From positions 21,924 to 85,923 of the forward strand of contig JAHWKM010000001.1 in the NCBI GenBank assembly GCA_019347895.1: a stretch of DNA of 64,000 nucleotides. Direction: 5' to 3'. Position 1 is the first letter of the stretch. Every line of letters begins with the position of its first letter. Both the position numbers and the translations under genes were made by a program. The notes beneath the pieces were generated by a model. The model saw only the letters and a list, made by a program, of their open reading frames with translations, did not search any database and was not told the DNA's origin. Below, one piece after another: positions 1 through 64,000 of this stretch. The DNA comes from Candidatus Parcubacteria bacterium (GTDB lineage: Bacteria; Patescibacteriota; Saccharimonadia; Saccharimonadales; 2-12-FULL-41-12).

Positions 1-47
1 ACCAAAGCTATGAAGACAAGTCGGCTCCTGAGATTATTGGCGATGGC

Positions 48-635
48 ATGATTATACCGAAAATATATGCCAAGAATGGCGTAGTTGATTTTGTCAGAAT
101 TATGGACGATATCAACGGCGGAACTTTTTATGGTCAAAAGCTGCCAAGACAAGATTATCTAGAGCATAAAATTTTTTGCGAGCAGCGAGCGGCAAGATTC
201 AAAGACGATGTGGTTGATATAAGAAATCAATTGATAAGAGAGATAGACAGCCTTCCAACGGCAGTTGATGCCAGCAAGCGCTTGGCTAAGCTTGTAGAGG
301 GAAGAATGGTCGATAAAGCGCTAAATGACACATCAATAGACCCTAGTGTATTTGGTGCGGAAAGCGCAGCCAGTCTAGTCAGAGCTCGTGAATTAAAAGC
401 TTTCGGGAATCATCATGAAGCCCAGGCGTTTATGCAACATGCCCGGGCAACAGCCAAAGGTGGTTCATGCCCAGCCGCCTTCCTGTTAGAAAAAGGTTTA
501 AGCAATAATGTTAGCAAGGAGGATGCTTGGGCTGGTGGAGAGCAAAAGGGTGGAACTTGCGTAAACTGCAGTAAGAAAACCACGGTAGGCGTAAAAAATT
601 GGTGCAAAGGCTGTATTAAAGGAAATTGCGGCTAA
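48..635 (+). CDS. Hypothetical protein with C-terminal Cys-rich zinc-ribbon-like tail (CxxC...CxxC). The reading frame is open back to base 3, so the gene may be 5'-truncated by the window edge.
   Basis: ORF of 195 aa with a C-terminus of GGTCVNCSKK...WCKGCIKGNCG. There is no in-frame stop between position 3 and the ATG at 48. Confidence 0.45.
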   Translation: MIIPKIYAKNGVVDFVRIMDDINGGTFYGQKLPRQDYLEHKIFCEQRAARFKDDVVDIRNQLIREIDSLPTAVDASKRLAKLVEGRMVDKALNDTSIDPSVFGAESAASLVRARELKAFGNHHEAQAFMQHARATAKGGSCPAAFLLEKGLSNNVSKEDAWAGGEQKGGTCVNCSKKTTVGVKNWCKGCIKGNCG

Positions 636-704
636 TTTTAATGAAATGAAACTTCCAGGAATACGGCACTTGATATCTTCGTTAATTAACTATAAGTTTA
701 CTAG

Positions 705-1199
705 ATGAGAAGAATGGGCGTTTTGGCTGGGGTGTTTGATCCGATTCATTTGGGGCATATTGATTTTATTGAGCGTACAATTCTCGATAATTCACTGGAT
801 AAAGTTTATTTGCTGGTTGAGAAAAACCCCAAACACAAGCCGGTTTTTGCTAATTATAATCAGCGTGTGGAAATGATTAATCTGGCCGTAGAGAAACATC
901 CAAAAATAAAGGTTTATGATTGCGGCGCAGACAGCTATCCGATCAGCAATTGTTTACCGGAGATTAAAAAAATTTACCAGCCAGCTAAGCTTTACTTGCT
1001 AGTTGGCCATGATGTGGCCGATCACATAAAGTTCTGGCCTAATGCGGGCAAATTGCTTGAAGGTGTTGAGCTGGTGATAGCGGAGCGGAACGACGGCATA
1101 ACTTCAGGCAAAATCCGAAACGCTTTTTCCAGCCACCAAGACCCAGCCGGCCTCGACCACAAAATTCATCAATACATCCTAGCCAATCACCTGTACTAA
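705..1199 (+). CDS. nadD: Nicotinate-nucleotide adenylyltransferase (NaMN adenylyltransferase).
   Basis: The N-terminal GVFDPIHLGH matches the (H/T)xGH nucleotidyltransferase motif of NadD. The size of 164 aa is compact but consistent. Confidence 0.75.
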   Translation: MRRMGVLAGVFDPIHLGHIDFIERTILDNSLDKVYLLVEKNPKHKPVFANYNQRVEMINLAVEKHPKIKVYDCGADSYPISNCLPEIKKIYQPAKLYLLVGHDVADHIKFWPNAGKLLEGVELVIAERNDGITSGKIRNAFSSHQDPAGLDHKIHQYILANHLY

Positions 1200-1285
1200 A
1201 ACACCCTCAAAAAAGTGACGATCGTCGCAAAAGTGTTAGTGTTTTTGTCGCATGCTAAGGAAGGTATTGACAAGAAAGGCTGGGG

Positions 1286-2980
1286 CTAGAGAGAAGTGAT
1301 GTCCGGGGCGTGGTTTTCCAGATGGGCAAGATGACGGTCGCGGAATTTTTTAAATTCGGCTTTGTTGAGTCCGGTTCGTTTAATAAACTGGCCGATTTTC
1401 TCCGAGCCGATATAGTGTGGAATCATCACGTAACTGGCGCCAAGATCATACAGCTCAGTGGCCTGATGGACATTTTCGGCGTGGCATATTATAGCGCAGT
1501 CCGGATTGGATTTTAGGATCAAATTAACCAAAAAAACGTTGGTGGAATGGTCGCTGATAGTTGAAACCACCAGCTTGGATTTTTCTATATTAGCTTCCTT
1601 GAGCAGCTCAGTATCGGTCACGTCGCCATACAGATAGGCGATTTTTTGCTGTTCCATTAAGTCAATTATTTCCGGGTCGTAATCAATCACCATAAAGCGG
1701 TGTTTCATCTGTTTAAAAATACGCACAAACTCGTGTCCGCCGTGATGATAACCCAGCAGTACGATCGGGTAACCCTCTGAGCGTTTGTGCTCGCGGTAAG
1801 TAACTTCTTTTTCAAACAGCTTAAATTTTATCTGGTCAAATTTAGCAAACAGCTGGTCGTCGTAATGCATTAAGTAGGTGGATATGGCGATTGTAATAAT
1901 AGCCACCAGCGTAATGATAGAAGCTACCTCAGGCCGGGCCAAACCTGAACTGACCGCAAGAACCACTAGTATTATGGAAAATTCACTGATTTGAGATAAA
2001 TTTATACCGGTTTTAAAGCTAACACGCTTTGTGTAACCTAAAAATCCCATAGTAGACGTTATAATCAGCGGCTTGCCTATAATTACAATGGCCGACAAGA
2101 TCATTGCCGGTATAATTCCGCTGGCAATATTACCGAGGCTCATGCTTTGGCCCAGGGTGATAAAGAACAGCACTACGAAGAAATCGCGAAGCGGCTTTAG
2201 CCTGGAGGCTATTTCCTGCACATATGGTGAAGCGGCCAGCGCAACACCGGCGAACAAAGCGCCTACTTCTATAGAAAAACCGCTGATTTTGAACAAGGTG
2301 GCGATACCGAACCCCCAGGCAATTGCAAATAAAAACAATAACTCCTGGGTTCCGGCCATGTATCTGGAAACTTTTGGCAGGATTCTTGTGCTGCAAATTG
2401 CCAGGAATGCCAGCAGCAGCAGCCCCTTGCCAAGCAGCAGCAGAATCTGTTCTAGGTTAAACTGCCCATCCTCGCCCGCCACAATAAACAGCAAGGCAAA
2501 GGTGGCTATAATGTCTTCGACAAGAATAACCCCAATGGCAATCTGGCCGTGCAGGCGGCCTTGCTCGCGCTTGTCGCTGAGGATTTTGATGATAATAATG
2601 GTGCTGGAAAAAAACAACGCCAAGCCGATGAGCAAGGCTTCCGTTATGCTAAAACCCATCAAACTGCTAGAGGCGAATCCGAGCAGGGTGATGGTAAGGA
2701 GGGACATGCCGGCAATCAGCGGCACCACTTTGCCGAGCTTGCGCAGCTCCGATACGTTCATGCCAAGCCCGATAATAAACAGCAGAAGGGCAATACCTAG
2801 GGCGGAAAATGTCTGGAACATCTCGACGGATTGGATTAGGTTAAAAATAGACGGCCCTACCAAAAGTCCGGCCAGTATGTAGCCCAGTATCAACGGCTGC
2901 CGCAGGATTTTCATGACAATAGAAACAATGGCCGTTACCAGTATCACAACGCTAAGTTCGGTAAAAATCGTATCGTGCAT
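1286..2980 (-). CDS. Monovalent cation:proton antiporter of the CPA2 (Kef-type) family with C-terminal RCK/TrkA regulatory domains.
   Basis: 564 aa. The N-terminal approximately 380 aa are polytopic membrane sequence typical of Na_H_Exchanger. The C-terminal soluble region (PIVLLGYHHGGHEFVRIF...) resembles TrkA-N and TrkA-C domains. Confidence 0.7.
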   Translation of the reverse strand: MHDTIFTELSVVILVTAIVSIVMKILRQPLILGYILAGLLVGPSIFNLIQSVEMFQTFSALGIALLLFIIGLGMNVSELRKLGKVVPLIAGMSLLTITLLGFASSSLMGFSITEALLIGLALFFSSTIIIIKILSDKREQGRLHGQIAIGVILVEDIIATFALLFIVAGEDGQFNLEQILLLLGKGLLLLAFLAICSTRILPKVSRYMAGTQELLFLFAIAWGFGIATLFKISGFSIEVGALFAGVALAASPYVQEIASRLKPLRDFFVVLFFITLGQSMSLGNIASGIIPAMILSAIVIIGKPLIITSTMGFLGYTKRVSFKTGINLSQISEFSIILVVLAVSSGLARPEVASIITLVAIITIAISTYLMHYDDQLFAKFDQIKFKLFEKEVTYREHKRSEGYPIVLLGYHHGGHEFVRIFKQMKHRFMVIDYDPEIIDLMEQQKIAYLYGDVTDTELLKEANIEKSKLVVSTISDHSTNVFLVNLILKSNPDCAIICHAENVHQATELYDLGASYVMIPHYIGSEKIGQFIKRTGLNKAEFKKFRDRHLAHLENHAPDITSL

Positions 2981-3053
2981 GTTTCTTTTAGCAGGCTAGT
3001 TTTATTTAGCTTATACTTCCAATCAATTATATAGTATTGTTAAGTTAGAAACC

Positions 3054-3530
3054 ATGAAGCCAGTATTTAGAAAAATATCAGCCAAAATTTCTAATGCCGC
3101 CGGTACGGCTTACGCTTTTTTAGGTGCCGTATTCGTAGTTTTAGTTTGGTCCTTCAGCGGGCCGTTATTTAACTTTTCAGATACCTGGCAGCTGGTCATT
3201 AATACCGGCACGACCATTGTGACGTTTTTGATGGTATTTTTGATTCAAAACACCCAAAACCGCGACTCCAAAGCGGTTCATTTAAAATTGGACGAGCTAA
3301 TCCGAGCCACCAAAGCCCGCGATGCCTTCGTAGATCTGGAAGATTTAACAGACGAGGAATTGAGCCAGCTGGATAAAGAATTTCACGAAATCCACGACCA
3401 GCAAGCAACTGGTCCGGTTATGAAAAAGCTGCAAAAAAGCATCAAGATAGAGCATGAACTGCGCAAAACCGGCAATCGATATTCGGTTGAAAAACTTAAT
3501 GAGATTATCAAAAAGATAACTGATTATTAG
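3054..3530 (+). CDS. Low-affinity iron permease family small membrane protein (PF04120-like).
   Basis: 158 aa with two N-terminal TM helices, then LIQNTQNRDSKAVHLKLDELIRA. This recalls the conserved core of the low-affinity iron permease family. Confidence 0.5.
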   Translation: MKPVFRKISAKISNAAGTAYAFLGAVFVVLVWSFSGPLFNFSDTWQLVINTGTTIVTFLMVFLIQNTQNRDSKAVHLKLDELIRATKARDAFVDLEDLTDEELSQLDKEFHEIHDQQATGPVMKKLQKSIKIEHELRKTGNRYSVEKLNEIIKKITDY

Positions 3531-3604
3531 TTTCAAGGTTTGTAACCTAACCATGCTATCCCTAAAACCTAAGGATCTCGCAGTGATATAGTGAGGTTTA
3601 ACGA

Positions 3605-4522
3605 ATGGATATATTCTTTGAACTGCTTACAAAACTAATCCCGATATTTTTATTAATATTACTAGGCTATATAGCCGGTAAATATTTTAAGGTTAATAAA
3701 AATACAGTTGCCAATCTGCTAATTTACATTATTTCTCCGGTTGTTGTTTTTTATGGCGTGGTTACTACAGAAATAAATGCCGGAACTCTTGCTTTGCCCA
3801 TTATATTTTTTGCTGTCAGCTGCTTGGTAGCACTTATCACTTACGGTGTCGCAAACTTTGTTTGGAAGGACGGTAACAGGAATGCCGTAGCTTTTATTGG
3901 TGGAAGCAGTAATTCTGGTTTTTTTGGGTTGCCTGTAGCGGTGGCCCTGTTTGGCGAAGGTTCGATCAGCGTAGTTGCGCTAGCTATACTTGGCACAACA
4001 CTATATCTCACTACGTTCGGCTACTTCCTGGCAGCTAAAGGCAAACACACGTCGCGAGAGAGCTTGATTAAGGTTTTAACAATGCCGATTTTGTACGGAT
4101 TTATTATCGGAGTCTTTATCCACTATATTAATTTTTCAGTACCGTCTAATTTTCTTGATATCGCCAGGAGCTTCAACGGCGCGTTTATTGTACTGGGCAT
4201 GATGATGGTTGGACTTGGCCTTGCTGACATTAAAAGATATGAATTTGATAAGGTTTTTGTCTTTTTATCCTTTTTCGCTAAATTTGTTATCTGGCCGGCG
4301 GTAATTCTTGGAATTATTTTAGTCGATAGAAAGTTTTTTGGTTTTTACGATGAATACACTCAAAAAATATTGGTGATGCTTTCATTAGTACCTGTGGCTG
4401 GCAATATTGTGGCCTATTCAACGATTTTAAAATCTCATCCAGAGAAGTCGGCACTATCGGTTTTCTTAACGACTATCTTCGGATTAATTTTTATACCAAT
4501 TGTAGCCGTCTTGTTTTTTTAA
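3605..4522 (+). CDS. Auxin efflux carrier (AEC) family transporter.
   Basis: 305 aa polytopic membrane protein. The N-terminal MDIFFELLTKLIPIFLLILLGY and a two-halves organisation are typical of Mem_trans/AEC permeases. Confidence 0.6.
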   Translation: MDIFFELLTKLIPIFLLILLGYIAGKYFKVNKNTVANLLIYIISPVVVFYGVVTTEINAGTLALPIIFFAVSCLVALITYGVANFVWKDGNRNAVAFIGGSSNSGFFGLPVAVALFGEGSISVVALAILGTTLYLTTFGYFLAAKGKHTSRESLIKVLTMPILYGFIIGVFIHYINFSVPSNFLDIARSFNGAFIVLGMMMVGLGLADIKRYEFDKVFVFLSFFAKFVIWPAVILGIILVDRKFFGFYDEYTQKILVMLSLVPVAGNIVAYSTILKSHPEKSALSVFLTTIFGLIFIPIVAVLFF

Positions 4523-4767
4523 CTATTGGGGGTTGGCGTTGGCGATGGCTTCGTCTATTACCTTTTTGAATTCTCTTTTAAGGTTTTTTGGTTTCGACTT
4601 TTGGATTCACGCTCGAGAAAATGAACGAGTGACAGGCTAATTTAATGGAGTTTTTATGACGCTCTGACTGTCCAGGAGGTAACTGATCTGAAACGCAAAA
4701 CGCTTTACAGCGAAGACTTGCCAGCCGGACAAAAGTTTGGCTAGCTGAAAACCATAAATCCATTTGT

Positions 4768-5304
4768 TTAAGGGGCGGTAGGTTCAGGACTTTTGCCGAT
4801 GTTGGCTAGATAAAATTGAACCAATAAATCCTCGTTGAACTCATCTAGCTCATATGTTTTTGTCCAGCTAGCAAGTTGGATTGGTTTGGAATTGCTGGCT
4901 CTAGGCATAACCAAGGCTTTGCTGGGTTGAAAATTTTCTCTGGAGTAGGGCGGTCCAAACAAAGCTTTTAATTTTTCAATCTGATCTTGAGGCAAATCCG
5001 GTTTGTAAGCTATAACTACGCCTCCATGCTCCAAGTTGTGCACGAAAGTTTCCGGTGGCACCTCGGTCTCGTGTATGCCCCAGTTGGTAGGCTGCTGGGC
5101 ATGGGGTCCGGAACTGGGCAGGTCTGAATTATATTGGCCGTAAGTAGCCCCGTTAGCCAAGTGCTCACGACCTTGATCCTCATGGGACTGGCCTAGTTCC
5201 AGCCCGGCCTTGCCGGGATCTACGCTGTCATCTTTAGTGAAATAAAATAAACCGAACATTAGTCCGATTACAATTACTACAACTACGATAAATTGTTTAC
5301 CCAT
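4768..5304 (-). CDS. DUF3105-like membrane-anchored protein.
   Basis: N-terminal TM helix and a conserved HNLEHGGVVIAYKPDLP core resembling DUF3105. Confidence 0.45.
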   Translation of the reverse strand: MGKQFIVVVVIVIGLMFGLFYFTKDDSVDPGKAGLELGQSHEDQGREHLANGATYGQYNSDLPSSGPHAQQPTNWGIHETEVPPETFVHNLEHGGVVIAYKPDLPQDQIEKLKALFGPPYSRENFQPSKALVMPRASNSKPIQLASWTKTYELDEFNEDLLVQFYLANIGKSPEPTAP

Positions 5305-5306
5305 AA

Positions 5307-6305
5307 ATGGGAGTACTCCTTAAATTTATCTCAATAATAACATTTTTTGCCTGGGGCGTAGAAAAATCTTACAATACAAGCATGTGGGGCCAAGTGCTGA
5401 CAATCTTACTATTTACTATAAGCGCCCTGGCTGTCAGTTTGCGGAAATATTATCTGCAAAGCCCGGTTATAGAACCTCCTGCCAGACAAGCCAACCCGGC
5501 CCTAAAGCGCCGCACGGTAAAGTCAACCAAGCGCGAACATGTTTTATCCGCCCTTTTAATAATTATAGCCGTTATTTGCTTTAGCTTATTCGCGGCCATA
5601 CTGCCGGCTTATGTACCGAAGATAGTTTATTTCGCTATATTAGCGCTGGGTGTATACTTTGTATTTTTTTATCTGCCGGGCAAAAACAGCGGACGTTTTA
5701 TAACGGACTTGGCCGGCCTGTTGACGCCGCTTTTTATTGCCTTGTTAAGTAAAACCAAAAACCAGACCAAAAGCCTGGAGAAGCGTTTGGCCGAGCGGGA
5801 AAAGTCCAAAAACGTCTACAGGCATTTGACTAAAACCGAAATCCTGGAGATGCTAAACCGGCAAAAAGCCAATTACGACGGCCGCAGCCTGGCCAAAGGG
5901 CTAAATTTTGCCATAAATTCCATCAACCTGGGAGGTAAGCAAATTGAAGACTATACGATGCCGCTGGCAGACGTGCATCTGGTTGGCGCTCAAGAAACCG
6001 CCGGCCCGATTTTAATAGACGAACTGCATAAGTCAGGCTACCGAATTTTTCCCGTTAACAACAAGAACGAGGGGATTATTGGTACGGTCAGGCTGTCAGA
6101 CTTAATCGATCTGAGCGAGGGCGGCAGGGCAATCAAGGACGTGATGAACAATGACCTGCAGTATCTAGATGAGGATGACAGCGTTATGGCCGCATTTGAT
6201 AAATTCGTTAACTATGGAACCACTATGTTCATAGTTAAAGCCGGCAATAAAGATTCCGGCATTTTATATCTTGAAGATCTCACCAGTGAACTCATAGAAG
6301 AATAG
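5307..6305 (+). CDS. Membrane protein with a C-terminal CBS domain pair.
   Basis: The N-terminal approximately 150 aa are hydrophobic (4-5 TM). The C-terminal approximately 130 aa show a tandem CBS-like pattern (...IIGTVRLSDLID... and ...FIVKAGNKDSGILYLEDL). Confidence 0.5.
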   Translation: MGVLLKFISIITFFAWGVEKSYNTSMWGQVLTILLFTISALAVSLRKYYLQSPVIEPPARQANPALKRRTVKSTKREHVLSALLIIIAVICFSLFAAILPAYVPKIVYFAILALGVYFVFFYLPGKNSGRFITDLAGLLTPLFIALLSKTKNQTKSLEKRLAEREKSKNVYRHLTKTEILEMLNRQKANYDGRSLAKGLNFAINSINLGGKQIEDYTMPLADVHLVGAQETAGPILIDELHKSGYRIFPVNNKNEGIIGTVRLSDLIDLSEGGRAIKDVMNNDLQYLDEDDSVMAAFDKFVNYGTTMFIVKAGNKDSGILYLEDLTSELIEE

Positions 6306-6314
6306 TCCGGGGCT

Positions 6315-8183
6315 TTATTTGATTAGCTGGTTGCGCAGCTCCTGGTTTAGATTTATAAGCCGAAGTGTATCAGGAATATCGCCTGGCAAGCCGACGCATA
6401 CGCCAAATAGCTGCTTGACAGTCCAGCCGGAATTTTCCGCCTTTCTAATTTCGTAGCGGTTTATGCTGTATCTTACCTGGCCGGATTTGGTTAACTCATA
6501 AAGGAAACTGCCGGGGATTAAGCTGCCCCCGCAGCGGCGAATTCTTTCCGCCCCTAGAATTTCACCCGTAAAACGATAAGTAATCGGCGGATTGAATAAG
6601 TCGATGCTGCGGTTAAGCGCTTTGTCGACTACAGTAACGCCGAAGCCATAGCTATTGTGGCGAGGGCTGGCGGCTGTCAGGCTGCGGCGGTCGGAATTCT
6701 CAAACAGTGTGCCGGTTAATTCATCCCAAGAAGCATCAGGCTGCTGGCTGCGAAGCAAGGCCAGCGCACCGCTTACGAAGGGCGTGGCAAAGGACGTGCC
6801 GGCCGCTCCGCTGGCGTAGGCTGAAGTTTTATTGGTTTTGGTCCAATTGGTGGTTGTCATATCCGTACCGGGAGCCACGATATCCAAATTGGAGCCGTAG
6901 TTGCTAAACGAAGCAGCATTGCTGGATGAGTTTGAGGCGCCGACGGCCACAACTTCAGGGTAGTTGGCAGGGTAGACAATACAGTCGCAGCCGTCGTTGC
7001 CTGAGGCGGCTACTATCAAAATGCCTTTACTCTGCGCGTATAACATGGCTTCGCGCAAAAACGGGTCCTCAAGGTCTGTTCCTAGACTGATACTGATGAC
7101 ATCTACGCCTCGATCGCTGGCGTAATATATGGCATCGGCCACGGTGTAACTATTGCCGTAGCTGTCGTCGTTTAGAGCTTGCAGCGGCAAAATTTTAGTT
7201 TGCCAGTTAACCCCGGCAATACCTACGCTATTGTTACCAGTAGCGCCTAAAATGCCTGTTACCAAGCTGCCATGCTGTGTGCCGTCGCCGTCGGGATTGG
7301 TTTCACCGGCTTCGGCGCTGCGCTCAAAATTTATAAAATCCCAGCCTAGATAATCATCTGCCAGCCCGTTGCCGTCATCATCCAGGCGGTTGCAGGATTT
7401 ATTAAGAACGATCAGTCGGTCGGTGCAATTAAGAGTAGAAACATGTTCGACGGTTGTCGGCCCTGATTCGTTATCGACAATGCGGTCGAAATCGTCGTCT
7501 ATGTTATTGCAAGATTTGTCTAAGGCTAAACTCCGGTCCGTGCAGTTTAAACGGCTTGGACCTTCCTGCGTGGTAGCGCCTGACTCGCCGCTATTATAGG
7601 CCCAGCGGTTGGAAAACTCCTGGTGGTTTAGGGCGAAACCGGTATCGATTACCGCCACGGTTGTCTGCTTAGCGCCTGGCGGCTTGCCCCAAGCTGACTG
7701 CATTCCGGTTGGCGCGACCCACCACTGGTCGGCGTAAGGATCATTTGGTGTCAGCTGCGGTTCGTAAATTCTAAGCGGATAAGTCTTGCCGTTTTTGGTT
7801 ATGGTCTGGTTTTTTTCGCTGACTTGAGCGTCTGAAGCGTAGGCCGGGGGTTTTTTCGGCCGACTGTTAGTTGGCGGGGAAAGCCGGCGGGTTTTTTCGG
7901 AACCATCCGGCCGCACGCCGGTCTTGGCGTCTTCGTGACCCGTCAGGTTATCGGGCGCAACGGCAGCGGCCGTCGAAGAGCCGGCAGCCAAGTCTCCCGG
8001 AGGATAACTTGAGCGAACATTTACCAAGGCTATAACTAGGGTTAATACTAAAAAGCCCCAGACAGACTGCTGAAGGTAGATTTTATTTTTTGGCATTTTT
8101 ATTTTTGTTAACACTTTATAATTATAGCAAAAATTTGCTTTAAAGTCAATAGCCTTTAGCGGTTTAAATATGGTATAGTACAC
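6315..8183 (-). CDS. Subtilisin-like serine protease (peptidase S8). It is membrane-anchored or secreted and carries a duplicated Cys-containing insert.
   Basis: Catalytic triad contexts are VAVIDTGF (Asp), HGSLVTGILGA (His) and GTSFATPFVSGALALL (Ser). It has an N-terminal TM or signal peptide and a Pro-rich linker. The tandem repeat is LNCTDRxLxLxKSCNxxDDD, present twice. Confidence 0.85.
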   Translation of the reverse strand: MYYTIFKPLKAIDFKANFCYNYKVLTKIKMPKNKIYLQQSVWGFLVLTLVIALVNVRSSYPPGDLAAGSSTAAAVAPDNLTGHEDAKTGVRPDGSEKTRRLSPPTNSRPKKPPAYASDAQVSEKNQTITKNGKTYPLRIYEPQLTPNDPYADQWWVAPTGMQSAWGKPPGAKQTTVAVIDTGFALNHQEFSNRWAYNSGESGATTQEGPSRLNCTDRSLALDKSCNNIDDDFDRIVDNESGPTTVEHVSTLNCTDRLIVLNKSCNRLDDDGNGLADDYLGWDFINFERSAEAGETNPDGDGTQHGSLVTGILGATGNNSVGIAGVNWQTKILPLQALNDDSYGNSYTVADAIYYASDRGVDVISISLGTDLEDPFLREAMLYAQSKGILIVAASGNDGCDCIVYPANYPEVVAVGASNSSSNAASFSNYGSNLDIVAPGTDMTTTNWTKTNKTSAYASGAAGTSFATPFVSGALALLRSQQPDASWDELTGTLFENSDRRSLTAASPRHNSYGFGVTVVDKALNRSIDLFNPPITYRFTGEILGAERIRRCGGSLIPGSFLYELTKSGQVRYSINRYEIRKAENSGWTVKQLFGVCVGLPGDIPDTLRLINLNQELRNQLIK

Positions 8184-8188
8184 TTCTA

Positions 8189-9517
8189 ATGATTAAAAAA
8201 GATCCTAGAATCCTCAGTTCGAACGTTTCCAAGCATATCGGTACCTCTATAACCATCCAAGGCTGGCTGCATAAAAAGCGGCTGCTGGGCGGCCTGAATT
8301 TTATAAATTTGCGCGACCGACGCGGTTTGGTACAAATTTTGGTCGAGGCTAAAGACGAGGTTGAGAAACTGCGCGGCTTGCAGATTGGCACGGTACTGGA
8401 AATAACGGGGCAAGTCATAAAAGATGAGCGGGCTCCGGGCGGGGCGGAGATTCATGAGCCGAAAATTAACGTTTTAGTGCCGGTTACCGAGGAACCGCCG
8501 ATTGAAGTCGATAAGCCGATCCAGCATAAGCCGGAAAACCTTGATACCCTGCTTGATCATCGTGTTTTAAACATCCGGAATCTGCAAGAACAAAAAATTT
8601 TTAAGATTAGAGCCAGCCTGTTTCGCTACATTCGGGAGTATTTGTACCAGCATGATTTCGTGGAAATCCAAACGCCAAAATTACTGCCTGGTGCAACCGA
8701 AGGCGGGGCTGAGGTTTTTAAGTTGGACTATTTTGGCAAAGAGGCGACGCTGGCTCAAAGCCCGCAGTTTTATAAGCAAATCATGGTCGGTGCCTACGAG
8801 CGTGTATTTGAAATCGGGCCGGCTTATCGCGCCGAGCCAAGCGCGACTACCCGGCATACGACCGAACTTACCATGCTGGATATCGAGATGGGCTTCGTAG
8901 CCGACCATGATGAAGTGCTCAATATGGTAGGCGGGATGACGATTGATATTTTGAAACGAGTTTATGAGGAACATGCGGCTGACTTGAAAAGCTTGAATGC
9001 ACCGGAGTTGAAGCTGCCGGAAGATGGCATTGTGCCGCAGTTTACCGTCGCTGAGATTCACGAAATGTACACTAAAGCCACAAAAATTGACACGACCGAT
9101 GAAAAAGATCTGACTCCCGATGAAGAGCGCTGGATTGCCGACTATGCTCTTAAGCAGCTGGGCAGTGACTTGGTCTACGCCGTCCGCTTTCCAATTGAAG
9201 CGATGAAATTTTACCACCGGGCAGCCGATGACGGTAAAACGGTGCTGTGGGGGGATTTGATTTACCGCGGCATTGAGATTGCTACCGTTCCGCTGCGCGA
9301 ACATAGATATCAAAAAATGATTGAACAGATGAAAAATGCCGGACTGAACCCCGAAGAAGAGGGCTTTAAGTACTACCTGCAGGCCTTTAAATACGGCTTG
9401 CCGCAACACGGAGGCTGCGGTTATGGCCCTGACCGGCTGGTTCAAAAAACGGTCGGCCTCAACAATGTTAAAGAAGCCACTCTCTTCCCCCGCGACATGA
9501 ACCGCTTGGCGCCATGA
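8189..9517 (+). CDS. aspS: Class IIb aminoacyl-tRNA synthetase, most like archaeal/eukaryotic-type (type 2) aspartyl-tRNA synthetase. AsnRS is not excluded.
   Basis: 442 aa with an N-terminal OB-fold anticodon-binding region. It shows class II motifs QSPQFYKQ and FEIGPAYRAE...TTRHTTELTMLDIEMGF and a C-terminal GGCGYGPDRL motif 3. The length fits type-2 AspRS. Confidence 0.65.
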   Translation: MIKKDPRILSSNVSKHIGTSITIQGWLHKKRLLGGLNFINLRDRRGLVQILVEAKDEVEKLRGLQIGTVLEITGQVIKDERAPGGAEIHEPKINVLVPVTEEPPIEVDKPIQHKPENLDTLLDHRVLNIRNLQEQKIFKIRASLFRYIREYLYQHDFVEIQTPKLLPGATEGGAEVFKLDYFGKEATLAQSPQFYKQIMVGAYERVFEIGPAYRAEPSATTRHTTELTMLDIEMGFVADHDEVLNMVGGMTIDILKRVYEEHAADLKSLNAPELKLPEDGIVPQFTVAEIHEMYTKATKIDTTDEKDLTPDEERWIADYALKQLGSDLVYAVRFPIEAMKFYHRAADDGKTVLWGDLIYRGIEIATVPLREHRYQKMIEQMKNAGLNPEEEGFKYYLQAFKYGLPQHGGCGYGPDRLVQKTVGLNNVKEATLFPRDMNRLAP

Positions 9518-10128
9518 TCTACGACTTAACGCAAACGACCAACGAAGATTTACCGGTTTATCCGGGCGATCCGAAGGTTAAGCTGGAGCCGATTGGCGGA
9601 GTTGATGAGACTGGGTTTTTAGACCACTTGCTAACCATGGATACGCACAACGGCACGCACATTGACGCGCCGGCGCATATAATTGCCGACGGCAAGGAAT
9701 TAAAAGATTATCCGATTGAGCGGTTTGTGCTTAAGGGAATATGCATTGATGCACGCGGTGGTTTTAAGCCGGCGGATATTAAGCGGCAAGTTAATGAAGA
9801 TGGTTTGGCCGTATTGTTCTGTACTGGCATGAGCCGGTATTTTTATGAGGAAAAATACTGGCAAGATTATCCGGTCTTGGATGACTCTTGCATGCAAGCA
9901 CTAATCAATAAAAAAGTCTCGTTGGTCGGCATTGATGCGGGAAGCTTGGACAATCAAGACGACTTTCCGGTCCATAAAGCTTTGTTGCTGGCTGATATTT
10001 TACCTGTAGAAAACCTAACCGGACTTGAACCCATAATCGGTAAAACTTTCAATCTGTACGCTTTGCCGCTAAAGCTGGAAAAAGACGGCGCCCCCGCTCG
10101 GGTAATCGCAACGCTAAACCATCTGTGA
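9514..10128 (+). CDS. Putative cyclase family protein (kynurenine formamidase-like, PF04199).
   Basis: It carries MDTHNGTHIDAPAH, the HxGTHxDAPxH metal-binding signature of the cyclase/arylformamidase family. It overlaps the preceding gene by 4 bp (ATGA). Confidence 0.7.
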   Translation: MIYDLTQTTNEDLPVYPGDPKVKLEPIGGVDETGFLDHLLTMDTHNGTHIDAPAHIIADGKELKDYPIERFVLKGICIDARGGFKPADIKRQVNEDGLAVLFCTGMSRYFYEEKYWQDYPVLDDSCMQALINKKVSLVGIDAGSLDNQDDFPVHKALLLADILPVENLTGLEPIIGKTFNLYALPLKLEKDGAPARVIATLNHL

Positions 10129-10281
10129 CAAACGTAAAATTTACTTGTTTAGACTTAACTTTTGATAGTATTAAGGTTTTCCGCTGGGAGTGAAAGTAAA
10201 CTACAAGCCGTGGTGCGTAGGTTGTGGAGGGTTTTCTGGTATAATCTAGTCTAAAGCTTAAGTAGAATTGCAATAGATAAA

Positions 10282-12387
10282 ATGGCTAAAAATACAAACC
10301 CCGATGCTCAAAATCCCGACTATGCCGTCGAAGGTGTTGACCCTGAAATTGAGGCAAAAATTGACGCCATGATGAGTCCCGACGCACCAAAAAAACCGGC
10401 CGCCGGCAAAAAGCTAAAAATTAATGTTAAAGATTCTGCCGGCAATATAGACAACGCAAAAGCAGGAAGCGCCAGCGCGCCGCTCTTACCCAACGACAAA
10501 CTGCCTAAATTCGAAGACAATAAAAAGGCTGAGGAGACGGAGGAAACAACCGAAGCCTTCGAAGAACTGCCCGAGCAAGCGGACGAGGCTCCTCCTCAGG
10601 CGGAAGACGCAGCGGCCGGGGAAGAAATAACTATTGCCGATGAACAGCCAGCCGCACCTAACCTAAAGGATGAAATCGGCGTCGAAGACCGTGCTACACA
10701 GCAGGCGGTTGATGAAATCGTGGCCGAGGAATCAGACAGAATTTTAGCCATAGATGATGCCAAGGCCGAGCTGGCCAAGGATGGAACAGCTTTTAAGAAA
10801 AAAGGCTTGACGAATAAAATTAAGTCAAAACTAAGAGATTTTTGGGCCAACCCGCTAGCCCGCCGGTTAACTCTCGGCGGTGTTTTCTTAGCAATTATTA
10901 TTATTTTTTCCGTGCCGGCCAGCCGTTACTTTGTCTTAAACTTAGCCGGGGTTAGGGCGTCAGCTTCCATGAAAATTGTCGACGGGAAAACCGGCCAGCC
11001 GTTGAAAAATGTCGAGGTCAGCTTGTCTGGCAAAACTAATACAACTGATATCGACGGTCAGGTTAAACTGGATAAAATCAAGCTTGGCGAACAGAAAGTA
11101 ACGGCTAAAAAACCGGCCTTTGCCGAGCTTGACCGTAAAATTACCGTTGGCTGGGGGAGTAATCCAATGGGTGATTTTAGTCTAACGGCAGTCGGTAGCC
11201 GCTATGTATTTTCAGTCAAAGATTTTTTGTCAGACCGGCCGGTTGACGCGGAAGCCATCAGCGGACAATACAGCGCGCGGGCAAATGATGCAGGCGAGAT
11301 TGTTCTGGCGGTAGAGGACGAAAAACTTGAAGATATTGCCATAGAAATAGTCGCACAAAACTATCGTTCCGAAAAAATAAATCTGCCGGTTGGCAGCAAG
11401 AAAACCAATGAATTAAAGCTAGTGCCCGCACGCAAACACGTATTTGTATCCAAGCGGAGCGGCAAATACGACTTATATAAGATTGATGTCGACGGAAAAA
11501 ACGAGGAGCTGGTGCTAAAGGGGACGGGTAATGAAAACGAAGAAAACATGGTTATACTGCCTCATAAAACTAAAGGCAAGGTAGCTTTCGTATCAACACG
11601 GGGGGATAAATATAACAAGGACGGCTACGCGCTCAGCAGTTTAAATATTATTGATCTGGATACCAACGAAGCTACTAATATAGCCGAGTCCGAGCGAATA
11701 CAGCTGGTTGATTTTATTGATGACAAGCTCATTTTCGTAAAAATTAGAGCCGGCGAAAGCGCCGCCAGTCCTACTCGCCACCGACTGGCTTCTTACGATA
11801 TAGAAAGCGGCAAGGAGAAGCAGCTGGCTAGCAGCAATTACTTTAATGACGTATTAAGCGCCCGCGGAATAATCTATTACAGCCCGGCAGAGTATAAACT
11901 AAAGGGCCAGGTCGGATTTTATCAAATCAAGCCCGACGGCAGTGAAAAATACACGGTTTTTCCAGAGGAAGTATGGAATTTATTTAGAGTCAGCTACTTC
12001 AAAATCAATGCTTCTGTCAATCAAGACTGGTATGAATACGACATTGGCGGCGGGCAGTTTGATAAGCTTGAGGGAGCTCCGCCGGTTTTGAAATCACGGG
12101 TTTATGTCGACGCGCCGGACAGCCCAAACAGTATATGGGTGGATGAGCGCGACGGCAAAGGCGTATTGTTGCTATATAACACCGAAACCAACCAAGAAGA
12201 TAAGGCTCTGCAAACGCAGGGAGGGCTGCGCAATCCAATTCGCTGGCTGGATAACGACCATGTAATTTACCGGGTGTCGGACAATTCTCAAACAGCGGAT
12301 TACGTGTTGAGCATTAGCGGTGGAGAGCCTCGGAAAATCATAGACGTCACAAATATAGCCGGCCTAGACCGCTGGTACTATTATTAG
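10282..12387 (+). CDS. Large membrane-anchored protein. It has an acidic, low-complexity N-terminus, a single TM helix and a roughly 480-aa extracytoplasmic domain, possibly beta-propeller-like.
   Basis: 701 aa. The acidic disordered N-terminus covers about 190 aa. The TM helix is LTLGGVFLAIIIIFSVPA. The C-terminal region is rich in beta-strand-like repeats. There is no confident family match. Confidence 0.5.
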   Translation: MAKNTNPDAQNPDYAVEGVDPEIEAKIDAMMSPDAPKKPAAGKKLKINVKDSAGNIDNAKAGSASAPLLPNDKLPKFEDNKKAEETEETTEAFEELPEQADEAPPQAEDAAAGEEITIADEQPAAPNLKDEIGVEDRATQQAVDEIVAEESDRILAIDDAKAELAKDGTAFKKKGLTNKIKSKLRDFWANPLARRLTLGGVFLAIIIIFSVPASRYFVLNLAGVRASASMKIVDGKTGQPLKNVEVSLSGKTNTTDIDGQVKLDKIKLGEQKVTAKKPAFAELDRKITVGWGSNPMGDFSLTAVGSRYVFSVKDFLSDRPVDAEAISGQYSARANDAGEIVLAVEDEKLEDIAIEIVAQNYRSEKINLPVGSKKTNELKLVPARKHVFVSKRSGKYDLYKIDVDGKNEELVLKGTGNENEENMVILPHKTKGKVAFVSTRGDKYNKDGYALSSLNIIDLDTNEATNIAESERIQLVDFIDDKLIFVKIRAGESAASPTRHRLASYDIESGKEKQLASSNYFNDVLSARGIIYYSPAEYKLKGQVGFYQIKPDGSEKYTVFPEEVWNLFRVSYFKINASVNQDWYEYDIGGGQFDKLEGAPPVLKSRVYVDAPDSPNSIWVDERDGKGVLLLYNTETNQEDKALQTQGGLRNPIRWLDNDHVIYRVSDNSQTADYVLSISGGEPRKIIDVTNIAGLDRWYYY

Positions 12388-12395
12388 ACGCCTAC

Positions 12396-12550
12396 ACCAG
12401 CCAGTCTGCTTCCTGCCGGAGCCAGAAACCCCACTGGCTTCTTGGCACCAGGCACAATTTTCTTCTGCGGTATTCACTTCACCGTACCTTATGTACGGCT
12501 CGCTCCATTCCTCAAAGAGAAATTGCACCTGGCACTCAAGTGTAAGCGTC
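12396..12550. repeat. Intergenic repeat element of about 155 bp, copy A. It begins with a tandem-hairpin, terminator-like module immediately after the stop codon of 10282..12387.
   Basis: Hairpins are GCCAG-TCTGCTTC-CTGCC and AGCCAG-AAACCCCA-CTGGCT. Modules ttcttggcac, cttcaccgtacCTTATgtacggctcgCtcc and cctggcactcaa recur at 56398..56560, and the hairpin module recurs at 15511..15558. Confidence 0.6.
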
Positions 12551-12710
12551 TAATCGACCCTAATTTAGCTGCTCTCCCCTCAAACGGAATAAATTAATAC
12601 GAAGTAAATTCGCAATAATTTATGCTTAATTTTTTGGGGCTACGTACAGCATTCAGACTGGGGAGATCTAGGGTTGAATTGGTGAGAATGCTAAAATAAG
12701 GTTTAAGAGA

Positions 12711-13394
12711 ATGACTGGAATACATAGCTTCAGAGCAAAAACATGGCTTCGACTGATTTTACCGGCAGTGATTTACAGCCTTCTTTTTGCTCTAATTGTT
12801 ATTTTTCCTTTGTACATCTTCCATATTTCGGAGATATCGCTTAGTTTGCAAAGCGCAACCTCAGTCTCTTTGCTCGGCTTTGCATTAATTGAGTTAATTA
12901 TCCTGGCCTTAGTTGTTTATTGGCTAAAAAAAGACGGCCGCTCCCTTAAAGATTTAGGCCTTGGCAAGCCGACTACAAGAAAAGCTTTAGCTTTGGGGGT
13001 GCTAGTTGGGCTTTTGTGGGCCGGGGGCATTGTTGCTGACCTTGGTTTTAAAGCCGAACAGCTATTGACTTTAGATCAATTTAAGCTCTGGGGGATACTC
13101 ACAGGGATAGTGATAGCATTTTCAGAAGAGGTAATTTTTAGAGGATTTTTAATCACCGAATTAAAGAGACTAAAGTATAACGTTTGGATCCAGCTACTAG
13201 TTTCTTCGTTGCTGTTTGCTTTTATACATGGTCCGACAGCGCCCTTCGCCTTTGTGCTTGGCATAATATTGGGTGGACTTTATATATTCAGTCGATACAG
13301 CCTAACACCCATAATAGTCGCCCACATACTAGTCATTCTTTTGGTCGAACCATATTTAGTCATGGAAAGTGTAGCAGAATTCTATAAATTTTAA
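12711..13394 (+). CDS. CPBP family intramembrane metalloprotease (CAAX protease / Abi family).
   Basis: Polytopic membrane protein with FSEEVIFRGF (the EExxxR motif) and the downstream FIHGP and HILV His motifs characteristic of CPBP proteases. Confidence 0.7.
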   Translation: MTGIHSFRAKTWLRLILPAVIYSLLFALIVIFPLYIFHISEISLSLQSATSVSLLGFALIELIILALVVYWLKKDGRSLKDLGLGKPTTRKALALGVLVGLLWAGGIVADLGFKAEQLLTLDQFKLWGILTGIVIAFSEEVIFRGFLITELKRLKYNVWIQLLVSSLLFAFIHGPTAPFAFVLGIILGGLYIFSRYSLTPIIVAHILVILLVEPYLVMESVAEFYKF

Positions 13395-13435
13395 CCGCGT
13401 CGCTAATAGATGCTTATGCTACAATTATTAATGCT

Positions 13436-14017
13436 TTGTTTATGAAAAAGAAATATTTAATTTTGGTGCTGGTGCTGGTTTTTTCAAGCCTGCCAGGTTT
13501 TGTTTCTGCCCAAGATGATCAGACCAATCCAGTTCGACTGGAACGCGAAAAACGCGTCAGCGAGCGGATTAGCCGCTTCAACGTAAAATTGTCAGACCAG
13601 CAGAAAAGCTCGTATAAAGCTAGCTGCAAAGGCGCCCAAACCAAGGTGTCGGCACACCTGGAAAATGCCAAACGATTTTCACAAAAACACGATAAAAAAT
13701 TCTTTGAGATCATCGAAAAAACCAATAAACTTGCCGAGAGACTAAAAGCCAAGGGACAGGACGTAGAAGCCGTTCAAGCAGCGGTGAACAACGCAGTTGA
13801 AACAAATGAAAAGCTCAAGGCAGCTTATGGGGACTACATTTTAGCGCTAAGCGACACATCGCAAATGGACTGTCAGTTAGATCCGGAAGGTTTCAGGGCC
13901 TCCATTGACGGAGCCAAACAAAAATTTGCCGAACTGAGAAAATTCCGCCAAGAAGTCCGCAAACTGATCAAACAAGATTTAGTAGTGGCCTTGCAGTCAA
14001 TTTTAGCCGAGAACTAA
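13436..14017 (+). CDS. Secreted hypothetical protein with a signal peptide and coiled-coil character.
   Basis: N-terminal signal-like LILVLVLVFSSLPGFVSAQ. The remainder is charged and helical. No recognisable family. Confidence 0.4.
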   Translation: MFMKKKYLILVLVLVFSSLPGFVSAQDDQTNPVRLEREKRVSERISRFNVKLSDQQKSSYKASCKGAQTKVSAHLENAKRFSQKHDKKFFEIIEKTNKLAERLKAKGQDVEAVQAAVNNAVETNEKLKAAYGDYILALSDTSQMDCQLDPEGFRASIDGAKQKFAELRKFRQEVRKLIKQDLVVALQSILAEN

Positions 14018-14018
14018 C

Positions 14019-14528
14019 ATGAAAGATGATATTAAAACTGAACCAAACAACCAACCGCCGCAGTTCAGGCAGCCGCTTTCTAGCCCGCCCAGAAATCTCG
14101 ACGGCAAAGTCCCGCCGGATTCGGTCAACCTAAATACCGTGCAGAGCCAATCTGGCAAGCCTGATCAAACCACGTTAAACCAGCAAGATAACCAAGAATT
14201 AAAACCACAAACTGATGAACAAAAACCAGATCAGCAAAATAAGCCGCCCTCGCCTGCAAAACCTAAAAAGAAACGCGGTATTTTGCCAATAGCCATTTCG
14301 ATTATTATTCTACTGGCGCTCAGCTCGCTGGCGGTTTATGCCGGCTTAATTAAAAAAGATGAATCCCAAAGAAATTTGGATAATACCGATGCATCTGCCC
14401 ACCAGCCGGCGATAAGCGACGCTGAAGACAGGCAGGCCTTGCAGCAAGTCATAGACCAAATTGATGAGCTGCCTGACGATAAAGATACTTCGGGCGACAA
14501 TTTGACTGATCAAAAACTGGGACTGTAA
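14019..14528 (+). CDS. Hypothetical Pro/Gln-rich protein with one TM helix.
   Basis: Its start is 1 nt after the upstream stop, so it is probably co-transcribed. It has a low-complexity PQ-rich N-terminus, the TM helix ILPIAISIIILLALSSLAVYAGLI and an acidic C-terminus. Confidence 0.4.
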   Translation: MKDDIKTEPNNQPPQFRQPLSSPPRNLDGKVPPDSVNLNTVQSQSGKPDQTTLNQQDNQELKPQTDEQKPDQQNKPPSPAKPKKKRGILPIAISIIILLALSSLAVYAGLIKKDESQRNLDNTDASAHQPAISDAEDRQALQQVIDQIDELPDDKDTSGDNLTDQKLGL

Positions 14529-14559
14529 GTAAAGTCGCCGGTTTTGGTATATTGTTAGC

Positions 14560-15156
14560 ATGAAAGATAAAGTAGCGGTGCTTAAAATCAACGACCCGAA
14601 GCTGGTTGAATTATTCAATAGCGGCAAAGTTGTCGTCATACCAACCGACACGGTGTATGGACTCAGCGTCAAAGCTAATAATGAAAAGGCGGTTGAAGCT
14701 CTATACGGCCTTAAAAATCGCGAATCCAAACCCGGAACCGTTATAGCCGCTTCGATTGACCAGCTGGTTGAGCTCGGTATAAAACGGCGTTACATAACGG
14801 CAGTTGCAGATTACTGGCCCGGTTCAATTAGCATCGAAATACCGCACGGCTTAGGCTACCTTAGCCAAGAAACCGGACGGCAAGCCTTCCGCGTAGTATC
14901 GGATCCTACGCTGCTAAAATTGCTGCAAGGTACAGGACCTCTTCTTACTACCAGTTGCAATTTGCCGGGCCAGCCGCCGGCCAACAACATCAATGAAGCC
15001 ATGATTTATTTTGGCGATAAAGTTGCGGCTTATGTAGACGGAGGCGATTTATCAGGCAGAGAACCATCGACTTTAATCCGTATTGTTGACGATGTAGTAG
15101 AGGTTATTCGCGAGGGAGCTGTTAAAATTGATGAATCGGGGAGAATAATAAATTGA
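14560..15156 (+). CDS. tsaC: L-threonylcarbamoyladenylate synthase (YrdC/Sua5 domain, t6A biosynthesis).
   Basis: VVVIPTDTVYGLSVKANNEKAVEALYGLKNRESKPGTVIAAS matches the YrdC-domain signature. Confidence 0.75.
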   Translation: MKDKVAVLKINDPKLVELFNSGKVVVIPTDTVYGLSVKANNEKAVEALYGLKNRESKPGTVIAASIDQLVELGIKRRYITAVADYWPGSISIEIPHGLGYLSQETGRQAFRVVSDPTLLKLLQGTGPLLTTSCNLPGQPPANNINEAMIYFGDKVAAYVDGGDLSGREPSTLIRIVDDVVEVIREGAVKIDESGRIIN

Positions 15157-15494
15157 ACGATTTAAAATTTGATGATTATCAAAAGCAAGCTATTAAAACC
15201 GCCATTAACCAAGAGGAAGATTTTATGACCCTTATGTACAGGACGCTTGGCTTGGTGGGAGAGTCCGGTGAGGTGGCAGAGAAAATTAAGAAAATTCTGC
15301 GGGATAAAGGTGGCAATATCTCTGATTCAGACAAGCAGGAAATAATTAAGGAAATGGGCGACGTGTTGTGGTATTTGCAGGCCTTGGCTGATTGTTTAAA
15401 GGTGCCGTTTAGCCAGGTGGCGCATATAAATTTAGACAAAATCCATAGCCGCAAAAGCCGCGGCGTGACCAAAGGCTCCGGCGATAACCGCTAA
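15153..15494 (+). CDS. MazG-like nucleotide pyrophosphohydrolase.
   Basis: LGLVGESGEVAE...EMGDVLWYLQALA is the EExGE...E..D helical MazG/NTP-PPase signature. It overlaps tsaC by 4 bp. Confidence 0.7.
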   Translation: MNDLKFDDYQKQAIKTAINQEEDFMTLMYRTLGLVGESGEVAEKIKKILRDKGGNISDSDKQEIIKEMGDVLWYLQALADCLKVPFSQVAHINLDKIHSRKSRGVTKGSGDNR

Positions 15495-15510
15495 TCTTTG
15501 CCCTTGCAAC

Positions 15511-15558
15511 AGCCAGTCTGCTTCTGGCGGAGCCAGAAACCCCACTGGCTTCTTGCGA
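15511..15558. repeat. Partial copy (tandem-hairpin module) of the intergenic repeat family, directly after the mazG-like stop codon. It probably acts as a terminator.
   Basis: cagccagtctgcttctggcggagccagaaaccccactggcttcttg is near-identical to 12399..12446. Confidence 0.6.
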
Positions 15559-15589
15559 AATTAAAAAACTATAGATAATATATAACACT

Positions 15590-15787
15590 ATGCCAAAACA
15601 TGAAGCAGATTCAAATCCAGATCAAAAACCAGAAGCCAGGCATCCCATAGATAGAGATAATCCTATTCCAGCTGTTCTTCCAATGGTCATTGAGCAAGCA
15701 GGACGAATAAAGCCAGGAAACGCCGAGCATATAGTTGAGGGTGCAGCTATGCTTGCAAGGGTTGTAAGTCTTGGCCCTAAGGAATAG
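15590..15787 (+). CDS. Small hypothetical protein (65 aa).
   Basis: ORF only. No family recognised. Confidence 0.25.
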   Translation: MPKHEADSNPDQKPEARHPIDRDNPIPAVLPMVIEQAGRIKPGNAEHIVEGAAMLARVVSLGPKE

Positions 15788-15815
15788 TTTTAGATATTTA
15801 CTGGCTTGCTACAAC

Positions 15816-17114
15816 TTACTGCTTACTGCTGCGAACGAAGTTCGCTCGGATCCACTCATCCAGGCTGCTGCCGCCGCCGCCGGATAAGCAAACTACTAAG
15901 TCGCCATTTTCTAAGTGTTTTTTGATATTTTGTTTTAGCTGCTGGTTAAGCTCAGCGGGCTGGGCAATTTCCGCGTTCGACATGTAGCTAATCAGCTCTT
16001 TGGCCTTGAGAATTTTTTGGCTGGGATCTTCGCGGGCTAGATAGCTCGGTACCCAATAAAGCTGTTTGACTCCTTTGAACAAGTCCTTATATTCTTCCTT
16101 TATAAAATGCTGGCGGCGGTTTGTCAGCGGTTCGTAGACCACAACCACACTATCCGAGTATTCCCCGGCCGTTTGCAGGCAGCCGGCTATCTTGGCCGGT
16201 GTGTGGGCGTAATCGCTGTACAAGTTGGCCGTAATCCGTTCAAAGCGGCGTGACACGCCGGGGAATTTTTTCATCATTTCAATTAGGTTTTCAATGGGTT
16301 CGCCGGTTAGTTTATGGGCGGCAGCGATTACCAAAAAGCCGTTTTTTCGGTTTACTTCGCCTCCAATGCTTAACGCGTTAAGCATTTTGTCGTCATCATC
16401 CAAAACCATGTATTTTTCATCGGTGTTTTCAATACCCAGTTTCTCTAAGTCGCCCAGCCAGAGCACCTTATCAGTTGATTGGGCTAAGAAATCCCTGAAG
16501 GCCTGGAGATAGCTTTGTTTGGTAGGAAAAACTTCATGATGATCATAGTCAACGCCGGAAATAATACTCAAATGAGGATGGAAAGCCAAAAAATTGCGGT
16601 CAAATTCGTCGCATTCGTAGATAAAATATTTAGAATCAGCTTCAAAATAACCCATCTCGCCAAATGATATTTTGGCGCCTACAGAGTAGCTTGGCCTCAT
16701 ACCGAGCCGCTTGAATAACCAGATCGCCATGGCCGTAGTGGTTGTTTTGCCGTGCGTTCCGGCAACGGCCACAAGTTTTTTATTGGACTGGCCAATAATT
16801 TTATTTAAAAATTCGTCGCGCTTGGTGGCTTTTATATTATTTTCCCGGGCAAAAACTAATTCCGGATGGTTTGGATTTTCAATTTTCACAGCCGACGAAT
16901 AAACTATCCAGTCGATCGGTTTTTTGCTATGGACACCCGCGATCTGTTTGCCGGTTTGACCGATTTGTATATCATCTATGCCATTTTTCTTAAGATATTC
17001 AATATATTCGGAGTTTTGCTTGTCTGAACCGGATACAGCGTAGCCTGCTTGGCGAGCCAGCATCGCTAGCGGTCCGATAGCGGTTCCGCCAATGCCGGAG
17101 AAATATATATGCAT
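15816..17114 (-). CDS. murC: Mur ligase family protein, most like UDP-N-acetylmuramate--L-alanine ligase (MurC). An Mpl-like ligase is possible.
   Basis: The N-terminal IYFSGIGGTAIGPLAMLARQAGYAVSGSD is the MurC/Mpl Rossmann start. GTHGKTTTTAM is the Mur ligase P-loop. 432 aa. Confidence 0.6.
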   Translation of the reverse strand: MHIYFSGIGGTAIGPLAMLARQAGYAVSGSDKQNSEYIEYLKKNGIDDIQIGQTGKQIAGVHSKKPIDWIVYSSAVKIENPNHPELVFARENNIKATKRDEFLNKIIGQSNKKLVAVAGTHGKTTTTAMAIWLFKRLGMRPSYSVGAKISFGEMGYFEADSKYFIYECDEFDRNFLAFHPHLSIISGVDYDHHEVFPTKQSYLQAFRDFLAQSTDKVLWLGDLEKLGIENTDEKYMVLDDDDKMLNALSIGGEVNRKNGFLVIAAAHKLTGEPIENLIEMMKKFPGVSRRFERITANLYSDYAHTPAKIAGCLQTAGEYSDSVVVVYEPLTNRRQHFIKEEYKDLFKGVKQLYWVPSYLAREDPSQKILKAKELISYMSNAEIAQPAELNQQLKQNIKKHLENGDLVVCLSGGGGSSLDEWIRANFVRSSKQ

Positions 17115-17283
17115 AATATTAGAGTAAAGAGTAAAGGTTAAAGAGTAAAGTTAATAATCTAAAAAAAGAAACTCCTAATAAATTATGTGACCCACGTGAA
17201 AGTTAAAAAATTTTTTATGGCTAAAAGTGCTTAACTTACGACTGAAACTTTTAGCTTTTATCTTTTGGCTTTAAACTAGTGTT

Positions 17284-17886
17284 ATGAACAAGCGCAAACT
17301 CCATCACCAATATAAAAAGGTCAGGGTGATTAAACCGTGGTATTTTTTAGCTGCCAGCCTGATTTTTCTAGCGGTTGGGGTATATGGCCTCAGGCAAAAC
17401 AACTTTGAAGCGCTTAAGCTAAGGGACGAAGTAATAAAAGCCGATGAGCAAAATGGCGATATAGAGGGCGCGCTCAGAGACCTTCGCCAGCATACTTACT
17501 CGCATATGAATGCCGAGCTCTCCAGCGGGCCTACTACCATCAAGCAGCCCATACAGCTTAAGAACCGCTATGAGAAGCTGGTGGCTGCCGACGCTAAGAA
17601 GGTTAAGGCCAAGAATGTACAAGTTCAAAAAACTGCTGAAAATATCTGCGGCCAGAGGTATCCGGCGGCGGGGTTCAATAGTTCCAGGGTGGCCTGCGTG
17701 GTCGACTATGTCGGGAAGAACGCAGCCACGGAAAGCAACATTCCCCCGGAATTATATAAATTCGATTTTGTCAGTCCGGCTTGGACGGCTGATAAAACCG
17801 GGCTGAGCCTTCTAGCGGCAGGCTTTTTATTTATGGTTTTTATATTGCGTCTGGCTGTTGGCTGGTGGTATAAATACGAACTGTAG
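17284..17886 (+). CDS. Hypothetical membrane protein with N- and C-terminal TM helices.
   Basis: 200 aa with a TM helix near residues 20-40 and another near the C-terminus. No family recognised. Confidence 0.4.
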   Translation: MNKRKLHHQYKKVRVIKPWYFLAASLIFLAVGVYGLRQNNFEALKLRDEVIKADEQNGDIEGALRDLRQHTYSHMNAELSSGPTTIKQPIQLKNRYEKLVAADAKKVKAKNVQVQKTAENICGQRYPAAGFNSSRVACVVDYVGKNAATESNIPPELYKFDFVSPAWTADKTGLSLLAAGFLFMVFILRLAVGWWYKYEL

Positions 17887-17896
17887 ATTGGGCTGA

Positions 17897-18622
17897 TTAG
17901 CGTTCGTTTGGTTCGGTGTTTGCCGGTGGATTGTCGGTTGTGTTATCGGGCGAGTTTTCATTTGGAGCAGCCGAACCCGAATCTTCAGTTGAGGATGGCT
18001 TTGATGATTCAGGGTTTGGATTGTTCTGCTGATTTTGCTGCTCACAATCCTGGCCGTTTGGATTTGCCTTTTTATACTCCGCGACAGCTTTAGCTACTTG
18101 CCCGTCATCTTTTAGATTTTCCCAAAATGTAATTTGAGACCTGTTAATAACCATACTATCTTGCGGACCGTGCAGCTCGCAACCTAGCTTTACCAGCGAA
18201 ACATCATTTTGCGAAGCTTGTGGTTCTTTTTGATCTGGCTGGACTTGTTGGTTAACCCTAAGATAGTAGATGTCCGACACGCTTAGAAAGTCTCTGTTTA
18301 ACTCGTTAATGTGGCCGAAGTAGACCTGCCCGTTATTTAAAAATACGGCTTGATATTTTGAAGGATCAACAAATCTTTCTTCCCGCGAGTCATTTTTGAA
18401 AAACACCAGCGATAGAAGTACCCCGACAAGGACAACCGTAACTGAAAAAAGCAGAAATACGTAGGTTACCTTTAAGATTCCGCCGGTTCTAAAGCGGCTT
18501 ATTCTGCCGCCCTTTTTTGTGTTGCCTGGGCCCGGATGCGACTGTTGCGGCGCCGAGGCCGGTTCATTATGATTCGTATTGACCTGCTGACTAGGCCGGA
18601 AGCTTCTATTGTTTAGGTCCAT
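17897..18622 (-). CDS. Hypothetical membrane-anchored protein with a low-complexity Q/N/P-rich C-terminus.
   Basis: 241 aa with one TM helix (VTYVFLLFSVTVVLVGVLLSLVFF) and a compositionally biased tail. Confidence 0.4.
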   Translation of the reverse strand: MDLNNRSFRPSQQVNTNHNEPASAPQQSHPGPGNTKKGGRISRFRTGGILKVTYVFLLFSVTVVLVGVLLSLVFFKNDSREERFVDPSKYQAVFLNNGQVYFGHINELNRDFLSVSDIYYLRVNQQVQPDQKEPQASQNDVSLVKLGCELHGPQDSMVINRSQITFWENLKDDGQVAKAVAEYKKANPNGQDCEQQNQQNNPNPESSKPSSTEDSGSAAPNENSPDNTTDNPPANTEPNER

Positions 18623-18914
18623 TTAAATTTTCCACCTCTGTTTTATTAATCTTTATACCATGTAGTTTAATGCATAAGCGTCTTTGTTTGCAAGGTTATT
18701 ATCAAAAACTTGTACAACAACTAAGTTGTAAAATGTACTTTTAAGGTGTTTTGGTTGATTCTATGGTGAGATTTTTATAACCTTTAACTTCGGTGATTGT
18801 CTATATCATCTAGTATGAAGGCCGGTAAAAGTCATCTTCCGGGGTTGACAACTAAAATCCCAAAGGAGTATCGTAAGGGTACCATTTAATCTAACAGAGG
18901 GAGAATATAGCAAA

Positions 18915-19112
18915 ATGGGATATAGCCATACTAATAGCAAGGGTGTGAAATACTACCTAAACTCAAAAGACGTTGTACTTCGCGGTGGAAAGAAGCAGAC
19001 TATCTACTACTTCTCAAAAGACGACCGTCCAGAGACATCTACTGATCTGCCAAGCGGCATGAGCGTCAACGAAAATCCACGCAACGGCTTCCTTACCGTT
19101 AAGCGCGGCTAA
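18915..19112 (+). CDS. Small hypothetical protein (65 aa) with its own RBS and a downstream rho-independent terminator.
   Basis: GGGAG lies 8 nt upstream of the ATG. The ORF is followed by a strong terminator at 19131..19165. Confidence 0.45.
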   Translation: MGYSHTNSKGVKYYLNSKDVVLRGGKKQTIYYFSKDDRPETSTDLPSGMSVNENPRNGFLTVKRG

Positions 19113-19130
19113 TTTAGCTATAAGTTAGAT

Positions 19131-19165
19131 AAAACCGGCCGGGTTCGTCCCGAGCCGGTTTTAAT
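19131..19165 (+). terminator. Rho-independent terminator.
   Basis: AACCGGCCGGG-TTCG-TCCCGAGCCGGTT forms a stem, followed by TTTAATTT. Confidence 0.6.
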
Positions 19166-19181
19166 TTGCTAAAATATAGAT

Positions 19182-19574
19182 ATGCAAGATTCAATTTTTA
19201 CCAAGATTATCAAAGGCGAGATACCTTGCCATAAGGTATATGAAGACCATAAAACTTTTGCGTTTTTAGATATTCACCCGAAACAACAAGGACACACTCT
19301 TGTTATTCCTAAAAAACAGGTAGAATTCGTCTGGGATCTCGATGAAGAGGATTACCATGCGGTTATGTCGACAGTTAAAAAGGTAGCTCTTAGGATCAGG
19401 AAGGCTATAGGCAGTAAATATGTTGGCGAGCTAATCGTTGGCGAAGAAGTACCTCATGCTCACGTCCACGTCTATCCGTTTAATACACTAGAGGAATCAC
19501 GCGATATTCCTGATCCGAATATTGAGCCAGACCACGAAGCATTAGCTGAGATGGCTAAGCTATTGGCTTTTTAG
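19182..19574 (+). CDS. HIT family hydrolase (histidine triad protein).
   Basis: The HAHVHVYP histidine triad HxHxHxx is present. 130 aa. Confidence 0.8.
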   Translation: MQDSIFTKIIKGEIPCHKVYEDHKTFAFLDIHPKQQGHTLVIPKKQVEFVWDLDEEDYHAVMSTVKKVALRIRKAIGSKYVGELIVGEEVPHAHVHVYPFNTLEESRDIPDPNIEPDHEALAEMAKLLAF

Positions 19575-19586
19575 CTAATAATCCAG

Positions 19587-20582
19587 ATGAATTTCCTAGA
19601 TAAACTACCAAGGCCATTTTTTGTTTTGGCGCCAATGGACGACGTGACCGACACGGTTTTTCGGCAAGTTATTGCCGATTTGGCGCCGGCAGACTTATAT
19701 TTTACGGAATTTGTAAATGTCGACGGGCTGCAAAGTCCGGGCCGGGCCAATCTTATTAAAAAACTTAAGTTTAACGAAAAAGAACAGCCGCTAATCGCCC
19801 AAATCTGGGGTCTAGAGCCAGAAAATTTTTATAAAACCGCGAGAGAGCTGGTCGAGATGGGATTTGCCGGCATTGACTTAAACTTCGGCTGTCCGCAAAA
19901 AAATGAAATCAAATGCGGTGCTTGCGCCGCTCTTATGAATAACCGGACGCTGGCTGGTGAAATCATAAAGGCAACTCAAGAAGGCGCATGGTCCGCTGGC
20001 CAGCGCACTCCTGTCAGTGTCAAAACCCGCTTGGGTTTTAGCGAAGTAGATTTTAGCTGGCAGGAGTTTTTACTGGGGCAAAAGCTTAACATGTTAAGCA
20101 TCCATGGCAGAACTAAGCGGGAAATGAGCAAAGTACCGGCGCATTGGGACGAGATAGGCCAAATTCGCCAGCTGCGCGACAAGATTTCGCCCGGAACGTT
20201 AATGGTTGGAAACGGCGACATTCTTAGCCGCCAGCAAGGTGAAGAATTAGCAGATAAATATGGATTAGACGGTATAATGATCGGCCGCGGTGTCTTCCAA
20301 AACCCCTTTATATTTTCCAGGGTTAAACCCTGGAAATGGGGGGAGTGGGATGCGGCAAGTAAAATTAAGCTGTACCAAAAGCATGTCGAGTTATTTCGGG
20401 ATACCTGGTCCGCTGGTCAGCGGAGCGAGAGGCCGATAGCAACTCTCAATAAATTTTGCAAAATTTATATCAACGGCTTTGACGGCGCCAAAGAAATGCG
20501 CGAAGATTTGATGCACTGCAAAAGCGCCGAGGAATTACTTTCAAAATTACAGGCGCATAAGTATAATCAAGCAGAAGTTTAA
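19587..20582 (+). CDS. dus: tRNA-dihydrouridine synthase.
   Basis: FFVLAPMDDVTDTVFRQV matches the Dus N-terminal signature, within a TIM-barrel FMN enzyme of 331 aa. Confidence 0.75.
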   Translation: MNFLDKLPRPFFVLAPMDDVTDTVFRQVIADLAPADLYFTEFVNVDGLQSPGRANLIKKLKFNEKEQPLIAQIWGLEPENFYKTARELVEMGFAGIDLNFGCPQKNEIKCGACAALMNNRTLAGEIIKATQEGAWSAGQRTPVSVKTRLGFSEVDFSWQEFLLGQKLNMLSIHGRTKREMSKVPAHWDEIGQIRQLRDKISPGTLMVGNGDILSRQQGEELADKYGLDGIMIGRGVFQNPFIFSRVKPWKWGEWDAASKIKLYQKHVELFRDTWSAGQRSERPIATLNKFCKIYINGFDGAKEMREDLMHCKSAEELLSKLQAHKYNQAEV

Positions 20583-20592
20583 GGAAATATTT

Positions 20593-21270
20593 ATGTCGAA
20601 TTTAATGACGGAAGCCGAAGCCTTGCAAGCCTTAAAAGACAAAGGCTCATTATATGCGCCCGAAGATGGTTATCACTTCAAAGGTGCCAGCGGCAAGCAT
20701 ATCAGCGGATATTGCAACATTGATCCGGTTTTACCCTTTACGGACTTGCTATCCAAAATGACCGAAGCAATAATAGAAAATTTTATAGATGACGGAGTAG
20801 AAACCGTGATCGCGCCGGCTACAGGCGGAATTCCTTTGACCCAGTGGGGGTCTCATCATTTGCAGAAAATAAATGGCGGCGAAGTACTGGGGGTTTGGGC
20901 AGATAAAGCCAAACCCGAGGGTTTTGCAATCGAGCGGGCTGGTTTTGCCGAAGCCATTAAGGGCCAAAAAGTGTTAGTGCTTGAGGACGTTGTCAATACT
21001 ATGTACTCTATAAAGCAGGTTATCGAACTGGTGCGCGAACACGGAGGTGATGTTGTTGGCCTGGGATCGGTGGTTGCTAACCGCGGCGTCAGCGCCGAAG
21101 CCCTGGGGGTTAATAAATTCTTTAACTTAGCGACCTTTGCTTATGACTCTTGGAAAGAAGCGGAGTGCGAGCTGTGCGCCCGTAAAGTTCCGATGGTAAT
21201 TGATATAGGCCACGGTGATAAATTCGCTGCAGCACACCCGGATTATCCGACCGTAAAAGTTTTAAAATAA
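20593..21270 (+). CDS. Phosphoribosyltransferase-fold protein (type I PRTase-like, OPRT-like).
   Basis: KVLVLEDVVNTMYSIKQVIELV sits at the PRPP-binding loop position of type I PRTases. 225 aa. The exact substrate is unknown. Confidence 0.45.
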   Translation: MSNLMTEAEALQALKDKGSLYAPEDGYHFKGASGKHISGYCNIDPVLPFTDLLSKMTEAIIENFIDDGVETVIAPATGGIPLTQWGSHHLQKINGGEVLGVWADKAKPEGFAIERAGFAEAIKGQKVLVLEDVVNTMYSIKQVIELVREHGGDVVGLGSVVANRGVSAEALGVNKFFNLATFAYDSWKEAECELCARKVPMVIDIGHGDKFAAAHPDYPTVKVLK

Positions 21271-21312
21271 TATTCGATGGTGGGGTATGGCCTAAGCATT
21301 TTACCGAGAGTA

Positions 21313-21969
21313 TTATTTTGAAGGCACATTAAATTCCTGACAAATAGCAGTAAGAGTATCGAGATCTTCTTGCCATGCCAATGAACCATGTGTGCTATCT
21401 ACAGGAGGAATAAACCAACCGGTCAAATTCAGTTTGATGTCAGTATCAGAATCTGCATCCCTGAGCACTACACTAAAACGTTCATCATTATGGTGTTTAC
21501 CGTCCATGCTAACTTGCAGTAACCGTTCTACATTTATAGTGCGGGTTTCGTCTACCGATATGGACCTAAATAGCATAAGTTTTTTGCCCATATCAACTTC
21601 TACTAAATCACTGAAGGAAGAATGCTTAAAGTCCGGATTCATTAATGAGTCGAGTGCTGCAGTGCAACCTTTTCGTGCTTCTTGGGTACGCGCACTATTT
21701 TGCTGTCTTTCTGATACTGATAATTCCGAATCGGGTATTGATGCTTCAAATGCTGTCTTTAGGATTCTTTGGCTCTCCTCGGCAGATATGCCCGGGCGAG
21801 TAAGGGCAATTTCTCGAGACGTTCTAAATAAAGTTTCGCAATCCATATTTAAGTTAAGAATAACAGGTAATTTTAAAAATGTCAATTGATGGTAGGTGTT
21901 GGCTCGAATTTGGAACCAAGTGAAGCGGGAACTGATAGCTTTGCATGGAATAGTAATAAGGTGCGGCAA
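21313..21969 (-). CDS. Hypothetical protein. The true start may be the internal MDCETLF.
   Basis: ORF only. It lies in a run of three unknown genes downstream of the tRNA-Ile2 3' end. Confidence 0.35.
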   Translation of the reverse strand: MPHLITIPCKAISSRFTWFQIRANTYHQLTFLKLPVILNLNMDCETLFRTSREIALTRPGISAEESQRILKTAFEASIPDSELSVSERQQNSARTQEARKGCTAALDSLMNPDFKHSSFSDLVEVDMGKKLMLFRSISVDETRTINVERLLQVSMDGKHHNDERFSVVLRDADSDTDIKLNLTGWFIPPVDSTHGSLAWQEDLDTLTAICQEFNVPSK

Positions 21970-22155
21970 CTAATGATGGTGAAATATTAAGTGTATTATA
22001 GTATTAAACCAAGCATTTTTTCACAGAGAAAATGCTTGTATAGGTGTGTGAGCATTTAGACTACCCGCCTGGCATAGTAAAGCTGATTAGGTAGGGGGCA
22101 AACTATATAACTTATGGCTCAATACTGTACAGAGAGTAGACACAACTTAGATATA

Positions 22156-22578
22156 CTATTCTTGTGGCTGGCGCTTCTCTGCTACGTCATTCACTACGAG
22201 AAACGCTAGGCCGGAGACTAAATAGGAATTATAGGCGGCATTGCGATTACCAAACGTTATGCTTAGCCCAGGATCTCTCATGATATTATCGACTCTGGCT
22301 TCTGTTAATGCCTCTATGGCCTTAACAGCTTCAGCCGTAGAAGGGTCTAAGTCGGTCGGCAGTTGACCATGGTCGGCTTTATGTTTCTTGGCTCTAAAAT
22401 ATGTGCTTAGGAAATCTACTCCGGGCGGAGTGACTATAGCTGCTTCAACCTTAGACATTGCTGTTTCGTACAACTCTTCCGTACCGGCGACAGTAGTCTC
22501 GTGAATGTGCTGTTTTATTGATTCAAATGGATCTGCCATATTCGCAAATACTATATCGCAGAAATAGGTATATGTCAA
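22156..22578 (-). CDS. Hypothetical protein.
   Basis: ORF only. Confidence 0.35.
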   Translation of the reverse strand: MTYTYFCDIVFANMADPFESIKQHIHETTVAGTEELYETAMSKVEAAIVTPPGVDFLSTYFRAKKHKADHGQLPTDLDPSTAEAVKAIEALTEARVDNIMRDPGLSITFGNRNAAYNSYLVSGLAFLVVNDVAEKRQPQE

Positions 22579-22920
22579 ATGACGGGCAGAAGATACAATT
22601 TTTGAACTTATGATAGCAGAACTGGAGGGTGGTTTATTGATAATCCGCTACCACCTGGCGTAAAGAATACAGACAGGTTGCCAGCACCTTAATCGAGCAA
22701 GCTTACAGATATTAAGCCGGTTATTATGTATAGCGTGAAGTGTTTTGAACCTTCGTTCGCAATGGAACCAGATAAGGTTTTATCTCTTAGATTTGTATAG
22801 CGCTATTAAGAGTAGCAATCTGATGAAGTTGCCTGAATAGGCTAGAACCTTCATTTAATATGATGCCTCCAAAATTTCTTTTATTCTTTACTCGTAAGTC
22901 CGAGTTCTTTGCCAAAGGAA

Positions 22921-23364
22921 CTAGTCTCTTTTGAGTACGCCCCAGTCTGTAACATAGTTCATAAAGAATGCTTCTTCGTCAGGGTTATACCCACGGAAAC
23001 GACCTTCGCGACGATAAGCTTGCACTAAATCAAGAGGTGCAAATCTGTCAGGGTCTAACGATGCTTTAAGAACTATGCGCCCCATATGATTGCCCCGGTA
23101 ATTCTCCAAAATGTCATCGGGAACTTCTAAGCCATCTTCTAAGTCATCTAAGTATGAATCTACTAGCTGACGCTCAGCCGAAAAACTCCCCGCATCTAGT
23201 ATATATAAGCCATATGCAACTTCGACAGGAGAAGTGGTTGAAGAGGTAGCTATATCAGCTTTAACTATTCTCACTTCACTGTTCTCTGGAAGCCATAATT
23301 TCGCCGGAATAACTTCGGGTATCTGCTCAACAGACTCAAAAACAGGCAAGCCAGGATAATTCAT
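22921..23364 (-). CDS. Hypothetical protein.
   Basis: ORF only. Its start is 40 nt from the tRNA 3' end. Confidence 0.35.
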   Translation of the reverse strand: MNYPGLPVFESVEQIPEVIPAKLWLPENSEVRIVKADIATSSTTSPVEVAYGLYILDAGSFSAERQLVDSYLDDLEDGLEVPDDILENYRGNHMGRIVLKASLDPDRFAPLDLVQAYRREGRFRGYNPDEEAFFMNYVTDWGVLKRD

Positions 23365-23403
23365 GTATTAATTATAACATTGTAAACTATATAATGCAAG
23401 TTG

Positions 23404-23480
23404 TGGTGGGGGTGCCTGGATTTGAACCAGGGACCAATCGGTTATGAGCCGACTGCTCTAACCACTGAGCTACACCCCCA
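23404..23480 (-). tRNA. tRNA with a CAU anticodon, most consistent with tRNA-Ile2 (lysidine-modified, k2CAU).
   Basis: The reverse complement reads TGGGGGTGTAGCTCAGTGGTTAGAGCAGTCGGCTCATAACCGATTGGTCCCTGGTTCAAATCCAGGCACCCCCACCA. It forms a cloverleaf with a 7-bp acceptor stem, a CTCATAA anticodon loop and an encoded CCA. The D-arm and T-arm closely resemble E. coli ileX, and tilS is present in the same window. Confidence 0.8.
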
Positions 23481-23530
23481 GTGAAGTACCGCTCCAGAAC
23501 TGCAATAGTAACAGATAGAGTATAGCAGAT

Positions 23531-24004
23531 TTGAAGAAGTTGTATAATTGGTATGGTATGCAAGCTAAAATAAAAATTTCTGATCTGCGCCGAGTTATCA
23601 AGACTCTCAGCGACGTAAGGCTGGTCGGGCTAATTATGTTCGGTGTGGTGGCGGTCTTGGTGGCCTGGAGCAGTCTCAAAACTCTGCAAGTGAATTATGA
23701 ACTGCAAAAAAAAGAAGCGGTCCTGCGCCAAAAAAATACCAACCAAAAATTGTCAAACGAAAATCTAAAACTAAAAAACACCTATCTGGAAACGGATGAA
23801 TATCTGGAACTCACGGCCCGCCGGCAATTTAACAAAGCCGCTCCCGGCGAGAAACTCTACCTGATACCGGAAGAAGTAGCCCTAAGCAAAACAGCTGAAT
23901 TGCCGTTAGACCAGCCAGAAACCAAAGAAGAATTAGACAAGAGTAAGCCCAAATACCAGCAAAACTTTGAAGCTTGGCTAGATTTCCTACTGCAAAGAAA
24001 TTAA
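23531..24004 (+). CDS. ftsB: Septum formation initiator family protein (FtsB/DivIC-like). The true start is probably at the MQAKIK methionine, near position 23558.
   Basis: A short cytoplasmic N-terminus, one TM helix (LVGLIMFGVVAVLVAWSSL) and a coiled coil (NYELQKKEAVLRQKNTNQKLSNENLKLKNTYLE) are typical of FtsB/DivIC. Confidence 0.55.
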   Translation: MKKLYNWYGMQAKIKISDLRRVIKTLSDVRLVGLIMFGVVAVLVAWSSLKTLQVNYELQKKEAVLRQKNTNQKLSNENLKLKNTYLETDEYLELTARRQFNKAAPGEKLYLIPEEVALSKTAELPLDQPETKEELDKSKPKYQQNFEAWLDFLLQRN

Positions 24005-24058
24005 AACAGTGTACTATTTCCCTATATTACTGCGATAATAAATGGCAGAGGAGAAAAA

Positions 24059-24328
24059 ATGAGTCCAGAAGGCTATAGTAAAAGAGAAGGTGCAGGATGG
24101 CTTAGAGCCTTAGGGGAAGAGTCACTAATAGGCGGCGAAATTAATGGGAAACCGGCTGAACGTTTTTTGGATGAGTGTCCTGATAAGCACCGAGACCGGG
24201 CAATAAATTTGTTGACAGGCCTTGCGAAAATGCAAAGAGAAGGCCATCCCCAGTTTGAAAGCTACCGGGAGGTTCTAAGAGAAAGATTTGACAGATATGT
24301 AAATAATCCACAGGAACCTGGGGGTTAA
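24059..24328 (+). CDS. Hypothetical protein (89 aa).
   Basis: ORF with a plausible RBS (GGCAGAGGAG upstream). Confidence 0.35.
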   Translation: MSPEGYSKREGAGWLRALGEESLIGGEINGKPAERFLDECPDKHRDRAINLLTGLAKMQREGHPQFESYREVLRERFDRYVNNPQEPGG

Positions 24329-24333
24329 GAAAT

Positions 24334-25917
24334 ATGGGTGGGGGCGTTCAATCAATTCAATCAGAAGAAACACAAATATCATTTGAATATCAACACGGTA
24401 GCGGCGAAACATTCAAGGTTGATTCTGTAGAGGAGGCTCATGCCGCCTGTCCCTTCTTGGGTAAGCTTAGTCTTGAAGAAGCTGAGATGATGCTGGAAAT
24501 GCAAGCGCTAGGTAAACAAGAGCAAGAGGATCTCCAACAAAAACAAAATGAAGCTGAAATGTCAGCTCGTGACAGAGAAAAAGATCAGGATTTTTCTAAA
24601 AGTTTGTCTGATATATTGGCCAAAAATACTATATCAGAAGAAACCACAAGCCAGGAGAACCGTAGGATTGAGTGGGCTCGCCAAGAACATGAAATGGCCG
24701 AAGCGCGGAGAAAATTGATCGACGATATACTGCAGGAACAGTCAGCTTCGCCTGAACCCAAAGCCAAGGAAAAACCTTCTCCTAAGAAAGAAAAAGCGGT
24801 TGCTGACAATAAGGCCCGTGCAGACAAAAATCCCAAACAAGTTAAAATTACTCCTGATGCAGAGAAAAGAGTTAAGCCAAAAATCAAAACAGCCCCTGAC
24901 CAGACCGCTGAAACCCAAGATACTCCAGCCAAAAAACCCCTAAAAAACTCGTCTGATGCAGAAGGGGCAAGACGGCCGCTGAAATTAGAAGAAGCTAAGC
25001 GTCAGCCGGCTAGGCCGGATTTAAGCGGCGATGAGTCTATTGCCGCAGCTGACCCCACTGCTGAAACGGTCGAGGCTCCAGGAAGGCGTGAATTTGCCGC
25101 CCTGGAACAGCCGGGGATCGCTCAAGATAACGTCTGGGCGGAAGATGCAGAACTGTCTGAGCATAGCGAACCGGACGAACTGGAATATATTGAGCCGGAA
25201 AGAGCACTGGCAGCGGAATTTGCTGAAGAAGACTATCGGCCCGCGGATCAAACACCAGCGCCAGACGGTGAAATTTTAACCGCTGCTTACGAAGAAGCCG
25301 TGCATGAAATTTACGAAGATGACAGGTTAAGCATTGTGAATGAAAAGCTGGTGGCTGACGAAATCGATCATTCCCAAGACAGCCAAATCTCATCCCAGCC
25401 GGAACAGGCGGATTACGCAGAGATTGACGAGAACATCGTGACTTTTAGCGAGCAGACACAGCTAGCTCTGCAAACGGCCGAACCTGAAATAATTGAGCGA
25501 GCGGAACATCTAATTGATCAAATTGAAAGCATTATTTTAGAACCTGCTCCAGGTGCCGCGGATTTAAGCGAGTCTATTGAAGCAGAAAATATAAAGCCAG
25601 CGGAAGATGACGAGGAAATTATTAAAGATGAAGTCGCAGCCTTGGTGACCGAGCTATCTGATACTCTTAAGCTGGATTATTCTAAAGAAGAAATAGCCGA
25701 AATCGCGGCCAGCTTGATTGAATTCAAGCAGAAACTTCAAGACCGTCCGCAGATTGCCAATTTATTGCCGGAAGAAAAAGGCACCAGAGAGTTCAAATTA
25801 AGCCGGATTAGCAGCCAGTTGGGGCAAATTAAAAACCGAGTCGCGCGGATTCATCCGCTTCTTGGTTTTATCGCCTTAGCCAAACGATTCGATCTGCAGC
25901 TTAAATTAGAAATTTAG
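24334..25917 (+). CDS. Highly acidic, low-complexity, probably disordered protein (527 aa, E/D/A/K-rich).
   Basis: Long ORF with strong compositional bias and no TM helix. Only the last approximately 60 residues look structured. Confidence 0.45.
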   Translation: MGGGVQSIQSEETQISFEYQHGSGETFKVDSVEEAHAACPFLGKLSLEEAEMMLEMQALGKQEQEDLQQKQNEAEMSARDREKDQDFSKSLSDILAKNTISEETTSQENRRIEWARQEHEMAEARRKLIDDILQEQSASPEPKAKEKPSPKKEKAVADNKARADKNPKQVKITPDAEKRVKPKIKTAPDQTAETQDTPAKKPLKNSSDAEGARRPLKLEEAKRQPARPDLSGDESIAAADPTAETVEAPGRREFAALEQPGIAQDNVWAEDAELSEHSEPDELEYIEPERALAAEFAEEDYRPADQTPAPDGEILTAAYEEAVHEIYEDDRLSIVNEKLVADEIDHSQDSQISSQPEQADYAEIDENIVTFSEQTQLALQTAEPEIIERAEHLIDQIESIILEPAPGAADLSESIEAENIKPAEDDEEIIKDEVAALVTELSDTLKLDYSKEEIAEIAASLIEFKQKLQDRPQIANLLPEEKGTREFKLSRISSQLGQIKNRVARIHPLLGFIALAKRFDLQLKLEI

Positions 25918-25965
25918 CCGAACTAAACCGGCGATTTTGCGCGAGTCCGGTATATAATAACCTTA

Positions 25966-26676
25966 ATGCTTAGAAAAAAAGGGGCTTTTTATTGTTTTTC
26001 ACCGCCGGTGATGCTGGCGACTTTTTTTATTGAGACCGCCTATATTTTGTACATACTGCTCCGCTACAAAGTCAGCCCGCTGACACGCCTGGCAATCGGC
26101 ATATTATCCCTTTTGGCATTATTCCAGCTAGCGGAATATTTCGTATGTACGGGTTCATCCTTTGCCGGCCAATTCTGGTCAAGAGTCGCGTTCGTTTCAA
26201 TTACATTTTTGCCGGCGCTTGGAATTCACTTTGTTTATAAGATCGCCGGCCGCCCTTGGAACAACCTTGTCGGCGCCGCTTACGGCATGGCCATAGCCTG
26301 GGTTGTAGTACTTGCTTTTCTGCCTGGTATTTTCAGCACATATAAATGCGGGGGCAATTACGTTATTTTCGATTTTAATAACCTGGGCGGGCCTTACTTT
26401 ATTTATTACTATTTTTGGCTGTTTATCGGTACCATCATGGCCTTGAAGTTCTCTTTGAATATGGCTAAGGCACAAAAGAAAACCAAGCAGGCGCTGATGA
26501 TGTTTATAGTTTCATACCTGGCTCTTCTTGTGCCAACTACGATATTAAACACCATAAATCCTCAAATCTACAAGGGGATACCCAGCATTATGTGCGGTTT
26601 CGCTGTTATTATGGCCACAATAATAACCTTCCTTATTTTGCCTCGTATAGCTAAGCTAAGGAATCAACAGGAGTAA
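25966..26676 (+). CDS. Polytopic membrane protein (about 6 TM), unknown family.
   Basis: 236 aa, strongly hydrophobic throughout. Confidence 0.45.
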   Translation: MLRKKGAFYCFSPPVMLATFFIETAYILYILLRYKVSPLTRLAIGILSLLALFQLAEYFVCTGSSFAGQFWSRVAFVSITFLPALGIHFVYKIAGRPWNNLVGAAYGMAIAWVVVLAFLPGIFSTYKCGGNYVIFDFNNLGGPYFIYYYFWLFIGTIMALKFSLNMAKAQKKTKQALMMFIVSYLALLVPTTILNTINPQIYKGIPSIMCGFAVIMATIITFLILPRIAKLRNQQE

Positions 26677-26682
26677 AGAGGA

Positions 26683-27507
26683 ATGACCTTGAAGCTTCCG
26701 CCCCGCCCGGCTAAGGGGCATAAGGGCACGTTCGGCAGCCTGGCTGTGGTAGGCGGGCAAATTAACGACGATAAGATTATGCTTGGCAGCGCAGCCTTCG
26801 CGGCTAAAGCCGGTATCCGCTCCGGGGTGGGCTTAGTTTATTTTGCAGCGGCTAGAGCCGTATTGAATCAGCTGATTCAAATGGTGCCCCAGGCAATTGG
26901 CGTGAATCTTGACCAGCTGGGAAAATCCGTAAAATCCAGCGCCTTAGTAATCGGACCCGGTTTAGGTGTTAGCCAAGCTACAGTTGAATTAATGGGAAAG
27001 GTTTTACCGCTTGGCCGGCCGACCGTGGTGGATGCCGACGGGCTGAATACTTTAGCCCAACAGCCTGATTTGCTTGACCTAATCCACAAACATTGCGTAT
27101 TGACGCCTCATCCAAAAGAGTTTGAGCGGCTGGCTAAAGCCGCCGCTGTAAAAACCGCTGACGAGTTAGCTGGGAAACTTGGTTGCTGCGTGGTTTTAAA
27201 AGGCGATAAAACCCTGGTAACTGACGGCCAAAAAAGCTGGCTTAACAACACAGCCAATCCGGCGTTAGCCACCGGCGGGACCGGCGATGTTTTAGCAGGC
27301 TTGATAGGCGGGCTGCTGGCCCAGTACGCGCCCAAACGGCTGTCCGTTTTTGAATGCGCTTGCCTGGGCGTTCAGATTCATTCCGAGGCAGGCTTAGCTT
27401 GGAAAGCCAAGCACGGCTCAGGCGGCCTGCTAATTGACGAGTTAATAAACTTAATTCCAAACATAATGGACCGCCTAAGAAAAGAGACCAAAAGGTCGGA
27501 CCTTTAA
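26683..27507 (+). CDS. nnrD: ADP-dependent NAD(P)H-hydrate dehydratase (YjeF C-terminal / carbohydrate-kinase-like domain).
   Basis: GHKGTFGSLAVVGG, VVDADGLN, TPHPKEFERL, VLKGDKTLVTDG and GGTGDVLAGLIGGLLAQ match the YjeF_C/NnrD signature motifs. Confidence 0.8.
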   Translation: MTLKLPPRPAKGHKGTFGSLAVVGGQINDDKIMLGSAAFAAKAGIRSGVGLVYFAAARAVLNQLIQMVPQAIGVNLDQLGKSVKSSALVIGPGLGVSQATVELMGKVLPLGRPTVVDADGLNTLAQQPDLLDLIHKHCVLTPHPKEFERLAKAAAVKTADELAGKLGCCVVLKGDKTLVTDGQKSWLNNTANPALATGGTGDVLAGLIGGLLAQYAPKRLSVFECACLGVQIHSEAGLAWKAKHGSGGLLIDELINLIPNIMDRLRKETKRSDL

Positions 27508-27586
27508 CAGATAGAGAAATTGCAATTTTGTCGGCTAAAACTTTTCGCTATCAACAGATAGATGTTAATTTGCTCTAAGCACTAAA

Positions 27587-28018
27587 CTATTTGCTCTTGC
27601 TCTTGACGGCAATCTTTTTAGGCTCAGGCAGCTTTTTGAACGGCACAACTACCTTTAGTACTCCTTCTTTCATGTCAGCTGAGATATTGTTCTCATCGGC
27701 CCGTTCTGGCAGGGCAATCCGGCGATAAAAGCTGGAGCTGCTTTCGCGAACCACATATTTTTTCTTCTTGTCTTCTTCTTTTTCGCGTTTCTCAGCGCTA
27801 ATTACCAGCGCTCCTTTATCTATATGCACATCCACGTCCTTTTCGGAAAAATTAGGCAGGTGCGCCTCGACGGTTAATTGTTTATCGTCATCGGTATAAA
27901 CGTCGGTAGTCGGTACGGTCAAGCCTTTAAACGGCGAAGCGAACAGGTCGTCGCCAAAAAATTGTTTTTGCAAAGCCCGCATTTCTTCAAACGGGTCAGA
28001 ACGAACTAGATTACTCAT
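27587..28018 (-). CDS. Hsp20/alpha-crystallin family small heat-shock protein.
   Basis: It has an alpha-crystallin domain (DVHIDKGALVISAEKRE...YRRIALPERADENNISADMKEGVLKVVVP). 143 aa. Confidence 0.8.
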   Translation of the reverse strand: MSNLVRSDPFEEMRALQKQFFGDDLFASPFKGLTVPTTDVYTDDDKQLTVEAHLPNFSEKDVDVHIDKGALVISAEKREKEEDKKKKYVVRESSSSFYRRIALPERADENNISADMKEGVLKVVVPFKKLPEPKKIAVKSKSK

Positions 28019-28312
28019 AACAACCTCCTTATTTGAAATTAAATTTACGGGCCTTTAGCCCAATATCCAATATAAAAAATTGGCACTCTGGTGTCAAGAG
28101 TGCCAATCAAATTATCGCTAGGGTTTTCTGGGTTGTTAGAGCTTGGTGATTTTTGAAGACCTGAGCAAGTTGTAGCCAGCTATACTTGCTGGGCTGGAGA
28201 AAAAAGCGCCAAGGTGTGGTGTCTCAAGGAAGCCTAGGAAAATTTGAGTGGCAGTTTTTGATGCCCTGTCAAGAATGCTAATTGGGATTTTAATGGAAGG
28301 AAAAGTTAGTGA

Positions 28313-28522
28313 TCAAACTCCCATTTCAAGGTACCCGAATTCGTGAGGTTTCTTAAATGGAGACGCTATTCTGCCTAAAGCTACAGCCGCACTATTTTTG
28401 TCAAAAATAGTTTTATCATACTCAATTCTTCCATCCACTTCGGTACGATCACCTTCAGACGACTCCCTAGTGCGTTCATCTTCTATTCGCTCATTATTCG
28501 AAGCCATTATATTTCCTTTCAA
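28313..28522 (-). CDS. Small hypothetical acidic protein (69 aa).
   Basis: ORF only. It is on the same strand as hsp20 and downstream of it. Confidence 0.3.
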   Translation of the reverse strand: MKGNIMASNNERIEDERTRESSEGDRTEVDGRIEYDKTIFDKNSAAVALGRIASPFKKPHEFGYLEMGV

Positions 28523-28708
28523 AATTTTGTTGACACTATAATGATACCTAATAGAAATTCTAAAATAGGCAAATCAGGCTAATTTCGCTTTGTATGTGTA
28601 TTTTATACGGTTGTTTAACTTATTATTGATATAAACCATTGGCCTATGTGAAATGATAGAATAAGAGCAGAATAGAAAACAAACAATAATTGCTGATGGA
28701 GCTTTAAT

Positions 28709-29953
28709 TTGCACGATAAACTTAAGAAACTCGCGTCAAAAGCCAGAATAGATAGATTTACCAGGCTGCCCGATATTCTACGGATCTTCTTAAAAGACGA
28801 AGCGATTGGCGGCAAATTAATTTTGGCCGCCGCGCTGCTGGCACTTTTGATAGCCAATTCACCCCTGGTCGGTTATTATGAATCTTTTTGGAAGCAGCAC
28901 CTGAGCGTCGGGGTAAATCAATTTATTATCGATTTGGATCTGCGGCACTGGGTGAGCGAAGGGCTTATGGCGCTTTTCTTTTTGGTGGTGGGGCTGGAGA
29001 TTAAGCGCGAGGTTATCAGGGGGAATTTGCTTAAATTCAAATCGGCTGTTTTGCCGATAGGCGCGGCCATCGGCGGCATGGTGGTGCCGGCCACAATTTT
29101 TGTTTTAATAAATTTAAACCACCCGGCTAATTTAGACGGCTGGGCAATACCCATAGCCACCGATATTGCCTTCGCATTGGCGGTTATCAGCCTGCTTGGG
29201 CGGCGGGTATCATCAACGCTAAAAGTGTTCCTGCTGACCATATCCATAGTCGACGATATTGGCGCGATTTTAATCATCGGGCTGTTTTACGGCGCGGGAT
29301 ATGAGCTGCCCGCCCTGGCAATCGCGGCGGTTATCGCCGCCGTATTGTATGCGTTCCGCGCCCATAAATACATGTCAGCGCCTGTTTTTATTTTGATCGG
29401 ACTGGGGTTTTGGCTGGCTATTTTTAATTCCGGCGTGCATGCCAGTCTGGCGGGTGCTTTCCTTGGTTTTCTGGCACCGCTCAATGCTCCAATAAACCGG
29501 TATTCCATCGCGGAAAGACTGGAGAGACTGGTTTTGCCGATTTCCACCTTCATAGTTCTGCCTCTTTTTGCGTTCGCTAATTTTGGGGTCAAGCTATCAT
29601 TCGAAGGCGTGCAGGCGCCCGGAGCATCATCGCTAATGTGGGGAATAATCTTAGGGTTGTTTTTGGGCAAGGCTATCGGCATCAGTCTAATCACCTGGAT
29701 ATTAGTCAAGCTCCGCATGACTCGATTGCCGGCCCATGCCAACTGGATGCAGGTTATCGGAGTCGGCTTTATTGCCGGAATCGGCTTTACGGTCTCGGTG
29801 TTTATAGCGGATTTGGCTTACACCGGCCAGCCGATGCTGGTAAATGCCGCTAAGCTGGCTATCTTGGCAGGTTCTACTATGAGCGCGATTTTTGGATATT
29901 TTTTCCTGCGCTATCGCCGCCGCATAAGAGAAGTTCTTGATACGGAGATTTAA
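28709..29953 (+). CDS. nhaA: Na+/H+ antiporter NhaA.
   Basis: 414 aa, about 11-12 TM. VGLEIKREVIRGNLL corresponds to the conserved NhaA ELKRE region. FIADLAYTG and the overall topology are NhaA-like. Confidence 0.75.
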   Translation: MHDKLKKLASKARIDRFTRLPDILRIFLKDEAIGGKLILAAALLALLIANSPLVGYYESFWKQHLSVGVNQFIIDLDLRHWVSEGLMALFFLVVGLEIKREVIRGNLLKFKSAVLPIGAAIGGMVVPATIFVLINLNHPANLDGWAIPIATDIAFALAVISLLGRRVSSTLKVFLLTISIVDDIGAILIIGLFYGAGYELPALAIAAVIAAVLYAFRAHKYMSAPVFILIGLGFWLAIFNSGVHASLAGAFLGFLAPLNAPINRYSIAERLERLVLPISTFIVLPLFAFANFGVKLSFEGVQAPGASSLMWGIILGLFLGKAIGISLITWILVKLRMTRLPAHANWMQVIGVGFIAGIGFTVSVFIADLAYTGQPMLVNAAKLAILAGSTMSAIFGYFFLRYRRRIREVLDTEI

Positions 29954-30090
29954 GCTTCGGATAATAAATATAGCTTAGATGGCTTAATACCGAGTCCTTA
30001 ACTACCGTTTGTAAATTATCCTACTGTGAGATATAGCAACCGCTAGTAAACTCCTGGACATATATTAATTAATGTAAAAAAGGAGTAAAA

Positions 30091-30390
30091 ATGCGACAAT
30101 CCGAAAGCACTGATAAAGCAGCCTATATTACGCTTGGATTAATGATGGGAGCTGCCGCCGGCGTAGCTGCCGGTTTGCTAACAGCCCCCAGAAGCGGGAA
30201 GGACACGCGAGCTCGTATACGTACCCAAGCCATGGACACCCGTGATCTAGCCACAGAGAAAATGAATAGGTCTCTACAGAAGTCAAAAGATATGGCTAGC
30301 AACATTGCCGAGAAGACGAAAACCCGGGCCAGGCGGGCATCCGATAAAGCTAAAACCGAAGCAGATAATTTTGCGCCCGATGAGGTCTAA
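30091..30390 (+). CDS. YtxH-like (DUF948) small membrane-associated protein.
   Basis: An N-terminal Gly/Ala-rich helix LGLMMGAAAGVAAGLLTAPRSGKDTR is followed by a charged helical tail, the pattern of YtxH family proteins. Confidence 0.6.
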   Translation: MRQSESTDKAAYITLGLMMGAAAGVAAGLLTAPRSGKDTRARIRTQAMDTRDLATEKMNRSLQKSKDMASNIAEKTKTRARRASDKAKTEADNFAPDEV

Positions 30391-30415
30391 ATTGTCCGCC
30401 CTAAGGTGAATAGCC

Positions 30416-30628
30416 ATGGATCTCGAAACTGTATATTATATTATCGCCATTGTTTTTATGGCCCTGATGCTTACCCTAATCTTTCTGCTAGTGGCCGCCG
30501 CGCTCGTAATTAGAGCCAAGATAAATAGACTGCACAGTATGCTGGATGATAAGGCCGGACAAGCCAAGGCTATGGCCGTTAGAGCCATGATCGGTCTCAA
30601 TACCCTAAGATACTTTATTAAAAAGTGA
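30416..30628 (+). CDS. Small single-TM protein (70 aa).
   Basis: ORF with a hydrophobic core IIAIVFMALMLTLIFLLVAAALVI. It follows the ytxH-like gene. Confidence 0.4.
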   Translation: MDLETVYYIIAIVFMALMLTLIFLLVAAALVIRAKINRLHSMLDDKAGQAKAMAVRAMIGLNTLRYFIKK

Positions 30629-30654
30629 TAATTTGTTTACCTTAGCCAGCGAGA

Positions 30655-31050
30655 CTAAGCATTGCGCAGATTAGTTCGTCTTGGCCTATCTATTTTACCT
30701 TTAGGTTGCTCAAATTTTTCAACTACTATGTAATTTTTTGCAGTGCTCACTATATGTTCAATACTTGGCACCTCATGGCCTGGCAGTATAACAAACTGGC
30801 TGCTATTTTTATGAAGAGCTTCGTATTTGCTTGGCTTCATCCGTATTCTTTTCGTACAATTCTCGTCTGAACATTCACAATAAAAATCTACAAGAGGGTT
30901 TGAATCATTTAGAAGCTCTTTTTGCTCTTGCTGCGTAGCAATTTCTCTAAGTTCCTTGAACCCGTCAGAGACTTTTTTATTTGGTTGCCTGAAATACAGC
31001 TGGTTTTCTGCCAGCCGCTGTTTGGTTATTGAATCATTAATAATTTACAC
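30655..31050 (-). pseudogene. Cys-rich ORF with no ATG at its 5' end. It is either a degenerate gene or one using a non-canonical start. Only the 61-aa tail (30655..30840) begins with ATG.
   Basis: The minus-strand frame reads ...RQPNKKVSDGFKELREIATQQEQKELLNDSNPLVDFYCECSDENCTKRIRMKPSKYEALHKN...LRNA*. This open frame of about 130 aa contains a CxC...C motif but has no in-frame ATG upstream of the Cys cluster. Confidence 0.35.
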
Positions 31051-31101
31051 CCATTCAATAACCATAATGGGCCTATATCAAGATTCTCACTGTAATAAAT
31101 T

Positions 31102-31689
31102 TCACATGTTTGCAGCAAAGGCTTCGGCAGGAGAGAGGGCGGGGCTAGAAAAGAAGGAATTATGCTGCTTAATTATTGCCCGCTTAGGCCCGGGGTCCAT
31201 GATGAAATGCAGCGCAGGGTAGGCACAGTAAAGAGAAAATGAGCATTTCTCAGCCAATTCATTCCATAGCTCTTCTAGCTGCGTAACAGCTTCTTTATTT
31301 CCTTGCTTCCAAAGCAGGGCTACCATTTCGCCGTAAGCGCGAATAGGCTTGCCGCTCCGAGTTAATTTCTCAATTTGCGAGCCTAATTTTTCATAAAAAA
31401 GCTCTTTGTCCGGCAGGCCGCCCACCATAAAATTGGCCAAGGTTGCTTCTGCGTCAAGAGCAATAAAATGATTATTTTTAAGTAACTCGGTTTTTTCTAA
31501 GCTTGAAATGAGCATCTCCGTGTGTTCCTGGGTAGCGATAACGATGCAAATTTCGTTGGTTTCCAAGCCCTCGCCAACGTATGAAGCAAGACTCTCAATC
31601 AAAAAATTTTTATTAGGATAAAAACCAACAAAGTGCTGAAGTTTTGCAGGGGGTACTTGACTATTTTGACTTTGGGTTTTTTTACTCAC
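31102..31689 (-). CDS. MEDS-domain protein (a putative sensory/regulatory domain of the DcmR family).
   Basis: HFVGFYPNKNFLIESLASYVGEGLETNEICIVIAT fits the MEDS Hx(V/I)xFY ... GE.C(I/V)(I/V)A pattern. 195 aa. Confidence 0.5.
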   Translation of the reverse strand: MSKKTQSQNSQVPPAKLQHFVGFYPNKNFLIESLASYVGEGLETNEICIVIATQEHTEMLISSLEKTELLKNNHFIALDAEATLANFMVGGLPDKELFYEKLGSQIEKLTRSGKPIRAYGEMVALLWKQGNKEAVTQLEELWNELAEKCSFSLYCAYPALHFIMDPGPKRAIIKQHNSFFSSPALSPAEAFAANM

Positions 31690-31767
31690 GAATTCAATAG
31701 TATCAAAGAAACCAATTGATTCTGTAAGATTTCTTGCATAATTTAGATTCTAGTTATGGCAGGCGTG

Positions 31768-32745
31768 CTAGCCGCGGTAGACCAAAAAGGTTAGGTAGGC
31801 GATGTATAAAACTACAAAGACAGCGCCTTCCCAGCGGATAAGACGGCGCTTGCCGGCCATGTGCATAAAGATAAAGAGCAAGGCCATAGAACCGACCGAA
31901 ACCAGCACGTCAAAATTAATATCACTAGTGAAAGGCAGCGGAGTAATTACACTGGTAAGGCCGAGTACCCAAAAAACATTAAAAATTATCGAGCCTATAA
32001 TGTTGCCGACCGCAATATCAGAACGCCCTTTTAAGGCCGCAACAATTGATGTCGCCAATTCGGGCAGGGACGTACCGATTGCCACTATGGTGAGGCCAAT
32101 CAATGCTTCGGACAGCCCGGCCGCCGCAGCTATATCAATAGCGCCGTTTACCAATAAGCGGCCGCCGATTACAAGAGCAATTAAACCGCCTACGGTTAAT
32201 CCGGTTGAAGCCAGGTAGGGATAGATCTTAATCTGCTCATCGTCTTGGTTTTTAGCATCGCTGTGGCTGCGTTCGGACTTGGCCATGCCAAAAATATAGT
32301 AGAGAAATATGGCCATCAAGGCCATAAGAGCGATGCCGTCTGTGCGGGTCAGCGCATTGAAGCCGACGCCGTCAAATAAAGCGTCATTACCCATGACAAA
32401 TAACAGCGTAACGCCCAGCAGGGCAAGGGGAATCTCTTTCCAAACAGTCGAGCTTTTGACTTTTAGAGTTCTTATCAGTGCCGTTATGCCCAAAATAAGC
32501 AGAACATTGGCAGTGTTGCTGCCAACGATGTTACCGATAGCCAAATCCGGCGAGTTATTAAGCGCGGACAATACGTTAACCGTCAGTTCAGGCGCCGAAG
32601 TACCAAAAGCTACTACTGTCAGCCCGATAACTAAGGGCGAAACCTTCAGCTTAGCGGCCAGCGACGAAGCGCCGCGCACCAAACCTTCAGCCCCTCCTAT
32701 CAAAATAATCAATCCGGCTGCGATAGCCAGTATGCTCAATACCAT
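31768..32745 (-). CDS. Ca2+/cation antiporter (CaCA family, YrbG-like Na+/Ca2+ exchanger).
   Basis: Two internal repeats each carry the GTS(A/L)PEL alpha-repeat motif (VAFGTSAPEL and AIGTSLPEL). 325 aa, about 10 TM. Confidence 0.8.
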   Translation of the reverse strand: MVLSILAIAAGLIILIGGAEGLVRGASSLAAKLKVSPLVIGLTVVAFGTSAPELTVNVLSALNNSPDLAIGNIVGSNTANVLLILGITALIRTLKVKSSTVWKEIPLALLGVTLLFVMGNDALFDGVGFNALTRTDGIALMALMAIFLYYIFGMAKSERSHSDAKNQDDEQIKIYPYLASTGLTVGGLIALVIGGRLLVNGAIDIAAAAGLSEALIGLTIVAIGTSLPELATSIVAALKGRSDIAVGNIIGSIIFNVFWVLGLTSVITPLPFTSDINFDVLVSVGSMALLFIFMHMAGKRRLIRWEGAVFVVLYIAYLTFLVYRG

Positions 32746-32803
32746 TAATTAATCATATCAAATAAAGACGCCAGCAGATCACTGGCAAATAGAGGTTTTG
32801 AGC

Positions 32804-33052
32804 CTACTTAACCTTGATGTTTTTGCGGGTCATTAAGCGCAAGTTGGCGATGTAGTGCTGGGGATTGGTTGAAGGGTGAGTTCGCAGATAACGTTTATGT
32901 TTTTCAACGAATGAAATTTTATTATCCGGATATAGCTCTCCATTAGCGCTATAGCTGGACTTGGTATGATACCCTTCATCTGTTGCCATTTGCAGAAGGA
33001 CGCGCTCTATATCAGCGCCATCCTCAGTTTCGAAAAAGTCTTGTTTAGCCAC
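32804..33052 (-). CDS. Hypothetical protein (82 aa).
   Basis: ORF only. Confidence 0.3.
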   Translation of the reverse strand: MAKQDFFETEDGADIERVLLQMATDEGYHTKSSYSANGELYPDNKISFVEKHKRYLRTHPSTNPQHYIANLRLMTRKNIKVK

Positions 33053-33097
33053 GTTAATTCCTTTGTAAACAATTATACACTACAGAGGCGGGAATTA

Positions 33098-34306
33098 CTA
33101 ATCAGTTATGAAAGTAAGCGCGTGGCCTATGCGCCCGGCCCGCCCGGCCCGGCCGATACGGTGGATGTAATCATCGTATCCTTTGGGCAGCGAGAAGTTG
33201 ATAACGTGCGTGATATCTACTACGTCAATACCGCGGGCTGCTACATCGGTAGCGACCAAGATAGTGACCTCGCTTTTCTTGAATCTGGACAATGCGCGTT
33301 CGCGGTGGCCCTGAGTTTTGCCGCCGTGTATGGCACCGGCAGAAAAACCGCGCTGTAGCAGCTCGTTGCTCAGGCGCTCCACGTTTCTTTGGGTTTCGTC
33401 AAAAACGATTACCTTTTCCACTTCTTCTTTCAGCAGTATATTATGCAGCTTTTCCATTCTGTCTGAATTGCCGGCGTAGCGGACTACGTTTTGGTGGACA
33501 TTTTCGCTGCCGCCGCTGGATTTTAGCGTGACGGTAAACGGGTCCTTGGTGAACCGGCTGATAAGATTTCGGATTTTCACGTCCATGGTGGCTGAGAAGA
33601 AAAACGACTGGCGGTTTTCGCTCAGCTCATCCAATATAGTCGTCACGTCATGTATGAAGCCCATGTCCAGCATGCGGTCTACCTCGTCTAATACTACAAG
33701 GTTGAATTTTTGCAGTTTTAAGGTACCGCGCTCAATATGGTCTTTGGTCCGGCCGGGCGTACCGATGACTATGCGCGGATTATACTTGAGGTCGCGCAAC
33801 TGGGTTCCCATGCTTGAACCGCCGATCAAAAGCGCGCCGGAAAGGCCGCTGCCCTTGCCCAGTTCACGGCATTCCTGCTCGATTTGCTGGGCTAACTCCC
33901 GGGTAGGGGCGATTATAAGAGCCGCCGAAGTATTGTCAGTGGTCAGCTTTTGAATAATTGGCACGGCGAAGGCCGCGGTTTTGCCGGTGCCGGTGCTGGC
34001 TATGCCGATTACATCTTGGCCCTTAAGCGCTGCCGGAATAGCCTGGTCTTGGATGGGCGAAGGAATTTCATAGCCTTTGGTCGCCAGGTTATCCTTCAGC
34101 CCTTGGCTGATCGCGAAGTCCGTGAAGCTGTGCCTGGGAACGTATTCCTCAGCCAACGTGAGATTAGCCGTTTTTACAAACCGGGCAGGGTCAATATATT
34201 GACCCATAGGCCGGCGGCTGCCTCTGGATTGATTATTCCGGCGGCCGTTGGTTGAAAAGCGCTTTGAAGCGCCAAATTTATTATTAGAACGAAATGTATA
34301 TGACAT
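33098..34306 (-). CDS. DEAD-box ATP-dependent RNA helicase.
   Basis: The Q-motif region is followed by motif I ASTGTGKTAAF, Ia PTRELAQQ, II VLDEVD, III SAT, V ATDVAARGID and VI HRIGRAGRAG. A basic N-terminal extension is present. Confidence 0.9.
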   Translation of the reverse strand: MSYTFRSNNKFGASKRFSTNGRRNNQSRGSRRPMGQYIDPARFVKTANLTLAEEYVPRHSFTDFAISQGLKDNLATKGYEIPSPIQDQAIPAALKGQDVIGIASTGTGKTAAFAVPIIQKLTTDNTSAALIIAPTRELAQQIEQECRELGKGSGLSGALLIGGSSMGTQLRDLKYNPRIVIGTPGRTKDHIERGTLKLQKFNLVVLDEVDRMLDMGFIHDVTTILDELSENRQSFFFSATMDVKIRNLISRFTKDPFTVTLKSSGGSENVHQNVVRYAGNSDRMEKLHNILLKEEVEKVIVFDETQRNVERLSNELLQRGFSAGAIHGGKTQGHRERALSRFKKSEVTILVATDVAARGIDVVDITHVINFSLPKGYDDYIHRIGRAGRAGRIGHALTFITD

Positions 34307-34455
34307 TAAAAAATGATCTCCGTGTTGTTTATAGTTATTACTTATTGTCTTTTAGAATGACACCTAAGTAACTTGACCTATAAACCCGGGATCATTGAAA
34401 ACAATTAACTTAATATTAGCATAAAAGAATTTTGCCGTCAAACTTTATTATAATG

Positions 34456-34953
34456 TCAGGTTCTGCTTACGGTATAATTTTGCTCGACTGTGGTTGCCGC
34501 GACTTCGTCCAGCTGCTCCAACAGCCAATCCGCCATCTCTTCTTCCTGGGCGGCGATGCGTTCGCATACTTCCGATATGGTTTTTTCATCGCAGGCCTCG
34601 GCTCCCGCTGCCAGCGCGCTGTAAGCAGCATGTTCGAAATGCTCGCCGGCATGCAGCATAAGCATATTTTTTACGGCTTCGTCCTTATATAGGCCGGTAC
34701 TAATGCCTTCTAAAGCGCCCATAGCCTGAGAAAACCCTGATTTTACGGCGGAAGTTTTTTCGCCCAGGCTTTCGAGACAGCTTTCCACGTCTTCAATTTG
34801 CAGCCTGGTATCCTTCAGGTGCTGGTTCAGCCCGCTTTGAATTTCCGGAAACTCGTCAAAATCTTTAATAAACCGTTCCAGCATTTTTATTTGGGCTTGT
34901 TCCATCGCATAAGCGTCGTTTAACCAAGAAATAAGTAAATTCGTTTTTGCCAT
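34456..34953 (-). CDS. Ferritin-like DUF892 (YciE/YciF family) stress protein.
   Basis: LISWLNDAYAMEQAQIKMLERF matches the DUF892 N-terminal signature. The protein is helical, acidic and 165 aa. Confidence 0.6.
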   Translation of the reverse strand: MAKTNLLISWLNDAYAMEQAQIKMLERFIKDFDEFPEIQSGLNQHLKDTRLQIEDVESCLESLGEKTSAVKSGFSQAMGALEGISTGLYKDEAVKNMLMLHAGEHFEHAAYSALAAGAEACDEKTISEVCERIAAQEEEMADWLLEQLDEVAATTVEQNYTVSRT

Positions 34954-35022
34954 TTTGCTGCCTCCTTTGTTAAGTATGCATCTACTTTATCTCGCCGGAC
35001 GGCAGGCCCGCTGTAAGCATTC

Positions 35023-35595
35023 TCACAATTCCTGGCGGGCGGTTTTCATGTGTTTTGCCCAAAATATCAGGCTGGAAAGCTGTTTTTCAAGCTTAGATTC
35101 TTGCCGATCACTAAATTGGTATTCGCCTTTTTCGTCCCTATTGTCCCAGTAGTTCGGTATAAGCATTTGTTCCCTTATATCAAACATATAAAGTTCGCCG
35201 GCAATTCCGCGCAAATGCTCGGTTACCCTGGCGCCTCCGGCCAACGAGCCGTAGCTGACAATAGTCACCGGCTTGTAATTCCACTCGGCAAACAAAAAGT
35301 CCAGGGCGTTTTTAAGAGCCGCCGAAACCGAATGGTTGTATTCAGGGGTAACGAATACAAAGCCGTCGGCGCCCCCGATAATCGAGGCCCATTTTTTAGT
35401 GTGTTCGTTTTGATATTTTCCCTTCGAGGGCGGTATTGGCTCATCCAAAAACGGCAAGTTTATCTCGGCTAAATCAAGCAGCTCTACATTGGCGGATTCT
35501 TTATGTTTCTTGGCTTGTTCGACTACCCAGTTCGCAACCTGTATGTTGAATCTGCCAGGCCGGGTTGATCCGGCTATAACCTTAATATTTACCAT
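35023..35595 (-). CDS. NAD(P)H-dependent FMN reductase family oxidoreductase.
   Basis: IKVIAGSTRPGRFN...ADGFVFVTPEYNHSVSAALKNALDFL is the flavodoxin-like FMN_red signature. Confidence 0.75.
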   Translation of the reverse strand: MVNIKVIAGSTRPGRFNIQVANWVVEQAKKHKESANVELLDLAEINLPFLDEPIPPSKGKYQNEHTKKWASIIGGADGFVFVTPEYNHSVSAALKNALDFLFAEWNYKPVTIVSYGSLAGGARVTEHLRGIAGELYMFDIREQMLIPNYWDNRDEKGEYQFSDRQESKLEKQLSSLIFWAKHMKTARQEL

Positions 35596-35603
35596 TAATC
35601 TCC

Positions 35604-36539
35604 TTAATTTTTGGTTATTATGACTTTGCCTTTGGGATGTTTTTCTTCGGCATACTTAAATCCTTCGGCGGTTTTATCAAGAGGGAATTGCTTGTCGATC
35701 TGCGCCTTTATAATCCCGCTGTCCGCTAGTTTGGCCAAATGTTTTAACGTAGCCGTGTTGGTCTGGCTTTGCTGTCCGACAGCTCTGACTCTGTATTTTG
35801 ACATTAACTCATCATCAGGCTGCTCAGTCATGGATACGATAATACCGCCTTCCCCCAGCACCTTAAATGAATTTTTATACACCTCGCCCCCTACAGTGTC
35901 GAAAACCGCGTCGTATCCTTTTAATTTTTCTGTAAAATCTTCTTTCTCATAATTTATCACTTCATCGGCACCAAGGCGGCGAACAAATTCCACATCCGCT
36001 TCTCTGGCTGTGGCCGCCACGTAAGCTCCCAAGAATTTGGCATATTGAACGGCTATGGAGCCAATTCCTCCGGCTCCACCTTGAATCAATATTTTTTGCC
36101 CGTTCGCTAATCCGATATGCCCGTCTAGGGCCTGCACTGCGCTGACCCCGACCAGCACCAAGGCCGCCGCTTCTTCAAAGCTGACGCTTTTTGGCTTTTT
36201 AGCAATGCTGGCGGTATTGGCCGCGGCAAACTCGGCAATAGCTCCGGAACCTCCTCCCAAAATGATTGCCGAGCCGTACACTTCATCGCCTGGCTTGTAT
36301 TCATTTACGCCGGCTCCCATGCCGCTAACCACTCCGGAAAAGTCAGCGCCGATCGTCACGGGGAACTGTAGCGAGATCGCGTCTTTCATGTAGCCGCGCC
36401 GAAGTTTCCAGTCAAAAGGATTTATGGCTGCCGCCCGAATCTCCACCAGGACCTGCCCGTCTTTCGGTACCGGTCTGCCCACTTCTTGTATGGCGATTAC
36501 GCCAGCGTCGCCGTATTCGCTATATTGGGCTGCCTTCAC
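35604..36539 (-). CDS. qor: Zinc-independent medium-chain dehydrogenase/reductase, NADPH:quinone oxidoreductase-like.
   Basis: MKAAQYSEYGD...VLVEIRAAAINPFDWKLRRG is the quinone oxidoreductase N-terminus. GGAGGIGSIAVQYAK is the NAD(P)-binding glycine motif. Confidence 0.75.
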   Translation of the reverse strand: MKAAQYSEYGDAGVIAIQEVGRPVPKDGQVLVEIRAAAINPFDWKLRRGYMKDAISLQFPVTIGADFSGVVSGMGAGVNEYKPGDEVYGSAIILGGGSGAIAEFAAANTASIAKKPKSVSFEEAAALVLVGVSAVQALDGHIGLANGQKILIQGGAGGIGSIAVQYAKFLGAYVAATAREADVEFVRRLGADEVINYEKEDFTEKLKGYDAVFDTVGGEVYKNSFKVLGEGGIIVSMTEQPDDELMSKYRVRAVGQQSQTNTATLKHLAKLADSGIIKAQIDKQFPLDKTAEGFKYAEEKHPKGKVIITKN

Positions 36540-36574
36540 GGTAGCTCCTTAATTTTAAATGTTTTTTGATGTCT

Positions 36575-36787
36575 CTAACGCCTGCTCAACAAATAAATAA
36601 TAGCAGTTAGGGCGATGGATAGGAGTATAGAAGTAACAATAGGGAAGAAAAAGGTCATGTTGCCTTTCCGTATCACGATATCGCCCGGCAGTTTGCCGAT
36701 CGCTAACAAGATAATACCAAAAAGCACTAAAACCACGCCGCTTATGATAACTATGCCCGCCAGCATCTTCGATTCATTCATAATCAC
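36575..36787 (-). CDS. DUF2905 small membrane protein.
   Basis: 70 aa with two TM helices and GKLPGDIVIRKGN, the conserved DUF2905 core. Confidence 0.55.
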   Translation of the reverse strand: MIMNESKMLAGIVIISGVVLVLFGIILLAIGKLPGDIVIRKGNMTFFFPIVTSILLSIALTAIIYLLSRR

Positions 36788-36995
36788 ATTATGCGGCGAT
36801 TATATGCCCCCTAATATGGCTTTTTTTACAAAAACCTTAAAAGCGAAGCTAGTATTGGTTCATTTAGGTAATTTATGATTAAATAGTGTTAATGAATATG
36901 AATGTCCTTAAACCTGGGTTGAGAGTTGGTGAAGAAGTAGCAAAAAGGTTGTTAACGCTTCGCAAGCGGCGGGTGAAATACTTATACGCGGTAGC

Positions 36996-37196
36996 TTGTC
37001 TGATGGCGGCCAAAAAACATCAGAGACAGGTGACTTAACTCCAAAAAAGTTTTTATTGCCCGGTGCAGATCTAGTTGATCTTACGCTAGGTAATGCGGCG
37101 GTGGTTTCATCAAACGAAGGTCCTAATCCCGGATATATTACAATAGCAGGCGATTTAGATCCAAATAACCCCACTCAAATCACCCTTTTAGGCTAA
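36996..37196 (+). CDS. Doubtful small ORF with a TTG start.
   Basis: 66-aa ORF with no ATG, in an otherwise gene-poor 500-bp stretch. An equally weak antisense ORF overlaps it. Confidence 0.15.
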   Translation: MSDGGQKTSETGDLTPKKFLLPGADLVDLTLGNAAVVSSNEGPNPGYITIAGDLDPNNPTQITLLG

Positions 37197-37317
37197 TAAA
37201 CTGGGTATTTGCCGTACAATATAATCCCGCTTACAAGTAAGATGAACGAATTTCAGGCACGGAAATAGTCGCGGTAATTAGCAATCGCTCAGGAACAATA
37301 GATCTGGACAAGTAACT

Positions 37318-37797
37318 TTAGGCCGCCTGTAGTTCCGCGGAAACTAATCTCAAGACCGGCCTTGTCTCTGAAGCAGCCGCTTCTCTCATTGCTCGCATTC
37401 TTTCCCTAAATCTTAAATAATCTTCCGGATAGTCGAGCCTATAGTCTGGCCCTACAGGAACAGGTCTTCTATCGAAAGGATCGCTTAGTCTTTCATGAGG
37501 GTCTAGATAGCTAAATAAATCGGCGCCTTCTTCATCGTCAGGTGATTTCATAAATTTTCTCAAGCTTGCTCTCAGGGTGTCTATTGCATCATGTGGGTTT
37601 TGAGGGAAATATTCTATCGTGGGGGCTGATTTATCCGTATATTTTGTAAGTATACCGATAAAACCATCAACATTTGCAAAAAATGTCCGGCTAATTTCTT
37701 CTCGTGGTCTATCTGGGTCGGTAAGTTCTACTGCCCATGACCAAAGCGTCGTCGGTTCCTTCACAGGGTTATTGACATCCTCTCCGTTTATGGACAA
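37318..37797 (-). CDS. Hypothetical protein (159 aa).
   Basis: ORF only. Charged, with no TM helix. Confidence 0.35.
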   Translation of the reverse strand: MSINGEDVNNPVKEPTTLWSWAVELTDPDRPREEISRTFFANVDGFIGILTKYTDKSAPTIEYFPQNPHDAIDTLRASLRKFMKSPDDEEGADLFSYLDPHERLSDPFDRRPVPVGPDYRLDYPEDYLRFRERMRAMREAAASETRPVLRLVSAELQAA

Positions 37798-37823
37798 ATT
37801 AGGGCATTCATCAAGCCTTGGCT

Positions 37824-38261
37824 CTAAAACTTCGCCTTCCCGGCGGCATAAATGCTTACGGATGCCATTGGCCGCCTTTCTCCTAGACTTCTAGCACCTA
37901 TAGATCTTTCAATTGCGTTCCTGCCTTCATTTTTACTCAGCCATAGTCCGTTAAACGGCTCAAGCTTTCCTCCTACGGTAGCTAAATCAATCTCATTATT
38001 AGTCAAGAATCCCATCACTTTTGCTGCATTTTGCTGCAGCTCTCTTACTTGCTTCTCTTTTGCTTGTTCTGAAGCCCTTAAATCAATACCATTATTAGTC
38101 AAAGGCTGCTTTTTTGCTTCAGCTGCAGCCTTCAAATCAGCATCATTATTAGTCAAAGCTATCTCTTCTGTTTGCAACTCTCCGTCAGGAATGCCTAATT
38201 CACTTAAGCTCTCTGGGGATGATCCAGGAAAATGAACTAAGTTTCGTTCTTGGAAAGCCAT
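37824..38261 (-). CDS. Hypothetical protein with three tandem repeats of about 20 aa (LTNN[DGE][AI]DL...).
   Basis: IALTNNDADLKAAAEAKKQP, LTNNGIDLRASEQAKEKQ and LTNNEIDLATVGGK. The nucleotide-level repeat is visible at about 37985..38170. Confidence 0.4.
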   Translation of the reverse strand: MAFQERNLVHFPGSSPESLSELGIPDGELQTEEIALTNNDADLKAAAEAKKQPLTNNGIDLRASEQAKEKQVRELQQNAAKVMGFLTNNEIDLATVGGKLEPFNGLWLSKNEGRNAIERSIGARSLGERRPMASVSIYAAGKAKF

Positions 38262-38550
38262 TTTTATTTATTTAATTTTCTTGGGCACCTGCCGCTTATT
38301 TTCTATTTTCACCCTTAATTATTTCTTAGTATCTGCCATGATTATACTTATGTCAATCGTTTATTTTATGGTTGTAAAATGTTAGAGTTTATCATTTTTT
38401 GTCAGCATATTATTAGGACCCTCACAGAGGAGAGTAAGCTAGATTTCGCGAAGATAACGAAAGTTATAAAGCGCTTAGTTTTTGATTCTGAACTGCCCTC
38501 TTTGATCTTCTTTTTAGATATACCGTGTAACCTTATGCAGGCTGCTTAAT

Positions 38551-38742
38551 TTATTTTTGCCAGGCTTTTTCGGTTTTATTCATAAAGTGATCGAATGCGG
38601 TTTCCAAACCGTTAATGGCCTCGGCGCTGGTTTCACAGAGAGCGGCGCACTGCGGATCATCCACAATATCTGCGTGCGAGCTTAGTTCCTCCTGCAATTC
38701 CACTAGCTTTCTATGCAGTTCTATTACTTTTTTGTCCACCAT
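38551..38742 (-). CDS. Small hypothetical protein (63 aa).
   Basis: ORF only. It is on the same strand as the adjacent 54-aa ORF and 60 nt from it. Confidence 0.35.
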   Translation of the reverse strand: MVDKKVIELHRKLVELQEELSSHADIVDDPQCAALCETSAEAINGLETAFDHFMNKTEKAWQK

Positions 38743-38802
38743 AATTTTCTCCTCTACTTAGTTGCAATTACTAATATCCATCCATTAGCGGTTCATGCTT
38801 GG

Positions 38803-38967
38803 CTAGCTATTATCATTCTTTTCAGGCACGTCTTTGCCTTTTTGCCTGGCCTTGCTAAGACCTACGGCCACGGCTTGTTGTTTGTTTTTGAACTTGCCTT
38901 TGTGCTTGTGCTCATGCATGGTTTGCTCTACGTCTTCGCTGGCTTTGGGATCATATTTTCTTGTCAT
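38803..38967 (-). CDS. Small basic conserved-looking protein (54 aa, MTRKYDPKASEDVEQTMHEHKHKGKFKNKQQAVAVGLSKARQKGKDVPEKNDNS). It is absent from the ORF track because it is under 60 aa.
   Basis: The minus-strand ATG is at 38965..38967 and the stop at 38803..38805. The lysine-rich 'KGKFKNKQQAVAIGLSKARKKG'-type sequence resembles a widespread family of small bacterial proteins. The overlapping plus-strand ORF 38713..39003 is probably spurious. Confidence 0.45.
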   Translation of the reverse strand: MTRKYDPKASEDVEQTMHEHKHKGKFKNKQQAVAVGLSKARQKGKDVPEKNDNS

Positions 38968-39075
38968 AAAAATCCTTTCATTAACACGATTAACAATAGT
39001 TGAATAAGGGATTAAGATCAGTTAGCTTTCTTACAAATTACTTACAGGTAGTGAAATGCCAGGCATTGTAGCGGA

Positions 39076-39495
39076 TTATTTTCTATTTTTTCTCATAATG
39101 CGGACAGCGCTGAGCTGCGAAACGGCAAGGGTGGCGTATAGCACTGTAGCTGCGAATGGTCCGGCTACCCAGGCAGCTGTTTTATCCAGCCATGACGCGA
39201 TAGCAAAAACCGCGGACACCGACACCGTTACCGATAAGATATTCAAGGAATTACCGAGCTGGACTACTTTTTCAGTCTCTTCTTCTTCCCCTCTGAGCAC
39301 AAAGTTGCCAATAAGCTCCAGGATTGAAAATCCCACTGCGGCACTAAGGCTTCCTAGAATTACTTCCATTCCGGACGGCGAACCGGCAGTAGATGCAAGA
39401 GTCGCGGCGCTACCGGTGATAGTTATTGTATAGCCAAACGCCGGGCCATTATCGAATATGGTCCTTTTTATGCTTCTTAAGTATTCACGCGTCAT
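39076..39495 (-). CDS. Hypothetical membrane protein (139 aa, about 3 TM).
   Basis: ORF with hydrophobic Ala/Ser/Gly-rich segments. Confidence 0.4.
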   Translation of the reverse strand: MTREYLRSIKRTIFDNGPAFGYTITITGSAATLASTAGSPSGMEVILGSLSAAVGFSILELIGNFVLRGEEEETEKVVQLGNSLNILSVTVSVSAVFAIASWLDKTAAWVAGPFAATVLYATLAVSQLSAVRIMRKNRK

Positions 39496-39621
39496 AGTTG
39501 GCGCTTAGTATGCCCGCAAAACGGCTGGTTTGTATGTTAATTTTTTAACAACCGTATTCCTCGGCAAATCCGTCTTCTATTAAAAAATTAACAGATTTTT
39601 AATTTTGCCTGTTTATTATTA

Positions 39622-39888
39622 ATGAGTATGGGTGAAGAAAAAAATTTTGAACTGCCAGCGCCTATGTATGCTACCGCTCCGCTGGAAGACTCTGATCCAC
39701 CGGAAGACTCTGGAGCCGCGCCTAATCCATTTGGTGTTCGTGCAGAAGGAGAACCTCCAGCCGCTCCACCGGAAATCCATCCCCTGCCAGGCCACGATGG
39801 CGAGGCAGGAGATGTGTATGTGACTGCTGTTGACTACCCGCTTGGACCCGAAGACGAGTCTAGTCAAGGTTCCGGCTCCACCGGTTAG
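39622..39888 (+). CDS. Hypothetical acidic Pro-rich protein (88 aa). The strand assignment is uncertain.
   Basis: A competing antisense ORF exists at 39619..39894. The plus-strand product is an acidic, Pro-rich, low-complexity sequence. Confidence 0.25.
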   Translation: MSMGEEKNFELPAPMYATAPLEDSDPPEDSGAAPNPFGVRAEGEPPAAPPEIHPLPGHDGEAGDVYVTAVDYPLGPEDESSQGSGSTG

Positions 39889-39915
39889 ACTCAAGCCGTT
39901 AGAAACTCTTTACTG

Positions 39916-40914
39916 TTAGGGTTGCTTTTTCGTAAGCAATTTGTGTCCGGCGTTGCCGGTCTTTAACAAGCGTTTGGCATCCTTCATGGCAGTCGGCATG
40001 CTGTGGGCCCCGAGTACCGCGGCTACGGAAATTTCATCTTGGTTTACTCCCCGGATATCAGCTACCAGGAAAGTATTTCTGGCTTCATCCGTGTAGCCGA
40101 CCTTCAGGCCCGTCACGCCGTCTTGGTTGATGAGGGCATTGTAGTTAGTTACCACTCCGGCAAACGGTATGGTGGCCTCGGGCTGCAATGCAATTTCCCG
40201 CAATAGGGGATTTTGCATATAAAGCAGGCCAATGTTTACCATATCCGAAGCGGTACTTTTGGTCAGCGGAGAGTACCCGCTGGCATCGGCTACGATAGTG
40301 TCGGTAAGGCCGAGTTCGTCGAGCATTTCATTGGCATACGTATTATATTCCTCCATTGAGCCGAATGCCCAGCGAACCAATGTATCTGACATATTATTAG
40401 CTGATCGCAATAATGTGGCTTGAAGTGCTTGATATTGAGTAATTTGTCCGCCTGCCTGGACCGGTACGACCGTTCCGCTTTTGGCTACATATTCCCGATA
40501 CAAAGTTACGTCTTCTTCACTCAGCGTAATAGCCGGACCCTGTTCTCCTGGCGCCAGAGGCTTTTGTTTCAGAACGGCCAAGGCAGTAATGAGCTTTGCC
40601 AGGCTGGCTATGGGCACCGGTTCGGTTTTTTCAGTCGACTGAGCGAGGACTCCTTCGTCAACGGCACCATACGCCGCCTGTCCATAATCCGGCCAAGGCA
40701 ACGGCGCGGTAATTTTAGCCGGTTGACCCCCCGCAGGCGGAACCGACGAAGGTTGGCTCATAAGCTGCGCTGCAGCCGTCTGCGCCTGTTGCTGGCTGTT
40801 GCCATAAATATTGCCGACAAGATAAATCCCAACGGCTAGCAACAGGGCGGCATAAATAATATGCGACCAGCGCTTGTTTTTGCGGTAGCCATGTTCAATA
40901 TTGTAAATGCCCAT
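39916..40914 (-). CDS. dacA: D-alanyl-D-alanine carboxypeptidase (serine-type PBP, peptidase S11, DacA-like).
   Basis: It has an N-terminal TM anchor, SxxK (ASLAKLIT), SxN (LLRSANN) and KTG-like (KVGYTDEA) motifs. 332 aa. Confidence 0.75.
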   Translation of the reverse strand: MGIYNIEHGYRKNKRWSHIIYAALLLAVGIYLVGNIYGNSQQQAQTAAAQLMSQPSSVPPAGGQPAKITAPLPWPDYGQAAYGAVDEGVLAQSTEKTEPVPIASLAKLITALAVLKQKPLAPGEQGPAITLSEEDVTLYREYVAKSGTVVPVQAGGQITQYQALQATLLRSANNMSDTLVRWAFGSMEEYNTYANEMLDELGLTDTIVADASGYSPLTKSTASDMVNIGLLYMQNPLLREIALQPEATIPFAGVVTNYNALINQDGVTGLKVGYTDEARNTFLVADIRGVNQDEISVAAVLGAHSMPTAMKDAKRLLKTGNAGHKLLTKKQP

Positions 40915-41002
40915 AACAGATGATTATACCGCTTTCGTTTAAATAGTAAACGCCGGGAAGGTATCATAAAGCGTGGCGAGCTAAGTCTTGCAAAGTCCAA
41001 AC

Positions 41003-41263
41003 TTACGCCTGGGACTGGTCCTTCAATTTTTTAGTTTCTATTGCGTGTTGGGTTATTTCCAAGTTACAGCTCTTGTGTTTACTGCACCAGGCTGCGCATT
41101 TTTTAGCGATTGCCTCATCCTCATAATGTAGCCCGCACTCCGGGCACCTATATTGCTTGGCTGGCGCAGTTTCATTTAGCTTTGCAGTAGGTTCTTTCAT
41201 GAGACCTCCCAGGTCTTTTATATTTTTAAAATCCTCGCGGCTTATTAGTGTTTGATTAAGCAA
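41003..41263 (-). CDS. Small zinc-ribbon protein (86 aa).
   Basis: CPECG...C(18)C gives a four-Cys arrangement (RCPECGLHYEDEAIAKKCAAWCSKHKSC). Confidence 0.4.
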   Translation of the reverse strand: MLNQTLISREDFKNIKDLGGLMKEPTAKLNETAPAKQYRCPECGLHYEDEAIAKKCAAWCSKHKSCNLEITQHAIETKKLKDQSQA

Positions 41264-41278
41264 ACACTTAATCTTTAG

Positions 41279-41848
41279 TCAAGCTCGGGATGCGAATATG
41301 TATGAACAAATGAGCCCTAATTTGTATATGGAATAAGTTATCAGCAGGATACCGACGAAAGTGAATAAGGTGGCCAAGTCTCTAATCAATGGTGTTACAG
41401 ATGCTCCGAAGGTAGCCAGCAGCGGGGCTATCAAAGACGTGCCGCAGGCGATACAGCCGCCGCCAATTATGGCCATGGCAAAGCCGCCCGCACCGCTTTT
41501 CTTTGGAATCGATTGAAAGCCGCGGTGTTTTAGCACAAAAACCAGCAGCGCCAGGTTTATACCAAAAAGAATTGAAAATATTACCACGCCGGCATTTTGG
41601 ACGTTATTGTAGGTGGTGTAAATATCTTTGTATACATCAAAGAAAAAATTCAATTTTTGAAAAGTGCTGATCGGCGCTTCAACAATAACGTATCTGATCA
41701 GATCAAAATTAAGCGACCAGAGGATCAAGCCGCTGGTCAGCAAGCTACCAAAAATAGCCAAAAAAATGTACGCTGGCCGGGCAAATACTTTTACTGACGA
41801 CCTCACGCTTACCTTAAACCTCAGAAGAAGAGATACCTTCTTGCTCAT
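41279..41848 (-). CDS. Polytopic membrane protein with an intramembrane CxxC (GGGCIACG). It is translationally coupled to the upstream DsbA-like gene.
   Basis: 189 aa, about 4-5 TM. Its start overlaps the dsbA-like stop by 4 bp. Confidence 0.45.
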   Translation of the reverse strand: MSKKVSLLLRFKVSVRSSVKVFARPAYIFLAIFGSLLTSGLILWSLNFDLIRYVIVEAPISTFQKLNFFFDVYKDIYTTYNNVQNAGVVIFSILFGINLALLVFVLKHRGFQSIPKKSGAGGFAMAIIGGGCIACGTSLIAPLLATFGASVTPLIRDLATLFTFVGILLITYSIYKLGLICSYIFASRA

Positions 41849-42549
41849 CGCAGTTGAATGTCCACGAGTGTTTTAAACACGCTGTACGGCTGCGGCCCGA
41901 CGATCTTTTGGTCGTTGATTATGAAGCTCGGGGTACCTTGGATATCATCCGGCGCAGCCAGCTCAATCGTATCGTAATATGCTTTTTCGTGTCGCTTGCT
42001 GTCCATACACTCTTTATAGGCTTTGGCGTCCATTCCTATTTTTCCTAACAGGTCATTCATTACTTTTTCTGTCAGTACGGAATCAATAGCTTTTTGATAA
42101 TCTCCCGCCCGGAAATGGTTTACCCACATATACTCAAATAAAGCATCGTGATATTCGCTAAATTTTTGCTGGTCTAGCGCGCAGTAAGATCCGATGAGGG
42201 CTTGGGCTCCATCTACCGCGTAGACCGGAAACGGTCTGAATATTATTTTCACCAGGCCTTTGTCTACGTAATTAGCCCGCAACTGTTTGCCGGCATTTTG
42301 ATGAAATTCGCCGCAAGACGGGCATTTATAATCGGCGTACTCGATTATGGTTGCTTTAGCATCAGGATCTCCAATAATAAGTTCGGTGGTTTGAGCCGAG
42401 GGCATGTCGGGAAAGGCGGCTGTAGAAGCACTGGTATTTTGGGTTGTTGCCGGCGTTTCATCCGGCCAAAATATAAAAATGCCGGCAGCAATTATTAAAA
42501 TACCAATAATGGTACCAATAACAAATCTCATGTTTAGATATTTAAGCAA
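41845..42549 (-). CDS. DsbA-like thiol:disulfide oxidoreductase (thioredoxin fold), membrane-anchored.
   Basis: N-terminal TM helix and a CPSC active site within YKCPSCGEFH. The DsbA-family fold is about 200 aa. Confidence 0.75.
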   Translation of the reverse strand: MLKYLNMRFVIGTIIGILIIAAGIFIFWPDETPATTQNTSASTAAFPDMPSAQTTELIIGDPDAKATIIEYADYKCPSCGEFHQNAGKQLRANYVDKGLVKIIFRPFPVYAVDGAQALIGSYCALDQQKFSEYHDALFEYMWVNHFRAGDYQKAIDSVLTEKVMNDLLGKIGMDAKAYKECMDSKRHEKAYYDTIELAAPDDIQGTPSFIINDQKIVGPQPYSVFKTLVDIQLR

Positions 42550-42642
42550 ACACTTAACTAAATGTAAATGCCTTGATGCTCAGAAAGCACGTTCTCCATA
42601 AATGTCTGCTTGCCGGCAGCATTCACACCCACAACCATACTA

Positions 42643-42951
42643 TTAATAGGACGAGTCGCCGACGGGGACTTGATTAGTATCTACGCCGCCCGCCGGGCTC
42701 GGTCTTCCCAGTTCCGGGTCGTTACTTGTATTGTTGCCGGCACCGTCGCTGCCACCGGTCACGTTGGGGTCAGTCGGTTCAGGCGGTACAGTCTCGGTGG
42801 ATTGTTCACTTGATCCGCGCTCCTTATCTCGACCATCTTCAACCCCGCGCGTCAAAAGCCAGCTGAATGCGAACAGCAAGATAATTACAATTACTATTAC
42901 AGCTATGACAGGCTTAAGAACTTTTTGACGGGGAGCGGAGTCCATTGCCAA
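42643..42951 (-). CDS. Small single-TM protein with a Ser/Gly/Pro/Asp-rich tail.
   Basis: ORF with the TM helix VIAVIVIVIILLFAFSWLL. Confidence 0.35.
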   Translation of the reverse strand: MAMDSAPRQKVLKPVIAVIVIVIILLFAFSWLLTRGVEDGRDKERGSSEQSTETVPPEPTDPNVTGGSDGAGNNTSNDPELGRPSPAGGVDTNQVPVGDSSY

Positions 42952-43076
42952 CCTCCATTTTATACGTATAATTCTGGCAATTAATAAAAAGTATGACTAT
43001 ACAATTTGTTACAAATTTTAGAGTCGGGGGCAGGGTAGCGGACACGTTCTCCCTTAAGGCAAATTGATAAATAAGA

Positions 43077-43814
43077 CTAGTTGAGTAAGGTTTGTATGGC
43101 TTGGTGGCCAACACCTGAAACTATAGGATCCTCGCCTGATACTACCTTGCGCCCTGTTGAGACTTTCACCTCTCCAGATCCTCGGTGCACATTTATTGTA
43201 TTCTTCGCCCAAGAAAAATCTTTCGCAATAAACCTATCTAATTGAGACTCAGGTATGACATCAGTATATGGTTCACCGTCGGGTGACTCCGATTTAATGG
43301 CTTTAAAGTCGTTATAAAGGTTGATGCCATCATGCCCACTGACTCTTGTTAAGATGCCATCTCCGCACTTAATCTCAATCTCAGTTTTTGCTTCTTTACA
43401 GTGGACGTTTAGACTTCTTGGCTCATCATTATTGTCGCCAACTGTTACTGTCATAACCCCCCTTTGAAGGGCAACAGTATCTAACTGATTGTTACGACTT
43501 GAGGGGATTTTAGTGCTTTTAACCCAAACAGCATCATTTTGTAGTGTTACGGAAAGTTTGCCAGCAAATTGATGCGCTACTCCGTCGTTAATTCCAATGG
43601 GACTGTCAAATGGATCACGAGCTTCAACCGTGCTTAGCGGTGGAAGCTCTCCAGTTCGCCTAAAAGAGGCCATTTCGTATGGATCAGCTAAAGTAGTAGG
43701 CATATTAATAAATAGTATAATGTAAAATTTTTTACTGTAAATATTTAGCAGTGCTGGACCACCGCACATTCTTGTGCTCGGAGCGAGCTCCTGCGTGCAA
43801 GTTTGCTGAACCAA
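43077..43814 (-). CDS. Hypothetical protein. The start is probably at the internal MPTTLADPYE.
   Basis: ORF only. The C-terminal 200 aa look beta-rich. Confidence 0.35.
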   Translation of the reverse strand: MVQQTCTQELAPSTRMCGGPALLNIYSKKFYIILFINMPTTLADPYEMASFRRTGELPPLSTVEARDPFDSPIGINDGVAHQFAGKLSVTLQNDAVWVKSTKIPSSRNNQLDTVALQRGVMTVTVGDNNDEPRSLNVHCKEAKTEIEIKCGDGILTRVSGHDGINLYNDFKAIKSESPDGEPYTDVIPESQLDRFIAKDFSWAKNTINVHRGSGEVKVSTGRKVVSGEDPIVSGVGHQAIQTLLN

Positions 43815-43951
43815 CCAATAATCTTCTTTTAAGGTTTCTATATTAGTCTATTGATTATTTGTAAAGATTATGCTATAATTCCAACATAAATAAAGTGTGC
43901 GGGTTTTGCGAGATAACTTCTCGCAAGGACCGAAGGAATATTAGCTAAATA

Positions 43952-44917
43952 ATGATAACGTACCTGCAGGAAGAGATTTTTACCAAGCTGGACGGCCGTT
44001 ATATTGCGCGAAGGCTTAAACAGGCTCGAGTGCAAAATAGCCGGCTGTTAAAGGCTGGGGTTCGCAGCACACGCCGGGCATATTTAGCCTGGTATCGCCA
44101 GCAGTATTTTTTGTCGGTAGCTAATAAAGACTTGAAGATGGCTGTCCGGCGCAATGAAGACATATTTATCGCTGTAGTTTTTGCCGCAGCCGTTTTGAGC
44201 TTTGCCTGTGCGGTTATTGCTGCAGAGATGGTCATCGCGTTTTTCTTAACGGCTTTTACGGCCTCGGAAGTTAGCGGCATCAACATATTGATATTCGCTC
44301 TCATTGCCGGCGTCACTTTGACGACAATTTTAGCCTGGGTAGCGGCTTTTTTGCTCAACTCTATGTCGCTTGCCATAATTCAAGGTGCTAATCGCCACAA
44401 AATCCGTTCCCTGCGCTCGACACTTCGGCAAGGATTACGAATGGCCAGCCGCACGGCGACTTCATGGCTGATGTTAATTGGGGCAATAGCTTTGCCCGCA
44501 GCAGCAGTGTCTTTGGCCATGTTTGTTTATACCTTGTTATTTGCTGACAATTTGTATGACATTCTGGCTGTTGCGCCTTATGCAATAATTTTCGCCGCCG
44601 CGGGCGCGATATTAATGCTTTTACACTACAGTCTTGTGCCGGTCGTGGCCTTATTTGAGACTAAGCTGTCTTGGAGGCAGGTTTTTGCCCGCAGCCGACA
44701 ATTGGTTTACCGCCGGGGAAAGATGTTTGTTCTGGCTGCTTACGGTTTTTTGGCAATAGTTCTGTCGGCCGCTTATGTCCTATACAAGCTTCTTTATAAC
44801 CTGACTGGTTTGGACGGAACTTTGCTATTTAGCTTGATAGCTATTGTCGCCGTGGCATATTTTAACGGCATAATGACTGTCTTTTACCGCAAACGCCGTC
44901 TTGTGCGCAGTCGCTGA
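43952..44917 (+). CDS. Polytopic membrane protein (321 aa), unknown family.
   Basis: A basic N-terminal 60 aa is followed by about 6 TM helices. Confidence 0.45.
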   Translation: MITYLQEEIFTKLDGRYIARRLKQARVQNSRLLKAGVRSTRRAYLAWYRQQYFLSVANKDLKMAVRRNEDIFIAVVFAAAVLSFACAVIAAEMVIAFFLTAFTASEVSGINILIFALIAGVTLTTILAWVAAFLLNSMSLAIIQGANRHKIRSLRSTLRQGLRMASRTATSWLMLIGAIALPAAAVSLAMFVYTLLFADNLYDILAVAPYAIIFAAAGAILMLLHYSLVPVVALFETKLSWRQVFARSRQLVYRRGKMFVLAAYGFLAIVLSAAYVLYKLLYNLTGLDGTLLFSLIAIVAVAYFNGIMTVFYRKRRLVRSR

Positions 44918-45415
44918 TAGGCTCCTTGGAATAGAACTTTATCAGCAGTCTGTTAAAGCCGTTATTCTATAAATGCCTTAAACCGATTAGTCTTTACGCA
45001 TAGCTGAGTGCATACTTATAAATAACAGATTTAGTATGGCGAGCGATTAATTAAAAAGAAAGAAACATGTTAAACCCAACTTCACTAATAAATAAACACA
45101 TCAGAAGCATAAAAGTACGCTCACAGCACTATATAAGTAACAAAGGCGAGCCAAAAGACAACATTTCGCACGACACTCTCTTAAAAGATGAAACCGTAAT
45201 AACCGGGAGCAGTGTGCCTATGAGACGCCGGTTTAGGCATATAGCCAAACAAATAAGAATAATTAGAATAAATAAATTAAAAAATGAATATCTAAAGTAG
45301 TAATCAAAAAATCTCATCTTTTGATAAGGTTAATATTTTGTAGGCGGGCAGGTACGGCTTACTCTACCGGGCAGTAGTGGAACCTGCCTGATCTTATTTA
45401 GATATTGCTGGTATT

Positions 45416-46141
45416 TTAACTAAGCTCTGCCTGCAACTTAGATAAATCCCGGACTATAAAACGATGAGCTTTTTGACCCATGAGCTTTTCATTAAAAAGT
45501 AATTCCACGGCCCTACTGGCCGTCTCACGGTTCATATTTATAGAATCGGCTAAATCCTGATGAGTTATGGGAGCGTCAATGACAATTTCAGTGCCATGCT
45601 GCCTGCCAAATCTCTCAGCTAGATATAGTAACTCCGAGATAATTCTACCGCGAGCTGAGCGAAATTCCAGAGTTTGAATCCGCTTGGTATAACTGGTAAT
45701 TATATTTACTGACTGCTTTAAAATTTCTTGTGAGAGCCACGCATTGTGACCCAAGGCGGCACGCAGCTTGTTTTTGGGTACCCGGAGAATCGTAACGTCA
45801 TTCATAGCTTCATAAAATAACCCCGTGGTATGCGGTCCGTCCAGTGCCCAGGGCATTGGTATGAACTCATTAGCCTCATGAACTATCAGAAGATTCCCAT
45901 GACCATGATGTGATACAGAATGCGCCTTGACGAATCCCTTTTTAATGAGATAAACACCCTCGGGCTCGTCATATCCGTGGATAATCGTTTCTTCGCGTGC
46001 AAAGTGCAAAAGCAAGCCATCACTGAAGTGAGCGACGATACTTTCGTTCTCATTATGTCGAGCTGGCGTCGTATTCATTGATTGTCTGGCCATAAGTCTA
46101 GTATATACGAATACAAACGCTAAGTTTGTGATATAGCGCAC
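45416..46141 (-). CDS. Crp/Fnr family transcriptional regulator.
   Basis: It has a cNMP-binding-like beta-roll (GVYLIKKGFVKAH...) and a C-terminal HTH (ITHQDLADSINMNRETASRAVELLFNEKL). Confidence 0.75.
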   Translation of the reverse strand: MRYITNLAFVFVYTRLMARQSMNTTPARHNENESIVAHFSDGLLLHFAREETIIHGYDEPEGVYLIKKGFVKAHSVSHHGHGNLLIVHEANEFIPMPWALDGPHTTGLFYEAMNDVTILRVPKNKLRAALGHNAWLSQEILKQSVNIITSYTKRIQTLEFRSARGRIISELLYLAERFGRQHGTEIVIDAPITHQDLADSINMNRETASRAVELLFNEKLMGQKAHRFIVRDLSKLQAELS

Positions 46142-46253
46142 ATCCTTGTAAAAACACTCGTACTATACTTACTCCAGTAGAAGGTTAGCTTATTCCGCCC
46201 GCAGTAGTGGGAAGGGGCTTGCCGAAACTGATAGGTGATGTCTACGTAAGCAA

Positions 46254-47552
46254 GTGATAAGAGGGTCAATTATTTCTCACGCAACTTCGGAAATCAAGAA
46301 AAAACAACCCATTCAGGAGTATTTAGATAGTTCTGCCCAGCCACAGGATGATACTTCTAGTAATTCACAAGTAGCTGGTAGCCTACAAAAGATCAACAAC
46401 AAAAAAATCAGTCAACAAGAGACTCATATTACAGCTCTAAAAAAGCTGCTAGGCTATTACCAAGATATTACTGAGACTATCAGAGAACCCTTTATCATTC
46501 TTGATAAAGACTTTCGCGTCGTTACGGCCAACGAAGCGTTTTATCACCAATTTAAGGTACTTAAAAAAGATACGGAAAACAGATCATTCTACGAGCTGGG
46601 TAATAATCAATGGGACACCCCAGATTTAAGAGAATTACTAGAAAACATTCTCCCTAAGCATCAGGTACTCAACAACTACGAGATTACGCACGATTTTCCT
46701 GGTATCGGACATAAAACTATGCATCTCAATGCCAGACAGGTCGATGCCAAACAGCTCATACTACTTGCCATAGTAGACGTTACCCGGCAGAAGCAATTGC
46801 AAGATGATACTATCGAGATGACCGCAAGTCTGATTAAGCAACGAAACAAGCTCCAAGGGCTCAATGATGCTAAAGATGAATTTATTAATATGGCTTCCCA
46901 TCAGCTCCGTACTCCCGCCACAGCCGTGAAACAATATATTGGAATGTTGGCGGAAGGATATTGGGGCAAGCTGTCGGAAGTCCAAAACAAAATGCTTAAT
47001 ACAGCCTACGAAAGCAATGAGCGAGAGCTAGAAATAATAGAAGACATGCTTAGAGTGGCTAAGGTAGATGAGGGCAAGGTCTATTTAATAAAGTCGTCTT
47101 GCGACATGGCGCGGCAATTAGAGGAAGCTGTGAAGGATCAACTTGCCTCGTTCAATAACCGCGGGCAAAGCATTGTTTTCAACAAGCCCTTGGAACCGGT
47201 AATTGCCTCCATTGATAAAAAATTAATGCGTATGGTTATAGAAAATCTATTGGATAATGCCAGTAAGTATTCTTACGAAGACAAGCAGATTACGATTGAC
47301 CTCAAGCAGGACGACAAGCTTGCTGTTATTGCGATAAAAGACCAGGGCGTGGGGATACATAAAAAAGATCATGTAAAATTATTTCAAAGGTTCTCCCGTA
47401 TAGACAATCCTCTTTCGATATCTGCGGAGGGTACAGGCCTAGGCTTATACTGGGTCAAGAAAATATTAGATTTGCATGAAGGCAGTATGGAAGTAATTTC
47501 AAGAGTAGACTACGGCTCAACTTTTACGGTTAAACTACCCGTTCTGAACTAA
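46254..47552 (+). CDS. Cytoplasmic PAS-domain sensor histidine kinase.
   Basis: No TM helices. It has a PAS-like region, the HisKA H-box MASHQLRTPATAV, and HATPase_c motifs (N-box DNASKYS, G-boxes GTGLGLYWVKKI). Confidence 0.8.
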   Translation: MIRGSIISHATSEIKKKQPIQEYLDSSAQPQDDTSSNSQVAGSLQKINNKKISQQETHITALKKLLGYYQDITETIREPFIILDKDFRVVTANEAFYHQFKVLKKDTENRSFYELGNNQWDTPDLRELLENILPKHQVLNNYEITHDFPGIGHKTMHLNARQVDAKQLILLAIVDVTRQKQLQDDTIEMTASLIKQRNKLQGLNDAKDEFINMASHQLRTPATAVKQYIGMLAEGYWGKLSEVQNKMLNTAYESNERELEIIEDMLRVAKVDEGKVYLIKSSCDMARQLEEAVKDQLASFNNRGQSIVFNKPLEPVIASIDKKLMRMVIENLLDNASKYSYEDKQITIDLKQDDKLAVIAIKDQGVGIHKKDHVKLFQRFSRIDNPLSISAEGTGLGLYWVKKILDLHEGSMEVISRVDYGSTFTVKLPVLN

Positions 47553-47577
47553 AAAGAATCCATAATGCTTATGCTTA

Positions 47578-47640
47578 GTAGCGGGGGCCGGACAGCGGAC
47601 TTCGTCCTTCTTCGCTCCGGCGTGCTCGGAATAAATTCCT
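47578..47640 (-). repeat. Diverged partial copy of the element resembling the tRNA-fMet 3' end. It is the candidate outermost att site of the island.
   Basis: gtagcgggggcCgg... followed by tccttcttcgctccggcgtgctcggaataaa. It is related to 48125..48263 and 52730..52868. Confidence 0.5.
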
Positions 47641-48067
47641 AGCTTCGGGCTTCAGCCCCTGAAATTGTTCCAAATACTTGGTAAGACTCCCCGTTATCGT
47701 TGTTTATGCCTGCAATTATATGTTGCAATTCAACAGCGCTGTCTTCGTAGACGCCTTGCAGCATTAATTCAAAGTATGCTGCTGTATTTCTATTGCCAGC
47801 CGTTTTTTCCTCGGCTTCTCCCATAGCTCTTTTTACCAGATCAGGGTCAAAACCATGGTATATTCTGTCCGAATAATTATAGTGAGTTCCGGGGAGGTCT
47901 TGAATGCCTCTTCTCGGGAGTACTAAACCTTGAGCCAAGAAAATAGTTCTACCGCCAACAGACCTAGTAAATCTTTCGTCGGTAAAGTGGGGGTAGAGCA
48001 TATGCGAAGGAATTTCCTGATCCTTTAAGCGTACTGGTTCAAGCTCACCAAATGCTGTAAATGCCAT
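47639..48067 (-). CDS. Hypothetical protein (142 aa).
   Basis: ORF lying directly downstream, on the minus strand, of repeat copy 48125..48263. Confidence 0.4.
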   Translation of the reverse strand: MAFTAFGELEPVRLKDQEIPSHMLYPHFTDERFTRSVGGRTIFLAQGLVLPRRGIQDLPGTHYNYSDRIYHGFDPDLVKRAMGEAEEKTAGNRNTAAYFELMLQGVYEDSAVELQHIIAGINNDNGESYQVFGTISGAEARS

Positions 48068-48124
48068 AGTTATAATAAACTATCATATTGTTAAGATTAT
48101 GCCAACAACAGCAATGGTTCAATC

Positions 48125-48263
48125 GTAGCGGGGGCAGGGCATCGCGCGCCTTTGGCGCACTCCTTCTTGCGATGCTCGGCAATAAAATGTAAACACTTTA
48201 TTGTCCTGTGCTTCTCATTCGCCGAACCTCCGGTTCGTGTCCAGCCCCGCTGCTATCGAAGAT
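48125..48263 (-). repeat. 139-bp element, copy 1. Its first 14 nt (gtagcgggggcagg) are identical to the 3' end of tRNA-fMet. It is a candidate attR or integrative-element end.
   Basis: It is near-identical (about 4 mismatches) to 52730..52868. It contains the hairpins GCGCC-AAA-GGCGC and CGAACC-TCC-GGTTCG. Confidence 0.7.
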
Positions 48264-48287
48264 GTGAAATTTCGGTAAAACAAGTTA

Positions 48288-48656
48288 TTAACTTCTGCTT
48301 TGTACATACAGGCTGACGAAAAGTACCAAAATTCCGGAAAGTGCAAATATTCCAGAAGGAATCAACCAAATTAACCCACCCAATCCTTCGTAGAGGAATA
48401 TTGCCCCAAAGCAAAGGGCTGCTAGCAGTAATAAAACTAATGATAGCTTAAACGGTTTGCTCGTCGGCTTGCTAATACCCGGGGTACCATTTTTGAATGT
48501 CGTAATATGGTAGACTGGAATTAATAATATCCCTAATATAATCAAGCTTACACCTGGCCACCGGACCGCTCCTCCTCCGTCATTATCCAACAACACATAT
48601 AAACCCCATCCCGCTACGATCAGTATAGGTGAAAAGATTTTTATTATCATGTCCAC
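48288..48656 (-). CDS. Small 4-TM membrane protein (122 aa).
   Basis: ORF, strongly hydrophobic. It lies inside the AT-rich island. Confidence 0.4.
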   Translation of the reverse strand: MDMIIKIFSPILIVAGWGLYVLLDNDGGGAVRWPGVSLIILGILLIPVYHITTFKNGTPGISKPTSKPFKLSLVLLLLAALCFGAIFLYEGLGGLIWLIPSGIFALSGILVLFVSLYVQSRS

Positions 48657-49002
48657 ACTATAGCAAAAGAGGTCTTAACAACCTCAACTCGGGCAATAAT
48701 TTGCTCCGGGTTTCTGGCTGTCCGAACTACCATCTGGCAGTTCTCCCCTGCGACCTTTCTAGCGTCGCAGATTCGAGCCGTGGCTCCGACAAAGAAAAAA
48801 GCTCTGGAATGGGTCCAAAGCTTTTTTCTTGGTAGACATGACTTTGAAGAGTTGATTCATATTAAAAAAGAACTGTTGTCAATGCGGCAGATAGTGAATG
48901 AAGCACAGAGCTTAACGAAGGTTATAACATGAGCAACAGTACTAGAACCGTGCACTTAAATAAAGTAAGGCTTTACATTAATTACTCTGATAGAATACCT
49001 GT

Positions 49003-49575
49003 ATGAGTAAGTTAGATTTAAACAGTAAAGATATATTATTGTTGCTTATCTACACAAAAATAAACAACGAAGAAAATGGATCAATTTCAGGTAGAACAAG
49101 GATTATGAAGTTATTGTTTTTATTTAAGAAGGAAGTCTTCAAAAAATTTAAAAACGATGGCCAAGATTTAGATAAACTTAAATTCGATGCATGGAATTAC
49201 GGACCATTTTCAAAAGAAATCTATGATGATATAGAATTTCTTTCTAATATTGGTTTTTTAAGTGTAAGAATAAGTGAAGAAGATACGTCAATTGAGGAGG
49301 CAGCTGAATACAATCATTGGGAAGATGGATTTAGTGACTCTAATGATGTAGAAGAATTTACACAAGAGGAATTCTCGCTTACTGATCAAGGTAATAAATA
49401 CGTGGAAATAGAACTATGGAATAAGTTAAGCGAAGCTCAAAAAAGTGTGCTGGGCGAGTTCAAACAAAGCTTCGGAACTGTTCCATTGTATGCACTTCTT
49501 GAATACGTTTATAAAAAGTACCCCAAATACACAACCGAGTCTAAAATTAAAAATAGAGTACTTGGTAGGTCATGA
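49003..49575 (+). CDS. Panacea-domain (DUF4065) protein, SocA/PanA antitoxin-like.
   Basis: ILLLLIYTKINNEENGSISGRTRIMKLLFLFKKEVFKKF...KLKFDAWNYGPFSKEIYDDIEFL fits the DUF4065 core (hydrophobic KLLYL helix ... F.AW.YGP... Y). It is the first gene of a four-gene overlapping operon in an AT-rich island. Confidence 0.6.
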   Translation: MSKLDLNSKDILLLLIYTKINNEENGSISGRTRIMKLLFLFKKEVFKKFKNDGQDLDKLKFDAWNYGPFSKEIYDDIEFLSNIGFLSVRISEEDTSIEEAAEYNHWEDGFSDSNDVEEFTQEEFSLTDQGNKYVEIELWNKLSEAQKSVLGEFKQSFGTVPLYALLEYVYKKYPKYTTESKIKNRVLGRS

Positions 49576-50081
49576 ATCCGACGGCTGGTGAGGTTATAAC
49601 AGGGCTGTGGTGGATTCCCTTTCTTTTTCAAAGCATACCTCTTCTAGCATTTCTTTTTAGCCAGTTTTTAATAAAAGATCAAGATTATAGCGATAAAGTG
49701 GGATTATTTATTAATGCCAATAAAGCAAATCATGCAAAAGCACTAAAACGATTTGTTGTAACTGAAATAGATGGCGATATAGAGGAGAAGTGCCTAGAGT
49801 TTATCAATGAAAGTAGCCGTCGTTTTAAGCTTACGGCCGCGCTAAGCTCCTATGGGAAAATCTACACAAAATTAGCAAGTATATCCTTAAGGCTATTAAT
49901 AGCTTCAAGTGTTATATTCATTGCTGGAGTTGTAGCAGTTCTATTAAACGATAAAGCAGAAATATGGGCATTAAGCGTTAATACTGTTCTAGCAATTTCA
50001 AATATTACGATAATTTATGCTATGAGGCATTATCTCGTAAAGCTTCAGTCCCTGGCGGGTAATGAGGATATCAGTACATGA
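49572..50081 (+). CDS. Membrane protein with N-terminal and C-terminal TM helices flanking a soluble region. It is a candidate toxin or effector partner of the Panacea gene.
   Basis: Its start overlaps the upstream stop (ATGA). The TM helices are GLWWIPFLFQSIPLLAFLFSQFLI and LLIASSVIFIAGVVAVLL...VLAISNITIIYA. No family recognised. Confidence 0.45.
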   Translation: MNPTAGEVITGLWWIPFLFQSIPLLAFLFSQFLIKDQDYSDKVGLFINANKANHAKALKRFVVTEIDGDIEEKCLEFINESSRRFKLTAALSSYGKIYTKLASISLRLLIASSVIFIAGVVAVLLNDKAEIWALSVNTVLAISNITIIYAMRHYLVKLQSLAGNEDIST

Positions 50082-50476
50082 GTGAATATCAACTACAGCA
50101 ATGGTTTGCTGTCTATTTGCAGAGTCAAGGATTTACTGTTTATCAAGAAGTACCTTTTTTATCTCGATCAATTGATATTGTTGCGGAAAAAGATGACGTT
50201 ATTTTAGCCTATGAACTAAAACTTAACGATTGGCGTAAGGCAGTAGCGCAATCAAGCGACCATCTACATGGAGTCGATAGGTCATATGTGTGCATGCCCT
50301 TAAAGTCAAAGATCAATGAAGAATTGATTCACTTAATTCAGGCTAATGGACTTGGGCTTGTTGTTTTTAATATAGAAGCTCAGACTGTCGAGGAAATTAT
50401 TCCTGCCCTTGATTCCGGGTCAGTTTGGCAACCTGCGAGAAAGTGGTTAACTACGGGCATGGAGTTTGCGTTATGA
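50078..50476 (+). CDS. Small PD-(D/E)xK nuclease-fold-like protein (132 aa).
   Basis: It is coupled to the upstream gene by an ATGA overlap. The core ...EVPFLSRSIDIVAEKDDVILAYELKL... carries a D-x(n)-E-x-K arrangement (IDIV ... ELK) typical of restriction-endonuclease-like folds. Confidence 0.4.
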   Translation: MSEYQLQQWFAVYLQSQGFTVYQEVPFLSRSIDIVAEKDDVILAYELKLNDWRKAVAQSSDHLHGVDRSYVCMPLKSKINEELIHLIQANGLGLVVFNIEAQTVEEIIPALDSGSVWQPARKWLTTGMEFAL

Positions 50477-51792
50477 GCGTTACACATTATTTACGATTTG
50501 GAACACACGCTGAGAGCAAGTACTTTCTTGGTAACGGTAAAGACATGTACGATTCGATTATTTTTAATGGTAATATGGTCGCCTATACACAATCAGCAAT
50601 TGCAGCATTCATCATAAATACTCACGAAAAAGGTTTCCTAATTGATCCACAGACACATGCATTTCAGCATGATCTAAGCTACTTAAAAAGTAAAAACTCA
50701 AAAGGCGAAGAGAAGATTAAGCAATCTATTCAGCAATTGGCAGATATGCTGGGGAATCCTGTATTAAGTAAGCTTGAATCGAGCCTCCCAGTAACACCTT
50801 CTGACTTTGGAGAGCAGCCGGTCATCGATGCCTTTGCGGAAAAAGTTATTAAGTTTCAAAGCAACATTATAGATACTGTTAAAGAACAAGATGATTGGAA
50901 GTATCTTAAATTTAAACTTAAGGACCAGAAGTCTTCAGAGCCTGCACCTTCTGGTCTTATAGCACCTTATTTCTATATGAGCGAAGTTTCATACGATAGA
51001 TGGCTAGATATAAATGTAAAGCTTATAAATGCTTCAATCGCTCATAGTGGAGAATCTGAACTCATGGCACAACTTGTCATTGCTAAAGATGTTTTAACTA
51101 GCCCTGAAGATCCTATAAGTAAAATAATCGAAGAGTATGGAAACAGTGAGGCAAAAGCTGTTTTAATATGGGTTGATCAATTTAACACTGTAAATGCTTC
51201 CAAAACGGAATTAGCAGCTTTTAGGAGACTTGCAGAAGGCCTAAAGTCTAAGGGCAAAAGAGTAATCGACTTATATGGCGGTTACTTCTCTGTTCTTTTA
51301 AGTAAGAAAGAAATTCTTGATGGTGTCTGTCATGGACTTGAATATGGTGAATCTAGGGCCGTAAAACCAGTAGGAGGCGGTATACCTATGGCTAAATATT
51401 ATTTCTACCCACTTCATTACAGGATGAGATTCACAGATTTTCTTACGGTTCATAAAGCTATGGGTTGGGGAGTAAGTAAGAAATCATTTAATTCAAAGGT
51501 TTGCTCTTGCGAGAATTGCGAAGATGGAGATATCCAAAAGTTCGGCATAACAACACCAGTTAGAATAAAACGAAAATCGGGAATTGTAACACTAAACTAT
51601 CCTACCCAAGAGACTAAAGACCGTAGTCTTATTCACTATTTGAATTGCAAAAGACGAGAATTCAAAACTGTTCAGTCAAAAAGTATTGACGAGCTAAAGA
51701 AAGAACTAATCGACTCCATCAATACATACGAGAATGTGCTAGGTATAGAGTCAGTTTCCCATCTAAATAGATGGAACGATACTTTGAGCTAA
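50473..51792 (+). CDS. Large protein of unknown family (439 aa from the ATG at 50473) with a C-terminal Cys cluster (CSCENCEDGD).
   Basis: The ATG at 50473 overlaps the upstream stop (ATGA). The ORF track's earlier in-frame start at 50425 would overlap the upstream gene by 52 nt. No recognisable motifs beyond the Cys cluster. Confidence 0.45.
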   Translation: MSVTHYLRFGTHAESKYFLGNGKDMYDSIIFNGNMVAYTQSAIAAFIINTHEKGFLIDPQTHAFQHDLSYLKSKNSKGEEKIKQSIQQLADMLGNPVLSKLESSLPVTPSDFGEQPVIDAFAEKVIKFQSNIIDTVKEQDDWKYLKFKLKDQKSSEPAPSGLIAPYFYMSEVSYDRWLDINVKLINASIAHSGESELMAQLVIAKDVLTSPEDPISKIIEEYGNSEAKAVLIWVDQFNTVNASKTELAAFRRLAEGLKSKGKRVIDLYGGYFSVLLSKKEILDGVCHGLEYGESRAVKPVGGGIPMAKYYFYPLHYRMRFTDFLTVHKAMGWGVSKKSFNSKVCSCENCEDGDIQKFGITTPVRIKRKSGIVTLNYPTQETKDRSLIHYLNCKRREFKTVQSKSIDELKKELIDSINTYENVLGIESVSHLNRWNDTLS

Positions 51793-51819
51793 GATTTAAA
51801 AATCTATTTTGATTACTAA

Positions 51820-52182
51820 CTAGGTTTTCGCTTCGTTTGTTCCTAAGATGATGTATTTTGAAAGTGACCTAATTCCCAAATATAAAAGATACAGAGTAAG
51901 ACCGGACAGTATTATAGTTGCAATTTCTTCCGTCAAGACATCGCTTGAATCACAAATTTGTGTTCCTTGATCAAGATTATATCTAAGCCGCTTTTGTGCC
52001 ATTGAAGTGCCAGTGGTTCGAGCGGGGTCGTTATCCGCATTACATTCACTAATACTTCTAACACTGCTATCCAATATAAATACAAACACTATGATCGCTA
52101 AAAGAATATAAATTACTTTTATAAATCGCCACTTGGCATTTTCTTCTAATTTCTTAGTATGGTTTTTCTTCGGCTTGTTCAT
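51820..52182 (-). CDS. Small 2-TM membrane protein (120 aa) with a Cys-containing loop.
   Basis: ORF with the TM helices VIYILLAIIVFVFIL and IILSGLTLYLLYLGI. It lies in the AT-rich island. Confidence 0.4.
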   Translation of the reverse strand: MNKPKKNHTKKLEENAKWRFIKVIYILLAIIVFVFILDSSVRSISECNADNDPARTTGTSMAQKRLRYNLDQGTQICDSSDVLTEEIATIILSGLTLYLLYLGIRSLSKYIILGTNEAKT

Positions 52183-52224
52183 GTGTTTAGTTGCCTTTTA
52201 AATTTATTAAAAACTGTGACTAAT

Positions 52225-52653
52225 TTATCGTATTTTACGAAGTAAAGAAGCAAAGACATTAGCTGTGCGTTTTCTTTTAACATCATATCCAAAATGCCCA
52301 AGCACCATAGCTGCTGCTGCCTCTTGCTTATCAACAAGTGCTTCTGCTTGTTCTTGTTGAAACGCTGATCCGTGAATTTCGTTGTGTCGCTTGTATATTA
52401 ATCCGTCGCCGACCAATCCCCTTACCAAGGAAGTTGCGAGTTTAGGTCCACCCGAGTTATCAGTTAGGGTAATTGGGCTAGTGATAACCCTTCCTACTGG
52501 TATCATCTCACCAGTCTCTGGCTCATCGTATGCTACTAGAATAGTATCTACTACACCTTCTTGGTGCATTCTTTGCACAGGAGGTATAACAGGGTAGAAT
52601 TTAGCTTCGACCCCAGCAGTGTTTGCTAAGCCTAAAGTATCGGCACCAATCAT
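52225..52653 (-). CDS. Hypothetical protein (142 aa).
   Basis: ORF directly downstream (minus strand) of repeat copy 52730..52868. Confidence 0.4.
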   Translation of the reverse strand: MIGADTLGLANTAGVEAKFYPVIPPVQRMHQEGVVDTILVAYDEPETGEMIPVGRVITSPITLTDNSGGPKLATSLVRGLVGDGLIYKRHNEIHGSAFQQEQAEALVDKQEAAAAMVLGHFGYDVKRKRTANVFASLLRKIR

Positions 52654-52729
52654 ATTATGATTATAACATTATTGATGCTATATGTAAATTAACTTGTAAG
52701 TAAAATAATTTTACTGCCTTTTCCACGGA

Positions 52730-52868
52730 GTAGCGGGGGCAGGGCATCGCGTGCCTTTGGCGCACTCCTTCTTGCGATGCTCGGCAATAAAATGTAAACA
52801 CTTTATTGTCCTGCGCTTCTCATTCGCCGAACCTCCGGTTCGTGGCCAGCCTCGCTGCTATCGAAGAT
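52730..52868 (-). repeat. 139-bp element, copy 2. Its first 14 nt are identical to the 3' end of tRNA-fMet. It is a candidate proximal att site.
   Basis: It is near-identical to 48125..48263. It lies 205 bp downstream of the tRNA-fMet 3' end on the same strand. Confidence 0.7.
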
Positions 52869-53073
52869 ATGCAATTAAAACAATCGAAAAAATAGATGGG
52901 CAGGAATCCGTCGTCGGCTAAAGCCTCCTTTGGGATATGCCGCTGTCTTTCTCGAAGCAAGCTTCTGCGAGAGCCAGCCTGTTATCGAACCTGTGGTTCG
53001 CTGCGCTCTCGCATCAGGTTCGAGTCTGGCTCCGTACATGAAAAAAGCCCCTAAAATATAGGGACTCTTTTCA

Positions 53074-53148
53074 TGGTAGCGGGGGCAGGACTCGAACCTG
53101 CGACCTTGTGGTTATGAGCCACACGAGCTGCCGCTGCTCCACCCCGCG
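53074..53148 (-). tRNA. Initiator tRNA-fMet (CAU).
   Basis: The reverse complement reads CGCGGGGTGGAGCAGCGGCAGCTCGTGTGGCTCATAACCACAAGGTCGCAGGTTCGAGTCCTGCCCCCGCTACCA. The 5' CGCGGGGUGGAGCAGC is identical to the E. coli tRNAfMet start. Position 1:72 is unpaired (C1-U72), as in initiator tRNAs. The anticodon loop is CTCATAA and the CCA is encoded. Confidence 0.85.
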
Positions 53149-53270
53149 TCGTCGTCACAGCTCAGCAACTTTCTTGCCAAACTAAGACGTGACTTATAGT
53201 TTGGCAGCCATGTTTACTGGCTGCTCCTCTCAATTTTACAAACAGCTGTGCTTGGTTTGCAAAATTGGTT
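53149..53270 (-). promoter_or_regulatory. Promoter plus roughly 75-nt leader of tRNA-fMet. It is copy A of a duplicated module of about 120 bp shared with tRNA-Met.
   Basis: On the minus strand, TTGCAA (53257..53262) is followed 18 nt later by TAAAAT (53233..53238). The leader contains the hairpins CAGCCA-GTAAACA-TGGCTG and CCAAACTATAAG...CTTAGTTTGG. It is about 95% identical to 55347..55466. Confidence 0.6.
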
Positions 53271-53406
53271 CTGGGCTGCATTAAATCTTCGTAAACCCAG
53301 GAACCGAAGTAACATCTTAGCAAACAGGGGTAGGATTGTCAATCTATCGCAAAATAAATAGCCCGCGTTTTTACATGCGGACTATTTTGGCTTTAACCGT
53401 TACTGA

Positions 53407-53703
53407 TTAGTATCGGTTGCCGCCGCCGCCACCGAAACCGCCGCGGTTTTCGCGTGGTTTCATGGGGCGTGCTTCGTTGACGGTAATGCTGCGGCCGCCG
53501 ACATCGCTGCCGTTGGTAGCCTTTTCAGCTGCTTTACCTTCTTCGTCGTTTTCAAATTCGACGAAGCCGAAGCCTTTGCTGCGTCCAGTGTCGCGGTCAG
53601 TGATGACCTTGGCGCTGGCTACGCTGCCGTAAGCTGCAAACATTTGTTGCAACTCATCGTCATTGGTGGAAAATGGTAATCCACCTACGAATAGCTTGTA
53701 CAT
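53407..53703 (-). CDS. RRM (RNA recognition motif) glycine-rich RNA-binding protein.
   Basis: RNP-2 is LFVGGL and RNP-1 is KGFGFVEF. The tail is Gly-rich (RGGFGGGGGNRY). 98 aa. Confidence 0.85.
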   Translation of the reverse strand: MYKLFVGGLPFSTNDDELQQMFAAYGSVASAKVITDRDTGRSKGFGFVEFENDEEGKAAEKATNGSDVGGRSITVNEARPMKPRENRGGFGGGGGNRY

Positions 53704-53957
53704 GTGCTTGTTGTTTCCTTATTTTCTCTTATGACAATCGACCTAAAATCTACCTGACTTCCGACCTGACTGCAACTTGTCTATAAGAGAACCATTGAGC
53801 GATCTAGAAACATTTAAGATTCTGTATTGAGTATTGAATCACAAAAATGGCACGAGGTCAAAAGATATACACTTTTTTAGTTAACAAGACCATCTCGGTC
53901 GAGTGGCCGGGATGCCTAGTTCGCCAAAAGCGAACGGCTCAAAAGTCTACTACAGGG

Positions 53958-53985
53958 TTGACAAATCGTAATGCTTGTGTATAAT
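53958..53985 (+). promoter_or_regulatory. Near-consensus sigma70-type promoter (TTGACA, a 16-nt spacer with TGTG, then TATAAT). No CDS follows for more than 500 nt.
   Basis: TTGACA lies at 53958..53963 and TATAAT at 53980..53985, preceded by TGTG (an extended -10-like element). Confidence 0.55.
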
Positions 53986-53991
53986 GATAAT

Positions 53992-54352
53992 TGGTTTTAC
54001 AAAAACAAAAAATATTAAAAATAAAAAGGATGACAGGTGGCAGATTATATATTAAGTCCAACAAAAGAAAAATCGTTGATTAAAATTGACAAAATTCTAG
54101 TAAAAATCTAAGCGTTAGCGCAAAACAGGTAGAAGAGAAGCTATTTGTTTTTGAGCCACCATAATCACGGCAATGTTTTACTGTTCAAGAATTCTTGCAC
54201 CAGCTTAACCAGCTGTTGGAGCTGGTCTTGAGTTGGCATTTCGGGGCCGCAGAATGTGGCGAGATTTGAGCAAACGCACGATGTTAAACTAGCTTTGCTA
54301 TTTCAACATCTAACTATAAAAAGTAAACCGCCAGTCGGCGGTTGACTATTTT
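53992..54352 (+). ncRNA. Candidate non-coding RNA or long structured leader of about 360 nt. It runs from the orphan promoter to a terminator-like hairpin.
   Basis: No ORF above 20 codons has an RBS. There are multiple stable hairpins, for example ACCAGCT...AGCTGGT at about 54205..54232. A terminator-like AAACCGCC-AGTC-GGCGGTT plus a T-rich tract lies at 54325..54352. No match was recognised to RNase P, tmRNA, SRP or 6S signatures. Confidence 0.3.
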
Positions 54353-54518
54353 CTGCGACCTCATTTCGGTTGCAATTTCAACTCTCGACCAAAAATAAAA
54401 CCACCATAAAAGGCGGCATGATTTTTGGTAGCAGTGCCTTTGACGAAATGGAACAGTATTAAGGCTGAACTAATAACCATGTGGGAGATGGTAAAACAAA
54501 TCAGGGAAGAGACCGCTG

Positions 54519-55145
54519 TTGCAGCTAATGAGTGTTATTCAATCGCTCTGGTATTATTGTCTTATGGTAGATAAACATGAAATCGTAGGCCAGCACGTTT
54601 CTACATCGCTCGTGTATGGCAAGGACCTAAATCCCCAGGATTTGGGAACGATAAATCTTAATAGGAAGATTGAATTTAATTCAGAACCTTTCCAACCTAC
54701 TCCAGATAATGAGAACTGGGATAAACCCTACTTTATGGTAAAAGATGGCGATGAATTGCTAGCTTTTGGACGTTTACACTCAGTTGGTGTTGAACTTCAG
54801 GGTATGCCGAGTGAAATTTTAGGTGTTGCGACCATTATTTCTATTCATAAAAGCGAGGGTCATGGCAGAACATTGATGGAATACATGAGGCAACACATCG
54901 AAGAAACAGGCATGACGGCTATTGGATTTTGTGGTCAACACAATTCGGAATTTTATAGGAAATGTGGTTTCTCGATTCTTCCAAAAGGTACACATCGATT
55001 CACATTTCTGAATGATAAAGGCGAGATAGCAAAGCCGCACTATCCAGATAGTGATGTTCTGTATATTGACGGAAATGACCACTTAATTGAAACGCTAGTC
55101 GCAAATCCGACAGAGAGTATTACCGCGTACAGACCCGCTTGGTAG
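54519..55145 (+). CDS. GNAT family N-acetyltransferase. The probable start is at the internal ATG at 54564 (MVDKHE...).
   Basis: GVATIISIHKSEGHGRTLMEYMRQHIEETGMTAI...FYRKCGF is the GNAT motif A / acetyl-CoA-binding region (Q/RxxGxG/A) with a downstream FYxKxGF. Confidence 0.65.
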   Translation: MQLMSVIQSLWYYCLMVDKHEIVGQHVSTSLVYGKDLNPQDLGTINLNRKIEFNSEPFQPTPDNENWDKPYFMVKDGDELLAFGRLHSVGVELQGMPSEILGVATIISIHKSEGHGRTLMEYMRQHIEETGMTAIGFCGQHNSEFYRKCGFSILPKGTHRFTFLNDKGEIAKPHYPDSDVLYIDGNDHLIETLVANPTESITAYRPAW

Positions 55146-55269
55146 GTTGAGTAAAATAGTAGTTTGTAATACCTCAACAGCTTTATTTATACTTATTTTT
55201 GAAGCTTTGGCGCTTGGTGCCAGATATATCTAACTTTTCACATAATCTAATGATTAAAATGCTTATGTT

Positions 55270-55346
55270 TGGTAGCAGGGGCGAGATTTGAACTCGCGAC
55301 CTCAGGCTTATGAGTCCTGCGCTCTAACCAACTGAGCTACCCTGCC
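55270..55346 (-). tRNA. Elongator tRNA-Met (CAU).
   Basis: The reverse complement reads GGCAGGGTAGCTCAGTTGGTTAGAGCGCAGGACTCATAAGCCTGAGGTCGCGAGTTCAAATCTCGCCCCTGCTACCA. The D-arm GUAGCUCAGUUGGUUAGAGC is identical to E. coli elongator tRNA-Met. The anticodon loop is CTCATAA. The CCA is encoded. Confidence 0.8.
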
Positions 55347-55466
55347 GTCGTCACAGCTCAGCAACTTTCTTGGCAAACTAAGACGTAACTTATAGTTTGC
55401 CAGCCATGTTTGCTGACTGCTCCTCTCAATTTTACAAACAGCTGTGCTTGGTTTGCAAAATTGGTT
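55347..55466 (-). promoter_or_regulatory. Copy B of the duplicated tRNA promoter-leader module, upstream of tRNA-Met.
   Basis: It is about 95% identical to 53149..53270, including the -35, -10 and leader hairpins. Confidence 0.6.
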
Positions 55467-55538
55467 TGTGAAAACAGAGGTAAATAATAGCATATTTTAT
55501 GATCGTTATCTATGGCTTGCACTTGATATACTAAAGCA

Positions 55539-55988
55539 ATGAAGCTTAAGCATTTCGATAGCCGGATGATAAGTTTTTTTAACAGAGCTTTCATACCTTT
55601 GGCCAGACTTGCTTTTTTTGTTGTCTTTTTTTGGTTTGGATTTATCAAGCTTGTCGGTGCCAGTCCGGCCAGTCCGTTAGCCGAGGCTTTAGTAGCAAAA
55701 ACCGTTGGTATTGAGTGGTTTGATATTTTGTTTATAACTTTAGCCTTGATGGAATGCCTGATCGGGGTTTTGTTTTTAATTCCAAGGGCCGTTCGGCTGA
55801 CAATTTTGCTGCTATTCGTCCATATCTTGATCGTCAGTTCGCCGCTGTTATTACTGCCGGGTTACACCTGGGAAAGCTTCCTAATCCCGACGCTGGAAGG
55901 GCAGTATATTATCAAAAACATAGTAGTAATAGCCCTGGCTTTCGGCATCGCCGCCAACACAAAACCCCTCAAACTTCCTAAACTTTAA
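55539..55988 (+). CDS. DUF417/YkgB-like small polytopic membrane protein.
   Basis: 149 aa, 4 TM. RLAFFVVFFWFGFIKLVG resembles the DUF417 N-terminal signature. Confidence 0.4.
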   Translation: MKLKHFDSRMISFFNRAFIPLARLAFFVVFFWFGFIKLVGASPASPLAEALVAKTVGIEWFDILFITLALMECLIGVLFLIPRAVRLTILLLFVHILIVSSPLLLLPGYTWESFLIPTLEGQYIIKNIVVIALAFGIAANTKPLKLPKL

Positions 55989-56397
55989 ACAGATTAGGTT
56001 TGGATTTTTTTAGTTCCTGCACTGGTAAGAATAAGGGCTTGGGATGCTCAGCCAGCTTGTACCAGCCTACATCAGTAAATTTATCGGACTCAATAGTTCT
56101 TGGTTCGCCGCTGGCCCAATCGCATACAACGAAAATAGTGATGCTGTGGTGATGTTCATTCTTAAAAACATTGTTTACTGTCGCCAGCAGTTTGATGTTC
56201 TTAATCTTGACGCCGGTTTCCTCAAGGACTTCACGGACCGCGCAGTCTTCAAAAGTTTCGCCAAATTCAAGGTGGCCGCCCGGCACCGACCAAGTGTTTC
56301 TCCCGTGTTCGCCAACTCTTTTGCCGAGTAGGTATTTGCCGTCTTTTTGAACTAAAACACCAATGCCGACAAATGGCCGCTTTGGCTTACTGGCCAT
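55978..56397 (-). CDS. NUDIX hydrolase.
   Basis: GGHLEFGETFEDCAVREVLEETGV is the Nudix box Gx5Ex7REUxEExGU. Confidence 0.85.
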   Translation of the reverse strand: MASKPKRPFVGIGVLVQKDGKYLLGKRVGEHGRNTWSVPGGHLEFGETFEDCAVREVLEETGVKIKNIKLLATVNNVFKNEHHHSITIFVVCDWASGEPRTIESDKFTDVGWYKLAEHPKPLFLPVQELKKSKPNLFKV

Positions 56398-56560
56398 ACT
56401 GGCCTGCTTTCGAGCAGAGCTCGAAACTCTGCCAATATTCTTGGCACATGATCCTTATTTTTAGCTCAAATACTCCCTTCACCGTACTTTTTGTACGGCT
56501 CGGTCCGCTTTTCCCCAATAAATAAGATCCTGCACTCAAACCAGAAACCCAAAATATCAT
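56398..56560. repeat. Intergenic repeat element, copy B, of about 160 bp. It is a diverged relative of 12396..12550.
   Basis: It shares the modules ttcttggcac, cttcaccgtacTTTTTgtacggctcgGtcc (hairpin CCGTAC/GTACGG), cctgcactcaa and ccagaaaccc. Confidence 0.55.
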
Positions 56561-56721
56561 TGGCGCGATATCCACCATTTTTTCAGATATGAAACCGTTA
56601 ATGTCGAAAGCACAAAACCGGCTGCCGCTAATATGGAGTTGGCTAGGGGATGATCGTCTTTGCTCATTAACTATAAGTTTACATAAATATAGCTGGAAAT
56701 ACTTGATATACTTAAACGCAA

Positions 56722-57672
56722 ATGAATTTAACCGATAAACAAGAATACGAATTACTGGCCGCAATCTCTGCAAGAGGCCAAATACCAGATAAATTTTATT
56801 ACCTTGACGGCGGCGAGAAATTATGGGACGCAGTGTATAAAGAGAGAAGCAGCCCTGGCGGAATGGCGAATTCTGAAATGAAGCTACTACTAAACCATCT
56901 CCCTAGCTTCATTCATCCCTTTAAAGGCAATAAGGGTATCAATTTGATTGATCTCGGATGCGGAAATGGCCAGCCTGCAATACCAATAATACAAGAATTA
57001 CAAAAACAAAATTTTGACGTTATATATATAGCAGTGGATATTAGTGAAGCAATGATGGATCTAGCAGAAAAAAATATTCTAAAACGCTTCCCGCAATTGA
57101 AAATCAAAAAGCTACTTATTGATTTTGAAAAGGAAAGCCTTACAGATGAATTAATTAATTTGAAATTAGCGTATAAATATCCTAGTCTGCTAATTAATCT
57201 CGGAAACACGCTCGGTAATTATGTAAATGTTTCCAGCGTGCTTACAAATTTTTTGGAATCAATGACTCTTGATGATTATTTGCTTGTTGGCAATGGAATC
57301 GCCAATGAATATAACCCGCAAAAAATTATGTCTTCTTATACAACCGCCGCCCACGACACTGTTACAAGACCCGCTAAACTGCTCGGTCTGTATAAGGATA
57401 AAGATATATTCCGATGGGTGTGGAATGATGAAAAAAAGCAGGTCGAAGCGAGAATTCAACTTCAAGGCGAAAGGCAGATTAATTTAGCTGGCCAGAAGAT
57501 AAATCTGGAAAAAAATGAAGAATTTATGGTTATGAAATCGGTTAAATACTCAGAAGCGACATTGACAAAACTTTTATCAGAAGTTGGTTTTCGCACGGAG
57601 TTACTAACCACAACTAAAGAGCGCAACGATATCTTAGCCTTAGTCCAACCAACTCGTTATACTGCTATATAA
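56722..57672 (+). CDS. SAM-dependent methyltransferase of the EgtD-like (histidine N-alpha-methyltransferase, Methyltransf_33) family.
   Basis: LIDLGCGNGQ is SAM motif I. YIAVDIS and LINLGNTLGNY parallel the EgtD motifs (ELGSGSS, VPIDIS, LGSSIGN). 316 aa. Confidence 0.5.
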   Translation: MNLTDKQEYELLAAISARGQIPDKFYYLDGGEKLWDAVYKERSSPGGMANSEMKLLLNHLPSFIHPFKGNKGINLIDLGCGNGQPAIPIIQELQKQNFDVIYIAVDISEAMMDLAEKNILKRFPQLKIKKLLIDFEKESLTDELINLKLAYKYPSLLINLGNTLGNYVNVSSVLTNFLESMTLDDYLLVGNGIANEYNPQKIMSSYTTAAHDTVTRPAKLLGLYKDKDIFRWVWNDEKKQVEARIQLQGERQINLAGQKINLEKNEEFMVMKSVKYSEATLTKLLSEVGFRTELLTTTKERNDILALVQPTRYTAI

Positions 57673-57684
57673 TAGCGAAATTTG

Positions 57685-59427
57685 TTAATAATCTTCAAGG
57701 GTTGAGGTATCGCCGATGTCTTGGCCAAGTTCCTTTGATTTTAGGATTCGGCGCATGATTTTACCTGAGCGGGTTTTTGGCAATTTGTCGATGAATTCTA
57801 TTTCACGCGGATAAGCGTGGCCGGCCAAATGCTTTTTAACGTGGGCTTGGATTTTAGTCTTTAATTCCTCTGTCTGTTTGACCCCGGGTTGCGTTACAAC
57901 AAAAGCCTTTATAATTTGGCCGCGGATTTCATCGGGCTTGCCGATAACCCCGGCTTCAATAACGTCCGGATAGGTAACAAGTGCGCTCTCGACCTCAAAA
58001 GGACCGACGCGCTCGCCGGCGGTGTTGATGACGTCATCAGACCTGCCGACAAACCAGAAATAGCCGTCTTTATCTTTTATGCCTCGGTCGCCAGAGATAT
58101 ACCATTCGCCCCTGAAGTATGAATCGAATTTTTCCTGATTGTTCCAGATAGTTTTCATGAGCGACGATACAGTTGAAGCTTTTAAAGCCAGATCGCCTTC
58201 TTCGCCAGCCGGCAGTTCGCGGCCACCGTCATCAATCACCGCGGCATAAACACCGGGCAGGGGCTTACCCATAGACCCGGGCTTGATTTCTATGCCGGGA
58301 TAATTAGTGATGCTGATGGCGCCAAGCTCGGTTTGCCACCAGGTATCATGGAACGGCAGGCCGAAAGCGTCCATGCCCCACCAGATAGCCTCGGGATTAA
58401 GCGGCTCGCCAACGCTTGCCAGATGGCGCAGGGAAGAAAGGTCAAAGTCTTTGGGCTGGGTAGGCGCGCCCATCAGCATGCGAATAGCTGTCGGGGCTGA
58501 GTACCAAACCGTGACCTTGTAATCTTGCAAAACTTTATACCAAGCCTCCGGACTGAACCGGCCGTCAAAAATTACCGATGTGCCGCCAAGCCCCCAAATC
58601 CCCAAAACACCGTAAACCACGCCGGTAACCCAGCCTAAATCAGCCGTACACCAATAAATGTCGTCGTCTTGTATGTCTAGCGAATACTTGGTGCTGACCA
58701 TGGCCTGCAGTACATCCAAGTGGCCATGCACCACGCCCTTGGGCTTGCCGGTCGTGCCGGAGGTGTAGAGCATGTAAGAATAATCGTCCTTGCTCATTTT
58801 TGCTGGTTCAAATTCAGCGCTGGCATTAGCCATTTCTTTATCATATGAAACTATGTGTTCGCCCGCCGGCAATTCAGCAGAACCTCTCTCCACTAAAATT
58901 ACCTTCTGCAGCTTTGGCAAATCTTTTTTGATATTTTCTATCCTCGGGTACAGATCAGCGTTAGTAATAATTACGCTTGCTTGAGAATCCTGCAAACGGT
59001 CAAGCAAAGCCATTTCTTGAAAAGCGGCGAACATAGTTCCGGCAATCCCGCCCATTTTTAAAATGCCGAGGAAGGCTACGTAGCGCTCAGGGATAGAAGG
59101 CAAGAATATAAAAACCCGGTCGCCCTTTTTAACATCTTGACCGGTTAAAACATTGGCAAATTGACTGGTTAATTTTTTCATGTCGGCGAAAGTGTAGTCC
59201 TCTTTAGTGCCGTCATCGCCGTTGTAGATAAGGGCTTTCTTATCCTTTTTATCACCTTCGGCGTGCCGGTCAATGCAGTTATAGGCAATGTTCAATGTAC
59301 CGTCCGGGAAGAAATCGACCAGCTCGCCAGCCGCTTTATCCCACGAAAATTCTTGATAGGCTTGTTGGTAATTGGGTAGATTTGGGGTTTTGCGCGGCTT
59401 GCTTTGAATGATCTTTACGTCGGCCAC
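57685..59427 (-). CDS. acsA: AMP-forming acetyl-CoA synthetase family enzyme (short Acs-like).
   Basis: NIAYNCIDRH is the Acs N-terminal signature. YTSGTTGKPKGV is the AMP-binding P-loop. C-terminal PKTRSGKIMRR. 580 aa. Confidence 0.75.
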   Translation of the reverse strand: MADVKIIQSKPRKTPNLPNYQQAYQEFSWDKAAGELVDFFPDGTLNIAYNCIDRHAEGDKKDKKALIYNGDDGTKEDYTFADMKKLTSQFANVLTGQDVKKGDRVFIFLPSIPERYVAFLGILKMGGIAGTMFAAFQEMALLDRLQDSQASVIITNADLYPRIENIKKDLPKLQKVILVERGSAELPAGEHIVSYDKEMANASAEFEPAKMSKDDYSYMLYTSGTTGKPKGVVHGHLDVLQAMVSTKYSLDIQDDDIYWCTADLGWVTGVVYGVLGIWGLGGTSVIFDGRFSPEAWYKVLQDYKVTVWYSAPTAIRMLMGAPTQPKDFDLSSLRHLASVGEPLNPEAIWWGMDAFGLPFHDTWWQTELGAISITNYPGIEIKPGSMGKPLPGVYAAVIDDGGRELPAGEEGDLALKASTVSSLMKTIWNNQEKFDSYFRGEWYISGDRGIKDKDGYFWFVGRSDDVINTAGERVGPFEVESALVTYPDVIEAGVIGKPDEIRGQIIKAFVVTQPGVKQTEELKTKIQAHVKKHLAGHAYPREIEFIDKLPKTRSGKIMRRILKSKELGQDIGDTSTLEDY

Positions 59428-62204
59428 TAACTTTTTTCTCCTTTGGTCCGGAATTCTTTATCAACATCCATAATACATTGTGTAGTAACCATATGCAGGC
59501 CGTAATCTTCGGCAAATTCTTCCGCCTCGATACTGTTAGCCCCCTCTGCAAGCCAAACTGTTTTAATACCGCCCCGCTCTACAATTTCATCAAGATGTGG
59601 AATAACTTCTTCTGGTTTTCTAAAAATATCAACTATATCAATATGTATGGAATCAGGAACATCGAGGAGCGATTTGTAGGCTTTTTCACCTAAAGTCTCA
59701 GTAATTTTAGGGTTTATAGGTATTATTTTGTAGCCCATTTCTTGGAAATACCTGGCTACTCTATGGCTATGGCGTTCAGGCTTGTCGCTTAAACCGATAA
59801 AAGCGATAGTTCGAGCGTTTTTAAGCAAGTTAATCTGTAAATTATCAGAGGAATAAGTAACCACCGGTTCTTTAGCTGACCATTGCCAATTTTCTATATA
59901 CTCGGGGTCGGCACCGTTTTGAATAATATATTCTCTATGGGCTTCAAGTGCTTTTTTATACTTGGCTTGAAGTTTAGTACACTTGTTTTCGTCCATTACT
60001 TGCTGGGAATAGGCTAGACCTAATATTTCACAAGCCAGGTTATAGCGGTCGGTTTTATTTCTGACCTGCATATCAAAAGGGGTAGTAGTATCACCCTCTT
60101 CAACGTAGCCGTTAATAAAAAAGCGCTTTGGATTTTTGGTGTTAAACAAAATACTTTTCATTGCTTCAGGATAGCCGTGGAAGTTTACAATTACCGGCCG
60201 GTCGACGGTAAAGTATTTTTCGGCATTAGGAATTTGCGGGTGGTACTCGTCGCCACAGCTGCAAGCCGCTTGAAGCCTTAGTATATTAACAAATCGAATC
60301 TTTACATTTGGTGCATCAGCTTTAACCAACTCTATGGCAGCCATGGCCTCCTTAGTAACATAGTCGCCAACTCCAACTACTACTACGTCTGGGTTTTTAT
60401 CGCTAGCAAAATCCCAGACTGAAAGACCATCCTCAAGAGCTTCCTTTGACTGTTTATATGAAAGCCAGCGCGGTTCGGGTGTTTTGCCGGCAGATATTAC
60501 GTTCATGCGGTTTTTTGAGCCAAAAGATTCTTCTAAAATAGCTAGCATGCTATTGTCATCGACTGGAAAGTAGATTTTTATGAAATCGCTATGCTTTTCA
60601 AGCAAACCAGAAATGAAGCCAGGATTTTGATGGCTGTATCCATCGCGCTCCTGACGCCATACAGTCGAAGTCAAAAGATAGTTAAACGAAGGCAAATCTT
60701 GACGCCAGGGCATTTTAATAACCTGTTTGAGGAACTTTTGATAGGTGTGTGCCATACTGCCAAAAATTTGAGCAAAAGCTTCATAGGTTGTAAGCGCTAC
60801 ATGTCTGCCGGTTAAAACATAGCCCTGTGCCAGCCCGTGCATATTATGCTCGGAAAGCATTTCCATTACCTTGCCATCGCGGGTTATGTCTTTGTCATCT
60901 TCATCGTGTGGCCAAACCCAGCCGCGGCCGGTTACATCAAAAACGTTATCTAGCCGGTTGGAATAGGTTTCGTCAGGAGACATTAACCGAAAATTATTCT
61001 TTTCTTTGTTCATTTTGAATATCTCTTTTAGGTAAAACCCTGCCATTCGCATAGCGTTAGACTGGATTTCGCCCGGACTTTCTACAGGTTTCTCCAGTTT
61101 GCTGGCAGCGGGCAAAGATAGCGGCTTAAAGTTTTTTCCAAATACGTGAGGATTATTTCCTATTAAATATTCTTCGTCCGGGATAATATCAAGAATGTCT
61201 TTTGAAAAGCCGTTTTTCTTATCAAACAATTCTTCAAAATGGTAAGACTTAAGCCAGCCTTCTAGGGCTTCGAGTTCTTCGTAATCGCTTCGGACGGTTG
61301 GCATTACAACTTGATGGGCTAGAATAGTGCCTTCGATCTTCTGTCCCCTGAGTTCTTTGATTGTAGTCATTCCTTTGGGGGTACGCATAATAATTACCGG
61401 GTAGCGCGGTTTGAATGGCGGGTTATTACTTCGGGCGTCTTCTTGAATTTGCCGGATTCTTTGATAGGCGGATTCCAGCGTGGCTTGCATTTGCTCGTCC
61501 AGGTTATCTCCTTCAATAAAAAAGGCCTCATAACCATAGCCGCTAAATAAACTTTCTAACTCTTCATTATTCATCCTACCAAAAACAGTCGGGCCGGAAA
61601 TTTTATAACCATTGACATGGATTATAGGCAGCACGACGCCATTAACAGCCGGATCAACTAGCTTATTGATGTGCCAAGCGGCAGCAATGGCTCCTGTTTC
61701 GGCCTCTCCATCCCCGATTAAGCAGGCAGCGATCAAATCCGGATTATCTAAGACAGCACCGTAAGCGGAAGCTAGGGAATAGCCAAGCTCGCCGCCTTCT
61801 AAAATTGCTCCAGGTACTTCGGGGTTACAATGGCTTGAGAAGCCAAGAGGCCAGGTATAATTCTTTGATATATAGGTGATGCCTTCTGAATCTCTAGTCG
61901 CATTATCATAGTATTTTCCCAGGGTACCTTCTATTAAAAGATTTGCTTGAAGGGCGGACTGTCCATGGCCTGGCCCCATGATAAATATGGTTGATTGCCG
62001 GTGTTTCTTAACTAAATAATTGAGGTGAGCATAAACGAAATTAACACCAGGGCAAGTTCCCCAGTGGCCGACCAGTTTTGGCTTCACGTCAGTTGATTTA
62101 AGCGGCCGCTCGAGCAGGAAATTATCCTGCAGGTAAATTTGCGCGACAGACAGGTAATTAGCCGCCCGGACGTACTTTTGAATTTTATCGATGTCTTGTT
62201 GCAA
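59427..62204 (-). CDS. xfp: Xylulose-5-phosphate/fructose-6-phosphate phosphoketolase fused to a C-terminal CoA-binding domain (PF13380-like).
   Basis: The N-terminus LVGHWGTCPGVNF is the XFP_N signature. The TPP-binding GDGE region is present. 925 aa, against about 800 for canonical Xfp. The extra C-terminal 125 aa (IAFIGLSDKPERHSHRVARYFQEMGYKIIPINPK...IDIVDIFRKPEEV...) match the CoA_binding_2 pattern. Confidence 0.8.
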   Translation of the reverse strand: MQQDIDKIQKYVRAANYLSVAQIYLQDNFLLERPLKSTDVKPKLVGHWGTCPGVNFVYAHLNYLVKKHRQSTIFIMGPGHGQSALQANLLIEGTLGKYYDNATRDSEGITYISKNYTWPLGFSSHCNPEVPGAILEGGELGYSLASAYGAVLDNPDLIAACLIGDGEAETGAIAAAWHINKLVDPAVNGVVLPIIHVNGYKISGPTVFGRMNNEELESLFSGYGYEAFFIEGDNLDEQMQATLESAYQRIRQIQEDARSNNPPFKPRYPVIIMRTPKGMTTIKELRGQKIEGTILAHQVVMPTVRSDYEELEALEGWLKSYHFEELFDKKNGFSKDILDIIPDEEYLIGNNPHVFGKNFKPLSLPAASKLEKPVESPGEIQSNAMRMAGFYLKEIFKMNKEKNNFRLMSPDETYSNRLDNVFDVTGRGWVWPHDEDDKDITRDGKVMEMLSEHNMHGLAQGYVLTGRHVALTTYEAFAQIFGSMAHTYQKFLKQVIKMPWRQDLPSFNYLLTSTVWRQERDGYSHQNPGFISGLLEKHSDFIKIYFPVDDNSMLAILEESFGSKNRMNVISAGKTPEPRWLSYKQSKEALEDGLSVWDFASDKNPDVVVVGVGDYVTKEAMAAIELVKADAPNVKIRFVNILRLQAACSCGDEYHPQIPNAEKYFTVDRPVIVNFHGYPEAMKSILFNTKNPKRFFINGYVEEGDTTTPFDMQVRNKTDRYNLACEILGLAYSQQVMDENKCTKLQAKYKKALEAHREYIIQNGADPEYIENWQWSAKEPVVTYSSDNLQINLLKNARTIAFIGLSDKPERHSHRVARYFQEMGYKIIPINPKITETLGEKAYKSLLDVPDSIHIDIVDIFRKPEEVIPHLDEIVERGGIKTVWLAEGANSIEAEEFAEDYGLHMVTTQCIMDVDKEFRTKGEKS

Positions 62205-62313
62205 CCTCAGTGTCCCTTATTTAAGTTAAATAACAGTCTAGTCTATTATAAGGTCAGATAGGAGAAATGGCGAGTCAAAATGACTAAATGCCGGAGGATA
62301 TATCAAGCAAGGT

Positions 62314-63201
62314 ATGAACATCCATCTAAGGCCAGGAAAATACGTAGTAGCTGTCTCTGGCGGAGTAGATTCCGTCGTCCTGCTGCATTTGCTAACCGAA
62401 ATACGAAATACGAAATACGAAATACGACTTTTTGTGGCTCATTATGACCACGGCATCAGAAGCAATTCCCAAGATGACCGGTTATTTGTGGAAAATCTAG
62501 CGGCTGCGTACGGGTTGGCGTTTTTTTACGAAGAAGGAAATTTAGGCGCAAATGCCGGCGAGGCCGAAGCCCGCAAAGCCAGATATAAATTTTTGCGAAG
62601 GATAAAACAGCAAACGGATGCCAATGCGATTATTACGGCGCACCACCAGGACGATGTTATCGAAACAGCCATAATAAACCTGCTGCGCGGAACAACGGCC
62701 AAAGGCTTGGCGGCTTTAAAATCCACCGAAGAAATCGCTCGGCCGTTGCTAGAATTTACAAAACCACAAATTATCGCTTACGCTAAAAGCCGGGGGCTTA
62801 ACTGGCGTGAAGACGAAACCAATTTAGATCCGAAGTACCTGAGAAATTATGTGCGCTACAACCTAACCCCTAAATTAACCAAACAGCAAAAACACAAATT
62901 ACTGCAGCTTATTAGATCATCCTCCGAGACTTTGGGCGAAATTTCAGAAATCATAAAAGAGCTGCTGCCGAAGAAAGGCGAGATTGACCGCCAGGGTTTT
63001 ATAAATTTGCCCCATAGCGTGGCCTGCGAATTGGTCGCCAGCTGGCTAAAAGCCGGGAACCTGGCCGTCGATAAAAAAACAGTCGAGAGGCTGGTGGTCG
63101 GGCTTAAGGCCGCCAAGAATGGGACAAGATTGGATATTAATAAAAACTATCAATTTTTGATTGAAAATGGCATTATTAAAATCCAGCTTTCCTCGAAATA
63201 A
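62314..63201 (+). CDS. tilS: tRNA(Ile)-lysidine synthetase.
   Basis: The N-terminal PP-loop VAVSGGVDSVVLLHLL (SGGxDS). The size and the context with a CAU tRNA-Ile2 candidate are consistent. Confidence 0.8.
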   Translation: MNIHLRPGKYVVAVSGGVDSVVLLHLLTEIRNTKYEIRLFVAHYDHGIRSNSQDDRLFVENLAAAYGLAFFYEEGNLGANAGEAEARKARYKFLRRIKQQTDANAIITAHHQDDVIETAIINLLRGTTAKGLAALKSTEEIARPLLEFTKPQIIAYAKSRGLNWREDETNLDPKYLRNYVRYNLTPKLTKQQKHKLLQLIRSSSETLGEISEIIKELLPKKGEIDRQGFINLPHSVACELVASWLKAGNLAVDKKTVERLVVGLKAAKNGTRLDINKNYQFLIENGIIKIQLSSK

Positions 63202-63249
63202 GGAAAACTTTAGAAATACTTTTATGAAAGGTATAATAGTCACTGTTAA

Positions 63250-64000
63250 ATGGATAAAGAGCCTTTTAAGCTAAAAAGCGGCGGTCCGAAAGGACCCAAG
63301 AATAAGAAGCAAAATTATAAAAATATTATTTTTATAATACTGATTGCTCTTTTTGGTTTGCTCATATTTTCTTCTTTCGGTCAAAAAGAAGAGCTTGATG
63401 AAGTTGCCTTCTCCGAGGTTATTACCCGAGCTAATAAAGGCGACATAAAGAAGATCGAGATAGCCGGCAATGAACTAAAAATTACCCCGGAAAAAAAAGA
63501 GGAAGCTACCCAGAAATCCCGCAAAGAGGCTGGTTCGAGTATTTATGAACAAGGGTTGGAAAAGGACGCCTCGGTAGTGGTTGATGTTCAGGAGGAATCT
63601 AGGACCGGCCAATTTTGGCAGCAGTTGGGCATGGCTTTGCTGCCAATCCTTCTCATCGGCGCGCTGCTTTTTTACATGCTTCGGAGCGCTCAAGGACAAG
63701 GCAACCAGGCGCTTAGCTTTGGTAAAAGCCGGGCCAGACTATACGGCAACGAAAAAGAGAAGGTTAACTTCAAAGACATCGCCGGTAGCGACGAGGCAAA
63801 ACAAGATTTAGAAGAAATTGTAGAGTTTTTAAAGTTTCCCAAAAAATTTGAGTCAGTCGGGGCCCGGATTCCAAAAGGAGTGTTGCTGGTCGGACCTCCG
63901 GGTACCGGTAAAACTATGCTGGCGCGAGCCACAGCCGGCGAAGCTAACGCGCCGTTCTTTTCTATCAGCGGCTCGGAGTTTGTGGAAATGTTTGTGGGCG
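63250..64000 (+). CDS. ftsH: ATP-dependent zinc metalloprotease FtsH (N-terminal part). The gene runs off the end of the window.
   Basis: The ATG is at 63250. Two TM helices flank a periplasmic region. The AAA region begins [25 protein letters not shown]. The frame is open to base 64000. The gene is missing from the ORF track because it has no stop in the window. Confidence 0.85.

Follow-up and report, generated by a model that had tools for sequence, protein, structure and literature searches.

Insertion at the 3' end of a tRNA gene is a known kind of hotspot, and tRNA-targeting islands and integrative mobilisable elements of the tyrosine type (T-loop sublocation) carry an intact tRNA at one end and direct repeats of its 3' end at the other. 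The locus analysed here, 5.5 kb between the stop codon of a histidine kinase gene and tRNA-fMet on a Saccharibacteria (Patescibacteria) chromosome, shares this layout, together with an identity block running from the T-loop to CCA, cargo of foreign composition that differs from that of a relative, and tandem occupancy. Unlike those islands, neither this locus nor its intact relatives hold a tyrosine integrase, and what is best read as the att region is an unusual structured module of 140-185 bp with an inverted copy of the target and terminators of its own, several members of the array being cargo-free.

SCCmec and pseudo-SCC composite islands, which are moved by the large serine recombinases CcrAB, insert at the 3' end of the conserved gene rlmH (orfX), which is restored in the process while short direct repeats remain behind; tandem stacks are formed, in which members that have no recombinase rely on one acting in trans. 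The present array resembles them in its association with a serine recombinase, in 3'-end insertion and restoration, and in its short repeats, tandem stacking and recombinase-less members. It differs in that it targets the T-loop of a tRNA and not a protein gene, that the repeats sit within a much larger conserved module, and that the link between serine recombinase and repeat is one we infer from two other loci, L031 and L032.

CTX-phi carries the host target as two imperfect copies in inverted orientation, spaced about 90 nt, which pair on folding to re-form the target duplex, and IMEX elements of the CTX-phi type integrate as folded single strands. Integron cassette arrays and CALINs likewise consist of short recombinase-less cargo units separated by imperfect palindromes of about 60-150 bp, conserved in structure more than in sequence. 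The likeness to these systems is read from sequence and fold, and the target here is a tRNA, not attI or dif. An attC array of the integron or CALIN kind was considered and rejected: R''/R' core motifs (RYYYAAC / GTTRRRY) and IntI were not found at this locus, and the modules end in GTAGCGG... and in ...CGCTGCTA or ...CCGACCA and have a multi-branched fold rather than a simple hairpin.

The mobile DNA of Patescibacteria (CPR) is poorly described. The final 18 nt of a tRNA followed by AGCGGACTTYGTCC form a searchable hotspot signature that could map gene flux across these reduced genomes; this would cover cargo of the defence type, for example the TGT/DpdA-like four-gene module described below.

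Copies of the tRNA-fMet 3' end and the distal boundary

Features of the interval are collected in Table 1, and "the window" denotes the whole stretch of 64,000 nucleotides analysed. The initiator tRNA (60.9 bits, full length with CCA, with the 1:72 mismatch C1/U72) is followed directly by a terminator and then by a module. Its final 18 nt (53074-53091; TGGTAGCGGGGGCAGGAC on the + strand) constitute the repeated segment, here termed O. Exact matches to GTAGCGGGGGCAGG lie at 53076, 52730 and 48125 and a further match, with one mismatch (13/14 nt), at 47578; four such matches were reached in 0 of 100 shuffles. The initial annotation had listed three copies, at 52730, 48125 and, in diverged form, 47578; sequence search recovered all three, but the count was too low, since a fourth direct copy, decayed, lies at 52893-52905 (TAGATGGGCAGGA) and a 6-nt relic of the tRNA end, TGGTAG, at 48830-48835.

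Table 1. Features between the kinase stop codon and tRNA-fMet, in window coordinates
Feature	Coordinates	Strand	Remarks
Native tRNA trailer between kinase stop and distal copy	47554..47577	.	..GCTTATGCTT on +, AAGCATAAGC on tRNA strand
Module W3 (short, distal)	47578..47661	.	First 38 nt 97% identical to L011a
ORF142a	47639..48067	-	Rare protein, two homologues only
Module W2 (type A)	48125..48271	.	Other 147-bp repeat, 96% identical to W1
ORF122	48288..48656	-	Predicted membrane protein, no family match
Partial module W5	48690..48791	.	Without O and H1
Terminator T2 with tRNA-end relic	48789..48836	.	Bidirectional; relic TGGTAGA
ORF190	49003..49575	+	Panacea (SocA-like antitoxin) domain; first gene of portable module
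ORF169	49572..50081	+	Membrane protein; second gene of portable module
ORF132	50078..50476	+	Weak YraN-like (PD-(D/E)xK) match; third gene of portable module
ORF439	50473..51792	+	TGT/DpdA superfamily TIM-barrel protein; fourth gene of portable module
ORF120	51820..52182	-	Predicted membrane protein, no family match; in AT-rich part
ORF142b	52225..52653	-	No family match
Module W1 (type A)	52730..52876	.	One of two 147-bp repeats
Module W4 (type B)	52888..53038	.	31 nt 93.5% identical to L011a
Terminator hairpin T1, between tRNA and first module	53040..53073	.	Terminator-like at 53049-53063
Initiator tRNA-Met(CAT)	53074..53148	-	Intact, encoded CCA; ARAGORN and Rfam

The distal copy begins 25 nt past the kinase stop at 47552, within the 30 bp previously given for the left boundary, and continues into the trailer AAGCATAAGC, which is shared by elongator tRNA-Met genes here and in a relative and follows the distal copies both here and in the related locus L011. 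Because this trailer is common to tRNA-Met flanks, the 47578 copy has the look of the original tRNA end, displaced but still beside its native flank, so that, as in an island, the distal direct repeat of the tRNA 3' segment adjoins native sequence.

A conserved structured module

The module comprises the tRNA end, a small hairpin (H1) with CCTTCTT, a variable hairpin, an inverted copy of the tRNA end and a terminator. In W1, O (14 nt) is followed by the hairpin GTGCC-TTT-GGCGC with CTCCTTCTT, a long AT hairpin, CGAACC-TCC-GGTTCG and the inverted copy CCAGCCTCGCTGCTA (52846-52860). W1 and W2 align over 147 nt at 96% identity or over 139 nt at 97.1% (four differences); the latter agrees with the 139-bp full copies, differing at about four positions, of the initial annotation. 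That stretch had been taken for sequence merely distal to an attR and is instead one form of the conserved module. W4 contains, besides its decayed O, the hairpin GGC-TAAA-GCC and a hairpin, CTTTCTCGAAG..CTTCTGCGAGAG, common to L011a, whilst W3 contains O, H1 as AGCGGACTTCGTCCTTCTTCGC, the hairpins GGAATAAATTCC and AGCTTCGGGCT, and then CAGCCCCTG.

Inverted, decayed copies of the tRNA 3' region also lie at 53012-53038 in W4, at 48764-48791 in W5 (GTCGCAGATTCGAGCCGTGGCTCCGACA) and at 48241-48255. Wherever a best match was assigned it was the cognate tRNA, namely tRNA-fMet for W4 and W5 (p<0.001 each) and for L011a (p=0.004), and tRNA-Glu for L032 (p=0.011). The inverted copies lead into bidirectional terminators. 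T1, bidirectional like T2, is flanked by an A-run and a T-run (T6 on the tRNA strand) and belongs to a recurrent junction in which inverted copy, terminator and O follow one another; the order inverted copy, terminator, O (6-9 nt), cargo was found in three genomes. At T2 (arms 48789-48808 and 48814-48833, with TGGTAGA at 48830-48836) the AT-rich cargo begins directly to the right of terminator and relic.

H1 stays paired in each of its sequence variants (GGAC/GTCC, GGGC/GCCC, GCGCC/GGCGC, GGC/GCC), and the modules are mosaic, H1 and H2 variants being reassorted among copies. Pairing maintained while the sequence changes is unlike what is expected of a sequence-specific protein site on double-stranded DNA. 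Large serine recombinases cross over at a central dinucleotide of attP/attB sites of about 40-50 bp; what can be read of such a site here is the junction position, O followed by AGCGGAC.

Among the loci retrieved, modules are known from four genomes, and in the 64-kb window and about 250 kb of other Saccharibacteria loci they occur only beside tRNA 3' ends. The possibility raised earlier that the 139-bp element might be a dispersed repeat unrelated to tRNA ends thus found no instance in these sequences. A MITE was rejected for the same distribution, although the module ends are inverted-repeat-like.

Cargo, relatives and the recombinase

The segment 48264-52729 has a GC content of 37.2% vs 44.4% for the window; no non-overlapping 4.5-kb window is as low, and none departs further in tetranucleotide distance. 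The segment called AT-rich in the initial annotation is the most extreme on both measures. The AT-rich core is a portable module of four genes (Panacea, membrane, PD-(D/E)xK-like and TGT/DpdA-like), because the same four genes recur in other Saccharimonadales islands: L031 (8383-11143) matches the block with 67% DNA identity, and L032 and L033 contain it too.

The kinase, copy 3, ORF142a and the beginning of copy 2 all recur in an independent assembly from Logan (L001), which breaks off within the repeat. In L011, where the kinase is 71% identical, the kinase-to-tRNA-fMet neighbourhood contains four modules and entirely different cargo genes, with O copies bounding a 1.6-kb stretch, and in the other relatives kinase synteny is lost. 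No empty site was found in the relatives examined and no circular form was seen.

Directly against tRNA-Glu in L032 lies a gene for a large serine recombinase, which is frameshifted; the final 18 nt of this tRNA recur exactly 7.3 kb away, and a tRNA-Glu-specific version of the module bounds the 7.3-kb island with the same four-gene cargo. The L032 junction falls at the same T-loop position as that of tRNA-fMet and continues with AGCGGACTTTGTCC, the H1 that also occurs in the fMet modules; beyond it lie a decayed copy of the 3' region of tRNA-Glu in inverted orientation, then a terminator, then a relic of 9 nt. The target-specific parts of the module switch between fMet and Glu, and H1 is constant. 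In L031, a 573-aa Resolvase-domain protein follows the four-gene block.

Pfam recombinase families were matched by none of the eight interval ORFs, consistent with the earlier statement that no integrase is present, and by none of the 10 large ORFs spanning 39.9-63.2 kb. L011 likewise has no recombinase within 10 kb, the sole candidate being an IS3-type rve gene on the opposite side of the tRNA. A protein with Resolvase and Recombinase domains beside the junction is absent from the window and present in L032 and L031. Read from these sequences, the recombinase is most likely of the large serine type, either lost here or acting in trans, with its link to the module drawn from one island (L032) and from L031, where there is no tRNA. 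We know of no need of large serine recombinases for repeats of 14-18 nt, nor of their leaving any, and of no role for a 31-nt inverted copy in classical att sites. If serine recombinases do act at tRNA T-loops, their target range would be wider than is usually ascribed to the class.

Origin of the array

We consider the interval from the kinase stop to tRNA-fMet to be, with fair probability, an array of small integrative elements, nested or in tandem, site-specific at the T-loop and recombinase-less. An element would insert at a single point in the T-loop of the tRNA gene, 18 nt short of the encoded CCA end, bringing a replacement 3' end and a terminator and displacing the old tRNA end to the far side of the insert. 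Its att region would be the 140-185-bp module, starting with O (the final 14-18 nt of the target tRNA), continuing with H1 and CCTTCTT, the variable hairpin and a copy of the 5' half of the T-stem, and ending with an inverted, decaying copy of the final ~31 nt of the tRNA and a bidirectional terminator. In the order of events that we infer, later elements would enter resident modules as well as the tRNA itself, which would account both for the 147-bp repeat shared by W1 and W2 on either side of 4.6 kb of DNA and for the modules beside the tRNA that carry no cargo. H1 and the inverted copy may have roles in this process. Counting against this reading are the want of a recombinase here and within 10 kb in L011, of an empty site and of a circular form, the 14-18-nt repeats and the inverted copy as set against what is known of large serine recombinases and classical att sites, the persistence of H1 pairing across different sequences, and ORF142a homologues that no modules flank.

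In a classical tyrosine-integrase island each repeat would be an attR, the integrase gene having since been deleted. The tRNA 3'-end repeats confirmed here and in L032 agree with this, and tyrosine integrases with T-loop sublocation are reportedly recognised by just this combination: the tRNA is intact, its 3' end is directly repeated, and the identity block stops within the T-loop. Such an origin is nevertheless unlikely, as no Phage_integrase match was obtained in the interval, its flanks, L011 or the intact homologous islands, and the identity block lacks the T-stem 5' half and the T-loop, both of which a site overlapping the T-loop is expected to retain. Of the initial proposal of tandem element remnants, inserted DNA at the tRNA-fMet 3' end, more than one event and the want of a recombinase are upheld, but the tyrosine integrase is not, both homologous islands that retain a recombinase carrying serine recombinases (Resolvase/Recombinase-domain proteins). 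The modules might alternatively be structured tRNA-like small-RNA genes, or cis-acting RNA punctuation for tRNA-processing enzymes, interleaved with ordinary genes and with a closing helix mimicking the acceptor/T stack of tRNA-fMet. They do fold as closed multi-branch structures (W2 z-score -4.4 to -3.7), in H1 and the second hairpin pairing persists as the sequence varies, a T-run hairpin comes after the terminal ...CCCCCGCUACCA of the tRNA-strand version in L010 and L011, and 38 nt are shared at 97% identity by genomes with kinases just 71% identical. Most units besides W1 and W2, however, fold just 0.5-2.4 SD or so better than shuffles (z -0.5 to -2.4), no promoter precedes any module on either strand, Rfam (E<=10) returned the tRNA itself and noise, and ARAGORN called no tRNA or tmRNA on any module, whilst C-to-T decay in the inverted copy, which is rich in C, accounts for the better pairing of the + strand. 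Between Glu and fMet modules, O, the T-stem piece and the inverted copy differ according to the tRNA that is targeted or lies alongside, which fits a copy of a DNA target rather than a fixed RNA. On balance an RNA function is highly unlikely.

An array formed by local duplication, by palindrome extension at terminator hairpins (template switching) and by homologous recombination after natural transformation, with the tRNA and modules merely as homology anchors, would dispense with site-specific recombination. The 147-bp W1/W2 repeat is long enough for a RecA-type crossover, the succession of inverted copy, terminator and tRNA end forms a long quasi-palindrome centred on the hairpin, and the reassortment of H1 and H2 variants is also in keeping with this. 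We judge it improbable given that the junction is nucleotide-identical in two tRNAs of different genomes (18 nt, then AGCGGACTT), that an exact 18-nt repeat bounds the recombinase-bearing island in L032, and that the same cargo adjoins recombinase genes in two other genomes. Finally, the module could be a target-matched recombination device and not a scar: as an att site formed by one folded strand, in the manner of attC or CTX-phi, or as an RNA of guide type, it could in either case direct a trans-acting recombinase. The direct copy of the tRNA end (O and T-stem piece) is split exactly at the crossover point and the inverted copy is uninterrupted, and with both copies a single strand could fold, recreating the tRNA-gene duplex with a T-loop branch. 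The inverted target copy within a structured module thereby raises possible folded-strand or target-matched recombination, in which the recombinase would be sent to whichever tRNA the module copies and elements would need no recombinase gene of their own. We regard this as very much a long shot; if true, it could be of use to Patescibacteria with natural competence that take up DNA as single strands.

Genes of the interval

The genes carried by the array were initially described as lineage-unknown throughout. This is not wholly so, as a Panacea domain, a TGT/DpdA-like fold and a weak YraN-like match are among them. The four-gene module is probably a defence or modification system. ORF439 has a conserved CxCxxC...H motif and combines a TIM barrel with a C-terminal zinc subdomain. 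Neither of the two ORF142a homologues is flanked by modules. ORF142b has a strong promoter, TTTACA-17-TATAAT (52688-52660), which ends 6 nt before the ATG, and its mRNA is therefore probably leaderless.

A tRNA-fMet end repeated around an AT-rich interval

The 3' end of the initiator-type tRNA-Met(CAT), located by both ARAGORN and Rfam, reads in reverse complement as the 14-mer GTAGCGGGGGCAGG; besides its place in the tRNA itself at 53076, this 14-mer recurs at 52730 and 48125 and, with one mismatch, at 47578. Four such matches were reached in 0 of 100 shuffles, bearing out the three repeats, the last of them diverged, that the initial annotation had reported. Its two full copies were recovered as described, aligning over 139 nt with 4 differences or, alternatively, over 147 nt at 96% identity, and the third starts 25 nt past the stop codon of a PAS histidine kinase gene, within the 30 bp proposed for the left boundary. 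The intervening DNA (48264-52729), described as AT-rich, has a GC content of 37.2% vs 44.4% for the window and is the most extreme 4.5-kb window in both GC and tetranucleotide distance. As had also been stated, no integrase is present: no recombinase family matched the ORFs of the interval or ten large ORFs examined from 39.9 to 63.2 kb. The left part of the arrangement was recovered independently in L001, a Logan assembly made from a different run, which breaks off within the repeat; the repeat is thus real and no artefact of the present assembly.

Two ORFs of the interval, ORF142a and ORF142b, are of equal length and unrelated. ORF142b, on the minus strand, is preceded by a promoter close to consensus (TTTACA-17-TATAAT, TG-extended) ending 6 nt before the ATG, so that its mRNA is probably leaderless. 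Separately, the ~120 nt upstream of tRNA-fMet are ~95% identical to those upstream of an elongator tRNA-Met 2 kb off, beyond a GNAT acetyltransferase gene. Both stretches hold a promoter (TTGCAA-18-TAAAAT) and a leader of ~90 nt that includes a hairpin, and by sequence they represent a duplicated promoter-leader cassette.

Anatomy of the repeated module

Reading of both strands located further tRNA-derived pieces (Table), among which the two long inverted copies matched tRNA-fMet best when compared with eight other tRNAs (p<0.001, shuffles). Behind each of these lies a hairpin with an A-run on one side and a T-run on the other, forming a bidirectional terminator, and this is followed in turn by a tRNA end or a relic of one. 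The 139-nt unit is self-closing, its tRNA-end copy pairing with the inverted copy around three enclosed hairpins (folding z-scores: minus strand -4.4, plus strand -3.7), and the diverged copy at 47578 has the same helices built from other sequences. The reading of these repeats as integrative-element remnants was broadly right, but three attR scars would be too simple a description of their anatomy: a full module comprises a tRNA-end copy, a short hairpin (H1) followed by CCTTCTT, a variable hairpin, a copy of the T-stem 5' half, an inverted tRNA-end copy and the terminator.

Table. Coordinates of tRNA-derived pieces, modules and neighbouring features in the window and compared loci
Feature	Locus	Position	Strand	Remark
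tRNA-fMet	Window	53074-53148	minus	
Decayed direct copy of tRNA end	Window	52893-52905		Reading of both strands
TGGTAG relic of tRNA end	Window	48830-48835		Reading of both strands
Inverted copies of last ~31 nt of tRNA-fMet	Window	53012-53038, 48764-48791	plus	
Shorter inverted copies	Window	52846-52860, 48241-48255		One within each 147-bp repeat
ORF142b promoter	Window	52653-52688	minus	
Common tRNA-Met upstream stretches	Window	53149-53270, 55347-55470	minus	
GNAT acetyltransferase gene	Window	54519-55145	plus	
tRNA-fMet	L011	14827-14901		Terminator, then module array before tRNA
Complete module without cargo	L011	14643-14790		
Second tRNA-end copy, different interior	L011			After complete module; then terminator, partial module
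ORF of 206 aa	L011			Sole ORF beyond partial module; then TGGTAGAG relic and terminator
Distal module	L011	13236-13365		
IS3-type transposase gene	L011	15089-16011		
Intron-containing tRNA-Thr(TGT)	L010	294-591	minus	
ORF142a homologue and following genes	L025	187-3593		
CBASS-like gene cluster	L031	13785-21174		
TGGTGACCC relic behind hairpin	L031	7843-7851		Left edge of defence island

Modules at tRNA-fMet and tRNA-Glu in related loci

Histidine kinase homologues carry the names Saccharibacteria, Saccharimonadales or Patescibacteria, the window's own proteins being listed at NCBI under a 'Candidatus Parcubacteria bacterium' MAG, and a genome-collection scan with the kinase returned only distant PAS or kinase matches and no close relative. 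The sole relative keeping the neighbourhood from Crp and the kinase to tRNA-fMet is L011 (GCA_040384045.1; kinase 71% identical), while five other kinase homologue contexts (P0002, P0006, P0007, P0009 and P0012) have neither a nearby tRNA-fMet nor modules. The comparison with related genomes that the initial annotation proposed yields one locus with different genes at the site, no gene being common to the L011 array and the window, and synteny kept there only; no empty site was found. Over its first 38 nt, the distal copy of the window has 97% identity to the L011 modules, and in both loci AAGCATAAGC follows the distal copy when the tRNA strand is read. Since this trailer also stands behind the elongator tRNA-Met genes of the window genome and L011, the distal copy looks like the displaced original tRNA-fMet end plus its native flank. 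The promoter-leader cassette is absent from the L011 tRNA-fMet, which has an IS3-type transposase gene (HTH and rve_3 domains) directly upstream, on the side opposite the array.

A tRNA-Glu version was found in L032, where an exact copy of the last 18 nt of the tRNA lies 7.3 kb away. The fMet identity block is likewise 18 nt, both blocks stop two bases into the T-loop, and the sequences beyond are alike (AGCGGACTTTGTCC in L032, AGCGGACTTCGTCC in the window and L011). Past the first hairpin, L032 has a second hairpin and then CACCCGC-TGC-GCGGGTTCGGTTCTCACAGAGAACTAACCA, in which the 3' region of tRNA-Glu is copied in inverted, decayed form (tRNA-Glu was its best match, p=0.011), followed by a terminator, the 9-nt relic TGGTGACCC and cargo. 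This repetition of the fMet layout argues that the module architecture is general; judged from these sequences, its tRNA-derived parts vary with the tRNA targeted, and all modules have the small hairpin.

Cargo and associated serine recombinases

The AT-rich block carries four plus-strand genes, the largest of which encodes a 439-aa protein (ORF439) with 399 homologues in many phyla that was not recognised by Pfam, NCBIfam, PHROGs or PADLOC. ORF190 encodes a Panacea (SocA-like) domain and weakly resembles a candidate defence family, and ORF132 gave a weak YraN-like match; we infer a putative defence or modification module. All four genes recur in the same order in L031 (Saccharimonadales), with the DNA 67% identical across 2.8 kb; a 573-aa Resolvase-domain protein, CBASS-like genes and another recombinase come after them. 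The four genes are also present in L032 and L033, where two further ORFs, a frameshift-split large serine recombinase, a terminator and tRNA-Glu follow. The L031 cluster directly past the four-gene module, between the two serine recombinase genes, is a defence island encoding CBASS-like SMODS, bacterial HORMA, AAA and CARF/Card1-like proteins and an SMC-like ATPase.

Proposed mechanism and structural alternatives

We propose site-specific insertion of DNA into a tRNA gene, within its T-loop, whereby the incoming element would supply a terminator together with the final 18 nt of the tRNA and displace the old end to the far side, the entire module serving as the att region of the element. A later related element recombining with the resident module rather than the tRNA would duplicate the module around the new insert, which would explain the pair of 96% identical repeats around 4.6 kb, and loss of cargo would leave cargo-free modules beside the tRNA, as at 52888-53038 and in L011. 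The AT-rich block starts directly after an inverted copy, terminator and TGGTAGA, a junction type also present in L011 and L032. The recombinase would have been lost or act from elsewhere. A tyrosine integrase, the agent named in the initial annotation, is not supported; only serine recombinases were found with this cargo and junction. Both the order of steps and the identity of the enzyme are inferred. The main interest lies in the module and in the link of serine recombinases to tRNA targets in Patescibacteria.

Two features fit this scheme poorly. H1 pairing is kept through four stems (GGAC/GTCC, GGGC/GCCC, GCGCC/GGCGC and GGC/GCC), compensatory changes seen by direct reading only, MAFFT alignment having put the hairpins out of register, and every junction has the 31-nt inverted target copy, retained or formed anew; classical double-stranded att sites are not known to need either feature. 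H1 with CCTTCTT was predicted to be a weak terminator on the plus strand, a role that may be enough to explain the pairing, the alternatives for H1 and the inverted copy being a folded single-stranded site or an RNA. Regarding an RNA, no promoter was found before the modules and none matched an Rfam family; tmRNA, two-piece tmRNA, YrlA and other known RNAs were ruled out by Rfam and ARAGORN, and integron attC and MITE readings by motifs and distribution. In a wobble-pair test for the functional strand, the duplex between tRNA-end and inverted copies was more stable on the plus strand in 8/8 units. Another helix was biased the opposite way, and the advantage, attributable to C-to-T decay in a C-rich segment facing a fixed partner, was not counted as evidence.

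Distribution of modules

Contrary to a dispersed repeat, which would have spoken against a tRNA-linked origin, modules were found nowhere else in the window, nor in other Saccharibacteria loci totalling ~250 kb. Pattern searches of IMG/VR returned only two chance matches inside a high-GC phage gene, and phage and plasmid BLAST gave no match; there is thus no evidence for a phage attP. Modules can be sought by the last 18 nt of any tRNA plus AGCGGACTTYGTCC, the fMet form being GTAGCGGGGGCMGGACAGCGG. A strict metagenome pattern search yielded one locus, contig L010, in which an fMet-type module between two terminators adjoins an intron-containing tRNA-Thr, a decayed copy of whose end apparently lies ~240 nt away (direct reading). 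This tRNA-Thr(TGT) has a 223-nt intron splitting its anticodon loop, was detected by ARAGORN only with intron search on, and is adjoined by an HNH-type ORF.

Modules were absent from the flanks of ORF142a homologues. The closest of these (L025) is followed by RadC, an NYN-domain protein and a PIF1-type helicase, and four Logan contigs share a start point 186 nt upstream of it, suggestive of the boundary of a repeat or element.

Follow-up and report, generated by a model that had tools for sequence, protein, structure and literature searches.

Insertion at tRNA genes is a well-known route of gene gain in bacteria. Serial integration at tRNA genes, tRNA-Met among them, with partial tRNAs scattered in the islands, was described for the tycheposons of Prochlorococcus, and an identity block of about 40 nt is typical of tRNA-integrating elements (bioRxiv 10.1101/2020.12.28.424599). 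The Islander database is, according to its outline, built on the principle of tRNA-gene integration (PMC4383910). The locus examined here lies in a 64,000-nt window (the whole stretch of DNA that was analysed) from a Saccharimonadia bacterium of the CPR/Patescibacteria. With such islands, as those sources outline them, it shares an intact tRNA at one end, direct partial copies of the tRNA 3′ end at segment borders (displaced to 52730, 48125 and 47578), tandem segments of which the presumably older ones lie further from the tRNA, cargo of variable content and atypical GC, degenerate remnants, and a target, tRNA-Met(CAT), that is among those known. It differs in lacking an integrase and a replication module within or close to the array, in an identity block of 14–18 nt, in its CPR host, and in that the partial tRNA copy sits inside a conserved structured module together with an inverted copy of the 3′ end and a T-loop insert.

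Other systems come close in single respects. CTXphi-type IMEX are integrase-less elements that lie in tandem at one chromosomal site and use the host Xer recombinases; in their attachment region, two target-like sequences in inverted orientation, separated by about 90 nt, can fold to a forked hairpin that rebuilds the duplex target. The Rickettsia palindromic elements, Correia and ERIC sequences are hairpin repeats of 100–150 nt with terminal inverted repeats that sometimes abut or enter the ends of ORFs. Integron attC arrays, including integrase-less attC clusters, place imperfect palindromes of about 60–140 nt between small gene segments. We judge it an even call that the elements described below are attachment or junction modules of integrase-less segments, inserted serially at the 3′ end of tRNA-fMet.

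The repeat search returns a single family in the window, with two full copies of 147 nt on the minus strand, W1 (48125–48271) and W2 (52730–52876), that are 96% identical and spaced 4605 nt apart. BLAST reproduces the match (E 1e-52), in agreement with the near-identical copies given at 48125–48263 and 52730–52868 in the initial annotation, within whose 139 nt there are four differences. The GC content of the element is 0.54 in a genome of 0.44. A third, partial copy, W3 (47578–47635, minus strand), was detected by BLAST and by a sequence model, and contains the head-proximal module only (CGAG..GAAGAAGGAC-GAA-GTCC-GCTGT-CCGGCCCCCGCTAC). It is about 70% identical to the full copies over 58–63 nt, and its E value with the model of the head-proximal module is 1e-13. 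The diverged third copy of the initial annotation is therefore real, if short; it adjoins the stop codon of a 142-aa ORF, gene 1 (ORF end 47639), rather than truly overlapping the gene. The similarity between W1 and W2 ends sharply at one end, the head, and fades gradually at the other, with TTGTTTTA common further out, which is the pattern that a crossover at the head would be expected to leave. A weak relic at 43021–43060, past the kinase, was found in a sequence-model scan, and it blurs the status of W3 as the outermost junction.

W1 and W2 share an identical stretch of 61 nt, with variant positions on either side of it at offsets 22 and 84 of the element. The Logan unitigs 43939–48169 and 48179–52782 both break inside this core, and the junctions are thus not phased by unitigs. 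The 4604-nt unitig was considered as a possible circle; its ends lie inside the identical stretch, as collapse of a repeat at short k-mers gives, and it is uninformative on circular forms. The end of the neighbouring unitig, at 48169, is not exactly at the k=31 boundary.

The origin of the head is found in an initiator-like tRNA-Met(CAT) gene at 53074–53148 (minus strand; Rfam tRNA 60.9 bits, also called by ARAGORN), which has a mismatch at pair 1–72. All three copies start with 14 nt of the 3′ end of this tRNA, with one mismatch in W3. The 14-mer GTAGCGGGGGCAGG occurs at 48125, 52730 and 53076, where the third is the tRNA 3′ end itself in reverse complement, and the one-mismatch form GTAGCGGGGGCCGG at 47578 is a fourth occurrence; all four are in one orientation, and the chance expectation of the 14-mer in the window is 0.0002. 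Read on the minus strand, the head is CCTGCCCCCGCTAC (48125–48138 and 52730–52743, with the one-mismatch form at 47578–47591) and corresponds to the 3′ strand of the T-stem, the 3′ strand of the acceptor stem and the first C of CCA. The earlier recognition of a tRNA-fMet 3′-end head is confirmed by this identity.

The tRNA contributes more than the head. In the direction of the tRNA, the element comprises four parts: an inverted, diverged copy of the last ~27 nt of the tRNA, a direct copy that covers the T-stem and the beginning of the T-loop, a hairpin-rich insert of about 90 nt, and the direct 3′-end head. The inverted arm (48230–48255, plus strand; 52835–52860 in W2) closes the fold by pairing with the head, and, counted by direct reading, its plus-strand sequence CCGGTTCGTGTCCAGCCCCGCTGCTA agrees with the tRNA-fMet 3′ end CAGGTTCGAGTCCTGCCCCCGCTACCA at about 21 of 27 positions. 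An intron in the T-loop of a functional tRNA was rejected as an explanation, since the 5′ half is missing and no mechanism is known in bacteria. The T-stem bases in heads and arms are mostly those of the resident tRNA, namely CCTGC/GTCGCAGG here and in the related contig L010, and CCGGC/GGTCGTCGG in two further relatives, L031 and L057; W3 and unit B of L010 (CCGGC) are the exceptions. Beside the W3 head, the flank GCTTATGCTTA (47567–47577, minus strand) resembles the trailers of a second tRNA-Met (55270 here; 21042 in L010) and the flank of the distal L010 head (13237). On this likeness it is probably the original tRNA trailer, displaced by insertions.

Two degenerate units complete the array. 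Directly behind the tRNA lies WA (52877–53073, minus strand; BLAST 81% over 63 nt, E 1e-8), which is made up of a two-way terminator (53041–53071), an inverted pseudo-3′ end (53011–53040), the hairpin CGAACC-TGT-GGTTCG (52986–53000), a AAAGGAGGC tract and a truncated head (52896–52909). Together with the 3′ third of the tRNA it forms a long imperfect palindrome, and it is homologous to L010 14641–14826. Inside the interval lies WB (48743–48842, minus strand; 80% over 35 nt to WA), with a degenerate head CTTGGTAGACATGAC (48828–48842), a two-way terminator (48795–48827), an inverted arm (48764–48794) and a direct-arm remnant GTCGCAGGGGAG (48743–48754). The 4.6-kb interval holds seven ORFs on both strands. 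Most of it is a low-GC cargo segment (48843–52729, about 3.9 kb, GC 0.364 vs 0.444 for the window) that carries a four-gene operon (49003–51792, plus strand) led by a Panacea/SocA-like antitoxin, a 120-aa ORF and a 142-aa ORF, gene 2 (52225–52653, minus strand), all of a patchy, accessory type. The segment of 547 bp between the heads of W1 and W3 carries gene 1 (47639–48067, minus strand, from the ORF list), of which two homologues are found, both in unrelated contexts. The heads lie at sharp borders between segments that differ in gene content and composition.

In the proposed pathway, each insertion would recombine at the 14–18-nt core identical to the tRNA 3′ end, leaving the tRNA intact and shifting the earlier cores, now seen as heads, further downstream. 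The ~125 nt beside the head would be the element-side arm, derived from the tRNA's own 3′ third and composed of the inverted copy followed by the direct copy with the T-loop insert; an arm common to sibling elements would explain why the two copies are 96% alike. Read from the tRNA, the array may then consist of the tRNA and its terminator with a cargo-less sibling (WA to W2), a more recent low-GC insertion at the W2 head bringing the Panacea-type operon and gene 2, a sibling with a 122-aa membrane ORF (WB to W1), and an older segment with gene 1 and W3, followed by the original tRNA trailer. We infer that recombination at the head created the array in this order, by the action of a recombinase encoded elsewhere.

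The full copies lie upstream of minus-strand ORFs, with gaps of 57 nt to gene 1 (48068–48124) and 76 nt to gene 2 (52654–52729), close to the 60–80 nt reported before. From this position the element had also been proposed as a shared promoter or 5′-UTR regulatory module of the two 142-aa genes, a reading that we hold to be extremely improbable. The promoter of gene 2, a sigma-70-like TTTACA-17-TGnTATAAT with 11/12 matches and an extended −10, is at 52660–52688 (minus strand, read from 52688 to 52660), outside the element and between it and the gene. The two 142-aa proteins have no mutual similarity, and their equal length is thus a coincidence. Homologues of both genes occur without the element; those of gene 2 share 57–78% identity, and one of them (58%) sits between fusA and tuf in other CPR contigs. 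Moreover, W3 has no minus-strand gene downstream, and neither it nor the units of L010, L031 and L057 lie upstream of comparable genes. The pairing with the 142-aa genes is therefore incidental, and the element is more aptly seen as the downstream end of the segment that precedes it.

The comparison with related genomes, which the initial annotation had suggested, places homologues at the same gene. Three other Saccharimonadia contigs (L010, L031 and L057) have head-plus-arm modules downstream of tRNA-fMet. Among relatives that keep the Crp–histidine kinase neighbours, the interval from the kinase to tRNA-fMet varies in gene content and in length: it measures about 5.5 kb at this locus, compared with about 3.6 and 3.7 kb in L010 and L070, respectively. 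L010 has heads at 14644, 14455 and 13237 in an array that itself spans about 1.6 kb, L070 has other TGGTAG.. heads after hairpin terminators, and L031 and L057 have exactly one unit behind tRNA-fMet. The content between the same landmarks differs in all four of these contigs, and heads coincide with segment borders in three genomes. The head-proximal 34–38 nt, over which W3 is 97% identical to the L010 copies, are 97% identical between genomes whose histidine kinases are 71% identical. As four genomes share the unit that immediately follows the tRNA, this unit may be a resident structure and not an inserted one. The inverted arms are decayed in the relatives, and the full-length W form is seen in this genome alone.

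Searches beyond these relatives give no sign of a generic dispersed repeat at loci unrelated to tRNA genes, the case that the initial annotation had set against its own reading. Apart from the weak relic, no copies are present elsewhere in the window, and none were found in the genome collection (searched with a head-less pattern) or in the viral, phage and plasmid collections. The head-less pattern, TCCTTCTT..TGCTCGG.AATAAA, gave seven matches in the genome collection, all headless and all by chance. A metagenome scan with the head plus TCCTTCT gave 49 matches, of which L031, L057 and possibly L058 are real, the others being chance matches in GC-rich coding sequence. L058, a degenerate tRNA-like sequence by a Wadjet/HipA island in a different organism, was excluded from the argument. 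Four scans of viral contigs and blastn against the phage and plasmid collections gave no match; one of the patterns used was poorly designed. The neighbourhoods of four histidine-kinase homologues (P0002, P0006, P0009 and P0012) are not syntenic and yielded no tRNA-fMet locus. The analysis revealed neither an empty site nor an excised circle or free element.

Could the modules be functionless relics? Fold-back (template-switch) events that repeatedly duplicated the tRNA-fMet 3′ end and terminator may have produced copies that alternate in orientation, inverted and direct, and are now decaying, with the cargo brought in by unrelated means. The locus does contain direct, inverted and direct copies of the same ~35 nt, and the terminator loop is the centre of a long palindrome. 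Truncation or degeneration affects several copies (the WA head, WB, L010 B), and W2 has changes that weaken stems. Nevertheless, we consider this origin unlikely, as the head-proximal 34–38 nt are conserved across genomes at ~70% protein identity, W1 and W2 remain 96% identical though foreign-looking DNA separates them, and the heads are segment borders in three genomes.

On both strands the whole element folds far more stably than shuffled sequences (minus strand z −4.4, plus strand z −3.7), into a closing stem and three hairpins whose energy is −55 to −58 kcal/mol for RNA and about −31 for DNA. Along the tRNA direction, W1 runs from the inverted arm through a T-loop hairpin, an AT-rich hairpin and an outer stem (AAGAAGGA plus a small hairpin) to the head. 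The first of these is the perfect hairpin CGAACC-TCC-GGTTCG (48223–48237; 52828–52842 in W2), formed at the junction of the inverted arm with the direct copy of the T-stem 5′ strand and T-loop start. The AT-rich hairpin CAATAAAATG-TAAA-CACTTTATTG follows at 48180–48203 (52785–52808 in W2). The outer stem, GCATCGC/GCGATGC (48139–48175), surrounds the small hairpin GCGCC-TTT-GGCGC and a conserved unpaired tract ACTCCTTCTT (AAGAAGGAGT on the minus strand). Of the two hairpins previously called perfect, CGAACC/GGTTCG is so in both copies, whereas GCGCC/GGCGC is perfect in copy 1 only; in copy 2 a C>T change turns one pair into plus-strand G-T and minus-strand A-C. Two changes in W2 weaken the minus-strand pairing and stay G-U/G-T on the plus strand. 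The small hairpin beside the AAGAAGGA/TCCTTCTT tract keeps its shape with differing sequences (GCGCC/GGCGC, GGAC/GTCC and GGC/GCC). Covariation amounts to one clear compensatory pair among effectively 3–4 independent sequences.

Such a fold could belong to a structured, tRNA-like non-coding RNA of about 135 nt that acts on tRNA-fMet-handling enzymes or, on the plus strand, pairs with the tRNA 3′ end. Its closing stem would copy the tRNA-fMet acceptor stem (AGCGGGG/CCCCGCU), and three hairpins would replace the D, anticodon and T arms. The stability and cloverleaf-like form of the fold, the elevated GC, the hairpin shape kept with changed sequence, the G-U compatible stem changes between W1 and W2, and the perfect complementarity of the plus-strand 5′ end to the last 14–18 nt of tRNA-fMet are all in its favour. 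Yet Rfam cmscan of 47000–56000 (E up to 10) gives no tRNA-clan, tmRNA or YrlA/Y-RNA-like match on W1 or W2, the sole match there being a structure-less lncRNA model (E 0.012), and ARAGORN reports nothing on the element. Neither strand of W1 or W2 has a convincing promoter or terminator attached, the partial copies (W3, L010 A–C) have no 5′ half, and the decayed inverted arms mean that the closing stem is not kept in the relatives. With a single clear compensatory pair as well, an RNA role is unlikely. A small ORF behind the AAGGAG tract was dismissed for want of a conserved start codon.

A palindrome that folds between gene segments also invites comparison with integrons. The element has the length (57–141 nt) and the hairpin fold of attC-like palindromes; further features shared with attC arrays are a crossover that would lie at the palindrome edge, a short core resembling the primary site, toxin-antitoxin cargo and cassettes with no recombinase inside. 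In contrast to integrons, no intI, attI or Pc is present, and the window contains no tyrosine recombinase. The RYYYAAC and GTTRRRY boxes are absent on direct reading, as the element ends in TAGCAGCGGGG ... CCCCCGCTAC and GTAGCGG departs from GTTRRRY. A tRNA gene would serve as the primary site. A typical cassette is a single promoterless, co-oriented ORF, whereas the segments here, with up to six genes, have their own promoters, as gene 2 does, and mixed orientations (seven ORFs on both strands). The CTXphi-type IMEX differ in that the site here is a tRNA gene and not dif, and that no phage genes are present. The cumulative GC-skew maximum and the switch in gene orientation, expected signs of the terminus, lie near 30 kb and not at 47–53 kb, which, with the tRNA site, argues against dif integration of the CTXphi type. 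By analogy with both systems, the module may be a recombination site of folded single-strand DNA, a functional counterpart of integron attC or of the CTXphi attP(+) forked hairpin. The inverted and direct copies of the tRNA-fMet 3′ end would pair to rebuild a duplex copy of the target, and integrase-less cassettes would be captured serially at the tRNA gene by a recombinase encoded elsewhere in the genome. We regard this version as improbable.

Mobilisation of a MITE by a transposase encoded elsewhere, with 14-nt terminal inverted repeats that resemble the tRNA-fMet 3′ end by chance, is very improbable. In its favour, the element is small, bears terminal inverted repeats (TAGCAGCGGGGCTGG / CCTGCCCCCGCTAC), can form strong hairpins and is present in two near-identical copies. 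MITEs and palindromic repeats occur as many dispersed copies with target-site duplications; here the copies, tRNA-derived and in one orientation, are confined within the 64-kb window to one array adjoining tRNA-fMet. No target-site duplication is present, the left edge being fuzzy and the flank itself part of the repeat, and the genome-collection scan without the head and the viral, phage and plasmid collections yielded no copies. Several other origins were considered and rejected: a casposon- or transposon-type insertion with target duplication, as the cargo segments have no terminal inverted repeats; a retroelement primer-binding site with polypurine tract, as there is no reverse transcriptase; and a guide RNA of TnpB, IscB or IS110, as no such protein is encoded.

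The junction-module reading also has evidence against it. Pfam, PHROGs, PADLOC and NCBIfam detect no integrase, recombinase or transposase in any ORF of at least 150 aa in the window or in the cargo ORFs, a PDB sequence search of a 455-aa ORF gave no recombinase match either, and no gene for an integrase or excisionase that might bind arm-type sites, as the initial annotation had proposed, was found in the window. The identity block of 14–18 nt is short against the typical ~40 nt, and the inverted-plus-direct architecture with its T-loop insert is foreign to ordinary attP arms. At the end of the low-GC block the head is very degenerate, and its common part is just CTACCAAG. The restriction of the full-length form to this genome, the missing empty site, circle or free element, the empty viral, phage and plasmid searches, and the conserved unit behind the tRNA also count against it. 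The att-site arms of the initial annotation hold in outline, with tRNA-identical heads at segment borders, homologous modules at tRNA-fMet and, in the window and the collections searched, none but a weak relic at unrelated loci, though the short core and the missing recombinase gene do not fit.

CPR bacteria, Saccharibacteria included, have tiny genomes, and the routes by which they gain genes are little known. Our study suggests that small accessory segments, some with toxin-antitoxin or defence-like genes, repeatedly enter at the 3′ end of the initiator tRNA gene, and that the array may represent an unusual, integrase-less version of insertion at tRNA genes. Short-read unitigs break exactly at the repeat, and such arrays are therefore easily mis-assembled or lost in MAGs. 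If the module is a mere relic, the array would be an ordinary island scar. If the module is an active recombination site, it would constitute a compact gene-capture system in a major uncultured lineage and provide a sequence signature for finding such arrays in metagenomes. Were the single-strand version to hold, it would amount to an integron-like gene-capture platform seeded on the initiator tRNA gene of CPR bacteria.

The repeat search returned one repeat family of 147 nt, with copies at 48125–48271 (W1) and 52730–52876 (W2) that lie 4605 nt apart. At 96% identity and a BLAST E value of 1e-52, the near-identical copies reported in the initial annotation are real, and they differ at 4 positions inside the 139 nt marked there. 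Both open with GTAGCGGGGGCAGG, a head sequence that comes from the tRNA-Met(CAT) gene at 53074–53148 on the minus strand: reverse-complemented, it equals the 3′ end of that gene (CCTGCCCCCGCTAC-CA) exactly. The tRNA has a mismatched 1–72 pair, an initiator-tRNA trait, and is referred to here as tRNA-fMet. Chance alone would yield 0.0002 occurrences of the 14-nt head in the window. A partial third copy, W3 (47578–47635), shares the head with one mismatch and about 45 more nucleotides; it had been described as overlapping the first of two 142-aa ORFs, but it adjoins the stop codon of that ORF. The full-length form was found in this window only. Two Logan unitigs of SRR15827330 match 43939–48169 and 48179–52782 exactly, and since both end in the repeat interior, the latter is a break point of short-k-mer assembly.

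Read in the direction of the tRNA, which is the minus strand of the window, the element starts with an arm that copies the final ~27 nt of the tRNA in inverted, diverged form; the plus-strand sequence of this arm is CCGGTTCGTGTCCAGCCCCGCTGCTA, and about 21 of 27 positions match CAGGTTCGAGTCCTGCCCCCGCTACCA. The arm is followed without a gap by GGAGGTTCG, which repeats the 5′ strand of the T-stem and the first part of the T-loop in direct orientation. Together they form CGAACC-GGA-GGTTCG, and the hairpin claimed as perfect is indeed so, lying at the junction of the inverted and direct tRNA copies. An insert of ~90 nt then replaces the last three T-loop bases. Within the insert are an AT-rich hairpin and, as an outer stem, GCATCGC/GCGATGC; between the two strands of this stem lie the small hairpin GCGCC-AAA-GGCGC and AAGAAGGAGT, an unpaired tract. 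The head, a direct copy of the T-stem 3′ strand and acceptor 3′ strand, ends the element, and its pairing with the inverted arm closes a cloverleaf-like fold. The element folds far more stably than shuffled sequence on both strands (z −4.4 and −3.7). This fold, the high GC, a hairpin shape kept with different sequences and two changes that stay G-U pairs on the plus strand only are features of a tRNA-like structured RNA. Nevertheless, the element has no Rfam or ARAGORN match and no attached expression signals, and its arms are decayed in relatives; we regard such an RNA as fairly improbable.

A shared promoter or 5′-UTR of the 142-aa genes, as the initial annotation suggested, is hardly credible. 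The top promoter-like site of the region (52688→52660, 11/12 matches plus an extended −10) lies outside the element, between it and gene 2 (52225–52653). The two 142-aa proteins are unrelated, as stated. Gene 1 (47639–48067) has two homologues only, both in unrelated contexts without the element, and a gene 2 homologue (58%), likewise unaccompanied by the element, has fusA and tuf as its neighbours on either side in ten CPR contigs. W3 and the units of relatives have no comparable genes downstream. The pairing of element and 142-aa gene is therefore incidental. The gene 2 homologue in these str operons (P0131, 148 aa, JGI contigs L078–L087, between EF-G and EF-Tu genes) has no Pfam domain, and this uncharacterised family may be translation-related.

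Two degenerate units share the design of the element. WA (52877–53073) sits directly behind tRNA-fMet. Besides a truncated head, an AAAGGAGGC tract and the hairpin CGAACC-TGT-GGTTCG, it has a two-way terminator and an inverted pseudo-3′ end that is 81% identical to the tRNA end across 63 nt (E 1e-8). The 3′ third of the tRNA, its terminator and the WA inverted arm make up a long imperfect palindrome. In WB (48743–48842), the head (CTTGGTAGACATGAC) is degenerate and the direct arm is reduced to a remnant, alongside an inverted arm and a two-way terminator. The element might accordingly be regarded as functionless relics of fold-back duplications, which we consider unlikely. A weak match to the head-proximal module (GCCTTAAGGGAGAACGTGTCCGCTACCCTGCCCCCGACTC, 43021–43060 on the minus strand, 14.6 bits, E 0.006) lies between two unannotated ORFs, past the genes for Crp and the kinase; if it is an older relic, as it may be, the array once extended further.

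The sequence between the copies is of two kinds. The block 48843–52729 has a GC of 0.364 versus 0.444 for the window and holds a four-gene operon, a 120-aa ORF and gene 2, while 48272–48830 has typical GC and a 122-aa membrane ORF. In the operon (49003–51792, plus strand), the stop and start codons of the genes overlap; the first product is a 190-aa protein with a Panacea/SocA-like antitoxin domain, followed by proteins of 169, 132 and 455 aa. The 132-aa protein has a weak YraN-like match (E 8e-4), the 169- and 455-aa proteins have no family match, and the operon probably serves as a toxin-antitoxin or defence module. Searches of the cargo and of all ORFs of at least 150 aa in the 64-kb window detected no integrase, transposase or any other recombinase.

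Related units occur in other genomes. A histidine kinase adjoins W3. It is 100% identical to a protein recorded at NCBI for a Candidatus Parcubacteria bacterium, and its relatives of 60–73% identity are mostly labelled Saccharibacteria or Saccharimonadales; the window accordingly comes from a CPR/Patescibacteria MAG. In L010 (GCA_040384045.1), with a 71% identical kinase and the same Crp-kinase neighbours, the kinase lies ~3.6 kb from tRNA-fMet, and heads follow the tRNA at 14644, 14455 and 13237. Two of the three carry the head-proximal module, 97% identical to W3 over 34–38 nt, and the first unit is a WA homologue. Two JGI metagenome contigs (L031, L057) each have tRNA-fMet, its terminator and exactly one unit; their tRNA T-stem is GTCGG/CCGGC, with the same bases in the arms and head of the unit (GGTCGTCGG, CCGGC). 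In the window and L010, the tRNA and most units have GCAGG/CCTGC, the exceptions being W3 and L010 unit B (CCGGC). The units therefore mostly match the resident tRNA. In L070 (kinase 68% identical, same Crp-kinase neighbours), the 3.7 kb between kinase and tRNA-fMet hold a heliorhodopsin gene and small ORFs, set apart by other TGGTAG.. motifs, each right after a hairpin terminator. These motifs, at 12838, 13246, 13768 and 14322, are three near-identical TGGTAGGCAAGGATAGGA..ACTTGGAATCA and one TGGTAGCCGAAGTACATTCGAATTGGAAC, which resembles L010 13400; they represent two further types of border motif ending in CTACCA, neither of which derives from the end of the resident tRNA-fMet. A head-proximal sequence model searched over ~200 kb found no further copies except the weak relic at 43 kb. 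On an unrelated contig (L058, JGI Ga0310786_10007939), a tRNA-Met-like sequence with a CAT anticodon at 12769–12935 (GCAGGTTCGAACC), where ARAGORN called no tRNA, is interrupted after the T-loop by ~71 nt before CCTGCCCCCGCTACC. A Wadjet-like (MksE, DUF3584) and HipA island follows, and this may be an independent T-loop-interrupted tRNA end at an island border.

Next to the outermost head lies GCTTATGCTTA, a flank similar to the trailer of the second tRNA-Met gene, both here and in L010, and also to the flank of the outermost L010 head; this similarity fits a displaced original tRNA trailer. The second tRNA-Met (55270–55346, minus strand) is the next after tRNA-fMet. A 121-nt stretch directly upstream of both genes (53150–53270 and 55346–55466, minus strand, 96% identical) carries a promoter-like site, TTGCAA-18-TAAAAT (53262→53233), and a hairpin-rich leader. 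It was not found upstream of the L010 tRNAs, and points to a recent event, either a duplication or a gene conversion, between the two loci. Elsewhere, the 32-nt CTGCCGGAGCCAGAAACCCCACTGGCTTCTTG occurs at 12413–12444 and 15524–15555 (97% identical, 3.1 kb apart), with a partial third copy at 11781–11806; its GCCAG..CTGGC hairpin could mark a shared terminator or small repeat. A 69-nt direct repeat (12471–12539 and 56471–56539, 71% identical, 44 kb apart) has the conserved core CTTCACCGTAC.T..TGTACGGCTCG. Cumulative GC skew peaks at ~28000–34000, and long ORFs are mostly on the plus strand at 1–30 kb and mostly on the minus strand at 31–44 kb. A replication terminus near 30–31 kb, ~17–22 kb from the tRNA-fMet array, would fit.

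The best explanation, to which we give an even chance, is that small integrase-less segments were inserted serially at the tRNA-fMet 3′ end, with the element as their junction or attachment module. It is favoured because the head is the tRNA 3′ end with all copies in one orientation, W1/W2 similarity is sharp-edged at the head and fuzzy at the other side, heads coincide with borders of composition and gene content, the same interval differs between relatives, and the distal flank resembles a tRNA trailer. A MITE is very unlikely, since the copies all lie in one array and one orientation, with no target duplications. In the direction of the tRNA, a plausible layout would be the tRNA and a cargo-less sibling (WA to W2), a recent low-GC insertion at the W2 head, a sibling carrying the 122-aa ORF (WB to W1), an older segment (gene 1 and W3), and the old tRNA trailer. 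We infer that recombination took place, that its recombinase is encoded elsewhere, and in which order the events occurred. Several points count against serial insertion: the window has no recombinase gene, the identity block with the tRNA is just 14–18 nt, inverted and direct tRNA pieces with a T-loop insert are unlike ordinary attP arms, the head at the end of the low-GC block is very degenerate, no empty site or circle was observed, and the 43-kb relic makes the outer limit of the array less certain. Because four genomes conserve the unit that immediately follows the tRNA, this unit may be a resident feature. The observation in the initial annotation is confirmed and its interpretation partly supported.

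Among documented systems, the nearest is the island that successive integrations build up at a tRNA gene, with partial tRNAs scattered within, as for the Prochlorococcus tycheposons, whose targets include a tRNA-Met (10.1101/2020.12.28.424599). The Islander database rests on the same tRNA-island principle (PMC4383910). Among tRNA-linked island arrays, the present one stands out: its junction module is structured, unusual and derived from the tRNA, and there is no integrase in the vicinity. It is conceivable, though distinctly doubtful, that the element folds as single-stranded DNA so that its inverted and direct copies of the tRNA end rebuild a duplex target, much as integron attC or the CTXphi attP(+) hairpin would. 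The formal features of an integron, namely intI, attI, RYYYAAC/GTTRRRY boxes and promoterless co-oriented ORFs, are absent from the locus. If such folding does occur, the locus would be a platform for integron-like capture, with a tRNA gene as its seed.

Follow-up and report, generated by a model that had tools for sequence, protein, structure and literature searches.

A four-gene operon headed by a Panacea-domain gene as a candidate for a new defence or conflict system

Locus and genomic surroundings

We analysed a 64,000-nucleotide stretch of DNA from a Candidatus Parcubacteria bacterium (GCA_019347895.1, JAHWKM010000001.1:21924-85923; hereafter the window), in which a first-pass annotation had picked out a chain of four ORFs joined by ATGA overlaps. 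Direct reading of the sequence places the ORFs and their three start/stop overlaps, at 49572, 50078 and 50473, exactly where they had been annotated. The genes and the features around them are as follows:

48125-48271, minus strand: tRNA-Met-derived repeat, copy A, 147 nt, 96% identical to copy B
48288-48656, strand not given: small membrane ORF upstream of the operon, with host-like GC
~48850 to ~52250, strand not given: low-GC tract (0.27-0.40) in the composition profile, housing the operon
49003-49575, plus strand: g1, 190 aa, Panacea (DUF4065/SocA-like) protein with a winged-helix fold in its model; core component
49572-50081, plus strand: g2, 169 aa, membrane protein; variable accessory or effector component
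50078-50476, plus strand: g3, 132 aa, small putative PD-(D/E)xK (Hjc/YraN-like) nuclease-fold protein; core component
50473-51792, plus strand: g4, 439 aa, predicted TIM barrel of TGT/DpdA fold with a CxCxxC...H zinc motif; core component
51820-52182, minus strand: membrane ORF, 120 aa, within the low-GC tract and oriented convergently to the operon; doubtful member
52730-52876, minus strand: repeat copy B, ~200 nt from the tRNA-Met gene
53074-53148: tRNA-Met gene, 1.3 kb downstream of the module

We take the four ORFs to be true genes rather than chance ORFs, because all have numerous homologues in which certain residues never vary and because the same gene string, whose conservation the first-pass annotation had proposed to check, recurs in dozens of unrelated genomes. 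The evidence supports one translationally coupled operon headed by the Panacea gene. An alternative start for g4, a TTG at 50425, would yield a protein of 455 aa. The operon is compact, at 2.8 kb, and scanning the locus for promoters and terminators gave counts no higher than expected from shuffled sequence.

In composition the module is foreign, with a GC content of 0.362 across 49003-51792 compared to 0.448 elsewhere in the window, and the low-GC tract gives the approximate extent of the foreign segment. DNA similarity to the closest relative is limited to 49001-51764, and the flanks are not syntenic. Based on the low GC, the sharing of only the four genes with this nearest relative and the patchy spread described below, the operon apparently moves horizontally. 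The small membrane ORFs on either side had been annotated as part of the setting of a defence or addiction module; neither is shared with the closest relative, and the upstream one has the composition of the host. For want of conservation we do not count them as parts of the system. The downstream ORF matched no family in Pfam, NCBIfam, PHROGs or PADLOC.

The locus had also been described as a tRNA-associated island, a description that holds in part. The tRNA-Met gene lies nearby and the two repeats, whose acceptor ends are common to it, bracket the region, but there is no integrase near the operon in the window, and the flanks consist of ordinary genes. Copy A folds at -55.1 kcal/mol (z=-3.9), and neither Rfam nor ARAGORN made a call on the repeat. 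It is possible that the repeats mark an island boundary or the remnant of an old attachment site.

Predicted products of the four genes

From the sequence, the first-pass annotation had read a DUF4065/Panacea signature in g1, N- and C-terminal transmembrane (TM) segments in g2, a nuclease-like 'IDIV...ELK' motif in g3, and a Cys cluster but no recognisable family in g4. Most of these readings stand up to the searches below; the lack of a recognisable family for g4 does not, since structural modelling places it in a known fold.

The product of g1 matched the Pfam SocA_Panacea profile PF13274 above its gathering score (E=1.2e-7, 33.1 bits against 25.7) over profile positions 1-109 of 113, and the protein identical to it is named 'DUF4065 domain-containing protein' at NCBI. 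Across the g1 subfamily, 22 of 55 members matched PF13274 at E<=0.01. The predicted model has a winged-helix fold whose closest structure is the toxin-binding C-terminal domain of DarG. PADLOC searches gave partial matches to PDC-M19A, a type I S-subunit model and DarG; for PDC-M19A, g1 and its homologues scored E=1e-11 to 6e-9 over ~80 of the 294 profile positions. The g1 alignment used as a profile found 0 matches among PDB sequences. In the genomes g1 always adjoins g3, or g2 followed by g3. A sensor role has been proposed for the Panacea domain (PMC10440598).

The g3 protein is a putative PD-(D/E)xK nuclease-fold protein. Residues E3, D33, E46, K48 and Q58 are invariant among 50 homologues and D67 is kept in at least 90% of them, giving a catalytic-type E...D...ExK arrangement with the order and spacing of the PD-(D/E)xK motif. 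No family in Pfam, NCBIfam, PHROGs or PADLOC was matched above threshold. Among family members there were weak matches to MmcB-like (6), UPF0102 (3), Hjc (3), PDDEXK_9 (3), MTES_1575 (2) and also PDDEXK_4, all of them below threshold and nearly all of the stronger ones within the PD-(D/E)xK superfamily. Likewise, g3 scored E=8e-4 against NCBIfam YraN, and hhalign of the g3 profile with E. coli YraN set D...ExK on the YraN motif at E=0.018 with a non-significant probability. Searching PDB sequences with the g3 alignment gave nothing better than E=0.15 (AF1548).

The structure predicted for g4 is a high-confidence TIM barrel, and the structures closest to it are those of tRNA-guanine transglycosylase (TGT), DpdA, QTRT2, ArcTGT and Cap10, which gives the model a (beta/alpha)8 barrel of the TGT/DpdA type. 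In the Cys cluster C344-x-C346-xx-C349 with H388, C344, C349 and H388 are invariant across 55 sequences and C346 is kept in at least 90%. This is the C-terminal CxCxxC...H zinc motif of the TGT superfamily; it is missing in an Arthrobacter homologue. By sequence, g4 does not appear to belong to the TGT family. Pfam TGT found nothing in g4 at E<=1 or in the 55 members at E<=0.05, and the g4 family profile found nothing among PDB sequences at E<=10. Among 1.84 billion proteins, a search with the profile recovered only 1054 clusters, by which we take it not to have extended to canonical TGT, a far larger family. No TGT gene was seen in the retrieved loci. Pfam, NCBIfam, PHROGs and PADLOC held no family above threshold for g4, and a match to S6PP_C (19.6 bits, cut-off 34.4) was discarded as noise.

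TGT-type enzymes have a base-recognising Asp/Ser and a catalytic Asp nucleophile, the latter being D264 in E. coli, D280 in Z. mobilis, D279 in QTRT1 and D248 in Cap10. In a single weak hhalign alignment of the g4 profile with E. coli TGT (E=0.037, probability 1.4%), CSCENC was placed on CDCYTC, and the invariant P305 of 'GGIP' fell opposite the Asp of 'GID', leaving no conserved catalytic Asp at the aligned position. By strand order, the beta8 motif 'GVxHGLE' (H287, E290, E293) could be equivalent to the TGT catalytic site, and D58 in 'DPQTHAFQ' resembles the TGT motif 'DSGGFQ'. Given that the TGT Asp was not found conserved and that one homologue lacks the zinc motif, enzymatic activity of g4 is not assured; we nonetheless read it as probably an active enzyme, since its conserved residues lie in the model at the C-terminal ends of the barrel strands.

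The g2 protein (~170 aa) has hydrophobic segments by Kyte-Doolittle hydropathy at ~11-34 and in a C-terminal block at ~99-131; its layout is a TM segment at the N terminus, a helical middle part and a pair of TM segments at the C terminus. It matched no family above threshold in Pfam, NCBIfam, PHROGs or PADLOC.

A conserved core with an exchangeable fourth gene

All three of g1, g3 and g4 are present in 85 of the 88 sources, and the remaining three end at contig edges. Their trees have matching clades, by which the three genes appear to co-evolve as a co-inherited core. The hosts range from CPR bacteria to haloarchaeal replicons, and the distribution is patchy, taking in more than 15 phyla and, in addition, Archaea. 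The triad is kept at g4 identities of 20-23% on the plasmids pNG400 of Haloarcula marismortui and pSI-1 of Arthrobacter and on the chromosomes of Halopiger and Halogranum. Two strains in culture also have homologues, Pseudomonas cuatrocienegasensis CIP 109853 (NZ_FOFP01000018.1, ~9.7-12.6 kb) and Moorella mulderi DSM 14980 (NZ_LTBC01000003.1, ~321.6-325.1 kb). One homologue labelled 'E. coli' (L044) was set aside, as complete E. coli genomes lack the system and the contig is probably mis-binned.

The fourth gene varies around this core. A homologous membrane ORF, or one of the same architecture, lies between g1 and g3 in 43 of 80 genome loci; in 31 of the 80 it is replaced by a SIR2-like gene (Pfam SIR2_2 above gathering score, with matches to PADLOC SIR2 models) placed directly after g4, and no locus has both. 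Core plus TM or SIR2 gene makes four genes in 74 of 80 loci, and the three-gene form, g1, g3 and g4 without g2, is confined to haloarchaeal versions. When the leaves of the g4, g1 and g3 trees are read in order, the TM/SIR2 class switches just 3-5 times. Thus g2 is a dispensable, replaceable part, and the ~3-TM protein and SIR2 are interchangeable and mutually exclusive. These counts do not bear out the pairing of a PanA antitoxin with a membrane PanT toxin that the first-pass annotation implied as the conserved unit. Instead, the loci display the modular exchange of effectors around a conserved core that is typical of defence systems.

Gene order varies as well: we found g1-g3-g4-SIR2, g4-SIR2-g1-g3 and a convergent arrangement with g4 and SIR2 facing g3 and g1 (g4->SIR2-> <-g3<-g1). 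The core is made of two rearrangeable sub-modules, g1->g3 and g4(->SIR2), and the adjacency of their genes suggests that g1 may interact with g3 and g4 with SIR2.

Copies outside the window lie among mobile and defence genes. The Saccharimonadales copy adjoins CBASS and a serine recombinase, others adjoin an OLD/Gabija-like gene, HNH and AbiJ, and haloarchaeal loci contain SRA-HNH, GIY-YIG and integrase genes. A census of 126 adjacent ORFs had, among the top families listed, hits to Resolvase (7), Recombinase (5), Phage_integrase (3), HNH_2 (3), mad3 (3), GajA (2), PDC-S01 (2), type I S subunit (2), ResIII (2), DUF6079 (1) and RE_TdeIII (1). Defence genes generally make up a few percent of genes, and against this general expectation, which is not a matched control, we judge the neighbours to be enriched in recombinases, restriction, Gabija, MADS and CBASS genes. 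Patchy occurrence, horizontal transfer and co-location with mobile and defence genes together form the pattern seen for defence systems. The system was found in 0 of 50,697 phage genomes, in 3 of 2.9 million viral contigs and on 2 plasmids; on the phage and viral counts we rejected a phage-borne system.

Interpretation and comparison with known systems

We put at roughly 60% the probability that the locus is one copy of a conflict system that is widespread and passed on by horizontal transfer, most likely an abortive-infection anti-phage defence, and is not a classical two-gene PanA-PanT pair. From the anatomy and distribution above we infer the following order of events. The four proteins would be made from one transcript with translational coupling. 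Panacea and DarG C-terminal domains hold toxins inactive by binding them, and we therefore propose that g1 would likewise bind g3, and g2 where present, keeping both inactive; g1 might itself be the part that senses the trigger. As an active enzyme, g4 may flip out a base and then excise, exchange or recognise it, acting on a nucleic acid newly present or altered in the infected cell. Once triggered, g3 would cut DNA and g2 would damage the membrane, with SIR2 depleting NAD+ in place of g2 in the sister systems, and the infected cell would be stopped.

More tentatively, the locus may represent a new family of immune systems, extending from CPR to haloarchaea, in which a TGT-fold protein acts as base-flipping sensor or signal generator and a Panacea/DarG-C adaptor releases a resolvase-like nuclease together with a membrane protein or a SIR2 NADase. 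In this scheme g4 might detect or cut out modified guanines, for example the 7-deazaguanines with which many phages evade restriction; alternatively, it might swap a base on a nucleic acid or on a nucleotide. Against any defence reading stand the near-absence from phage, viral and plasmid sets and the ordinary, integrase-free flanks in the window.

The locus could instead be an extended PanA-PanT toxin-antitoxin or addiction module, with g1 as antitoxin, g3 and/or g2 as toxin and g4 as accessory modifier, stabilising mobile DNA rather than acting on phages. We consider this unlikely, although much about g1 agrees with it: its Panacea score, the likeness of its model to the DarT-binding domain of DarG, its place next to g3 or parted from it by g2 only, and an antitoxin-first order with overlapping genes that is typical of toxin-antitoxin loci. 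The system is also present on plasmids, and PMC8832971 reports membrane PanT toxins and, in small fractions of PanAT genomes, accessory third genes, whereas g4 is universal here. Moreover, PanA is defined by promiscuous partners while this g1 subfamily stays with g3 and g4, and defence systems characteristically swap a SIR2 for a TM effector next to an enzyme that is conserved. Toxin-antitoxin and defence roles are not mutually exclusive.

Two further readings were considered. In a Dpd-like restriction-modification system, g4 would put a modified base such as 7-deazaguanine into host DNA, g3 would restrict unmarked DNA and g1 would be a winged-helix controller. This seems improbable: a non-exhaustive census of adjacent genes revealed neither queC/D/E nor a DpdB or DpdC homologue, the hosts include CPR bacteria of minimal metabolism, TM and SIR2 effectors are unexpected in modification-restriction logic, g4 has no sequence relation to TGT/DpdA, and the nucleophile Asp was not found at the aligned position. 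We give very little credence to an ordinary housekeeping operon, for instance one for a tRNA-modifying enzyme and its partners, whose place near tRNA genes would be incidental. The tRNA-modifying enzyme fold and the nearby tRNA-Met would fit such an operon, but the family is rare (1054 clusters) and patchy, its GC is foreign, its flanks are non-syntenic between relatives, recombinases and defence genes adjoin it, and its partners are a nuclease and SIR2 or TM proteins.

If the conflict-system reading is right, Panacea would regulate, or act as adaptor in, a multi-gene machine of fixed composition, beyond two-gene toxin-antitoxin pairs, and under the immune-family version this would be its first defined multi-component role. 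The system would be a third, mechanistically distinct immune recruitment of the queuosine-pathway/TGT fold, after Dpd and type IV CBASS, and its lack of a QueC-like partner or Dpd apparatus would point to different chemistry or to pure recognition. To our knowledge the immune repertoire of CPR/Patescibacteria is poorly known, and a 2.8-kb immune system would be a compact addition to it. The proposal would also bear on what Panacea senses, a question raised in PMC10440598. Direct testing is feasible with the Pseudomonas and Moorella homologues and that on pNG400.

The operon does not correspond to one known system in PADLOC v2.0. Its models gave no match at E<=1 to g2, g3 or g4, and likewise none to the g2-g4 homologues from Moorella and Pseudomonas; g1 alone matched, in part, so that PDC-M19 is, as far as seen, not the same system. 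The four-gene architecture is absent from PADLOC v2, Pfam, NCBIfam and the literature searched, in line with the first-pass annotation's suggestion that it was undescribed. That annotation had also named what would count against it, namely a first gene without Panacea match, housekeeping families or loci never associated with islands or defence; in the event g1 passes the Panacea threshold, no housekeeping family was matched, and the loci adjoin recombinases and defence genes. The TGT-containing 'BRC' systems (PMC12839542) were rejected as the same system, being HerA/PglZ-based.

Systems that employ the g4 fold differ in their partners. The Dpd 7-deazaguanine system (PMC10164549) shares it through DpdA, but g4 lacks sequence similarity to DpdA and demonstrably conserved catalytic residues, and the locus lacks DpdB/DpdC and the large helicase/nuclease restriction set. 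Cap10 of type IV CBASS, which acts in deazaguanylation (bioRxiv 10.1101/2025.04.06.647259), matches g4 structurally, but its catalytic pair D248/H226 could not be mapped onto g4, and no Cap9/QueC-like partner or CD-NTase is present here. Thoeris, CBASS, Pycsar, SIR2-HerA and DSR likewise set SIR2 or TM effectors beside a conserved core; their cores are unrelated, the present operon has no TIR, cyclase, HerA or Argonaute, and none of its identified components implies a signalling molecule.

For g1 the closest comparisons are DarTG and PanA-PanT. Its model resembles the DarT-binding C-terminal domain of DarG (PDB 7yk3) at 14% sequence identity, but g1 has no macrodomain and the operon no DarT-like ADP-ribosyltransferase. 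With PanA-PanT (Kurata et al. 2022, PMC8832971; Ernits et al. 2023, PMC10440598) the operon has in common a Panacea first gene, tight overlaps, candidate toxins that include a membrane protein and a nuclease, and a Panacea protein proposed to neutralise and/or sense. Text searches of both papers found no report of a TGT-fold partner. The PanAT criterion of two, at most three, conserved genes (PMC8832971) differs from the four found in 74 of 80 loci here, and the published screen left out operons conserved beyond three genes. Unlike PanA with its promiscuous exchange, the g1 subfamily described here has fixed partners, and the conserved unit is g1, g3 and g4 plus a swapped fourth gene.

Operon anatomy, conserved core and effector classes

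The first-pass annotation had described a chain of four overlapping genes, and the ORFs and ATGA overlaps read from the sequence bear this out:

49003-49575, + strand: g1, ORF of 190 aa, Panacea (DUF4065/SocA-like) protein
49572-50081, + strand: g2, ORF of 169 aa, membrane protein
50078-50476, + strand: g3, ORF of 132 aa, putative PD-(D/E)xK-like protein
50473-51792, + strand: g4, ORF of 439 aa counted from ATG, predicted TGT-fold TIM barrel

At the three junctions (tcATGAat, acATGAgt and ttATGAgc) every stop overlaps the following start. The g1-g4 segment is compositionally foreign, with a GC fraction of 0.362 against 0.448 in the remaining window, and the composition profile shows a low-GC tract at ~48850-52250. 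We regard all four as true genes and not chance ORFs because homologues are numerous for every one of the proteins and share invariant residues. The earlier Panacea call for g1 stands, the protein being a member by Pfam's own criterion.

Searching with g4 returned 399 matches from a 5.8-billion-protein set, all "hypothetical", and 96 loci from one genome per species, 80 of which were kept. Iterated HMMs for g1 to g4, run over every ORF of 87 loci and the window, found g1, g3 and g4 together in 85 of 88 sources; the other three end at contig ends. The conserved partners are thus g1, g3 and g4, and not the g1-g2 pair that the first-pass annotation had implied. A g2 recognisable by HMM is present in 34 of the 80 genome loci; another nine have a divergent ORF that agrees with it in size, topology and position. 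The 31 loci lacking a g2-type gene instead carry, directly after g4, a gene whose products (345-460 aa) all belong to one family. These proteins are SIR2-like: they match Pfam SIR2_2 above its gathering score as well as PADLOC SIR2 models, and they contain the motifs NWD and HG. A g2-type gene and SIR2 never occur together in the 80 loci. Operons of class A and class B (SIR2) are present in Pseudomonas cuatrocienegasensis CIP 109853 and Moorella mulderi DSM 14980, respectively. The loci with neither effector comprise three truncated at a contig end and three others: in L075 and L077 the sequence ends within ~800 nt after g4, and in L064 g4 is disrupted.

Genes are ordered g1-g2-g3-g4, g1-g3-g4-SIR2 or g4-SIR2-g1-g3, and on two viral contigs g4 followed by SIR2 converges with g1 followed by g3. 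The system therefore comprises two sub-modules, g1(+g2) with g3 and g4(+SIR2). When the three core genes g4, g1 and g3 are compared by neighbour joining, the clades match and the effector class changes only a few times.

Folds and conserved residues

The g2 protein had no match in the family libraries searched (Pfam, NCBIfam, PHROGs and PADLOC); its hydropathy profile shows a hydrophobic segment at the N-terminus and a hydrophobic block at the C-terminus. In g3, residues E3, D33, E46, K48 and Q58 are invariant across 50 homologues, and the E...D...ExK motif, a PD-(D/E)xK nuclease signature, fits this superfamily and sustains the earlier call of a putative nuclease. Single g3 members gave weak matches, mostly to PD-(D/E)xK families (MmcB-like, UPF0102/YraN, Hjc, PDDEXK_9, MTES_1575 and PDDEXK_4). 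The comparison with NCBIfam YraN reached E=8e-4, and hhalign placed D...ExK on the YraN motif at non-significant probability.

Structural matches of g4 (protein, structure, score)
Bacterial tRNA-guanine transglycosylase (TGT), 3unt, 20.1
DpdA, DNA preQ0 insertase, 7ui4, 19.0
QTRT2, 6fv5, 17.9
Archaeosine TGT, 1iq8, 15.6
Cap10 of type IV CBASS, 9ntn, 14.8
Generic glycosidase-type barrels, various, 14.6 or less

The first-pass annotation had noted a Cys cluster in g4 and no recognisable family. The cluster is confirmed as C344-x-C346-xx-C349 with H388, invariant or almost so among homologues, which is the zinc-site pattern of TGT, but the protein is classifiable: predicted fold and zinc motif, not sequence, place it in the TGT superfamily. 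By hhalign, at non-significant probability, the cluster lies opposite CDCYTC of E. coli TGT, and in the weak g4/TGT alignment P305 lies opposite the TGT nucleophile Asp. Conserved residues (H5, N32/N34, D58-P59, Y166/F167, W233/D235, G269/S273 and H287/E290/E293/R295) sit at the C-terminal ends of predicted barrel strands. Because TIM-barrel active sites occupy this position, we infer that g4 may be an active enzyme.

The g4 homologue of Arthrobacter plasmid pSI-1 (L090, 4986-6215) has lost the CxCxxC zinc motif, although YGGYF and the GGxP...RYY block persist in it and its operon is otherwise complete; the family can therefore do without the zinc site.

Genomic setting and distribution

The operon's neighbours in the window are ordinary (Crp-type regulator, histidine kinase, RRM protein, GNAT, methyltransferase, acyl-CoA synthetase and phosphoketolase), with no integrase among them. 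A 925-aa phosphoketolase (59427-62204, - strand; XFP_N, XFP, XFP_C) bears a C-terminal CoA_binding_2 domain. Closer features are:

48288-48656, - strand: small multi-TM ORF upstream of the operon, host-like GC
51820-52182, - strand: small multi-TM ORF downstream of the operon, inside the low-GC tract
48125-48271 and 52730-52876, - strand: 147-nt direct repeat, 96% identical, tRNA-Met-derived
~47578-47660: degenerate third copy of the 147-nt repeat

A tRNA-Met lies 1.3 kb from the locus, which the two 147-nt copies bracket. The repeat retains the 5' leader, acceptor and 3' end CCTGCCCCCGCTAC of tRNA-Met 53074-53148, and ~100 nt replace the tRNA interior, with three predicted hairpins inside an acceptor-like stem (-55.1 kcal/mol, z=-3.9); neither ARAGORN nor Rfam calls it. 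Just downstream of each full copy, on the minus strand, comes a 142-aa ORF unrelated to it (47639-48067 and 52225-52653). Serial tRNA-targeted insertions could have left the repeats behind, or the repeats could form a tRNA-derived repeat/RNA family. A 121-nt repeat (96%; 53150-53270 and 55346-55466), directly upstream of tRNA-Met 53074-53148 and 55270-55346, and a 25-nt match of 55258-55282 (3' end and flank of the second tRNA-Met) to 47564-47588 possibly outline a 7.7-kb tRNA-bounded segment containing the operon.

In the closest relative, also of Saccharimonadales (73% g4 identity), shared DNA similarity covers exactly 49001-51764 and nothing outside, so the transferred unit is the four genes. 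The flanking membrane ORFs, earlier proposed as module members, are excluded from it: they are not conserved beside the module in this relative, and neither has a homologue in family libraries. There the locus has a serine recombinase on one side and, on the other, a CBASS operon (SMODS, HORMA, AAA, CARF). Other loci adjoin an OLD/Gabija-like ATPase-TOPRIM gene, HNH_2 or AbiJ genes, and haloarchaeal loci have SRA-HNH, GIY-YIG and integrase genes close by. Our uncontrolled census of 126 ORFs directly flanking ~75 loci is supportive and not quantitative.

Neighbour census, commonest families (number of ORFs)
Resolvase, 7
Recombinase, 5
Phage_integrase, 3
HNH_2, 3
MADS mad3, 3
GajA, 2
PDC-S01, 2
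Type I S subunits, 2
ResIII, 2
DUF6079, 1
RE_TdeIII, 1

Several loci have a second Panacea-type gene at a distance of a few kb, among them L003 (2993-3787, a 264-aa HTH-Panacea protein), L015 (2835-3419) and L055 (13144-13743), a hint that islands of this kind tend to collect Panacea modules.

In an exhaustive g4 profile search of 1.84 billion proteins, the matches formed 1054 clusters (50% identity), almost all of them stand-alone and ~440 aa long; no fusions appear among the best 150 matches listed. Sequenced phages carry essentially no copy of the system, and plasmids and viral contigs do so rarely. The triad is kept in very distant versions, at 20-23% g4 identity:

Haloarcula marismortui plasmid pNG400: SocA-like, 164 aa and 418 aa, distant triad
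Arthrobacter plasmid pSI-1: four genes including a TM protein, distant version
Halopiger and Halogranum chromosomes: 168, 131 and ~425 aa, no effector, distant triad

On two haloarchaeal chromosomes a convergent gene right after the g4 homologue encodes a DUF8102 protein of 212-218 aa (L094, 6171-6809, - strand; L095, 6178-6834, - strand), possibly a lineage-specific fourth component of haloarchaeal loci. A SIR2-class copy on a contig labelled Escherichia coli (L044, CAVGNR010000002.1) groups with Clostridia homologues; because none of 5,426 complete E. coli genomes carries the system, this contig is probably mis-binned.

Candidate mechanism and known systems

We favour a mobile conflict or defence operon in which a g1-g3-g4 core is joined by a swappable effector, with a probability of roughly 0.6. 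A housekeeping role is highly improbable: the rare and patchy occurrence contradicts it, as do the foreign GC and the context. An extended PanAT addiction module would agree with g1 and the gene order but not with the fixed partnership with g4 or the exchange of effectors, and we consider it unlikely. Less likely again is a Dpd-like modification-restriction system: it would suit both the fold of g4 and the nuclease signature of g3, but the neighbourhoods examined lack DpdB, DpdC and deazaguanine supply genes, and SIR2 or TM effectors would have no explanation.

Abortive infection repeatedly employs SIR2 and small TM proteins as effectors. Enzymes of the TGT fold work by base flipping, in which a nucleic-acid base is turned outwards and exchanged via a covalent ribosyl-enzyme intermediate. 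Cap10 is a TGT fold re-tooled in immunity (bioRxiv 10.1101/2025.04.06.647259). Silencing of a cognate toxin by binding is known both for Panacea domains and for the C-terminal domain of DarG, and a role as trigger sensor has been proposed for Panacea (PMC8832971, PMC10440598). In the conflict operon that we favour, g1 would keep g3 (and g2) inactive, g4 would act on or recognise a base in an infection-specific nucleic acid, and the trigger would release the nuclease together with the accompanying effector, whether membrane protein or NADase. Because haloarchaeal systems consist of the core only, g3 may be the basal effector, with g2 and SIR2 as add-ons. This specific order of events is much less certain than the favoured reading of the operon as a whole. 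There is a modest but realistic chance that the locus represents a new immune mechanism, with a sensor of base-exchange fold at its centre.

The earlier proposal that this is a defence or addiction module not yet described holds, with "not yet described" provisional: no PADLOC v2 system covers the operon, and a literature search spanning few subscription journals found no paper combining Panacea, TGT-fold and PD-(D/E)xK proteins with SIR2 or TM proteins. We class the locus with the modular defence/TA-type conflict operons assembled from known domain types; g1 shares its Panacea domain with PanAT loci, whereas the operon as a whole falls outside the PanAT architectural definition.
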